From assembly GCA_008080615.1 (NCBI GenBank), contig VIKJ01000001.1:16647-56914 (forward strand): a stretch of 40,268 nucleotides of DNA, given 5' to 3'. Made by a program: the position numbers and the translations under genes. The DNA is from Chitinophagaceae bacterium. GTDB taxonomy: Bacteria > Bacteroidota > Bacteroidia > Chitinophagales > Chitinophagaceae. Each line of letters starts with the position of its first letter. The first letter of the stretch is position 1. This document shows positions 1 to 40,268 of the stretch, piece by piece. The notes under the pieces were generated by a model, which was given only the letters and a program-made list of their open reading frames with translations, was not told the DNA's origin and made no database searches.

Positions 1-278
1 CTGGCCAAAGTATGATGCTGATTTTTTTTAACCAGTTCTTGAATGGCCTGTACAATATATTCAGCTGTAAAATAGGTGGGTGGTTTAAATTTCAAGAGTT
101 CTAGTGAATGAAAAAGCCTTTCAAGATGAAGTTGCTGCAACATCACTTGGCCATTTTTCCATTTCATGGTTTCAAAAAATCCATCCCCATACCTGAAAGA
201 ACGGTTATCAGGAGAAATTAACAATTTATCGGAACGAAGGAATTTACCATCATGAAAAAGAAATAAGGCCTTTGGCAT
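1..278 (-). CDS. Aminotransferase class IV (branched-chain aminotransferase / aminodeoxychorismate lyase family), 5' part only, runs off the window
   Basis: Not in the ORF track. Manual translation from the ATG at 278 gives MPKALFLFHDGKFLRSDKLLISPDNRSFRYGDGFFETMKWKNGQVMLQQLHLERLFHSL..., open to the window edge. The RSFRYGDGFFETM and HLERL motifs are typical of PLP fold-IV enzymes. Confidence 0.85.
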   Translation of the reverse strand, partial: MPKALFLFHDGKFLRSDKLLISPDNRSFRYGDGFFETMKWKNGQVMLQQLHLERLFHSLELLKFKPPTYFTAEYIVQAIQELVKKNQHHTLA

Positions 279-283
279 AGCTA

Positions 284-291
284 CAAAGATA
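284..291 (-). promoter_or_regulatory. Bacteroidota -7 promoter element (TATCTTTG) for the aminotransferase
   Basis: Exact TAnnTTTG match 5 nt upstream of the ATG at 278. Confidence 0.55.
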
Positions 292-326
292 GAATGAAGG
301 TAAATTCGCTAATAGAAATTATTTAT

Positions 327-1427
327 ATGAAAATAAGCCAGGTTATACAATTTTTAGAAACAAAAGCCCCTCTTGCATATCAAGAACAATATGATAATAG
401 TGGGTTATTAACTGGCAATGCGCAAAACGAATGCGCTGGCATTATTTGTACACTCGACGCAACAGTTGAAGTAATTCGAGAGGCAAAAGAAAGGGGCTGT
501 AATTTGGTGGTTGCCCATCACCCAATCGTTTTCAAAGGACTCACTAAAATCACTGGAAAGAATTATGTAGAACAAGCTTTGATTGAAGCAATCAAAAATG
601 ATATTGCCATTTATGCCATCCACACCAATTTAGATAATATGGCCGATGGGGTAAATTTTGCTATCGCCGAGAAAATGGGCCTAATCAACACCCGTATATT
701 GGTTCCAAAAAGAAATGAGTTGATTAAGCTGATCACGTTTGCGCCAACTGCAGTTGCAGAAAAAGTTCGCCAAGCATTATTCAATGCGGGGGCTGGAAAT
801 ATTGGCGAATACAGTGAAACCAGCTTTAATACTGATGGGTTGGGTACTTACAAAGGCTCAGCAATATCTAACCCAACCATTGGCAAACCCGGAGTAAAAC
901 AGGTTGAGCCAGAAACCAGAATTGAAGTGATTTTACCCAGCTATTTGCAACAAACCGTATTAAATGCCCTTTTCGAAGCCCATATTTACGAAGAAGTGGC
1001 CTATGATCTGGTACCCTTATTAAACGAAAATCGATTAATTGGTAGCGGCATGATTGGCGAGTTGCCAACAGAAATGGCTGAAACTGCTTTTTTAAGTCTT
1101 TTGAAGGAAAAATTTGGTCTTTCTGTAATAAAACATACCCCATTATTGGGGAAACATATTAAAAAAATTGCCCTTTGTGGGGGTGCAGGCAGCTTTTTAA
1201 TACCCCATGCAAGGGCTGCTGGGGCTGATTTTTACGTTAGTTCGGATATCAAATACCATGAATTTTTTGATGCTGAAAACCAACTGGTAGTGGCTGATAT
1301 TGGGCATTGGGAAAGTGAACAATACACTACCCACCTGCTTTTTGCGCTTTTAACCGCTAAATTCCCTAACTTTGCCGTCCTTAAAACGGCGATTAATACC
1401 AATCCGGTACGCTATTTTTTAGGGTAA
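327..1427 (+). CDS. Nif3-like dinuclear metal center protein (YbgI/YqfO family) with PII-like insertion
   Basis: Motifs YDNSGL, AHHPIVF, HTNLD, HIYEEVAYD and GHWESE. The likely start is the ATG at 327 (MKISQVIQFLE) rather than 294. Confidence 0.92.
   Translation: MKISQVIQFLETKAPLAYQEQYDNSGLLTGNAQNECAGIICTLDATVEVIREAKERGCNLVVAHHPIVFKGLTKITGKNYVEQALIEAIKNDIAIYAIHTNLDNMADGVNFAIAEKMGLINTRILVPKRNELIKLITFAPTAVAEKVRQALFNAGAGNIGEYSETSFNTDGLGTYKGSAISNPTIGKPGVKQVEPETRIEVILPSYLQQTVLNALFEAHIYEEVAYDLVPLLNENRLIGSGMIGELPTEMAETAFLSLLKEKFGLSVIKHTPLLGKHIKKIALCGGAGSFLIPHARAAGADFYVSSDIKYHEFFDAENQLVVADIGHWESEQYTTHLLFALLTAKFPNFAVLKTAINTNPVRYFLG
1367..1374 (+). promoter_or_regulatory. Internal -7 promoter element (TAACTTTG) within the nif3 3' end
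   Basis: Exact TAnnTTTG, with TTTG at 1341-1344 as a candidate -33; lies ~75 nt before the next gene. Confidence 0.45.
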
Positions 1428-1447
1428 TCTCAAACTACAAACTATAT

Positions 1448-2203
1448 ATGGCATCTGTAAAAGATTTCTCGGTTGAAGAAAAATTGGTAAACCTACTGCG
1501 TTTACAAAAGATCGATAGTAAGTTAGATGAAATTCAAATTCTAAAAGGTGAGCTTCCTATGGAAGTAAGTGATTTGGAAGATGAAATTCAAGGTTTAACA
1601 AGTCGCCAAACTCGTATTGAAGAAGAAATCAATGGTATCAGCGAATTCATTGAAGGCAAGAAAAATGCCATCAAAGATAGCGAGGCCATGATTGCTAAAT
1701 ACGAAAAGCAAAGTGACAATGTAAAGAACAATCGTGAGTTCGAAGCAATCAATAAGGAAGTAGAAATGCAGCAGCTAGAAGTTAAACTAGCCGAGAAGCA
1801 TATCCGTGATGCAAACGAAGAATTAACTGAAAAAGTAAAAGCACTAGAAATTGCTAAGAAGCAAGTTGGGATTAAAGAAGGTGTTTTGAATCATAAGAAA
1901 GGCGAATTAGAAAAAATTATCGCTGATACAGAAAAGGAAGAAAACGCATTGAACAAAGTAAGTGCAGATGCTCGTGCCCATATTGATGAGCGTTTAATTT
2001 ACAGTTATGACCGTATTCGTAAGAGTTATAGAAACGGATTAGCTGTTGTTCCTGTTGAGCGTGATGCTTGTGGCGGATGTTTCAATTCAATCCCTCCTCA
2101 ACGTCAAAGTGAAATTCGCTTGCACAAAAAAATCATCGTATGTGAAAACTGCGGAAGAATTTTAGTGGATTCAGATTTGAATGATACTGTTGAAGCAAAA
2201 TAA
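1448..2203 (+). CDS. C4-type zinc-ribbon / coiled-coil protein (DUF164, CT398-like)
   Basis: Long coiled coil followed by CGGC...CENCGRIL; this family is commonly located downstream of nif3. Confidence 0.9.
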   Translation: MASVKDFSVEEKLVNLLRLQKIDSKLDEIQILKGELPMEVSDLEDEIQGLTSRQTRIEEEINGISEFIEGKKNAIKDSEAMIAKYEKQSDNVKNNREFEAINKEVEMQQLEVKLAEKHIRDANEELTEKVKALEIAKKQVGIKEGVLNHKKGELEKIIADTEKEENALNKVSADARAHIDERLIYSYDRIRKSYRNGLAVVPVERDACGGCFNSIPPQRQSEIRLHKKIIVCENCGRILVDSDLNDTVEAK

Positions 2204-2225
2204 TATCACAAAAAATTACCAATAC

Positions 2226-2258
2226 AAAGGGTAGTCATATGGCTACCCTTTCTTATTT
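2226..2258 (+). terminator. Intrinsic terminator after the nif3/zinc-ribbon operon
   Basis: Hairpin AAAGGGTAGTC-ATAT-GGCTACCCTTT followed by a T-rich tract (cttatttt). Confidence 0.7.
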
Positions 2259-2268
2259 TCGGGCCGTG

Positions 2269-3756
2269 ATGAAGCAAATATTTTTGTTGTTTGGTTGGAT
2301 GCTGATTGCGGTAACCTGCATTGGGCAAAAAGTATTTGATTTCAATACAACCTGCATATTGGGCTATCAAGAAATTAGCAAGCTCAAAATAAAATCAGGC
2401 ATCCAGTTTATAGACAAAGCAAAGCAACAAAATCCACAAAATCTTATACCTGTATTATTAGAGAGTTATAGTGATTTCTACACCCTTTTTTTAAATGAGG
2501 ATCCTACAGATTACGAAGCCTTATATCCACATTTTCAACAAAGAATAGATCAATTACAAGAAGGCCCAAAATCTTCTCCATTCTATTTGTATTCACAAGC
2601 CATTTTAAGAATCCAGCGTGCCGGAGTATCTGTAAAATTTGGGCACTTATGGGATGCTGGTTGGGATTTTAGAAAGGCCTACTTATTGCTAAAAGAAAAT
2701 AAAAAACAATTTCCAACATTCACGCCCAACGATTTAATGTACGGAACCTTACAGGCCGTTCTTGGAACTACCCCAAAAGGTTATAAATGGTTAATTAATA
2801 TATTGGGAATGAAGGGCTCTCTTACCGAAGGGATGAAACTAGTGAAGAGCTTTGCTTACAGCAATGACCCATGGGCAAAAATATTTTTTAATGACGCCGC
2901 TATCATTTACCCATACCTCCAATTCTTTTTTGAAAATAAAAAAGAAGAAGCATTGGCATTTACCCAGCAAAAAAAAATAGACCTAATTAATAATCATTTG
3001 CAAGCCTATATGGCCAGTAATTTGGCATTAAATATTAAACAAATAGAACTGTCTAAATCCATAATTCAAAATAGAAACAAATCGGATGAATATTTAAAAG
3101 TGAGTGTTTGGGATTTTGAAATGGGTTATGCAAAATTGTATCATTTAGAATTAACAGAAGCTAAGCAATACTTTGAACAATTCACCCAGCAATTCAAGGG
3201 CAGGTTTTATGTTAAAGATGTTTATCAAAAAATAAGTTGGATATATTATTTACAAGGCAATTTTAAGCAGGCGGAAGAAAGCCGCAAGTTGGTTATCAAA
3301 AAAGGAGCTACAGATGCTGATGCAGACAAAAAAGCATTGAAAGATGCCAAAGCCCTCATTTGGCCCAATCCATTGTTATTGAAAGCCAGATTATTAAATG
3401 ATGGGGGCTATCATACAGAAGCCTATAAATTATTAGCTGGCAAAACAGAATATGATTTTGAAAAGGAAGCAGATAAATTAGAATTTGCATACCGAGCAGC
3501 AAGAATTTACGATGATTTGGGTAAAACGGATGAAGCCATTAAAGCGTACCTGATTACCATAAGGATAGGAAGCAACCGAAAGGAATATTTTGCTGCTCGA
3601 GCGGCCGTTCAAATTGCTCAGATTTATGAAGCCAGGGGTCAAAAAAGTTTGGCCATTCAGTATTATCAAAAATGCTTAGAAATGGAAGACCACGATTATA
3701 AAGATTCTTTAGATCAACGGGCAAAATCGGGCATCGCCAGATGTAAGGGAGAATAA
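2269..3756 (+). CDS. Exported tetratricopeptide-repeat protein
   Basis: Signal-peptide-like MKQIFLLFGWMLIAVTCIG|Q and TPR-like helices (AYRAARIYDDLGKTDEAIKAY; IAQIYEARGQKSLAIQYYQKC). The track start at 2239 lies inside the terminator hairpin, so 2269 is preferred. Confidence 0.75.
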   Translation: MKQIFLLFGWMLIAVTCIGQKVFDFNTTCILGYQEISKLKIKSGIQFIDKAKQQNPQNLIPVLLESYSDFYTLFLNEDPTDYEALYPHFQQRIDQLQEGPKSSPFYLYSQAILRIQRAGVSVKFGHLWDAGWDFRKAYLLLKENKKQFPTFTPNDLMYGTLQAVLGTTPKGYKWLINILGMKGSLTEGMKLVKSFAYSNDPWAKIFFNDAAIIYPYLQFFFENKKEEALAFTQQKKIDLINNHLQAYMASNLALNIKQIELSKSIIQNRNKSDEYLKVSVWDFEMGYAKLYHLELTEAKQYFEQFTQQFKGRFYVKDVYQKISWIYYLQGNFKQAEESRKLVIKKGATDADADKKALKDAKALIWPNPLLLKARLLNDGGYHTEAYKLLAGKTEYDFEKEADKLEFAYRAARIYDDLGKTDEAIKAYLITIRIGSNRKEYFAARAAVQIAQIYEARGQKSLAIQYYQKCLEMEDHDYKDSLDQRAKSGIARCKGE

Positions 3757-3846
3757 GTAATAGAAAAAAGTCTGCTAATTGTATACAGAAGCTTTACTAA
3801 CTTGCCCCTATAAAGAAAATCGTAAACCAACAAATTTTTAAAAGCA

Positions 3847-5313
3847 GTGCTGCGTAAACTCATCATACAGAACTATGCCATTATAGATGAAATCACTATT
3901 GATTTTTCTCAGCAGTTAAATATCATAACAGGAGAAACTGGCGCAGGTAAAAGTATTTTGATGGGCGCATTGAGTTTAATATTAGGTGAAAGAGCAGATA
4001 GTTCCGTTTTAGTGAACAATCAAAAAAAATGTTTTATAGAAGGCTATTTTAAAGCAGATCATAAAGCGGAAGTAATAGACTATTTAAAATTGCAAGAATT
4101 AGATATAGATGAAGATTTGGTGTTAAGAAGAGAAATTGCTACAAATGGAAAATCGAGGGCTTTTATTAATGATACACCGGCAACTTTACAGCAATTAAAA
4201 CATTTAGCAGGATTATTGGTAGACCTCCATCAGCAATTTGATACATTAGAACTAGGAGATAGTGATTTTCAAAGACAAGTGATTGACGCACTTGCAGGCA
4301 ATGAAGCAACGCTTTTATCTTACAGAACAGTTTATTTTAACTGGCAGCATATAACGAAAGAACTACAATCATTAAAAGAAGCCAAAGCTGCTTTTTTAAA
4401 AGAATTCGACTATCATCAGTTTTTATTCAATGAATTAGAAGAACTGAATTTAAAAGAGCATGAACTAGAAGAGTTAGAAGTAGAACTTAAAATGCTCAGC
4501 AATGCAGAAGGAATTAAAACCAATATAGATCTGGTTCAAAATAGTTTACACAATTCTGAACAGCCCATTGTTGGCCAGTTAAAACAATTGGGCAATCACT
4601 TGAATGCATTTGCAGCCTTACACCAAGAGCTTCCCGAATTGGTTGCAAGAATGAAAGCAACGCAGGTAGAATTACAAGATATTGCAGATGAGCTAGAAAA
4701 AATTAGCACCCATATTCAGTTTGATGAAAAGAGAATAGAATGGATCAATCAGCGAATGAGTGATGGCTACAAACTAGTAAAAAAACATGGTGTTCAAAAT
4801 AGCCATGATTTAATTCTTGGCATGCCCAATGCCAAAATACAAACACGCTTATTGCCTACTTCACTTCAAGAATATGGCAAGGAACAAATAGACCTTTTAT
4901 TTGATGCCAACAATAGCAATCGTTTTGAACCAATTAGAAAAGTAGCTAGTGGTGGTGAATTGAGCAGACTTATGCTTTGTATAAAATCACTGGTAGCAGA
5001 ATCGATTGATTTGCCCACCCTTATTTTTGATGAAATAGATACAGGTATTTCTGGTGAAGCTGCCAAACAGGTTGGATTGATTATGCAAAAGATGGCTGCC
5101 CAACGTCAAATTATCTGTATTACCCACCAACCACAAATAGCAGGTAAAGCCAATGCCCATTTTTATGTGTATAAAGAAAAGAAAGGCGAAATGGTTAAAA
5201 CCACTATTCGATTATTAGACAATGATGAACGAATAAAAGCCATTGCCAGCATGTTGAGCGGAGAAAAGCCCACAACTGCAGCTATGGAGAACGCTCGGGA
5301 AATGATGAATTGA
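3847..5313 (+). CDS. recN: DNA repair protein RecN, apparently with an internal in-frame deletion
   Basis: Walker A TGETGAGKS, signature ASGGELSR, FDEIDTGISG and ITHQPQIA. Only 488 aa versus the usual ~550. Confidence 0.93.
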   Translation: MLRKLIIQNYAIIDEITIDFSQQLNIITGETGAGKSILMGALSLILGERADSSVLVNNQKKCFIEGYFKADHKAEVIDYLKLQELDIDEDLVLRREIATNGKSRAFINDTPATLQQLKHLAGLLVDLHQQFDTLELGDSDFQRQVIDALAGNEATLLSYRTVYFNWQHITKELQSLKEAKAAFLKEFDYHQFLFNELEELNLKEHELEELEVELKMLSNAEGIKTNIDLVQNSLHNSEQPIVGQLKQLGNHLNAFAALHQELPELVARMKATQVELQDIADELEKISTHIQFDEKRIEWINQRMSDGYKLVKKHGVQNSHDLILGMPNAKIQTRLLPTSLQEYGKEQIDLLFDANNSNRFEPIRKVASGGELSRLMLCIKSLVAESIDLPTLIFDEIDTGISGEAAKQVGLIMQKMAAQRQIICITHQPQIAGKANAHFYVYKEKKGEMVKTTIRLLDNDERIKAIASMLSGEKPTTAAMENAREMMN

Positions 5314-5386
5314 GAATGGTTATTCGTATATTCGGCACTTCAAATTATGGTGTTAATTTAACTAACTAACGAATAAAAACATTTGT

Positions 5387-6211
5387 ATGGCTTACAATTT
5401 ACTAAAAGGGAAACGTGGTATAATTACCGGTGCTTTGGATGAAAATTCTATTGCATGGAAAGTAGCAGAAAAAGCACACGAAGAAGGTGCCATATTTGTT
5501 TTAACCAATGCGCCTATTGCCATGCGTATGGGAGAAATTAATAAGCTAGCAGAAAAAACGGGCTCTCAAATTATTCCTGCTGACGCAACTAATGTAGATG
5601 AATTAACCAATTTGTTTACTCAGTCTCAAGAAGTATTGGGAGGTAAATTAGATTTCGTTTTACATTCTATTGGTATGAGCGTAAACATTCGCAAAAAAAT
5701 TCCTTACACAGAATCTAATTATGAATATTTTATGAAAGGCATAGATGTATCTGCAATGTCATTTCATAAAATGCTGGCCGTTGCAAAAAAATTAGATGCG
5801 ATTAATGAGTGGGGCAGCGTTGTTGCATTAACCTATATGGCAGCACAGCGTACTTTTCCATTTTATACAGATATGGCAGATATCAAATCTATGCTAGAAT
5901 CTATTGCCAGGAGTTTTGGTTATCATTATGGATTAGAGAAAAAAGTAAGAATCAATACCGTTTCTCAATCTCCTACCAAAACTACTGCAGGTACTGGTAT
6001 CAAAGGCTTTGGAGACTTTTACGATTTTGCCAATGCTATTGCTCCTTTGGGTAATGCTAGTGCAGAAGATTGCGCCAACTATTGTATTACTTTATTCTCC
6101 GATTTAACCAGGATGGTAACCATGCAAAATTTATTTCATGATGGCGGATATTCTACCACAGGAGTAAGTATGGATGTGATGGAAAAATTAGGTATCGCCA
6201 ATCAAGAATAA
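5387..6211 (+). CDS. fabI: Enoyl-ACP reductase
   Basis: GKRGIITGALDENSIAW, LHSIG, YxxMxxxK (YTDMADIK) and HDGG motifs. Confidence 0.93.
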   Translation: MAYNLLKGKRGIITGALDENSIAWKVAEKAHEEGAIFVLTNAPIAMRMGEINKLAEKTGSQIIPADATNVDELTNLFTQSQEVLGGKLDFVLHSIGMSVNIRKKIPYTESNYEYFMKGIDVSAMSFHKMLAVAKKLDAINEWGSVVALTYMAAQRTFPFYTDMADIKSMLESIARSFGYHYGLEKKVRINTVSQSPTKTTAGTGIKGFGDFYDFANAIAPLGNASAEDCANYCITLFSDLTRMVTMQNLFHDGGYSTTGVSMDVMEKLGIANQE

Positions 6212-6237
6212 CCCAACTCATTTTTTAAAACTGTAAT

Positions 6238-6501
6238 ATGAATTTAGTAGAACTGTTAGGTTATTTTGGCGCATTCTTAAGTGCCATTACTTTCATACCA
6301 CAAGTATGGCAGGCTTGGAAAACTAAAAGCGTGGGAGACTTGAGTATTTGGATGATACTGATTGTAATCACCAGTTGTGTTGTATGGCTGGTTTACGCAG
6401 TGAATGTAAAAAGTGGGCCAGTGCTCGCTGCCAATTTAATCGTATTGGCTTTGTCTTTAGTACTGTTTTATTTTAAATTAACTTTTAAAAAGCAAGATTA
6501 A
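6238..6501 (+). CDS. SemiSWEET / PQ-loop family small transporter
   Basis: 87 aa with three hydrophobic helices; FIPQVWQAWKTKSVGDLS, WLVY and AN motifs. Confidence 0.88.
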   Translation: MNLVELLGYFGAFLSAITFIPQVWQAWKTKSVGDLSIWMILIVITSCVVWLVYAVNVKSGPVLAANLIVLALSLVLFYFKLTFKKQD

Positions 6502-6523
6502 TACATACCCTATTATACACAGC

Positions 6524-6553
6524 AAAAAGCCTCGATACAATCGGGGCTTTTTT
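6524..6553. terminator. Bidirectional intrinsic terminator
   Basis: AAAAAGCCTCGA-TACAA-TCGGGGCTTTTTT between convergent genes, with an A-run on one side and a T-run on the other. Confidence 0.8.
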
Positions 6554-6609
6554 ATTCAATGCTAATGTTTACATTATTGGTTGATCAATGAATGCAACAA
6601 TAGATTTAA

Positions 6610-6831
6610 TTAATATTCGTCTTCATTAAACATGAAGTCTTCCTGGCTTGGATAGTCGGGCCAGATGTCTTCAATACTTTCATACACTTCTCCCTCGTCG
6701 TCTAGCTCCTGCAGATTTTCAACTACTTCCAGCGGTGCACCGCTTCTAATTGAATAATCGATTAACTCATCCTTGGTAGCAGGCCAGGGAGCTTCTTCTA
6801 AATAACTTGCTAATTCTAAAGTCCAAAACAT
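6610..6831 (-). CDS. DUF2795 family small acidic protein
   Basis: MFWTLELASYLEEAPWPATKDELIDY...IWPDYP...FNEDEY is the conserved Bacteroidota form; -7 element TACTTTTG at 6851-6858. Confidence 0.88.
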   Translation of the reverse strand: MFWTLELASYLEEAPWPATKDELIDYSIRSGAPLEVVENLQELDDEGEVYESIEDIWPDYPSQEDFMFNEDEY

Positions 6832-6973
6832 AGTTTCCGATTATTTTTTGCAAAAGTAACCGTATAAATGATATCACCAAATGAGCGTTTACCCTTTGTG
6901 CAAAGAAATGTTTAAAAAATGCCTATTTAGGAGCATGGTTTTGTAGGTTTGTGGAGATAATCTTAGCAAATAA

Positions 6974-7624
6974 ATGCTCAAAGCAGAAAAAATAACCCGA
7001 AAATTTGGTGAAGTTCAAGTACTCAAGGGGGTAGATTTAACCATTCAAACAGGAGAAATTGTAAGTATTGTGGGTTCATCAGGGGCCGGTAAAAGTACTT
7101 TACTACATATTTTAGGTACCCTAGACAGGCCCGATTCGGGAAAAATTTGGTTGAATGACCAAGAAATAGGATTGCTTTCTGCTAAAAAATTGGCAGCTTT
7201 TCGCAATCAACAAATTGGCTTTATTTTCCAATTTCACCATTTGCTACCAGAGTTTGATGCGTTGGAAAATGTTTCTATACCCGGATGGATAGCAGGAACA
7301 TCTAAAACAGCAATTAAAGAACGCGCCCACCATTTATTGGATACGCTAGGGTTATCTCACAGAATGCATCATAAACCCCAGGAGCTATCGGGTGGAGAAC
7401 AGCAAAGAGTAGCTGTTGCCAGGGCTTTAATTAATCAACCCCAGATTGTTTTTGCCGATGAGCCAACAGGCAACCTCGATAGCCAAAATGCCAGAGAATT
7501 GCACCAGCTTTTTTTACAGTTAAATAAAGAAACAGGTACTTCCTTTTTAATTGTTACACATAACGAAGAATTGGCTGCACTTTGTGGTAGAACCTTGCAT
7601 ATGAAAGATGGGTTAATGCTTTAA
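6974..7624 (+). CDS. lolD: Lipoprotein-releasing-type ABC ATP-binding protein (LolD-like)
   Basis: GSSGAGKSTLLHILGTLD, FQFHHLLPEF, LSGGEQQRVA and ADEPTGNLD; -7 element TAGGTTTG at 6944-6951. Confidence 0.75.
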   Translation: MLKAEKITRKFGEVQVLKGVDLTIQTGEIVSIVGSSGAGKSTLLHILGTLDRPDSGKIWLNDQEIGLLSAKKLAAFRNQQIGFIFQFHHLLPEFDALENVSIPGWIAGTSKTAIKERAHHLLDTLGLSHRMHHKPQELSGGEQQRVAVARALINQPQIVFADEPTGNLDSQNARELHQLFLQLNKETGTSFLIVTHNEELAALCGRTLHMKDGLML

Positions 7625-8181
7625 ACGCGGGGCTTCCAAGGAATTTCAGGCACATTTAATTGATGGCTGAAAAAACGAGACAATACAAATAAATAATCGC
7701 TGAGTCTATTGAGGTATTTAATCACCAACGGCTCTACAAAAATATCTTGTTCTTGCATGTTAACACAACAGCGTTCTGCCCTCCTGCAAACACAACGAGC
7801 AATATGGGTTTGTGAAACAGCTAAATGTCCGCCAGGTAGTACAAAGAACTTCATAGGCGCTAACACATCATTCATATGATCTATCTCCCGCTCTAATAAA
7901 GTAATATCTTCTTCTTTTAAATCGGGAATCTTCATGAGGGGCTCTTTTTCTGGATCGCAAGCCAATGAAGAGCCAACCGTAAATAAGCGGTCTTGAATTT
8001 CTTTTAAAATGACTTTACTGTTTGCATCACCAGCATAATCGCCCACAACGCCAATCCAAGAATTGAGTTCATCTACTGTACCATAGGTATCTATGCGAAT
8101 ATGACTTTTGGGAACCTTGGTTCCGCCAATAAGAGAGGTTTTGCCTAAATCGCCTGTTTTGGTATAAATTTTTGTAGCCAT
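7621..8181 (-). CDS. PduO-type cob(I)alamin adenosyltransferase
   Basis: KIYTKTGDLGKT, YGTVDELNS, FVLPGG, RRAER and YLNRLSDYLF motifs; -7 element TAGTTTTG at 8204-8211. Confidence 0.93.
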   Translation of the reverse strand: MATKIYTKTGDLGKTSLIGGTKVPKSHIRIDTYGTVDELNSWIGVVGDYAGDANSKVILKEIQDRLFTVGSSLACDPEKEPLMKIPDLKEEDITLLEREIDHMNDVLAPMKFFVLPGGHLAVSQTHIARCVCRRAERCCVNMQEQDIFVEPLVIKYLNRLSDYLFVLSRFFSHQLNVPEIPWKPRV

Positions 8182-8234
8182 TTTAAATTTCTTGTAATGA
8201 GTACAAAACTAAACCAGAAAAGTTCAACAGAACG

Positions 8235-8951
8235 CTAAGCAGGATGATTTAAATATTGCTCTTTGGTTTTATCAGTTTCAACTAAACCATCCCTTAAACG
8301 AACAACTCGATGAGCATAAGCTGCAATATCTTCTTCATGGGTTACCAACACTACAGTATTGCCCGCTTCTTGAATTTTACCAAATATCTGCATTACATCT
8401 ACTGAAGTTTTAGAATCAAGGTTACCGGTTGGTTCATCCGCCAATAAAATAGAAGGATTGTTTACCAATGCTCGTGCAATGGCTACCCGTTGAATTTGAC
8501 CCCCGCTCAACTCATTCGATTTATGGTGACTACGATCTGCCAAACCCACTTTTTTTAGTGCTTCCATAGAACGCTCAATACGTTCTTTTTTAGAAACACC
8601 TGCATAAATCAATGGCAAGGCCACATTTTCTGCAGCAGTTAAACGAGGTAATAAATTAAACTGTTGAAATACAAATCCTATTTCGGTATTTCTAACTTCT
8701 GCCAAATCATCATCAGGCATTTTACTTACATCCTTACCATTTAGGATGTATCTTCCACCAGTAGGAGAATCTAGGCAACCCAAGATATTCATGAGTGTAC
8801 TCTTACCACTACCTGATGGCCCCATCAATGCCACATATTCATTGCGAAAAATATCTAAAGAAATTCCTTTCAATACAGTAATAGCTTGGCTACCCATGTA
8901 GTAGTCTTTCATGATATTGTCTAAATGTATAATTGATTCATTATTGGCCAT
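8235..8951 (-). CDS. ABC transporter ATP-binding protein (MacB/LolD/SalX type)
   Basis: [26 protein letters not shown] and [10 protein letters not shown] motifs. Confidence 0.9.
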
Positions 8952-8959
8952 AGTATAAA

Positions 8960-9250
8960 TTATTTTTTTATTACAGTAGGTACTTTAAAATAGGTTCCAT
9001 CAGAAAGAGGTGCATTACGCATTGCCATATCTCTTGCAATTGACCCTGTTGGTTCATCTGCACGCCAAACATTGGCAGTGTCGCTCATAAACAGCAGGGG
9101 CTCCACTCCTGTTGTATTTAGTTCAGACAATTTCTCAATAAACCCTACCATGCTGGCTAGTTCTAACCGAATGGCTTCTTTCTTATCCTCCTCAAATTCT
9201 AATCGAGCTAGATGCGCCAGATGGTTGATCATTTTAGGGGTAATTTCCAT
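8960..9250 (-). CDS. gatC: Asp/Glu-tRNA amidotransferase subunit C
   Basis: [20 protein letters not shown] and NAP...YFKVP motifs. True start is the ATG at 9250 (MEITPKM), with -7 element TATTTTTG at 9257-9264. Confidence 0.9.
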
Positions 9251-9446
9251 ATGGAACAAAAATAGCAGAAAGCATTTCAATATTGGGCTACTAAATTTTA
9301 AAAGGCAATTAAACAAAAGCAGCGGTTATTAGGCAATTTGTTCAACAAAATGGGCTAATTTTTGAATATTAACATTGTGTGAAGATTTATTTTTGAACAG
9401 AATGCTGAATTAGCTGTAAATTGATAGTACAAAATCCCCCCCGATT

Positions 9447-9527
9447 ATGCTAGTATATATCCTATTAGCTGTTTATCTGATTTGCTTATACATGGCATAC
9501 AGAGGCGCAGCTGTATCTGAGGAATAA
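9447..9527 (+). CDS. Putative 26-aa single-pass membrane peptide (MLVYILLAVYLICLYMAYRGAAVSEE)
   Basis: Below the ORF-track cutoff. ATG to TAA with 18 uncharged hydrophobic residues then a polar tail; followed by a terminator-like hairpin. Confidence 0.5.
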   Translation: MLVYILLAVYLICLYMAYRGAAVSEE

Positions 9528-9550
9528 CCCCCCTCTAAAAAACATTATTT

Positions 9551-9589
9551 AAAATCAAACTTTCTACCATAAAAGTTTGATTTTTTTTT
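9551..9589 (+). terminator. Intrinsic terminator-like hairpin after the small ORF
   Basis: AAAATCAAACTTT-CTACCATA-AAAGTTTGATTTT is a perfect 13-bp but AT-rich stem running into a 9-T tract. Confidence 0.55.
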
Positions 9590-9612
9590 GGTCTATTATC
9601 TTATCTTCGATG

Positions 9613-9640
9613 AAAATAGTTGCATAACTAACTATTTTTG
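9613..9640 (+). promoter_or_regulatory. Inverted-repeat operator overlapping the -7 element of the fadN-like gene
   Basis: AAAATAGTT-N8-AACTATTTT; the right arm overlaps TATTTTTG (9633-9640), which matches TAnnTTTG. Confidence 0.55.
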
Positions 9641-9673
9641 CCATTCAATCTAACTACGTATAAATTGATACAA

Positions 9674-12003
9674 ATGCAACGTTCTATTAAAAAAGTAGCG
9701 GTTTTAGGAAGTGGAGTAATGGGCTCTAGGATTGCCTGTCATTTTGCAGGCATTGGACTGCCCGTATTATTACTAGATATGGTTCCTGCCACCGCAAAGG
9801 AAAGCACTAAACCAGCAGAAAGGAATAAATTAGTGAATGACGCATTACAAGCTGCTATTAAGAGCAACCCCTCTCCTGTTTTTACCAAACAAGTAGTGAA
9901 CAAAATTAAAACAGGCAATTTTGATGATAACTTAAAAGAGATTGCCAGTTGCGATTGGATCATAGAAGTTGTTGTAGAAAGATTGGATATTAAACAACTG
10001 ATTTACGAAAAAGTAGAGCAGTTTAGAACACCCGGCACTTTAATTACTTCGAATACTTCTGGAATACCCATTCATTTAATGGCCGAAGGAAGATCTGAAG
10101 ATTTTAAAAAGCATTTTTGCGGAACCCATTTCTTTAACCCACCTAGGTATTTAAGGTTGTTGGAAATTATTCCAACCCCACATACTAGCCCCGAAGTGGT
10201 TGATTTTTTAATGCACTACGGAGACCTCCATTTAGGAAAAACAACCGTGTTGTGTAAAGACACGCCTGCTTTTATTGCCAATAGAATTGGAGTATTCAGC
10301 ATCATGAGTATTTTCCATATCATGGATCAACAAAAATTATCTATTGATGAAATTGATGCACTAACCGGGCCAATCATAGGTCGCCCAAAATCGGCTACAT
10401 TTAGAACAGCAGATGTGGTAGGAATTGATACGCTAGTAAAAGTAGCAAAGGGAGTTGCAGACAATTGCCCAACTGATGAAGCCAAAACTATATTCACCAT
10501 TCCAGCATGGTTAGAAAAAATTATTGCGAATAATTGGCTGGGAGATAAAACAGGTCAGGGATTCTTTAAAAAAACCAAGTCGGCAGCAGGCAAAGAAATT
10601 CTTACACTAAACCTTGGTACCATGGAATATGGTGCAAGGGTTAAACCAAAGTTTGCCAGCATTGAAGCAGCTAAACCTGTTGAAGATTTAAAGCAGCGTA
10701 TTAAAATGCTAAGCGGCGCTACGGATAAGGCTGGTGATTTTTACAGAGCATTTCACTTTTCATTGTTTTCATATATCTCTTTTAGAATACCAGAAATTAG
10801 TGATGAGATTTATCGTTTAGATGACGCCATGATGGCTGGATTTGGTTGGGAAATTGGGGCATTTGAAAGTTGGGACACAGTAGGTTTTGCCAAAACAGTA
10901 GAAGCCATGAAAACGGCTGGTATTGAAGTTGCTCCATGGATACATGAAATGCTAGCTGCAGGAATTACTCAATTCTATAAAGTAGAAAATGGTAAGCGCA
11001 TGTATTATGATGTTGCTACCAAAACTTATAAAGTAATTCCTGGTGGAGAATCATTCTTGATCTTAAAAAATCACCATGACAAACTAGTATGGAAAAACTC
11101 CGCTTGCAAAATGACGGATATTGGTGATGGTGTTGCAGGTTTTGAATGGAGCACAAAAATGAATAGCATTGGCGGAGAAGTATTAGAAGGATTAAATAAA
11201 GCCATCGGTATTGCTGAGAATCAATTTAAAGGATTGGTGATTGCCAATGATGGACCCAATTTTAGTGCTGGTGCCAATGTTGGAATGATCTTTATGTTGG
11301 CCATAGAACAAGAGTATGATGAGTTAGATATGGCCATCAGAATGTTTCAAAATAGCATGATGCGTTTGCGTTATTCATCTATTCCTGTAGTTACAGCCCC
11401 TCATGGCTTAGCATTGGGAGGTGGTTGTGAAATAAACCTGCATGCAGACAAAGTATGTGCTGCTGCAGAAACCTATATAGGATTGGTTGAATTGGGCGTT
11501 GGACTGATACCTGGTGGTGGTGGTACTAAAGAATTTGCTTTAAGAGCCGGAGATGAATTACATGACGACGAACCAGAAACCAACACATTAAAAAAACGAT
11601 TTTTTGCCATTGCTACTGCTAACCTGGGCAAGATGAAGTAGTGATGAATATTGGCAGAAGAATAGCAGAAGCTAAAAAAAGTGTACTTGAATTGCATGAG
11701 CAGGGCTATAATATACCAGCTGCACGCAATGATGTAAAAGTAGTAGGACGTGCAGGATTAGGCGCAATGCTTGCAGGCATTAATGGGATGTGGCGTGGTG
11801 GATACGCAACAGATCACGACGCATTAGTGGCACGCAAATTGGCCTATGTAATGTGTGGTGGAGATTTGAGCGAACAAAGTTTAGTGAGCGAACAATACCT
11901 ATTAGATTTAGAAAGGGAGGCATTCTTAAGCCTTTGCGGTGAAAAGAAAACCCTTGAAAGAATTCAAAGTGTATTGAAAAGTGGCAGACCTATTCGCAAT
12001 TAA
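9674..12003 (+). pseudogene. fadN: 3-hydroxyacyl-CoA dehydrogenase / enoyl-CoA hydratase fusion (FadN-like), frameshifted at ~11622 (true pseudogene or assembly error)
   Basis: VAVLGSGVMG, TSNTSG, THFFNP, FIANRIG and a crotonase part (FSAGAN, LGGGCE, LIPGGGG). The C-terminus (LDLEREAFLSLCGE...GRPIRN) continues in another frame from 11623. Confidence 0.85.
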
Positions 12004-13568
12004 CGAATACTGTATATAATCCAGTTATTGGTTTCAAAAACCCTGTAGGTAGATAGCTTCAGTCTTTCCTTCATGATGCCAATATTATAGGCATTTAATA
12101 CGGTAAAGTTGTGCAAGCGATTGTTTCTTTTTGCCACCACAATATATTGTGCTGTAAGTACAGGATTCTCAATAACTGTAACAAAGCTTTTTTGCATTGG
12201 CAGCACCAGGCCATCTAAAGTTTGCAAGTGTGCAACTATACCAAAAGCAGAAGCATCATCAATTAATACTGGGGTTTTATTGGTAGCAACTGTTGCCACA
12301 TAATCTGCAACCTGTTGCAATTCCGAACTCTTTTTTGGTTCAAAAACTTGTTCAACCTTAGTAAGAGAAGATAAAAAATCTTGCTCTTCTTGATCATTGG
12401 TTTCATTAAAATAGTAAACACCAGCAAATAAGCTCAAAACGGTTGTACCTACAAGCAATATTGGAGTAAGTTTTTTTCCAAACCTTTCAGCACCAAAAAA
12501 AGTAAGTGCCGCTATTCCAATTAAATTAATGATGATATAATATTCTACCGTAAAATAATATTTTACATCTACCAATATAATAGAGAAAAAAATCAACGGT
12601 GTTAAAATGGTAAATAGCTCATATAATTTACCTCTGAATAAAATAAGCGAGAGAATAAATAAGGGGGCTAAAAAAACGGTGAATGTTTGAAAAATAATTT
12701 GGGTTTGCATGGAAATATTGCTTCCATTTACACCTTCCAAAATGGTATTTAATGCAGTGGTTCCTGTAACGCGCCAGTTGGCATATTGACTAGTTAAAAA
12801 ATAAGTTGCATCCCCTGCGTGAGCTGCATTGAGCGTTCTGAAAAGGTATACAGCGCCAAGCGGTAACAAGAATAAAATCAAATACAGGGCAACTGTTCTA
12901 TTGGCTAATTTACGGCGAAGTGACCGATTGTTTAATGCTTGAAAATATTGAAAAACAAAGGGCTCTTCTTTGGATACTTTAATGCCCTCAATAGAAATCA
13001 ACATTACAAATGGAAAGAAAGAAAGCAACATCCATAGAAAATTAATTTCTGTAAAAATTAGCCCCGTTAAATAAATACTAGCGAGTGACAAATAATAGGT
13101 TGTTTGACTTTTATAGTAGTTAAATAAACTTCTGAATAGCATATAAAAAAACAACATAATACCAGCTACGTTTCTACCACTAACCGCAGAAAAAATAAAC
13201 ATTGGATGAAGAAAAAACAAAATAGTAATACAGATGAACAATGTTTTAATTGGTAAATTAGAATCATTAATATCTTTTACCATAAAAAAATACAACACAC
13301 TCATCATTACAATTGATGTAGCAATAGGAGCAAATAAATAGCCAAAGGGAGAGAAAACAATAGAGCCTATGAAAAATGTACTTGGATAAGTTGTTCCAAG
13401 TGTAAGCAATGTATTTTCCTTGTATTCAAAAAGTAATTTTAATTTTTCTGCATAGAACAAACTTTCGGAATGTTCATACCCGCTTCTATGCAATAGCCAA
13501 GCCATTATGATATAGTAAAATACCAGCAGCAATGAAACGATTCGTATTTGGCTATTTGATATACGCAT
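12000..13568 (-). CDS. Polytopic membrane protein, GT-C / PMT (GT39)-like architecture
   Basis: About ten or more hydrophobic segments, an acidic first loop (GYEHSESL) after TM1 and a soluble C-terminal domain (VLIDDASAF). Translationally coupled (TAATG) to the GT2. Confidence 0.55.
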   Translation of the reverse strand: MRISNSQIRIVSLLLVFYYIIMAWLLHRSGYEHSESLFYAEKLKLLFEYKENTLLTLGTTYPSTFFIGSIVFSPFGYLFAPIATSIVMMSVLYFFMVKDINDSNLPIKTLFICITILFFLHPMFIFSAVSGRNVAGIMLFFYMLFRSLFNYYKSQTTYYLSLASIYLTGLIFTEINFLWMLLSFFPFVMLISIEGIKVSKEEPFVFQYFQALNNRSLRRKLANRTVALYLILFLLPLGAVYLFRTLNAAHAGDATYFLTSQYANWRVTGTTALNTILEGVNGSNISMQTQIIFQTFTVFLAPLFILSLILFRGKLYELFTILTPLIFFSIILVDVKYYFTVEYYIIINLIGIAALTFFGAERFGKKLTPILLVGTTVLSLFAGVYYFNETNDQEEQDFLSSLTKVEQVFEPKKSSELQQVADYVATVATNKTPVLIDDASAFGIVAHLQTLDGLVLPMQKSFVTVIENPVLTAQYIVVAKRNNRLHNFTVLNAYNIGIMKERLKLSTYRVFETNNWIIYSIR

Positions 13569-15415
13569 TATTCTTTGTTTGCATTTTCAACAGCTGCTAC
13601 TGCCGCTGCTGCGGATGCCGAATGTGATACTTTTGTTAACCCATGATTGGTTTTTTCCCAATAGAAGGGCTTATAAATCAATTGCCATAATCCTTTATAA
13701 GCTGCAATAGAGTGCATCAGCCAATAAAATGGATTCAACATGGCAAATAAAATCAGCTCGTAATACCTTCTTTTAAATACAGCCAACATATTGATGTAAA
13801 TCATTAAAGTATTCCCAGCTATAAAGTTGAAAATAGAAATATATAAAACCCAGTCGGGGAATAAAATTTTTACCGATTGCAAATCAAAGATTAAATACAC
13901 TGCATAAAATGAAAGCAATACAGGATACAACAAAAACGTAATAGGCGTAAAGCTTACAAAGAAGTTAAATCCAAAGAAACCCCTCCAACCAATTTTACCT
14001 ACCAGCTTTACCGGATTACGCATATGTACAAGGGTTGTTTGCATATAGCCTTTAATCCATCTGGAGCGCTGGCGAATCCAGTTAAAAGGTTCATTATTGG
14101 CTTCCTCTAATGTGGTACTATTTACTACCCCTACCTTGTATCTTTTTTCAAATACCCTCAACCCCAAATCGGCATCTTCCGTAACGTTAAATGGATCCCA
14201 TCCGCCCAATTCCCTTAATTTATCTAGTTTAAAGTGATTAGAAGTTCCGCCCAATGGAATAGGTACGTCTAGGGATTGTAATCCAGGCAACATATAGTCG
14301 AACCAATAAGAGTATTCCAATGTAAACATACGGGTAAGTACGTTTTCATTTTTATTGAAATAATTTAATGCGCCTTGTAAAACAATATAGTCTTTGGGAA
14401 GTTTCCTAAATAAACAAACTACTTTTTTAAGTTGGTCAGAATCGGGTACATCTTCGGCATCATAAATAGTAAGGTATTTACCCTTACAATAGAATAACCC
14501 ATAGTTACAGGCTTTGGGCTTTGTTTTGGGCATGTGAAAAGGAACCACAATGGTTTCGAAGTTGGCAGGAAAATCTAGATTTCTTACCGCATTGAGGGTT
14601 TTATCATCATCCTCTTCAATCAATAATTTAACGTCTAGTTTTCCTCTGGGATAATCTAAACTTCGTAGGTTCCAAATGAGCTTACGAATGAGTTTGTCTT
14701 CTTTATATACGGGAAGTAAAATGGTATAAACAGGAAGACTATCATTTTCAATCAACTTTAATTCGGCCTTGGTTACAGTTTCTTGTAATTCATACCTAGA
14801 GCCTTTTAAGGCAATGTATAATTTAAATAGAATCGCAAACAAAAAGAAACCGCTAAAAAAGAGGTTGAAGAAAATGAAAATATTTACAAAATTGATGGTT
14901 AGTAATGCCAATGATAAGGCAATAAAAAAGAAGATAAAAACCAATTGGGCATCAGTAAACGTAATCAACCCAGAACTATCTGGATCTTTTTTCATCAAAC
15001 TAAATACCGCTTCTTTTACAAAAAACTCTCCACGCAATTTGTGCACCATCCAAGTAATATCCAAATCGGAAGCAGCTACAAATTTTACTTTTAAATTGAA
15101 TTTAATTTCGAGTGTACTTTGCAATTTTTCATCCAACGGATCGGCAGCTGCTACAATTAAATTTCCTTTACCATCATTGCGGATGGGTAAAAACAAATAG
15201 GCATTCAATTGAATTAAATCACATTGTTCTACAAAGGATTCATCAATTACTTCATTTCTTACATCAATTAACGGAAACCCTGCCCTATCCAAAAAAGACA
15301 CATAATCTTTTCGGGTAAGAAAGCCAAAGTTCAATGCTGCCTTGATATTGGCATAGTCGAACTCTTCGGCAATCTGCTCTATTTGCTGCAGCTTACCTGT
15401 TGTGAACAAGCCCAC
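13568..15415 (-). CDS. Processive family-2 glycosyltransferase (polysaccharide synthase) with an N-terminal T2SSE_N/MshEN-like domain
   Basis: LLPVYKE, EEDD, KTKPKACN, YDAED, LGGTSNHF, TEDAD and RQRSRW give the D,D,D,QxxRW set, with flanking TM helices. The N-terminal LFLPI...LIVAAADP...VAAS pattern is that of GspE/PilB N-domains. The start is uncertain. Confidence 0.88.
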   Translation of the reverse strand: MGLFTTGKLQQIEQIAEEFDYANIKAALNFGFLTRKDYVSFLDRAGFPLIDVRNEVIDESFVEQCDLIQLNAYLFLPIRNDGKGNLIVAAADPLDEKLQSTLEIKFNLKVKFVAASDLDITWMVHKLRGEFFVKEAVFSLMKKDPDSSGLITFTDAQLVFIFFFIALSLALLTINFVNIFIFFNLFFSGFFLFAILFKLYIALKGSRYELQETVTKAELKLIENDSLPVYTILLPVYKEDKLIRKLIWNLRSLDYPRGKLDVKLLIEEDDDKTLNAVRNLDFPANFETIVVPFHMPKTKPKACNYGLFYCKGKYLTIYDAEDVPDSDQLKKVVCLFRKLPKDYIVLQGALNYFNKNENVLTRMFTLEYSYWFDYMLPGLQSLDVPIPLGGTSNHFKLDKLRELGGWDPFNVTEDADLGLRVFEKRYKVGVVNSTTLEEANNEPFNWIRQRSRWIKGYMQTTLVHMRNPVKLVGKIGWRGFFGFNFFVSFTPITFLLYPVLLSFYAVYLIFDLQSVKILFPDWVLYISIFNFIAGNTLMIYINMLAVFKRRYYELILFAMLNPFYWLMHSIAAYKGLWQLIYKPFYWEKTNHGLTKVSHSASAAAAVAAVENANKE

Positions 15416-15428
15416 ACCATTTAAGCCA

Positions 15429-17453
15429 TTAAATAATTTCCTGTGATTTTTTCACACGCTTTCTTACAAAGAAGAACGCAGCAATCAACAGGAGCACCAA
15501 GCCACCCAGTATAAAAAACTTATAGTTATTCCAAATAATTGCCAAACTGTTTTTATCCCCTCTATAAGTTACAATACCCGAGTTATCTGGCAACTTAAAG
15601 AAGAAATTACTCTTACCCTTACTATTGGCCACACATACATTGCTTTCAATAGAAGAATACTGAGATCCAAAGCTTTTGATAACCCCTTCAAAGGCATCAC
15701 TTACGAGGCTATCTCCTAAAGAAGTAACTACTAAGAAAGTGGTTTGCCCTTGTTTAAATATTTGCGCAATACCACTATTAGCAAAGTCATTGATAGAATA
15801 AGAGGTTTGCCCGCTTACATCTTTATACAACTGAAAATCTTTATTAAATTGAACCGGTAGTGAAGTACTAAAGTTCTTAATAAAGGCATCATTTCGATGG
15901 GTAAGAACAATGGCATTGTAGTTTCTTAAATCTTCCATAGAAGCTTTATCGGTAGAAACCATTTCAGGAATACTGAGGTAATTAGCTACCACTGTTGTTG
16001 TATTCAGTTGCGTAATTAATTGACCCATTGAAGATGCCAATTGAGGAATCAGCGAAGGGCTAACAATAAACTTCAACGCACGCTTGCGGAATTCACCAGG
16101 ATAGTTAAAGAAATTATAGAATTCATTGGCTTTTTCACCCGAGAAAATAAGGCTAGATGTTTTAACATCTATGAATCCAAAGAAATTGGCAAAGCCCTCT
16201 TTACAAATATTACCTGCACCATGAAAACGCATTTCAACTACTAATGAATTGTTTTTAGTAAGTAAGTACGGCTTTAAATCAATATCACCAACAAAGCTGG
16301 TTTTATCGTGTAAATCTGTACTAAATACCAGGTTCTCATTTAAGTAAACGTTTAAGAAACCCCTATCACCCTTATTTAAAAGAGACAACATGGCTTCTAA
16401 GTGAAAAGTGAGTTTTTTTGGAATGGCATTGTAATCGGCCAGTGAAAATGCATAGTTTGTTTTCAATGCGCCAATACCTTCCATAATTCTAGGCGTTCCG
16501 CCTAACTCTTCCAAAGAGAAAACAACTGGCAATGGATTTTTATCGAAATAATGTGGAATACCATTGTCAATAACCATTTTGGTAGAGAAACTGCTATTGA
16601 TGATTTTATAATTACAGAGTGTATTGATTGCTTTTTTATAACCTTCCTGATCTTTACCAGAAACTACCAATACATGCCTGCTATCCCCATAAGGCTGAAG
16701 GTTCATAATAATACCCTGCCCATTTTGAATATCGGGTAATTGGTTTCGGATGAAGGCAGGTAATTTACTAATCAAACCTGTAATAATGGTATTGCTTACT
16801 GTATCAGATTCACTGTAATTATCCGTTACAATCTCATCCAGAGAAGCTTTTTGCTTGATCAATGCATACAATACACCTCCTGACAATAAATCGTCTAAGT
16901 CGGCACTTTTTGGCGTACTGATACGATTGTATTCTAAAATGGTTTCTTTTAAACTATAATTAAACGAAGCGGCGTCTTGTTTTCTCAAAGACAAAAAACT
17001 AGAGTTTCTTACTGTTAACCAAATGGCAGGATTGTCTACATCTTTACAATATTCATCCGACATGGCCATTTTAGCATCTACTCGCATTTTAATGAAACGA
17101 CCATCTGGCTGAACAAAACGCTTGTCTAAAGGTATCTCGATGGTCATCACAGAATCCAGGGCGGTGAATTCTAAACGCTGGGTAAATACAGGCTCATCCC
17201 TTAAAGACACAGTTACAGCAGAGATATTTTTATTCAATACCTGTGAAGGACGAACTTTCAATACCAGTTTACTATTGTTGATATCGTCTCTGGGCTGCAA
17301 CTTTAAAAAGTAAGTGAGTGCACCAGCAATACCGGTGATAGACTCATTGCGGTAACCCATATCTTCCAATGAACGCAGTTGGGCGTATTCCTGGCCAAAT
17401 AAGCCAGACATTGTTAACGCGAACAACATCAATAGGGTAAGTTTCGATTTCAT
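15429..17453 (-). CDS. BcsB-like periplasmic co-polymerase subunit
   Basis: Signal peptide ending ...GLFG|Q; two similar beta-rich modules (SLEDMGY.../SLEELGG...; VTVSLRDEPV/LNVYLNENLV); CKDVDNPAIWLTVRNSSFL motif typical of BcsB; C-terminal TM anchor with a basic tail. Confidence 0.75.
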   Translation of the reverse strand: MKSKLTLLMLFALTMSGLFGQEYAQLRSLEDMGYRNESITGIAGALTYFLKLQPRDDINNSKLVLKVRPSQVLNKNISAVTVSLRDEPVFTQRLEFTALDSVMTIEIPLDKRFVQPDGRFIKMRVDAKMAMSDEYCKDVDNPAIWLTVRNSSFLSLRKQDAASFNYSLKETILEYNRISTPKSADLDDLLSGGVLYALIKQKASLDEIVTDNYSESDTVSNTIITGLISKLPAFIRNQLPDIQNGQGIIMNLQPYGDSRHVLVVSGKDQEGYKKAINTLCNYKIINSSFSTKMVIDNGIPHYFDKNPLPVVFSLEELGGTPRIMEGIGALKTNYAFSLADYNAIPKKLTFHLEAMLSLLNKGDRGFLNVYLNENLVFSTDLHDKTSFVGDIDLKPYLLTKNNSLVVEMRFHGAGNICKEGFANFFGFIDVKTSSLIFSGEKANEFYNFFNYPGEFRKRALKFIVSPSLIPQLASSMGQLITQLNTTTVVANYLSIPEMVSTDKASMEDLRNYNAIVLTHRNDAFIKNFSTSLPVQFNKDFQLYKDVSGQTSYSINDFANSGIAQIFKQGQTTFLVVTSLGDSLVSDAFEGVIKSFGSQYSSIESNVCVANSKGKSNFFFKLPDNSGIVTYRGDKNSLAIIWNNYKFFILGGLVLLLIAAFFFVRKRVKKSQEII

Positions 17454-17470
17454 AGAGTAGGTATTTAGAA

Positions 17471-18838
17471 CTAAGCCAGTTTGAATTTCAATTTAAAATA
17501 GTTGCCAATTGTAGGATTGCTTTCATAAGTAAGCAGTCCTCCCATATCTGTTGTAAGCTGTTTTGCTACAGAAAAGCCCATACCCGATTGGGTAATGGCA
17601 TATTCCGACTGATTGGGAGCTTGCAGCCTATTAAAGTATTCATCTAGTTTTTCTAATCCGATAGGATTGCCTTTATTGATAATTTCAATAATACAAACCC
17701 CATCTACATTTCCTGCATGAATACTTATGGCAGAACCCTTTTGGATAAACCTTATAACGTTAGAAAGTAGCTTAAACAATATATGACGTAAAAATATTTT
17801 ATCTAAGTTGACCAATAATTCGGAAGGCGATAAGTGAACTTGTATGGTTACCTGCTTAATACTTGCAGCATCAACCAAGGCAATTGCGGCTTTTTCAACC
17901 TCAGGAATAATATCAAAATCTTCAAAACGGTATTCAATTTTACCTGTATCTGCTTCTGCAGATTCGGCCAGTTTTTGAGATAAATAATGGAGTTTCTCAT
18001 TCCCCATGGTTATATAGCTCAAAATTTCTTTCTGATCAGAAGTAAGGTTACTAGATTTTCGATTGATCAAATCGATAGAGATTTGATTAGATCCTATGAA
18101 GTTTTTTAAATCATGGATCATGATATTGAGGGTATTCTGCCTGTAATCACTTAATTCTTTCAACCGGCGGTTGGCTTCTTCAATTAAATGATGCTGGTCA
18201 TTGATTTTCTCATTTTGCTCTAACATTCTACGGTTAGATTCTTCAATAATGAGGTTTTTCTCTGTTTCTCGCTTAATAATTTGGTACCGGTTAAAAGCTA
18301 TGAAACAAGAAAAAGCAGTAACGATAAAATAAACACCGCCCCCATTGGCAATTAAGCCATTATAACCTTCCAATCGGTTATTAAGGGTATAAAGTAATAC
18401 AATGATTGTATAGGAAATAGCACAATGCAATTGGGCAAACAAAGGCCTCCAAAATACCGTGGTATTTAGCAATAGCATCATTACTGAAGCCATTAAAAAA
18501 TAAGGAAGTGCGCTTGTTACCGGAACAATTCCACAAATCAAAGAAAATAGGACTACATTAACTCCAACAATTAGGTTGAGAATCAATTCATAACTTAGTC
18601 TTCTTCTGGTTCCATAGGTGTACAAAAAATAAGACAAGGCAAATGCTGATACTCTTAATACCAAAATAAAGCCCCAGTCTTCTTTCATAAAAAGAATATC
18701 CAGCAACCAGAATAGTGGCAGAGAAAACAGTATTGACCAAACAGCTACATTTGAAAAGTACGCGCCGCGTTTATTCAATTCGGTAGTAAGCTTTTGGCGG
18801 TCTATATTTACATAAGGAATCCTATGATAATCTATCAT
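17471..18838 (-). CDS. Membrane sensor histidine-kinase-like protein with degenerate catalytic boxes
   Basis: About 6 TM helices, a coiled coil, H-box IHDLKNFIG and an HATPase-like region (KLLSNVIRF, INKGNPIG, SGMGFSVAK, MGG). Confidence 0.85.
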   Translation of the reverse strand: MIDYHRIPYVNIDRQKLTTELNKRGAYFSNVAVWSILFSLPLFWLLDILFMKEDWGFILVLRVSAFALSYFLYTYGTRRRLSYELILNLIVGVNVVLFSLICGIVPVTSALPYFLMASVMMLLLNTTVFWRPLFAQLHCAISYTIIVLLYTLNNRLEGYNGLIANGGGVYFIVTAFSCFIAFNRYQIIKRETEKNLIIEESNRRMLEQNEKINDQHHLIEEANRRLKELSDYRQNTLNIMIHDLKNFIGSNQISIDLINRKSSNLTSDQKEILSYITMGNEKLHYLSQKLAESAEADTGKIEYRFEDFDIIPEVEKAAIALVDAASIKQVTIQVHLSPSELLVNLDKIFLRHILFKLLSNVIRFIQKGSAISIHAGNVDGVCIIEIINKGNPIGLEKLDEYFNRLQAPNQSEYAITQSGMGFSVAKQLTTDMGGLLTYESNPTIGNYFKLKFKLA

Positions 18839-18851
18839 ATTTACAAATATG
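18836..18851. promoter_or_regulatory. 16-bp palindrome CATATTT-AC-AAATATG joining two divergent start codons
   Basis: Perfect 7-bp inverted repeat whose outer triplets are the ATGs of the kinase-like gene (-) and the GH5 gene (+). Confidence 0.45.
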
Positions 18852-19943
18852 CAACAGGTAATTGATTATTCAGTGAAATTAAAGTTTAAAAATAGAAGAA
18901 AGGCATTCATTTTGACCAGTTTATTGACATTTGTTAGTTTCTTTTTCTCCGTTTTTGCTGCAGAGAGAACTGATCTAAATAAAATCAAGACTGCACTCAA
19001 TAAAGGCGTTAATATTTCGTACCTAGAAATAGACATCGAACCCAAACTAAAAGCCATTGCAAAAGCAGGCTTTAAAACAGTTCGATTGCCTGTGGCATTT
19101 GATCATTATATGGCTGATAGCTATGCAGAGCTGAGTGGTGCATTAATTCAAAAACTACATTTAATCTATAGCAGGTGCAAGCAGCTAAATTTAAACCTGG
19201 TAATCGTATACCATTATGGCAAACTACAAAATGAAAATTTATACGCAGAAAATGATCGAATTATTCGGATATGGAAACAAGTGATATATTCTATGCAAGG
19301 CTATGCTAGCAATCAACTTTTTTTTGAACTATACAATGAACCAACTACCGATATGGATATATGGAAATCTTCCATCACTACCATTGTTAGGGAATTGAGA
19401 AAAGCAGACCCAGAGAGGATATTTATTATTGGTGGGGCCAATTACAATGGCTACAACGAATTACTGCATATGGGCAGGTTATCGGTAGATGATGGAAAGC
19501 TCTTGTACACATTTCATTTTTACGAACCATATATTTTCACCCATCAGGGTGCAGATTGGACGGCGGAAAAAACTTTTATTACAGGATTCCCCTACCCTTA
19601 TAAACAAAATAAAATGCCAGGCTTATACAATGCCCCTGCTAATTCTTCATTGGCTAAAGATTACGAGAGGTACCCAAGGGAAGCCAATTATTCCTACCTA
19701 CATCAACGTATTCAATATATTTACGAGGAAGCTAAAAGGCTAAATTTACCGCTTATCTGTACAGAAACGGGGGTAATCAATTTAGCCGATAAAAAATCCA
19801 GAGCTGCTTATCTTAGCAATATCACTTCTATCATGAATGAGTTTAGTATCCCCGTAATTTTATGGGATTGGGACGACAAGTTTGCTGTGATGGATAACAA
19901 TAAAGCCATCAAACAGATTAGACCCTGGCTCAAAAAAGATTAG
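18849..19943 (+). CDS. Secreted glycoside hydrolase family 5 (cellulase superfamily)
   Basis: GVNIS, GFKTVRLPV, acid/base ELYNEP, TFHFYEPYIFTHQGADW, nucleophile TETG and LWD; signal-peptide-like N-terminus (alternative GTG start at 18873). Confidence 0.9.
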   Translation: MQQVIDYSVKLKFKNRRKAFILTSLLTFVSFFFSVFAAERTDLNKIKTALNKGVNISYLEIDIEPKLKAIAKAGFKTVRLPVAFDHYMADSYAELSGALIQKLHLIYSRCKQLNLNLVIVYHYGKLQNENLYAENDRIIRIWKQVIYSMQGYASNQLFFELYNEPTTDMDIWKSSITTIVRELRKADPERIFIIGGANYNGYNELLHMGRLSVDDGKLLYTFHFYEPYIFTHQGADWTAEKTFITGFPYPYKQNKMPGLYNAPANSSLAKDYERYPREANYSYLHQRIQYIYEEAKRLNLPLICTETGVINLADKKSRAAYLSNITSIMNEFSIPVILWDWDDKFAVMDNNKAIKQIRPWLKKD

Positions 19944-19958
19944 AATAAAAACAACTGT

Positions 19959-20855
19959 ATGGAACCTGTTTTATCAATAAACGGCATAAGCAAATCTTAT
20001 GGCCAAATTAAGGCGCTTAAAAACCTATCATTAAGCGTTCCTAAAGGAAGTGTATTTGGCATTTTAGGACCAAACGGTAGTGGCAAAACTACTATGATGA
20101 GTATCATTTTGGATATTCTAAAAGCAGATAGTGGTGATTACAATTGGTTTGGGAAACCCAACTTACCCGAAGAAAGAAAAAGAATTGGATCCTTGTTAGA
20201 AACGCCCAATTTTTATCATTACTTATCTGCCGTTGATAATTTAAAAATTACACAGGCCATTAGTGGAAGAGGACATGCTGCAGATATTGATGAAGCACTT
20301 GAGATTGTAAAACTAACGGAGAGAAAGAAAAGTAAGTTTAGTGCTTATAGTTTAGGAATGAAGCAACGCCTTGCCATTGGTGCAGCATTACTGGGCAATC
20401 CAGAAGTACTGTTATTAGATGAACCTACCAATGGGCTTGATCCAGTTGGTATTGCTGAAATCAGAGACCTCATTAAATTGTTGGCAAAAAAAGGCATCAC
20501 TATTATTATTGCAAGCCACTTATTAGATGAAGTTGAAAAAATTTGCTCTCATGTAGCCATTTTAAAAAGAGGAACCCTGCTTACATCAGGCCCTGTTGAT
20601 GAAGTGTTGAGTAATGAAGATATTGTAGAAATAGCTTCTGCCAATATGGAACAACTAAAAGATTGCGTAATACAAATGGGCGGTTATTTATCTATAAAAG
20701 AAGACAATCAACGATTGCAAATTCATTATCCTATCGGTACAGCCAATATGGAAGCCATTAATAGTTATTGCTTTAACAAGGGCGTTACATTGCAATTATT
20801 GCTCAGCAAGAAAAAGAGTTTAGAAACTAAATTCTTTGAATTAACCAACGATTAA
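19959..20855 (+). CDS. ABC-2 type transporter ATP-binding protein (BcrA-like)
   Basis: GPNGSGKTT, YSLGMKQRL, LDEPTNGLDP and SHLL motifs. Confidence 0.9.
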   Translation: MEPVLSINGISKSYGQIKALKNLSLSVPKGSVFGILGPNGSGKTTMMSIILDILKADSGDYNWFGKPNLPEERKRIGSLLETPNFYHYLSAVDNLKITQAISGRGHAADIDEALEIVKLTERKKSKFSAYSLGMKQRLAIGAALLGNPEVLLLDEPTNGLDPVGIAEIRDLIKLLAKKGITIIIASHLLDEVEKICSHVAILKRGTLLTSGPVDEVLSNEDIVEIASANMEQLKDCVIQMGGYLSIKEDNQRLQIHYPIGTANMEAINSYCFNKGVTLQLLLSKKKSLETKFFELTND

Positions 20856-20865
20856 ACTTACACCC

Positions 20866-21693
20866 ATGCTCGATTTATTAAAAATAGAATGGCTTAAAAT
20901 AAAAAAATACCCTGCATTCTGGTGGATGTTGGTAATTGTATTCCTTACCTATCCTGGCATTAATATTATGTTCTTGAATATTTATGGGCAGGTAACCAAA
21001 GGAAAAGAGATGGCCAATAATATTGCCAAATTATTGTTAGGCAACCCGTTTGCATTTCCCGAAACTTGGCATACAGTAGCCTATTTTTCTTCCTTCTTTG
21101 TATTGTTACCTTCCATTTTGGTAATCATGTTGGTGACCAATGAATACAATTATAAAACACATAGGCAAAATATTATTGATGGCTGGAGCCGATCACAATT
21201 TATTACCAGTAAATTAATGGATGTTGCCATTATTTCCTTTGTAGTAATGATTGCATATATAGCTGTTGCAATAGGTTTTGGTATATATGCAGATAGCCTT
21301 AGCTGGAACAGATGGGCCGAGCAACTACAATATATCCCTCTGTTTTATTTACAAACATTTGCGCAGTTATCCATTGCATTTTTATTGGGATACCTAGTTA
21401 AGAAAGCATTCATTGCCTTGGGCATCTTTTTATTTTACTACTTAATTGTAGAGAATATATTAGTAGGATTAATGAAATGGAAAAAGATAGAACTCACCCG
21501 CTTTTTACCATTTGAAATTTCTGATGGCATTTTGGTAAGGCCTGCATTTTCTGGAAATTTTGGTATGGGCGCCAAAGCAGGATATGAACTTGCATTGAGT
21601 TTAGTATCACAACAAGTGATACTCACTATTGTGCTAACTAGTATTATTTGGTTAATCTGCTATAAGGTGCATAAGAAAAGAGATATTGTATAA
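20866..21693 (+). CDS. ABC-2 type transporter permease
   Basis: LLKIEWLK start, about 6 TM helices, NEYNYKTHRQNIIDGWSR...SKL motif; adjacent to the ATPase. Confidence 0.85.
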   Translation: MLDLLKIEWLKIKKYPAFWWMLVIVFLTYPGINIMFLNIYGQVTKGKEMANNIAKLLLGNPFAFPETWHTVAYFSSFFVLLPSILVIMLVTNEYNYKTHRQNIIDGWSRSQFITSKLMDVAIISFVVMIAYIAVAIGFGIYADSLSWNRWAEQLQYIPLFYLQTFAQLSIAFLLGYLVKKAFIALGIFLFYYLIVENILVGLMKWKKIELTRFLPFEISDGILVRPAFSGNFGMGAKAGYELALSLVSQQVILTIVLTSIIWLICYKVHKKRDIV

Positions 21694-21695
21694 TC

Positions 21696-22595
21696 TTACT
21701 GCAATAATTCATTGATTGCAGTGTCGATTGTTGGATATTGAAAAGGGAATCCTGCAGCCAGCATTTTATTGGCGTTTACTGTAGTGCTCTTCAATATTTC
21801 AATGCTCATTTCGCCCAACACTATTTTTAAAACAAATGCAGGCACGTGAAAAGGAATAAAAAAGCTAGGACATAGTTTTCGAGCAATGGCTAAAGTAAGT
21901 GTTTGATTGTTTGCAGGATTTGGCGCTACTGCATTGTACACACCTTGCATAGTAGTATTTTCAATAGCATAAATGTATTGGTTGCAAAGGTCATCCACAT
22001 GAATCCAACTAATCACTTGTTGGCCAGTTGCTAATATAGCAGCAGTGTTCAATTTTAAAGGCTTTTTAAATTCAACAAAAGCGCCACCTTCATTGCTTAA
22101 AACAATGCCTGTTCTTAAAATTACCAAGCGAATACCCAAACTATTTACAGCTTCAATTGATTGTTCCCATTTTTTGCAAGTATCTCCTAAGAAATCGGAA
22201 TAGGCAGGATCTGTTTCTTTAAATCCATTAGGAATATTGTGATCATTATCCGGACCATACCAACCAATAGCAGATGCACTAATTACTGCTTGAACTTTGT
22301 TGGGATATTTTGCCAATGCAGATGCAATTAAACTACTGCCCTGGGTTCTACTTTCTTCAATTTCTTTTTTCCTGGTATCAGACCAGCGTTGATCCGCCAC
22401 ACCAGCACCAGCCAAATGAATAATAAAATCGGCAGTTTGAATGGCTTCGGGATTAATTTCATTCTTCTTTGGATCCCAAGTGTAACCCTTACCCGATCTA
22501 GAGAGCACCTGAACAGTGTAGCCCTTTTTAATTAACAATTGAGTTAATCTTTTTCCTACTGTACCGGTTCCTCCTGTTATTAATACTGTTGCCAT
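21696..22595 (-). CDS. TIGR01777 family NAD-dependent epimerase-like oxidoreductase (YfcH-like)
   Basis: LITGGTGTVG, HLAGA, SASAIGWYG, LRTGIVL, SWIHVDD and YNAVAPNP motifs. Confidence 0.9.
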   Translation of the reverse strand: MATVLITGGTGTVGKRLTQLLIKKGYTVQVLSRSGKGYTWDPKKNEINPEAIQTADFIIHLAGAGVADQRWSDTRKKEIEESRTQGSSLIASALAKYPNKVQAVISASAIGWYGPDNDHNIPNGFKETDPAYSDFLGDTCKKWEQSIEAVNSLGIRLVILRTGIVLSNEGGAFVEFKKPLKLNTAAILATGQQVISWIHVDDLCNQYIYAIENTTMQGVYNAVAPNPANNQTLTLAIARKLCPSFFIPFHVPAFVLKIVLGEMSIEILKSTTVNANKMLAAGFPFQYPTIDTAINELLQ

Positions 22596-22635
22596 TGTTT
22601 TTATTATACTTACAAGTTAATGGATATAAAGTTGC

Positions 22636-22667
22636 AAAAAAAACCTTCCCGAAATTCCGGGAAGGTT
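22636..22667 (-). terminator. Intrinsic terminator of the dcw operon
   Basis: AACCTTCCCG-AAATTC-CGGGAAGGTT perfect 10-bp stem, with a U-run on the minus strand ~40 nt after the ftsZ stop. Confidence 0.85.
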
Positions 22668-22708
22668 ACAACTAAAAACACTTAATACACATCTATATAT
22701 ATACCGGG

Positions 22709-24610
22709 TTAGTCGGGTTTTTTACCATCAAAAAATTTATTGATAGTAGAGATCTGGGTTTGATCATTTTCATCCTTACCTACTGTATACTTACTGTAAA
22801 AATTTTCTACCGAAGTAAGGGTATTGCCAAATAATTCCATGTTTCTTCTAATATAAGCTGGCACCGCATCAAACTCACCACTTGTATCGGCTGTGTTACT
22901 CATATTATAAGAAAGGTTACGTAATTTTTGTATACGCTCAGCAGCCCTTCTTTTTTGATCTTCAACATCATCCATAAAAGAATCTTCTGCGTATTGCGAT
23001 TGTGGTTGATGCTGATGTTGCGGCTGTTCTTGCTGGGCTTTTACTTCCTGCATCATTTCAGCCGATTTTTCTACCAATTGCATTTCGAATAATGCTTCTT
23101 CTTGTTGAACAGGAGCAGGTGGTGCAGGAGCCGGTTGAGCTGCAGGCATTTGAATTGACACTACAGCAGGTTCAGGTTTAACTTCTTCCGCATAAATATT
23201 GGCGGGCTTGGTTAAAAAACCTGCACTATTTACAATACTAGGTTGTTCGTTTACCTGAAAATTGAGTAAAGGTGAAATTGCTGGCTCTTCTAAGTTGATT
23301 TCCGCTTCAACAACAGGCACATCAGGAGTAATTGGTGCTGTAATATCGGCGCTCAATTCAAATTGCAATACCATCGATTCTCTTTCTTCAACAGCATGTT
23401 GAGTTGCAATTTCTGCAATGTGCTGCTCTTCCTGTGGTTGCTGCATAGTTGGAGCAAGCTCATCTAATATAGCAATTACGGGAGCAGGCATTTCTATTTT
23501 GTTAACTGCAACTGGCTCGGGCTCAACAACAGCTTGAACCTGAGGTTGCACAGGAGTTTGCAAAGCTTCAACTTCTAAAGTCATTACAATTTTCTCCGGC
23601 TTTACTTCAGGAACTTTTGCCGCTTGTGGCTTTGCAAAAGGATCTTTGTGTTCAAAACCAGTAGCAATTAATGTGATGCCAATTTTTTTATCTAAAGTAG
23701 GATCATACCCCATTCCAACAATTACATCTGTGTCTTCACCTGCTTGCATGCGCAAGTAATTATTGATGGTTTCTAATTCATCCATGGTGCATTCATGATC
23801 TCCTTCTGCACTATTGATATTAATTAAAATCCACTTAGCACCTCTAATATCGCTGTCATTTAACAGCGGTGAATTCAATGCTTCTTCTATAGCTAGCTGT
23901 GCTCGGTTCTCTCCCTCTACTTCGGCCTTTCCTAAAATAGCAACACCACCATTTTTCATAACAGTGCATACATCGGCAAAATCTACAATAATATGCCCAC
24001 GGCTATTGATTACATCGGTAATACATTTTGCTGCAGTAGCCAATACATTGTCTGCTTTTGAAAATGCTTCTTTCATTTTCAAATTACCGTATTGCATGCG
24101 CAGTTTGTCGTTGCTAATTACTAGTAAAGTATCTACAAATGGCTTCAACGCCTCAATACCTTCCTGTGCTTGTTGATGTCGACGAGGTCCTTCAAAACCA
24201 AATGGCGTTGTTACTATACCAACGGTTAAGATGCCTAGTTCTTTACAAATTTTTGCAATGATGGGTGCACCACCAGTACCAGTTCCACCGCCCATTCCTA
24301 CAGTTATGAATGCCATTTTGGTATTCACTTCTAAAATGCGCTTGATTTCTTCTAGCGACTCTTCGGTTGCTTTTTTTCCTACTTCAGGATTAGCACCAGC
24401 ACCCAAGCCCTGTGTAAGGTGCGGCCCCAATTGAATTTTATTAGGAATATCGCTTTGCTCAATTGCTTTAGCGTCGGTATTGCATATAATGAAATCAACA
24501 CCTTCAATATTTTGAGCAAACATAAAGTTTACTGCATTGCTTCCACCACCACCAACACCCAACACTTTAATGATGGATGATTTTTGTTTGGGAAGATCAA
24601 AATGAATCAT
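22709..24610 (-). CDS. ftsZ: Cell division protein FtsZ (long Bacteroidota-type linker)
   Basis: GVGGGGSNAV, GMGGGTGTG, DFADV and C-terminal VPAYIRR motifs. Confidence 0.98.
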   Translation of the reverse strand: MIHFDLPKQKSSIIKVLGVGGGGSNAVNFMFAQNIEGVDFIICNTDAKAIEQSDIPNKIQLGPHLTQGLGAGANPEVGKKATEESLEEIKRILEVNTKMAFITVGMGGGTGTGGAPIIAKICKELGILTVGIVTTPFGFEGPRRHQQAQEGIEALKPFVDTLLVISNDKLRMQYGNLKMKEAFSKADNVLATAAKCITDVINSRGHIIVDFADVCTVMKNGGVAILGKAEVEGENRAQLAIEEALNSPLLNDSDIRGAKWILININSAEGDHECTMDELETINNYLRMQAGEDTDVIVGMGYDPTLDKKIGITLIATGFEHKDPFAKPQAAKVPEVKPEKIVMTLEVEALQTPVQPQVQAVVEPEPVAVNKIEMPAPVIAILDELAPTMQQPQEEQHIAEIATQHAVEERESMVLQFELSADITAPITPDVPVVEAEINLEEPAISPLLNFQVNEQPSIVNSAGFLTKPANIYAEEVKPEPAVVSIQMPAAQPAPAPPAPVQQEEALFEMQLVEKSAEMMQEVKAQQEQPQHQHQPQSQYAEDSFMDDVEDQKRRAAERIQKLRNLSYNMSNTADTSGEFDAVPAYIRRNMELFGNTLTSVENFYSKYTVGKDENDQTQISTINKFFDGKKPD

Positions 24611-24658
24611 AGAGTAGTTTTAGTAGGGTTAGTATTTTATGCTACGGATCTTGGATTA

Positions 24659-26029
24659 TTATCGAATAACTTGGTCTTCTTCTTCTTTAAACAAATCAAT
24701 CAAATTGTTTTTAAATTTATCCCAGAAGCGTTCTTTTCGCGCAGTTACATCTACGGTAGTTGCAACAGGCGCTTCTTCTTCTTTTACCAATGCTGCTTTT
24801 TTGGTTAAGCCTTCTGGCACTTCAACTTTAGCAAATTTTTCTGCAAACTCTTTGTATTTATGCTCGTAGTCGTTGTATCCTTTCAGAATCAATCCAATAC
24901 AAGTAGCATACATTGGCTTTTTCAATTCATCAATATGATTGGCTGCTAAATGTTCATTAGGTAAACCAATGCGCGCATTTAACCCAGTTGTGTATTCGGT
25001 TAACTGAATTAAATGTTTTAATTGAGAACCGCCACCTGTTAAAATGATACCACCATTTAAAGCACGATGATCTAAGCCAACTTGCTTTAAGTGATAAGTA
25101 ACAAAATCTAATATTTCGCCCATTCTAGCTTGAATAATGGCAGCCAGGTTTTTAACACTTATTTCTTTTGCAGGCATGCCTTTTAAACCAGGGATGGTGA
25201 TATAAGCATTCGCTTTAGCTTCGTCTGCTAATGCAGAACCAAACTGTACTTTCATAGCTTCGGCCTGGCTTTTTAATACACCCAATCCCATACGGATATC
25301 ATTGGTAATATTTTCACCACCAAAAGGAATAACAGCAGTATGCTTTAAAATTCCTTCATAAAATACCGCTAAGTCACTGGTACCGCCACCAATATCTAAT
25401 ATGGCTACACCCGCTTCCATATCTATCTCACTCATTACAGCACTAGCAGAAGCTAGTGGTTGAAGTACCAAATCTTTGGTTTTTAACCCACTTCTATCTA
25501 CTGCACGGTGAATATTTCTAATGGCATTTCTATCTCCTGTGATAATATGAAAATTAGCACCCACTTTAACTCCATTGTATCCTACAGGATCTTTTATATT
25601 TTGAATGCTATCCACATGAAAATCCTGAGAAATCACATCAATGATTTGATCTCCGGCAGGAATAAATGTTTTGCGTTGATTATTGATGAGTTGGTCTATT
25701 TCCCAGCTTTGAATTTCTACATCGGGATCTTGACGAACAATATCTCCACGGGTTTGCAGGCTCTTGATATGATGCCCGGCAATACCTACATATACTTCAG
25801 AAATTTCTAAATCGGGATTGCTTTGAGCGCAGTTTTCTAATGCGGCCTGAATAGCTTTAATGGTTTGGTCTATATTCAACACTTGACCATGTTGAACCCC
25901 ATTGCTATTGGCACGTCCAAAGCCTAGAATCTCTAGTTTTCCATATTCATTTTTGCGCCCAGCGATAGCCGCAATTTTAGTGGTTCCGATATCCAGACCA
26001 ACAATGATGGGTGATTCATTGTGATTCAT
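24659..26029 (-). CDS. ftsA: Cell division protein FtsA
   Basis: GLDIGTTKI, DIGGGTSD, GGENITNDI and LTGGGSQL motifs. Confidence 0.97.
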   Translation of the reverse strand: MNHNESPIIVGLDIGTTKIAAIAGRKNEYGKLEILGFGRANSNGVQHGQVLNIDQTIKAIQAALENCAQSNPDLEISEVYVGIAGHHIKSLQTRGDIVRQDPDVEIQSWEIDQLINNQRKTFIPAGDQIIDVISQDFHVDSIQNIKDPVGYNGVKVGANFHIITGDRNAIRNIHRAVDRSGLKTKDLVLQPLASASAVMSEIDMEAGVAILDIGGGTSDLAVFYEGILKHTAVIPFGGENITNDIRMGLGVLKSQAEAMKVQFGSALADEAKANAYITIPGLKGMPAKEISVKNLAAIIQARMGEILDFVTYHLKQVGLDHRALNGGIILTGGGSQLKHLIQLTEYTTGLNARIGLPNEHLAANHIDELKKPMYATCIGLILKGYNDYEHKYKEFAEKFAKVEVPEGLTKKAALVKEEEAPVATTVDVTARKERFWDKFKNNLIDLFKEEEDQVIR

Positions 26030-26040
26030 AAGGTATGTAT

Positions 26041-27021
26041 TTAAGTTCTTAACGGTTTTTGATTCTTTTTATTGTTTTTTGGCATCAACATTTTTGGTGT
26101 TTTTGCCTTCTTGATTGTTGGTGTTGGCTTGGTTTTTATTGTTGCCTTAACTGCAATTGTATCTTTTGGCTTTGCCAATACCGAATCCAATGCAGGTGGG
26201 AATAGCGCTATATTTTTAATCAAACTCAATGCAGCAGCGGAATCCGCAAAAGCTTTGGAAGTTCCTCTTCTTATTCCAACCACTTGGTTTTTATACTGAA
26301 CATCTAATATTTCGTAAGTATTCATCCCATTTTGCAACCAGGCAGTTTTATAAAATGCAGCTAATTTTTTAAATTTATTTTCTAGGTCGGATGCATCACC
26401 AAAGCGAATAATTTGATCCCCAATTACGGGAACCAATTCAAATTTTTTATCGGGGGTGATATCTATTTGAGCAATTTGAGCGGCAAAGAATGAATCAACT
26501 GATACATATTTAGCAATGGAAATGATTTCCTGGATTAGTGCAGTATCCACCTTTTTTTGAACGGGTATTCCGGTAAATACGGGAACCCTTGCACTTATTT
26601 TATTACTGAGGGGCAACCAAATAGCTGCAGTATCCAAATAATAAGAAGCTCCATCCGTTAAAAATACCCTGGCAATGGGCTGCCTTTCTTCTATGGTAAC
26701 TTGTAATAATTGATTGTTATCAAAAAACATTTCGGCATTCTTAACCCATTTATTTTGCTCAACCATTTGTTCTAATTGCCGCAAATTAAGTGAACTGATG
26801 GGCTTGCCAATTGCAGATCCGTTCGTATTGAGTAAGTCCATTACATCTTTTTCGTCTATGAATAGATGCTTTTCAACTCCAGAAATTTGAATACTAATGT
26901 CTTTACAAAGCTTTTGTTGTTTTTGTTGCAAAGAAGCACCAAATAATACCACCATACCAATGCCAGTTAAAACCCAGCAGGTACGTGTTAGTATTTTCTT
27001 CCAATTAAGTGGTTGCTTCAT
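26041..27021 (-). CDS. ftsQ: Cell division protein FtsQ
   Basis: Single N-terminal TM, POTRA-like region (WVKNAEM...IEERQPIARV) and position between murC and ftsA. Confidence 0.88.
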   Translation of the reverse strand: MKQPLNWKKILTRTCWVLTGIGMVVLFGASLQQKQQKLCKDISIQISGVEKHLFIDEKDVMDLLNTNGSAIGKPISSLNLRQLEQMVEQNKWVKNAEMFFDNNQLLQVTIEERQPIARVFLTDGASYYLDTAAIWLPLSNKISARVPVFTGIPVQKKVDTALIQEIISIAKYVSVDSFFAAQIAQIDITPDKKFELVPVIGDQIIRFGDASDLENKFKKLAAFYKTAWLQNGMNTYEILDVQYKNQVVGIRRGTSKAFADSAAALSLIKNIALFPPALDSVLAKPKDTIAVKATIKTKPTPTIKKAKTPKMLMPKNNKKNQKPLRT

Positions 27022-27024
27022 TGA

Positions 27025-28383
27025 TTAATTTTCCAGAATGATTTTTACTTGTTTAACCAATGCATCTATATCTCCTGCACCAGCCATTACAACCAGCTTT
27101 GGCTTCGTATCCTTGATATAATTTAAAAAAGCGTCTTTCTCCAAAACCTGTTTTTTTTCCAACTGCATTTTCTGCAATAGCATTTGGCTATTAACCCCCT
27201 CTATTGGTAATTCACGAGCAGGATAAATAGGCAACAGAATTACTTCATCCGCTTTATCTAAACTCAATGCAAAAGCATCGGCCTGATCTTTCGTTCTACT
27301 AAATAAATGCGGTTGAAATACCAACGTGAGTTGATCGTTGGGGAAAATACTTTTCACACCAGCAATCAACGCATTTAATTCTTCGGGGTGATGGGCATAA
27401 TCATCAATTACAATATGTTGATCGGTTTTAAGGGCATATTCAAACCTTCTTCTTACTCCTTTAAAATCGGCCACCGCAGTTCTAATTTTTCCATCACTGA
27501 TACCAATGTGCTTAGCAACTGTTACTGCAGCCAAAATATTGTCGATATTATGCAGCCCTCCCATATGCAACACCATATCGGTTAATTCCCATTTTTTTCC
27601 TACGATGGTAAAATAGTAACTACCCTTATTTACTTTAAGGTCTTTTATATGAACATCAGCTGCTGCATTTTGATGATCATAAGTATATTCATGAGCTGCG
27701 TGTAATTCTTGTTGACGAGACAAACCTAGTTTTGTTACTAAACAACCACCTTCCTTTACTTTATGAGCAAATTGTACAAAAGCATTTTCTACTTCTTCGG
27801 CAGTTCCATAAATATCTAAGTGATCGGGATCCATGGAAGTGATGACTGCCACATTAGGAAAGAGCTTTAAAAAACTTCTATCATACTCATCGGCTTCAAC
27901 TACTACCACATTGTTTTCATGGCTCCAAAAATTGGTATTATAATTAGCAGCAATCCCACCTAAAAAAGCATTGCATCCATAACCCGAATGCCTTAGTATA
28001 TGGGCAATCATAGAGGTTACGGTTGTTTTTCCATGTGTTCCTGCAACACAAATATTGAATGAGTTTTCTGTGATCCATTGTAAAATATCACTTCGTTTTA
28101 CAACAGTAAACTCATGTTGTTGATAATATACCAGCTCTGAATGGTTAGCAGGAATAGCAGGCGTATATACAACCACATCAGCATCCATTGGCGCTAGTGA
28201 TAGGTCTTCGGAATAATGAATAGCAATCCCTTCGCTTTCTAAAGCAGTAGTGAGTGGAGTAACCGTTTTATCGTATCCGCTAACATTTACACCTTTGGCT
28301 AAAAAATAGCGAGCAAGCGCACTCATACCGATACCACCGATACCAATAAAATATATTTTGTTGATTTGTGCTAATTTATTCAT
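27025..28383 (-). CDS. murC: UDP-N-acetylmuramate--L-alanine ligase
   Basis: FIGIGGIGMSALA, AGTHGKTT, EADEYDRSF, DDYAHHP and FQPHLFSRT motifs. Confidence 0.97.
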   Translation of the reverse strand: MNKLAQINKIYFIGIGGIGMSALARYFLAKGVNVSGYDKTVTPLTTALESEGIAIHYSEDLSLAPMDADVVVYTPAIPANHSELVYYQQHEFTVVKRSDILQWITENSFNICVAGTHGKTTVTSMIAHILRHSGYGCNAFLGGIAANYNTNFWSHENNVVVVEADEYDRSFLKLFPNVAVITSMDPDHLDIYGTAEEVENAFVQFAHKVKEGGCLVTKLGLSRQQELHAAHEYTYDHQNAAADVHIKDLKVNKGSYYFTIVGKKWELTDMVLHMGGLHNIDNILAAVTVAKHIGISDGKIRTAVADFKGVRRRFEYALKTDQHIVIDDYAHHPEELNALIAGVKSIFPNDQLTLVFQPHLFSRTKDQADAFALSLDKADEVILLPIYPARELPIEGVNSQMLLQKMQLEKKQVLEKDAFLNYIKDTKPKLVVMAGAGDIDALVKQVKIILEN

Positions 28384-29471
28384 GCAATTAATTTCACAAT
28401 TTCGTTGGCAATGAGTTGATCTGCATTGGCAATACCCAATGGTTTTATATGATTGATTAATTGTTCCTGTGCTTCTTTGTTAAGGGCAAGCTCTACTACT
28501 TTATTCACCAATGTACTGCCTGCATCAGCGTCTTTCACTATCCAAGCAGCCTGTTCATTTACCAATTGCATGGCATTGGCAGTTTGGTGATCTTCGGCAG
28601 CATGGGGATAGGGAACCAATATAGCAGGCTTTGCCACAACAGCAATTTCAGCAACCGTCATAGCTCCCGATCTACTGATGATGATATCTGCAGCAGCAAA
28701 AGCATATTCCATATCCTGAATAAATTCACTAATGTATAAATTGCCCTTGGTTGATGTTTCACTTGCATATTTAGCTGCATTTGTTTTACCAGTTTGCCAA
28801 ATCAATTGAAGATGATTTTTTTCAAAAGCAGCAATTCCATTTAGCAAAGCTTCATTAATACTTGCTGCACCTAAGCTTCCTCCAACAGCCAATATAGTGG
28901 TAGCATGTTCATTTAAACCAAAATAAGCAATGCCTTGGCTGCGAGTAATTTGGTGATTGGCAATGGAAGAACGTATAGGATTTCCGGTAACCATTATTTT
29001 ACTAGCAGGAAAAAATTGTTCCATACCAGTAGTTGCAACAAATATTTTAGTGGCATTCTTCCCAAGTAATAGATTTGATTTTCCTGCAAAAGAATTGCTT
29101 TCGTGAATAAAAGTAGGAATGCTTTTTGATTGAGCATAACGCAAAACAGGAAAAGAAGAATATCCACCTACACCAATCACGGCATTGGGTTTAAATTTTC
29201 TGAATATAGTTTGTACTTGCAGAAAACTCAACATCAACTTATAAGGCAGATTGATATTTTTAAGAAGGGATGATCTGTTAAACCCAGCAATATCAAGCCC
29301 TTCAATAGCATATCCAGCTTTAGGCACTTTCTCCATTTCCATTTTACCTTTTGCTCCAACAAACAAAAAAGCAGCATCAGGTACAATGGCTTTGATGGCA
29401 TTGGCAATGGCAATGGCCGGAAAAATATGTCCGCCCGTTCCTCCTCCTGCTATAATAAAACGTTTACTCAA
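28380..29471 (-). CDS. murG: Lipid II GlcNAc transferase
   Basis: GGGTGGHIFP, GGY, HESN, TGNPIR, GGSLGA, SRSGA and DHQTANA motifs. Confidence 0.97.
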   Translation of the reverse strand: MSKRFIIAGGGTGGHIFPAIAIANAIKAIVPDAAFLFVGAKGKMEMEKVPKAGYAIEGLDIAGFNRSSLLKNINLPYKLMLSFLQVQTIFRKFKPNAVIGVGGYSSFPVLRYAQSKSIPTFIHESNSFAGKSNLLLGKNATKIFVATTGMEQFFPASKIMVTGNPIRSSIANHQITRSQGIAYFGLNEHATTILAVGGSLGAASINEALLNGIAAFEKNHLQLIWQTGKTNAAKYASETSTKGNLYISEFIQDMEYAFAAADIIISRSGAMTVAEIAVVAKPAILVPYPHAAEDHQTANAMQLVNEQAAWIVKDADAGSTLVNKVVELALNKEAQEQLINHIKPLGIANADQLIANEIVKLIA

Positions 29472-29475
29472 TTGC

Positions 29476-30771
29476 TTAATTTGTTTCTGTTATTACTGCC
29501 GGCTGAGGCGTTATTGTTGCTGGTGTTTTTCCTTCTAACTGCTCTACATTTCTTGCAACACTTAATACAATTCCTATAGCAGCACAAGTAAATAAAAATG
29601 AACTACCCCGCATGCTTACCAACGGAAGAGTTACTCCAGTAACTGGAACCAGGTTTACATTTACCGCCATATTGGCTACCGCCTGAATTACTAATGTAAA
29701 ACTGAGCCCAAGTGCCAAGAATGCACCAAATGCATAGGGGCATCTTCTAAATATTTTAATGCACCTGAATAAAAAAACCAGGTAAATAAAAATCATAAAT
29801 GCACCACCCAATAAACCGTATTCTTCTATAATGATTGAATAAATAAAGTCGTTATACGCTTGTGGAAGAAAATTTCTTTGTTGACTATTTCCAGGACCTA
29901 AGCCAAAAAATATACCCCCGTTAGAAATAGCTATTTTAGCTTGTTGAACCTGATAGGGAGATTCTTTATCATTGGCATACATAAAATCCTGAACCCGTTT
30001 TACCCAAGTACCAAAACGACCCATCGATTTCATTTTTTCGGCCACAACGGGCTTGGCAAAATCTTCTTTTGCTTTACCATCATAAGTAAGCATGGCAACC
30101 GAAATAATAAAACCCACAGGTATCATGGCAATCAGGATGGTTAGTAAAATATGTTTCATGCTAACCCTGCCAATAAACATTAATAGTAAAGAAGTAGCAC
30201 CAGTAAGTAATGCATTAGATAAATTTGCTGGCATAATCAATGCGCAAATAATCAGCACTGGCGTTACTACCGGAAGAAATCCTTTTTTAAAGTCTTTAAT
30301 AAATTCCTGCTTTTTACTCAGCAGTTTAGAGATATACATAAACAGCGCCAGCTTGGCAAAATCACTTGTTTGTATGGTAAGATTAATGATGGGCAGTTTA
30401 ATCCAACGGCTACCATCATTAATTTTAGCACCAAAAAACAAGGTATATAATAAAAGCGGCACAGAAATCATAAACAAGATGGTGGCCACTTTAGAAAAGA
30501 AAGAATAGTTAACCCTATGCAAAAAATAAATAGTCAATAACCCAATTAACGTAAATACCAATTGTTTAAATAAATAAATATTGGCATTGCCTTTATACAT
30601 TTTATAAGCCAAAGAACCCGTTGCACTATATACTACCAATATAGATACCAACGACAATACCACTACAATACCCCAGATATATTTATCTCCGCGGGTTCTG
30701 TTTACCAGCTGGCTTCTCATGCCTTCTACGCTGGGTATTTGAGAAAATAGGGTATCGTTTATTTCGGGCAT
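29476..30771 (-). CDS. ftsW: SEDS peptidoglycan polymerase FtsW
   Basis: RWI...QTSDFAK, YQVQQAKIA, NDFIYSIIIEEYG and PVTGVTLPLVS motifs; dcw position. Confidence 0.95.
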   Translation of the reverse strand: MPEINDTLFSQIPSVEGMRSQLVNRTRGDKYIWGIVVVLSLVSILVVYSATGSLAYKMYKGNANIYLFKQLVFTLIGLLTIYFLHRVNYSFFSKVATILFMISVPLLLYTLFFGAKINDGSRWIKLPIINLTIQTSDFAKLALFMYISKLLSKKQEFIKDFKKGFLPVVTPVLIICALIMPANLSNALLTGATSLLLMFIGRVSMKHILLTILIAMIPVGFIISVAMLTYDGKAKEDFAKPVVAEKMKSMGRFGTWVKRVQDFMYANDKESPYQVQQAKIAISNGGIFFGLGPGNSQQRNFLPQAYNDFIYSIIIEEYGLLGGAFMIFIYLVFLFRCIKIFRRCPYAFGAFLALGLSFTLVIQAVANMAVNVNLVPVTGVTLPLVSMRGSSFLFTCAAIGIVLSVARNVEQLEGKTPATITPQPAVITETN

Positions 30772-30772
30772 A

Positions 30773-32113
30773 CTACAATTCTTTCACTGCTTCTTTAAAT
30801 TGAGTTCCACGGTCTTCATAGTTCTTAAATAAATCGAAGCTGGCACAAGCTGGGCTTAACAAAACCACATCTTCTTTTGTTGCAGAACGAAAAGCAGCAT
30901 TTACCGCTTTTTTAGCACTGTCTGTTTCAATTATAACAGGAACAATGTCTTTAAAAGCTTCGATGATTTTTTTATTATCAACGCCCATACAAATAATCGC
31001 TTTCACTTTTTCTTTCACTAGTTCGGTAATGAGAGAATAGTCGTTTCCTTTATCCGTTCCGCCCAAAATTAAAATGGTAGGTTTATTCATACTCTCTAGT
31101 GCATACCAAGTACTGTTTACATTGGTGGCTTTACTGTCGTTGATGAATTCAATACCCCTCACCATTGCAACAAATTCCATTCGGTGCTCTAGGCTATGAA
31201 AATTCTTTACGGCTTCGCGGATTTTTTCCTTTCGAATACCAATCGTAGCTGCTGCAACACCCGCTGCCATCGTATTACTCTGGTTATGTTTACCCTTTAA
31301 GGCAAAATCATAAATGCTCATGCTTACTCTTTCTTCTTGGATGCGCAGCATCATCTGGTCGCCCTTGATGAAGCCGCCTTTTTTTACTTCGTGTTTCATA
31401 GAGAATGGTAGTGGGTTAGTATATGTGGTTAGTAATGGGAGTTTGTTGGTGATTACTTCGTCATCGTAATTATAAATGAAGTAATCGGAGCTTGTTTGAT
31501 TTTCGATGATCCTGAACTTGCTATTCACATAGTTCTCGAATTGATAATCATAACGATCTAAATGATCTTCGGTGATATTGAGCAAGAGGCTTACATCTGC
31601 TCTAAACGTTTTTATATCGTCTAATTGAAATGAACTTATTTCGGCTATATACCATTCTTTGGGATCTTCAGCAACCTGCCTTGCAAAAGAGTAGCCGATA
31701 TTTCCTACAAGGGCACAATCCAGTTCGGCTGTTTTACAAATATGGTATATGAGAGAGGTAGTAGTGCTTTTTCCGTTACTGCCAGTAATGGCAATTATTT
31801 TACTACTACCCTTATATCGATAGGCTAATTCAATTTCACTAATTACTTGGATTCCCTTTGCACGAATGGCTCTCATCATGTCATTCTTTTCTGGAATGCC
31901 CGGGCTCTTAACTACTTCATCTGCAGCCAAAATTCGTTCTACACTATGTGATCCTTCTTCAAATTCAATTTCTCCAAGCTGTAATTCTTTTTTATAAATT
32001 TCTTTCAGCTTACCACCATCACTTAAGAACACATCATAGCCTTGTTGCTTAGCTAATATAGCAGCACCAACTCCACTTTCGCCCCCACCTAATATGATGA
32101 TCTTTTTGGCCAC
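30773..32113 (-). CDS. murD: UDP-MurNAc-L-Ala--D-glutamate ligase
   Basis: SPGIP, ITGSNGKSTT, EISSFQL, DHLDRY, NDSKATN and LSPACASFDLF motifs. Confidence 0.97.
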   Translation of the reverse strand: MAKKIIILGGGESGVGAAILAKQQGYDVFLSDGGKLKEIYKKELQLGEIEFEEGSHSVERILAADEVVKSPGIPEKNDMMRAIRAKGIQVISEIELAYRYKGSSKIIAITGSNGKSTTTSLIYHICKTAELDCALVGNIGYSFARQVAEDPKEWYIAEISSFQLDDIKTFRADVSLLLNITEDHLDRYDYQFENYVNSKFRIIENQTSSDYFIYNYDDEVITNKLPLLTTYTNPLPFSMKHEVKKGGFIKGDQMMLRIQEERVSMSIYDFALKGKHNQSNTMAAGVAAATIGIRKEKIREAVKNFHSLEHRMEFVAMVRGIEFINDSKATNVNSTWYALESMNKPTILILGGTDKGNDYSLITELVKEKVKAIICMGVDNKKIIEAFKDIVPVIIETDSAKKAVNAAFRSATKEDVVLLSPACASFDLFKNYEDRGTQFKEAVKEL

Positions 32114-32119
32114 GTTTAT

Positions 32120-33430
32120 TTATCTAATTTTTAATGTTACAATACTCAATACCACACAAATAATGGTGATGATCCAAAACCGAACAGCAATTTTACTTTC
32201 GTGAAATCCTTTTTTCTGATAGTGATGGTGCAAAGGACTCATTAAGAAAACACGCCTACCCTCACCAAATTTTTTCTTGGTGTATTTAAAATAACTTACT
32301 TGAATAATCACACTCAATGTTTCTACAAAAAACACAGCACATAAAATAACTACTAGTAATTCTTTGCGAACAATAATGGCTAAGGATGCAATGATACCGC
32401 CCAGTGCAAGGCTTCCTGTATCACCCATAAACACCTGCGCAGGAAATGCATTGTACCAAAGAAACCCAATACAAGCACCTACCATTGCACCTACAAAAAT
32501 GGAGAGCTCACCCAAATTGGGGATATACATCACATCAAAGTAATCGGCAAAAATATAGTTACCACTTATGTATATTAATATACCCAAGCCTGCCCCTATA
32601 ATGGCACTCACGCCAGCAGCTAATCCATCTAATCCGTCTGTTAAATTGGCGCCATTTGATACAGCCGTTATGATAAATGTTACAATGAGTATATAAACTA
32701 TCCAGGTATATTTTTCAGCGCCAGGGCCAATCCAGCTAATGAGCTTACTATAATTAAACTGATGATTTTTTACAAAAGGAATAGTAGTAATGGGGGTTTT
32801 AACTTTTACAAACCTTTTCTCAATACCATTTAATTTACGCACAATGATATTTGAATCTTTTGCAAGGCGCTCCCCTTTTTGCAATTGTGCTTGGGGGCTG
32901 GTAATTACTTCGCGCTCTACAGTAACTGCATTGCTAAAATAAAGGGTAAGACCTACAATAATTCCCAATCCTACTTGTCCAATAATTTTTGAGATGCCAG
33001 CCAATCCATCAGAATCTTTTTTCTTATACGCTTCACCTTTTCCCTGAGCTTCTTTTCTTGCCCTAATTTTAAACAGATCATCTAAGAATCCAATGATACC
33101 CAACCATACGGTACAAAGAATCATTAAACGGATATATACTTTATCTAAATTGGCAAATAAAAGTGTAGGAATTAAAATACTTAGGAGGATAATAATACCG
33201 CCCATTGTTGGAGTGCCTTTTTTTTGTGCTTGGCCTTCTAAACCAAGATCTCTCACACTTTCGCCAATTTGTTTATGCTTTAAAAACAGGATAATCCTTT
33301 TACCGTAAACTGTTGCGATTACCAATGATAGAATAATAGACATGGCAATACGAAAAGTAAGAAACTGAAACAGCCCAGTACCTGGAATATGGTAAGATTT
33401 GTTTAGCCAGTTAAATAAATAGTATAGCAT
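32120..33430 (-). CDS. mraY: Phospho-MurNAc-pentapeptide transferase
   Basis: [31 protein letters not shown] and PLHHHY motifs. Confidence 0.97.
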
Positions 33431-33434
33431 GCTA

Positions 33435-34910
33435 TTAGTTGTTTATGTTTTTATGATTCATGGTAAATGCTTCTTGTAAAACAAGTTTATCATCAAACGG
33501 ATGTTTAACTCCTTTTATATCCTGGTATTTTTCATGTCCTTTTCCAGCTACCAATATGATGTCTTCTGGTTTTGCAACTGCAACAGCTTGTGCAATAGCT
33601 TCCTTTCTATCAACGATGGTGATGTACTTTCTTTTAGCAGAACTACTCAGTCCTGTTTCCATATCCTTCAAAATTTGTTCGGGATCTTCTGTTCTGGGGT
33701 TATCGCTGGTAAGAATCACTCGATCACTTAAATCACAGGCAGCTTGTGCCATAATTGGGCGCTTGGTTTTATCTCTATCACCACCACAACCAACAACAGT
33801 AATAATTTGCTCGTAGCCCTTGCGCAATTTTTTTATGGTAGCCAACACATTTTCCAAGGCATCAGGTGTATGGGCATAATCTACAATACCAATTATTTTT
33901 TCTTTGCTTATGATATAATCAAATCTTCCTTCGGCACCACTAAGCAAACTCAATGCAGTTAGTACTTCATCGCTATTTTGACCCAAGCAAACAGCAGCTC
34001 CGTATACAGCCAATAAATTATACGCATTAAATTCTCCAATCAATCTAAAATGCACTTCTTTATCATTCACGGTCATTACCAAACCAGTTAGTGCATTTTC
34101 TAAAATCTTCCCTTTAAATTCAGCCAATGTTTTTAAGCTATATAAATATTTAGTAGCAAGTGTATTTTGCAACATCACTTCACCACGCTTATCATCAGCA
34201 TTAGAAATGGCAAATGCAGTAGCGGGCAAATGGTCAAAAAAACTTTTTTTAACCCTTATGTATTCATCAAAAATTTTGTGATAATCTAAATGATCATGGG
34301 TAATATTGCTAAACAATGCACCTGTAAAACTTAACCCAGTAATTCTGTGTTGATGAATGGCATGGCTGCTGCATTCCATAAAAACATAAGAGCAACCATC
34401 ATTCACCATTTTTTGTAATAAAGCATTCAGGCTAATTGAATCTGGGGTAGTATGAGTAGATGGAATAACCGTATCATTAATTTGATTCTGAACGGTACTA
34501 ATTAAACCACAGCTATATCCCAGTTGTTTAAATAATTTAAATAAAACAGTAGCAATGGTAGTTTTTCCATTAGTACCAGTAACACCTACCAATTTTATTT
34601 TTGCAGAAGGATGATCAAAAAATTCAGTAGCCATTAAAGCAGCAGCTTGCTGCGTATCATTTACCAATAAATAAGTAATGCCCTCTACCAATTGTTCGGG
34701 CAATTGCATGCAAACAATGGCAACTGCTCCCATATTAATGGCCTTGGTTATATATAAATGGCCATCTTGTTGAACACCACTGATAGCAACAAATACAGTA
34801 CCGCTTACTACTTTACGGGAATCTATTTCAATAGCAGTAATAGGAATCAATAGATCGCCTATTTGCTTTTTGATTTGGATTGTTTGTACTAATTGTTGCA
34901 GTGTTTTCAT
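33435..34910 (-). CDS. murE: UDP-MurNAc-dipeptide--meso-DAP ligase
   Basis: [33 protein letters not shown] (DAP specificity) and AGKGHE motifs. The ATG at 34910 is preferred to the TTG at 34928. Confidence 0.96.
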
Positions 34911-34924
34911 ATGCCTGTTCAAAA

Positions 34925-37036
34925 TCAATTAAGTGATAAAAAAATTTGTTGACCTCTTGCAATCATTTGGCCTGGTACTATTGATTGCTCAGCTACCCTA
35001 CCCCTTCCTTTAATATTTACCATCAGGCCCATTTCTTCGCATAAGTAAATGGCATCTTTTAACCCCATACCTTTTAATAGCGGCATGGATTTGTCGTTGA
35101 TTTGTTTTTTCTGAAGAACTAAAGCAGCGTTGTTGTTTTGAATACTACTCCACAAATCGGCCCTGCCAGTTGAATCTTTATAATTCAACTTTAATTGTTG
35201 CGATAAATAAGTAATGTCTTGCTTATAACCTGTGTACTGAAAAGGAATACTGTCTGATTTTTTATTGCTGGCAAGTGTTGTTTTTGTTCCACGTAAATAA
35301 GTGCTGTATAATCTATCGGCAATTTCTTTAAACACAGGACCTGCTACTGAAGCGCCATAAAAAACAGGAGCAAATGGTTTGTTCTTAATCACAACTACAC
35401 AGGTATACTGAGGATTTTCTGCAGGAAAATATCCTGCAAAAGAGGATTGATAAATTTTACTAGCATAGCCTTTATTGCCATCAGCAACCAAGGCAGTTCC
35501 TGTTTTACCACCCACTTTATAAGGTGAATTAGCAAATAAAGATTTAGCAGTTCCTTCTGTGCAAACTCCTTCTAAACAAGATCTGAGTAAGGCCAATGTT
35601 GCATCACTGCAAATTTTAGCATCTAATACAGTTGGCTGAAATTCCTTTAATACAATACCTTCTTCTTTTACACTGCTTACTAAGTAAGGTTTTAAAATAA
35701 CGCCGTTATTGGCTACAGCATTATAAAGCAAGGCAGTTTGTAAAGGGCTTACAGATAAATTATATCCAAAAGCCATCCAAGGCAAAGTAGTTGGGCCCCA
35801 AAATCTTCCGCCGGGTTTATATATTACAGGTGTTCTTTCACCAACCAAATCAATACCAGTTACGGTATCCATTCTCATTTTATTGAGGTGTTTTAAAAAC
35901 TGATTGGGATTGCCTGAATAATGTGTAACGGCCATTTTAGCCATTGCAACATTCGAACTCAATTCAAAAGCATGCTTTACAGTTACTTCATTTTCTTTAT
36001 GTACTTCAGAATCATATACTGTTTGACCAGCTATTCTCCATGCGCCATTTTCTAAAGTGATGATTTGATTGAGGGAAACTTTTTTATCTTCCAATAAAGC
36101 CATCATGGTAGCCAACTTAAAAGTAGAGCCAGGTTCAGAAGGACTAATAGCATAATTCAAGTCTTCCCAATAAACACCCGTAGCTTTTTTACCTAGGTTG
36201 GCAATGGCTTTAATTTTACCTGTTTTGGTTTCCATCACTATGGCACATCCATTGTCCGCATCATTTTGCACCATCATTTTCATCAATGCCGATTCTGTTA
36301 CGTCTTGAATAAATACATCGATAGTGCTTACAATATCTTTACCTGTTTCGGGTTCAATTAAATAAGTATCATCTACCGGAACACCTACCCCACCTGCAAT
36401 AGAACGAACTGTTTGCTTTCCATTACGACCTTTTAGTAAACTATCATAGGTTTTTTCTAAACCTACTTTATTGGAATCTCTAGCTAAACCAATTGTTCTA
36501 AATGCCAACATTTGATAGGGATTGAGGCGAATGGTTTTTTCGTTGGCAATCAATCCGCTTTTGTAACGTCCTAATTTGAATAAAGGAAATCTTCTCAGCT
36601 CGTCGTATTCCCTGAAAGAAATTTTCTTCTTCAGTAAAAAATATCCGTCTTCTGCTTTATATCCTTGAACCAAAATGGTTTTGTATTCGGCAGCAGTTTG
36701 GTCTTTAAATAATTTAGCTAAATAGAAACTGAGGGAATCTACATTTTCGCGAAACAATTTTCCATTCTTTTCGTGTAAAGAAGCCACCCGAAAATCTATA
36801 TAAATATCAAATTGAGGAATGCTGGTACTAAGCATTTGCCCATCTTCACTATATATTGTACCTCTTTCAGCTTCAATTTCATCAATACGCTGATGTAAGC
36901 TATCACTCATACTGCGCCACTTAGTACCTTCTACTTGTTGAATGTAAACAGCCTTACCAAAAATGGCTACGCAAGCAATCACCACCAGTATATAACTGAG
37001 GTACACTCTCCATAATATGTCGCGTTTTACTTCCAT
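34925..37036 (-). CDS. ftsI: Class B penicillin-binding protein (FtsI/PBP3) with C-terminal PASTA-like domain
   Basis: EPGSTFK (SxxK), SSNV (SxN) and GKTGTA (KTG) motifs; N-terminal TM. Confidence 0.93.
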   Translation of the reverse strand: MEVKRDILWRVYLSYILVVIACVAIFGKAVYIQQVEGTKWRSMSDSLHQRIDEIEAERGTIYSEDGQMLSTSIPQFDIYIDFRVASLHEKNGKLFRENVDSLSFYLAKLFKDQTAAEYKTILVQGYKAEDGYFLLKKKISFREYDELRRFPLFKLGRYKSGLIANEKTIRLNPYQMLAFRTIGLARDSNKVGLEKTYDSLLKGRNGKQTVRSIAGGVGVPVDDTYLIEPETGKDIVSTIDVFIQDVTESALMKMMVQNDADNGCAIVMETKTGKIKAIANLGKKATGVYWEDLNYAISPSEPGSTFKLATMMALLEDKKVSLNQIITLENGAWRIAGQTVYDSEVHKENEVTVKHAFELSSNVAMAKMAVTHYSGNPNQFLKHLNKMRMDTVTGIDLVGERTPVIYKPGGRFWGPTTLPWMAFGYNLSVSPLQTALLYNAVANNGVILKPYLVSSVKEEGIVLKEFQPTVLDAKICSDATLALLRSCLEGVCTEGTAKSLFANSPYKVGGKTGTALVADGNKGYASKIYQSSFAGYFPAENPQYTCVVVIKNKPFAPVFYGASVAGPVFKEIADRLYSTYLRGTKTTLASNKKSDSIPFQYTGYKQDITYLSQQLKLNYKDSTGRADLWSSIQNNNAALVLQKKQINDKSMPLLKGMGLKDAIYLCEEMGLMVNIKGRGRVAEQSIVPGQMIARGQQIFLSLN

Positions 37037-37045
37037 TCTTATTTT

Positions 37046-37372
37046 TTAGCGAGTACTAGCATTAATTCTCGCTGGCATGTCTTTACTAACTTTTAATCCC
37101 AATGGTTCAGAAGCCTTTACAATTTGTGCCTCCTCACTTTTATACATCACTTCACTTTTTAAAGTTTTATACACGTACTGCAATTCTTTCAACTCGTTAT
37201 TAATGGAATTAATTTGTCTGATTGTTCTATCGGCCATATGACCATTGGCAATGTAAAGCACCGCTAAGCCAGAGAGGAAAAGAAAGAAAGTAATATTCTT
37301 TACAATCCACTCGTAGTTAAACAAACCCTTTAATGGGTTCTTGGGATTCACTTTGTTTTCTGGTACGGACAT
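37046..37372 (-). CDS. ftsL: FtsL-like cell division protein (Bacteroidota type)
   Basis: TM helix ending LYIANGH followed by a coiled coil; lies between rsmH and ftsI. Confidence 0.85.
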   Translation of the reverse strand: MSVPENKVNPKNPLKGLFNYEWIVKNITFFLFLSGLAVLYIANGHMADRTIRQINSINNELKELQYVYKTLKSEVMYKSEEAQIVKASEPLGLKVSKDMPARINASTR

Positions 37373-37382
37373 ATATTTTTTA

Positions 37383-38291
37383 CTACAATCTTTCTGCTAC
37401 TCTTAACTTGGCACTTCTACTTCTATTATTGCGTTTTAATTCTTCATCACTAGCCGTTACTGGCTTCTTGTTCACTAGTTTAAACGTGGTATTTTTTGCG
37501 ATTGATTCAAATGGATTATCGGGCATTTCTTCAAAGCTTCCTTGCCTAAAAAAATTCTTCACCATTCTATCTTCAATTGAATGAAATGTAATGATGGCAG
37601 CTCTTCCACCAGGTTTTAATATGGCTCCAAGCTGTTCTAACATTTCCTTCAAAGCACCCATTTCATCATTTACTTCTATGCGAAGCGCCTGAAAAACCTG
37701 GGCTAAATATTTGTTAGGATTTCCTTTCACTACCGAACTAATCAGCGCTTTAAATTGCTCAATGGTTACAAAGGGCAAGTGCGAACGTTGATGAACAATA
37801 TGTTTAGCTAATGTTTTAGCATTGGTTACTTCACCATATTGTTCAAATAATTTATGCAGTTGCGCTTCGGAATATGTTTTAATAATGGTAGCAGCAGTAA
37901 TTGACTGCCTCCGATCCATACGCATATCCATTGGGCCTGCAAAACGAATAGAGAAACCGCGTTCGCCTTCATCAAACTGATGGCTACTAACACCTAAATC
38001 GGCTAGTACACCATCCACTGCAGTAATGCCATGTAAACGAAGAAAGCGCTGGATATGACGAAAATTTTGCGGAACAAATAATACGCGATCATCGTTCTGT
38101 AAATTTTCTTGTGCATCAGCATCCTGATCAAAAGCAATTAAACGCCCATTTTCGTTTAACTGATTCAAAATCCCTTTGCTATGACCGCCACCTCCAAATG
38201 TGCAATCAACGTATATGCCATCCGCTTTAATAGCCAATCCCTCTAGCGTTTCATTAAACAGTACAGGGATATGGTAGTCTATTTGTTGCAT
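37383..38291 (-). CDS. rsmH: 16S rRNA m4C1402 methyltransferase
   Basis: HIPVL, DCTFGGGGHS, DLGVSSHQ, FQALRIEVN, TFHSIEDR and RSRSAKLR motifs. Confidence 0.97.
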   Translation of the reverse strand: MQQIDYHIPVLFNETLEGLAIKADGIYVDCTFGGGGHSKGILNQLNENGRLIAFDQDADAQENLQNDDRVLFVPQNFRHIQRFLRLHGITAVDGVLADLGVSSHQFDEGERGFSIRFAGPMDMRMDRRQSITAATIIKTYSEAQLHKLFEQYGEVTNAKTLAKHIVHQRSHLPFVTIEQFKALISSVVKGNPNKYLAQVFQALRIEVNDEMGALKEMLEQLGAILKPGGRAAIITFHSIEDRMVKNFFRQGSFEEMPDNPFESIAKNTTFKLVNKKPVTASDEELKRNNRSRSAKLRVAERL

Positions 38292-38749
38292 TAGGACTGA
38301 TCATTTTTATTGGCCATTACTTCCTGCGCTAAGCTGCTGAAAGCCTCGGGTGAAAAATCCTCAAAGAGCTGTTTGTACTTACCTGCATCCCAAATTTCAA
38401 AACGATCTAAAGCAGCCGAAACAATGATGTCTTTGTTGAGTCCAGCAAATTCTTTAAGAGAGCCGGGCAATAACATTCTGCCAGCCGCATCTAACTCAAC
38501 TTCTGTAGCTCCACCTGTAAACTGACGTCTGAATTGACGTACTTTTGGATCGAAATCATTTAACTGACTAATCTTGGCAATAATTAATTCCCAACTTTTA
38601 AGCGGATACAACGTGAGACATTTCTCAAAGCCACGGCTAATGATAAAACGGCTCTCCCCTTCCGGCAACTGTTTTTTCAGTGCACCCGGAAGCAGAAAAC
38701 GCCCTTTTGCGTCTACCGTTGCTTCATATTCTCCGTGAAATCCGTTCAT
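38291..38749 (-). CDS. mraZ: Division/cell wall cluster transcriptional regulator MraZ
   Basis: DAKGRF and DAAGRMLLP repeats, FEIWD. True start is the ATG at 38749 (MNGFHGEYE); the track's upstream extension covers the operator. Confidence 0.96.
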   Translation of the reverse strand: MNGFHGEYEATVDAKGRFLLPGALKKQLPEGESRFIISRGFEKCLTLYPLKSWELIIAKISQLNDFDPKVRQFRRQFTGGATEVELDAAGRMLLPGSLKEFAGLNKDIIVSAALDRFEIWDAGKYKQLFEDFSPEAFSSLAQEVMANKNDQS

Positions 38750-38771
38750 TTGGGTATAAATATTTTCCAAG

Positions 38772-38812
38772 ATTACCACTTGTTGACACAAAATAACACT
38801 TTTTCCCACTTT
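38772..38812 (-). promoter_or_regulatory. MraZ operator: four GTG-core direct repeats at a 10-bp period
   Basis: The minus strand reads AAGTGGGAAA AAGTGTTATT TTGTGTCAAC AAGTGGTAAT; CAC occurs at 38777, 38787, 38797 and 38807. Confidence 0.8.
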
Positions 38813-38837
38813 TTTACGCATATTGGGAGGGTTGTAT

Positions 38838-38938
38838 TTATCCACAGATTGTTCTATGGCTTAGATGCAGGAGCAGCAAAGATTTGAGTGAAAATGACCA
38901 GAATTGCAACTGTATAACCTGTGAATTACTGTGGATAA
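38838..38938. promoter_or_regulatory. DnaA-box cluster in the mraZ-queA intergenic region
   Basis: Perfect TTATCCACA (38838-38846) and TGTGGATAA (38930-38938), plus 2-mismatch boxes at 38909-38917 and 38920-38928. Confidence 0.65.
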
Positions 38939-38963
38939 CCCCTAAAAGGCAATAAAATAAGGC

Positions 38964-40196
38964 ATGAAGCATCCATCTAAACTTTCAATTGAAGCTTTTA
39001 GCTACGAATTACCAGAAAATCGCATTGCAAAATATCCCCTGGAGCAACGGGATGCTAGTAAATTATTGGTGTACCAATCGGGATTGATTCAAGAAACCAT
39101 ATATCGTGATTTAGCTACGGAAATTTCTAGCAACAGTTTACTAGTATTCAATAATACCAAAGTGGTAGAAGCCCGCTTATTATTTAAAAAAGAAACCGGC
39201 GGCATCATTGAAATATTTTGCTTGGAACCCGATGAACAATATGCCGATATCACCTCTGCCATGTTGCAAAAAGGCAAGGTTTTTTGGAAGTGTTTAGTAG
39301 GTGGTGCAAAAAAATGGAAAGAAGGATCTATCCAATGCTTAGCGGATTACAACGGACAGCCACTATTGGTTGAAGCTAAAAAAACAGCCACCCATAGCGA
39401 TCATTTTATTATTGAATTAAGTTGGAGTAATCAACAAATTAGTTTTGCAGAACTCTTACATATTGCAGGCAATATTCCGCTTCCACCCTATTTGAATAGA
39501 GCTTCAGAAGAAGCAGATAAAGAAAGATATCAAACCATATATGCCAAGCACGATGGCTCTGTTGCTGCACCCACTGCAGGATTGCATTTTACTGATGCCA
39601 TTTTTGAATCACTACAAGAAAAAAATATTGCTACCAATTTTGTAACCCTTCATGTGGGTGCTGGCACATTTAAACCTGTGAAAGCAAGCACCATGAAAGA
39701 TCATGAAATGCATGCTGAATTTATTGAAGTGCAAACACAATTAATAATAGCGCTCATTCATAAAATAGATATAGGCATTATTGCAGTTGGAACTACTTCT
39801 TTACGTACCCTTGAAAGCCTTTACTGGCTTGGAGTTAAAACAGTATTGAACCCATCCATTTCATTACAAGATCTTACCATTTTACAATGGGAACCCTACG
39901 ATTTAGCAGACCATGATATTGATGCAAAAAAAGCATTAACAGCTTTGTTAAATTGGATGCAAAAAAATTCCCTACAACAACTATTTACCAAAACGCAAAT
40001 TATTGTTGCGCCTGGATACCAATTTAAAATTATCAATGGATTGATTACCAATTTTCACCAACCTCAATCTACTTTACTGCTGATTATTGCAGCTATAACT
40101 GGTGAAGATTGGAAGCGCATTTATCAATACGCAATGGATAATGCATTTAGATTTTTAAGCTACGGTGATGGATCTTTGTTGTGGATTAAAAAATAA
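38964..40196 (+). CDS. queA: S-adenosylmethionine:tRNA ribosyltransferase-isomerase
   Basis: IAKYP...RDASKLL, VFNNTKV, PLPPY, YQTIYA, GSVAAPTAGLHF, LHVGAGTF, VGTTSLR, TNFHQP and SYGD motifs. Confidence 0.95.
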   Translation: MKHPSKLSIEAFSYELPENRIAKYPLEQRDASKLLVYQSGLIQETIYRDLATEISSNSLLVFNNTKVVEARLLFKKETGGIIEIFCLEPDEQYADITSAMLQKGKVFWKCLVGGAKKWKEGSIQCLADYNGQPLLVEAKKTATHSDHFIIELSWSNQQISFAELLHIAGNIPLPPYLNRASEEADKERYQTIYAKHDGSVAAPTAGLHFTDAIFESLQEKNIATNFVTLHVGAGTFKPVKASTMKDHEMHAEFIEVQTQLIIALIHKIDIGIIAVGTTSLRTLESLYWLGVKTVLNPSISLQDLTILQWEPYDLADHDIDAKKALTALLNWMQKNSLQQLFTKTQIIVAPGYQFKIINGLITNFHQPQSTLLLIIAAITGEDWKRIYQYAMDNAFRFLSYGDGSLLWIKK

Positions 40197-40268
40197 CTAC
40201 ACCCGAGTTGCAGCATTTTCTTTTAAAATATTTCAATATTAATTTCTTAGTGCGGATAAAAAATTCAA

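What the first reader, a model, noticed from the sequence alone, without database searches (positions are those of the whole stretch)
12000..19943. Candidate undescribed synthase-dependent polysaccharide system: pseudo-kinase + BcsB-like + MshEN-like GT2 + GT-C-like + GH5
Seen: four tightly packed minus-strand genes (17-nt gap, then TAATG junctions) encode a sensor-kinase-like protein, a BcsB-like periplasmic protein, a processive GT2 with the complete D,D,D,QxxRW set, and a polytopic GT-C-like protein. A secreted GH5 with both catalytic glutamates is transcribed divergently. Known: synthase + co-polymerase + periplasmic hydrolase is the logic of Bcs, Pel and Alg systems, but BcsB normally pairs with PilZ-bearing BcsA, a GH8 (BcsZ) and BcsC. 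This GT2 belongs instead to the KTKPKA/LGGTSNHF subfamily, which from memory resembles Xanthomonas XagB-type and NfrB-like enzymes (unverified). Inference: a hybrid machine making a beta-linked, possibly side-chain-decorated glycan in a Bacteroidota, a phylum better known for Wzy-type capsules. I know of no characterised system with this gene set; novelty needs a search.
Basis: partly seen in the sequence, partly recalled or inferred. Interest (0 to 1): 0.88.

Follow-up and report, generated by a model that had tools for sequence, protein, structure and literature searches.

The report
Kinase-linked xag/sfz-type polysaccharide synthase
These five genes are a real, tightly conserved cluster that likely makes and exports a surface sugar polymer; its core matches an already published but biochemically unsolved gene family, and what sets this Bacteroidota version apart is that its hosts almost all lack c-di-GMP-making enzymes and carry a degenerate sensor kinase that may control it instead.

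Summary
The five genes are real. Their identities mostly hold: BcsB fold, N-terminal MshEN + GT2, GT-C fold, GH5, and a kinase with a degenerate ATP lid.

The core is not undescribed. BcsB + MshEN-GT2 + ~500-aa membrane protein + hydrolase is the published 'xag-like'/sfz cassette (Kato 2015; Koeksoy 2021), whose polymer is unknown. This scan also met that family earlier on other DNA.

What I did not find in print is this Bacteroidia variant:
- The kinase-like gene precedes BcsB in 75 of 75 loci.
- A GH5 replaces the GH113-like enzyme.
- The MshEN motif is degenerate, and 24 of 25 carrier genomes lack GGDEF proteins (a family-wide trait).
- An outer-membrane barrel lies at a second locus, usually beside an acetyl-esterase-like gene. 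The barrel is in 25 of 25 carriers and 0 of 26 non-carriers.

Best reading: a c-di-GMP-independent synthase exporting a likely O-acetylated beta-glycan. Neighbouring mannanase-family and GDP-mannose genes in distant loci hint at mannan or glucomannan (about 40%).

The window has small assembly dropouts in the GT2 start, the GH5 and fadN. Verdict: new variant of a known kind.

The parts
17471..18838 (-). Membrane sensor-kinase-like protein (455 aa): MASE-like N-terminal membrane domain, intact H-box (H242, DxxN), degenerate G1/G2 ATP lid; putative regulator of the synthase
   Evidence: Pfam HATPase_c; motif census over 70 homologues; N-terminus resembles unnamed and MASE-type clusters, a lead only; precedes BcsB in 75 of 75 loci; N-terminal domain in 24 of 25 carriers and 0 of 26 non-carriers
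15429..17453 (-). BcsB-fold periplasmic co-polymerase (674 aa) with signal peptide and C-terminal membrane anchor
   Evidence: PF03170; AF2 model and Foldseek match to E. coli BcsB, TM 0.62; anchor helix at 645-663
13568..15415 (-). XagB/Sfz2-type processive GT2 with N-terminal MshEN-fold domain whose c-di-GMP motif is degenerate; true start lies in a 43-nt assembly dropout at 15419/15420
   Evidence: by-eye match to Sfz2 in the supplement of PMC8250860
12000..13568 (-). GT-C-fold polytopic membrane protein (522 aa), Sfz3/XagC-like; near-constant partner of this GT2 subfamily
   Evidence: AF2 model and fold searches; follows GT2 in 62 of 62 Bacteroidota loci with room and in 52 of 80 (first HMM) to 78 of 80 (iterated HMM) metagenome loci
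18849..19943 (+). Secreted GH5 endo-beta-glycanase (closest solved: FnCel5A, EngH, TmCel5A-type, CcsZ-type), divergent; likely start GTG 18873; about 10 codons missing at 19027/19028 in this assembly
   Evidence: adjacent in 53 of 66 loci with room; in 23 of 25 carriers and 0 of 26 non-carriers
18873..18881 (-). Candidate Bacteroidota -7 promoter-like box (TAATTTCAC) about 30 nt before the kinase start; inferred
   Evidence: similar TTCAC element upstream of the kinase in many of 67 loci, including some that lack the GH5; the strict TAnnTTTG pattern was not found upstream of the window's kinase start

Best explanation
The cluster is a Bacteroidia variant of the xag-like/sfz synthase cassette that likely polymerises a beta-linked, probably O-acetylated surface glycan and exports it without c-di-GMP control.

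Shown here: the folds and domains of the five proteins, their conserved order, the co-occurrence of an unlinked barrel and esterase, the lack of GGDEF genes in most hosts, and the degenerate MshEN and ATP-lid motifs.

Inferred mechanism:
(1) The GT2 adds sugars from a nucleotide-sugar donor in the cytoplasm and pushes the chain across the inner membrane. With only about 4 predicted membrane helices it probably needs the BcsB anchor and the GT-C-fold protein to complete the channel.
(2) BcsB guides the chain in the periplasm.
(3) The GT-C-fold protein acts on the periplasmic face, as a structural or lipid-binding partner, or by anchoring or decorating the chain.
(4) An acyltransferase-3 and AXE1-type esterases from the second locus set acetylation.
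(5) The GH5 trims or clears stalled chain.
(6) The ~280-aa outer-membrane barrel is the exit.
(7) The kinase-like protein, with an intact His/DxxN helix but a degenerate ATP lid, gates the synthase as a sensor, phosphatase or scaffold in place of c-di-GMP.

Polymer odds: beta-1,4-mannan or glucomannan about 0.4, a beta-glucan about 0.35, other about 0.25.
For: Folds.
Motifs.
Synteny: kinase 75 of 75, GT2 71 of 71, GT-C 62 of 62, GH5 53 of 66 among the 80 best of 122 GTDB loci.
Barrel: strong match (E <= 1e-27) in 25 of 25 Chitinophagaceae carriers and 0 of 26 non-carriers. It lies in or directly beside the operon in L118, L121, L122, L145, L146.
Esterase: E <= 1e-50 in 21 of 25 carriers and 0 of 26 non-carriers. 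It is beside the barrel in 16 of 20 fetched regions, and an acyltransferase-3 in 6 of 20. L145 holds kinase, BcsB, GT2, GT-C, acyltransferase, esterase and barrel in one run.
GGDEF: 1 of 25 carriers.
MshEN: the Gly of the second MshEN motif is Ile/Val in 62 of 62 Chitinophagaceae GT2s, against Gly in 32 of 47 BcsB-linked metagenome GT2s.
Mannan hints: GH113 in 18 of 80 metagenome loci and L159; GH26 near L145; ManC-type GDP-mannose pyrophosphorylase first in the Geobacillus operon L158 and near 2 of 80 loci; phosphomannose isomerase beside sfz (PMC8250860); GH5_25 enzymes act on mannan and glucan (PMC7710045 passages); Xanthomonas mannanase ManA is implicated in biofilm dispersal while xag is needed for biofilm (PMC3528676 passages).
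Against: - No polymer, activity or expression datum exists for this locus.
- The barrel and esterase were not found in the window's own genome (64% complete). Contig C75 ends 3-6 kb short of where relatives carry them.
- No mannose-pathway gene neighbours any of the 80 Chitinophagaceae loci. GH5_25 is also a cellulase family, and its member CcsZ serves a cellulose system.
- Lack of GGDEF is family-wide (0 of 26 non-carriers too), so it is not specific to the system.
- No response regulator lies in the 80 loci.
- The GT-C first-loop acid (E32/E35) is not conserved across the wider family, and no lipid-sugar donor gene is in the loci.
- Carriers are kin and the non-carriers were hand-picked from no-match lists, so the co-occurrence counts are not independent trials.
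- Homology to Sfz2-5 was judged by eye, and Xanthomonas Xag sequences were not obtained.
Confidence: 0.68

Rival explanations
1. The GT2 and GT-C-fold protein form a lipid-linked glycan pathway. The GT2 builds a short glycan or glycolipid and the GT-C transfers it to a lipid, protein or periplasmic acceptor, so the product stays cell-bound.
For: GT2 plus GT-C-fold gene is the near-invariant pair (78 of 80 metagenome loci with the iterated HMM), while BcsB (47 of 80) and barrel (34 of 80) are variable, though many contigs are cut short. The GT2 has only about 4 predicted helices. The Ferriphaselus xagB-like gene was auto-annotated as a glucosyldiacylglycerol synthase (PMC4643136 passage).
Against: Full TED and QxxRW processive motifs are invariant or nearly so. 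An endo-glycanase, a BcsB and an outer-membrane barrel co-occur tightly in Bacteroidota, which suits a long exported chain. The GT-C catalytic acid is not conserved.
Confidence: 0.17
2. It is a divergent cellulose (beta-1,4-glucan, perhaps acetylated) synthase like the clostridial Ccs system, with GH5 in place of BcsZ.
For: True BcsB fold; BcsA chains are the best solved sequence matches of the GT2 (E 5e-10); the GH5 matches cellulases including the 6UJE endoglucanase; CcsZ is a GH5_25 expected to act on O-acetylated cellulose (PMC7710045 passages).
Against: CelA model 58 bits against a cut-off of 699; no PilZ, GH8 or BcsC in the loci; the GT2 is 42-64% identical to GT2s whose loci carry GH113, GH26 or ManC genes; Ferriphaselus has a separate bcsABZC set besides its xag-like cassette (PMC4643136).
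Confidence: 0.1
3. The kinase-like gene is an ordinary active sensor kinase that controls transcription of the operon through a response regulator encoded elsewhere, and has no direct role at the synthase.
For: His242 68 of 70, Asp243 70 of 70, Asn360 70 of 70 and the last G2 Gly 70 of 70 are kept; one distant homologue (L119) keeps the G1 Asp and scores HisKA and HATPase_c; stand-alone receivers lie near L121 and L145.
Against: G1 Asp is Asn in 66 of 70 and the first G2 Gly is mostly Gln; no regulator in 80 loci; other versions of the cassette carry a receiver + degenerate-GGDEF adaptor rather than a DNA-binding regulator.
Confidence: 0.25

Closest known systems
sfz1-6 / sfb1-4 'stalk formation' cassette of Zeta- and Betaproteobacteria (Koeksoy 2021, PMC8250860) = 'xag-like' CDS9-12 (Kato 2015, PMC4643136)
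   Same: Order BcsB-like, T2SSE_N(MshEN)+GT2, ~500-aa membrane protein; same GT2 subfamily motifs (TKPKACN, LGGTSNHF, QRSRW, WEKT); Sfz3 shares the HPxF..A.SG stretch with the 522-aa protein; Sfz5 looks like the same barrel family (by eye); product unknown in both.
   Different: Here a kinase-like gene leads the operon; the hydrolase is a divergent GH5, not the Sfz4 type (GH10 in the paper, GH113-like by eye); barrel and acetylation genes are at a second locus; no Sfz6/CotH gene seen in the 80 loci; MshEN motif degenerate and hosts mostly lack GGDEF proteins.
Xanthomonas xagABCD (biofilm polysaccharide, uncharacterised; PMC3528676, PMC3609779 passages; original Tao 2010 not read)
   Same: Linked through Kato 2015, who call the Ferriphaselus genes xagB, xagC and xagD-like; genetic evidence for a biofilm polysaccharide of unknown structure.
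   Different: No Xanthomonas sequence was obtained, so the link is second-hand; xag is regulated by c-di-GMP through Clp; that xagA is the barrel is my inference.
Bacterial cellulose synthase Bcs (BcsA/B/Z/C) and clostridial Ccs (CcsZ GH5_25; PMC7710045)
   Same: BcsB fold, processive GT2 motifs, periplasmic endo-glycanase; Ccs also uses a GH5_25.
   Different: No PilZ, GH8 or TPR-barrel BcsC; a different GT2 subfamily, far below the CelA cut-off; extra GT-C-fold subunit and small barrel.
E. coli NfrB/NfrA (N4 glycan receptor; PMC8669472 passages)
   Same: GT2 fused to an MshEN-like domain; exported surface glycan.
   Different: MshEN is C-terminal and c-di-GMP-dependent in NfrB; NfrB model scores 13 bits against 1170; NfrA is a TPR + 16-stranded barrel; no WecB-type gene recurs in these loci.

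Membership tests
xag-like/sfz cassette | BcsB-like protein directly upstream of the GT2 (sfz1) | tested here: met
   GT2 follows BcsB in 71 of 71 loci
xag-like/sfz cassette | N-terminal T2SSE_N/MshEN + GT2 of the XagB/Sfz2 subfamily (sfz2) | tested here: met
   PF05157 + GT2; shared motifs and 55 of 105 identical residues with printed Sfz2, counted by hand
xag-like/sfz cassette | ~500-aa membrane protein after the GT2 (sfz3/xagC) | tested here: met
   522 aa, GT-C fold; motif likeness to printed Sfz3 by eye; HMM links to the same gene in non-Bacteroidota loci. No formal alignment to Sfz3 itself.
xag-like/sfz cassette | Sfz4/XagD-type hydrolase after the membrane gene | tested here: not met
   the hydrolase is a divergent GH5; no such gene follows the GT-C gene in the Chitinophagaceae loci
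xag-like/sfz cassette | Sfz5-type outer-membrane barrel | tested here: inconclusive
   not in this locus and not found in the 64%-complete own genome; present elsewhere in 25 of 25 near-complete carriers; likeness to Sfz5 by eye only
xag-like/sfz cassette | Sfz6 SH3-CotH protein (Zetaproteobacteria only) | not tested
   no recurring gene of that size beside the 80 loci; not searched genome-wide
xag-like/sfz cassette | proposed c-di-GMP control | tested here: not met
   GGDEF in 1 of 25 carriers and not found in the own genome; MshEN Gly replaced in 62 of 62; binding itself not assayed
xag-like/sfz cassette | twisted-stalk or biofilm phenotype | not testable with these tools
   needs cultures and mutants
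Bcs cellulose synthase | BcsA with C-terminal PilZ, above the CelA cut-off | tested here: not met
   no PilZ hit; TIGR03030 57.8 bits against 699.1
Bcs cellulose synthase | GH8 BcsZ and TPR-barrel BcsC in the operon | tested here: not met
   GH5 instead; no such genes recur in 80 loci
Bcs cellulose synthase | BcsB fold | tested here: met
GT-C superfamily transferase | GT-C membrane fold with C-terminal periplasmic alpha/beta domain | tested here: met
   ArnT Z 17.8, rmsd 4.6, 394 aligned; ALG12, AglB and PMT next
GT-C superfamily transferase | conserved catalytic acid in the first external loop and a lipid-linked donor supply | tested here: inconclusive
   E32/E35 near-invariant in close homologues but not in the wider family, where D437 is kept in 56 of 58; no donor-synthesis gene in the loci
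Class I sensor histidine kinase | H-box His with acidic H+1, and N-box Asn | tested here: met
   H 68 of 70, D 70 of 70, N 70 of 70
Class I sensor histidine kinase | G1 DxGxG and G2 GxGxG ATP-binding boxes (consensus recalled) | tested here: not met
   G1 reads NKGNPIG (Asp in 3 of 70), G2 reads QSGMG
NfrB-type synthase | C-terminal MshEN, NF008411 score | tested here: not met
   MshEN at residues 46-129; 13.2 bits against 1170

The most novel reading that the evidence does not exclude
This is a c-di-GMP-independent bacterial synthase for acetylated beta-1,4-mannan or glucomannan, built on an obligate GT2 + GT-C-fold membrane pair and switched by a pseudo-kinase subunit. It would be a synthase-dependent route to a plant-hemicellulose-like polymer in bacteria, and would point to the unknown Xanthomonas xag polymer and the iron-oxidiser stalk matrix being mannans too.
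Probability: 0.2. Interest if true: 0.85.

Novelty: new variant of a known kind. Interest (0 to 1): 0.47.

Why it matters
The xag/sfz polymer is an open question. PMC3528676 asks outright what the Xag polymer and the ManA substrate are, and the stalk organisms' sfz genes are untested.

Cultured Chitinophagaceae among the loci (Sediminibacterium salmoneum NBRC 103935, Sediminibacterium sp. C3, Parasediminibacterium paludis) carry a compact version that should not need c-di-GMP. That makes reconstitution and linkage analysis simpler.

The work also assigns a GT-C fold to the Sfz3/XagC-like subunit, which the paper I read lists as unknown. It ties a barrel and acetylation genes to the system by co-occurrence.

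Homologues of the sfz1-3 core occur in Bacteroidota, a Geobacillus plasmid, a Hyphomicrobiales plasmid and many unnamed metagenome contigs. This is a caution for studies that score sfz genes as markers of stalk formation (PMC12607638 passages).

Tried and rejected
- Sequence search of the GT-C-like profile against solved structures: 0 matches at E <= 10. Only fold comparison placed it.
- Barrel profile against solved structures: one weak 43-column match (E 0.02), not used.
- Atlas look-up of the GT-C-like protein: not answered.
- Sequencing runs: no RNA holder listed, so nothing on expression.
- Literature searches with no paper on this variant: 'Sediminibacterium + cellulose synthase' 0 papers; 'Chitinophaga + glucan synthase + GT2' 1 unrelated listing; 'MshEN + glycosyltransferase + BcsB' 4 listings; Bacteroidetes/c-di-GMP/BcsB/synthase-dependent 1 listing; GH113/BcsB/mannan synthase 5 listings; sfz + Bacteroidota 4 listings. 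The library misses most subscription papers, including Tao 2010. Figures and trees in Kato 2015 and its supplements were not seen and could include Bacteroidota homologues.
- ABC transporter pair 19959-21693 as part of the system: a frequent neighbour (ABC cluster in 59, permease in 52 of 80 loci), but replaced by other genes in several loci such as L085, L098 and L102-L105. Left out as a probable bystander.
- Strict TAnnTTTG promoter scan: no consistent site.
- fadN as a pseudogene: rejected as an assembly dropout.
- GT2 tree (quick IQ-TREE, SH-aLRT only; 16 close Chitinophagaceae rows left out, 82 rows used): the 12 Bacteroidia rows form one starred clade. No donor or transfer order is claimed.
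- A second GH5 on contig C170 outside the window is a paralogue, not part of the locus.

Full report
OBSERVATION. The window is from a 2.0-Mb, 64%-complete genome. Its closest named relatives are labelled Sediminibacterium or Chitinophagaceae. Between fadN and an ABC pair next to the cell-division cluster lie four minus-strand genes and one divergent gene: a 455-aa kinase-like protein, a 674-aa BcsB-like protein, a 615-aa MshEN + GT2, a 522-aa membrane protein without Pfam hit, and a 364-aa GH5. Predicted models settle the two doubtful ones. The 674-aa protein matches E. coli BcsB over its length (E 2e-30, TM 0.62). The 522-aa protein has the GT-C fold (ArnT Z 17.8; ALG12, AglB, ALG3 and PMT follow). 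The GT2 has EEDDD, a DAED variant of DxD, TED and QRSRW; the GH5 has both catalytic glutamates.

ASSEMBLY FAULTS. Contigs of four public runs were laid on 11000-20000 (one may be the source of the DNA). Three of four carry 43 more letters at 15419/15420 and 31 more at 19027/19028. A break at about 11622-11634 explains the split fadN. So the real GT2 start is upstream of the GTG at 15415, the BcsB/GT2 'TAATG junction' is not a start, and the GH5 is about 10 residues longer, as in relatives.

CONSERVATION. A BcsB alignment found 122 relatives in GTDB contigs; the best 80 loci were read. Counting only loci with enough flank, the kinase precedes BcsB in 75 of 75, the GT2 follows in 71 of 71, the GT-C gene in 62 of 62 and the GH5 is divergent in 53 of 66. 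These genomes are kin. The system is patchy: 6 of 36 same-genus genomes, 22 of 300 family genomes and 6 of 400 phylum genomes. All six phylum hits have BcsB directly followed by the same GT2.

MISSING PARTS FOUND ELSEWHERE. Five distant loci (L118, L121, L122, L145, L146) include a ~280-aa protein with weak barrel-family hits (DUF5777, MetA-pathway). I searched its profile in 25 near-complete Chitinophagaceae carriers and 26 hand-picked non-carriers. It matched at E <= 1e-27 in 25 of 25 carriers and in 0 of 26 non-carriers (three weak partial hits). Twenty of these second-locus regions were fetched: an AXE1-type esterase is present in 16 and an acyltransferase-3 in 6, often as tandem esterase-barrel repeats. 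The esterase matches at E <= 1e-50 in 21 of 25 carriers and 0 of 26 non-carriers (three weaker partial hits). The kinase N-terminus gives 24 of 25 against 0 of 26 and the GH5 23 of 25 against 0 of 26. L145 has kinase, BcsB, GT2, GT-C, acyltransferase, esterase and barrel in one run, then a receiver and a GH26. The window's own genome gave no barrel match, but its contig C75 ends inside a gene that lies 3-6 kb from the barrel cluster in G018 and G019.

WIDER FAMILY. The GT2 is 46% identical to one on a Geobacillus plasmid, in the order ManC-type nucleotidyltransferase, BcsB, GT2, GT39-annotated gene. It is 42% identical to one on a Hyphomicrobiales plasmid, with a divergent GH113, BcsB, GT2 and GT-C. 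With the latter as query, the best 80 of at least 588 metagenome loci held GT-C 52, BcsB 47, barrel 34, GH113 18 and ManC 2; many contigs are cut short. An iterated profile that includes many of these sequences found a GT-C-like gene in 78 of 80. A receiver-domain gene cluster occurs in 36 of 80; between GT-C and barrel it is a receiver + degenerate GGDEF. In a quick tree the 12 Bacteroidia GT2s form one clade, and each of these loci has the kinase-like gene.

REGULATION. GGDEF proteins were found in 1 of 25 carriers and, over the cut-off, in 0 of 26 non-carriers; none was found in the own genome. The Gly of the second MshEN motif is Ile or Val in 62 of 62 Chitinophagaceae GT2s but Gly in 32 of 47 BcsB-linked metagenome GT2s. 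In NfrB such glycines are needed for function (PMC8669472, passages). c-di-GMP activation is therefore unlikely here, although its absence is a family trait. The kinase-like protein keeps His242 (68 of 70), Asp243 (70 of 70), Asn246 (68 of 70) and the N-box Asn (70 of 70). It has Asn for the G1 Asp in 66 of 70 and a degenerate G2; the box consensus is recalled. Its membrane domain resembles unnamed and MASE-type clusters (a lead). That it gates the synthase is inference from position and co-occurrence.

MECHANISM. Most likely (0.68 for the whole): the GT2 polymerises and extrudes a beta-glycan with help from the BcsB anchor and the GT-C-fold subunit; BcsB guides it; acyltransferase and esterases set acetylation; the GH5 trims; the barrel exports; the kinase-like protein regulates. 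Each of these roles is inferred. Whether the GT-C-fold protein is catalytic is open: its first-loop acids are conserved only among close homologues and no lipid-donor gene is linked. For the sugar, mannanase-family hydrolases (GH113, GH26), ManC and phosphomannose isomerase neighbours in distant loci, and the dual mannan/glucan activity of GH5_25 enzymes (PMC7710045, passages) favour mannan or glucomannan (about 0.4). No mannose gene is linked in Chitinophagaceae, and a glucan remains nearly as likely. The GH5_25 assignment rests on best solved matches, not on a subfamily model. Rivals are a lipid-linked glycan pathway (0.17), a divergent cellulose synthase (0.1) and, for the kinase alone, ordinary transcriptional signalling (0.25).

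PRIOR ART. Kato 2015 (PMC4643136, passages) describe bcsB + xagBCD-like genes in stalk-forming iron oxidisers. Koeksoy 2021 (PMC8250860; abstract, parts 3-5 of 9 of the text, and supplement text) name them sfz1-6: BcsB-like, T2SSE_N + GT2, an unknown ~500-aa protein, a hydrolase, an unknown protein and SH3-CotH, all untested. The printed Sfz2 shares 55 of 105 residues with window GT2 227-331 (hand count). Sfz3, Sfz4 and Sfz5 look by eye like the GT-C-fold protein, a GH113 and the barrel. Xanthomonas xag is needed for biofilm and its polymer is uncharacterised (PMC3528676, PMC3609779, PMC3826837, PMC3633832; passages only). The core thus works like, and is homologous to, xag/sfz. It fails the hydrolase and c-di-GMP features, so I file it as a variant, not a strict member. 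It is not Bcs or Nfr. My searches found no paper on the Bacteroidota form; subscription papers and unseen figures or supplements could hold one. Three earlier notes of this scan place other DNA in the same family, one with a mannan guess and one with degenerate signalling proteins. I had reached this reading before opening them, and they are not independent evidence.

VERDICT. Real, conserved and partly known: new variant of a known kind, interest 0.47. The upside is a testable, c-di-GMP-free version of an unsolved synthase family.

Noticed in passing
window 9638-12003: fadN-type 3-hydroxyacyl-CoA dehydrogenase/enoyl-CoA hydratase appears split (667 + 120 aa); relatives have one ~791-aa ORF and public contigs carry extra letters at about 11622-11634, so this is an assembly dropout, not a pseudogene.
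   Followed up: yes
window 18838-18849: The divergent kinase and GH5 start codons are only 10 nt apart inside a palindrome (CATATTT-AC-AAATATG); most homologues suggest a GTG start at 18873 for the GH5, so promoters must overlap coding sequence.
   Followed up: partly
window 19959-21693: ABC-2 type ATPase and permease follow the GH5 and stay beside the kinase even in loci that lost the GH5; role unknown, possibly a bystander of the cell-division cluster.
   Followed up: partly
G000:C170:7092-8342 (outside the window): A second GH5 paralogue with a lipoprotein-like signal, about 27 kb from the locus; G018 and G025 hold 4-6 paralogues of this GH5 type.
   Followed up: no
L275-L279, L289: Tandem esterase-barrel(-acyltransferase) repeats, up to three barrel copies, often right after recA (10 of 20 regions hold recA).
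   Followed up: partly
L278, L282, L292: A 1141-1155-aa GH18-like + polysaccharide deacetylase + GT2 fusion lies near the barrel locus in three genomes; possibly a separate polysaccharide synthase.
   Followed up: no
L158 (Geobacillus plasmid CP128455.1): A Gram-positive, conjugative-plasmid copy: ManC-type nucleotidyltransferase, BcsB, MshEN-GT2, GT-C-like gene between mobile-element genes.
   Followed up: partly
L147, L060, L082, L090, L094: Split or truncated kinase, BcsB, GT2 or GT-C ORFs in a few genomes (for example a 211-aa membrane-only kinase in L147); may be assembly errors or decay.
   Followed up: no
L026-L028 context, G026 and G027: Two same-genus genomes hold a different, more distant GT2 of this subfamily (33-34% identity) next to dnaA, without MshEN or BcsB upstream.
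   Followed up: no
window 22709-38845: Ordinary division and cell-wall cluster (mraZ to ftsZ); the FtsZ is long (633 aa), as in relatives.
   Followed up: no
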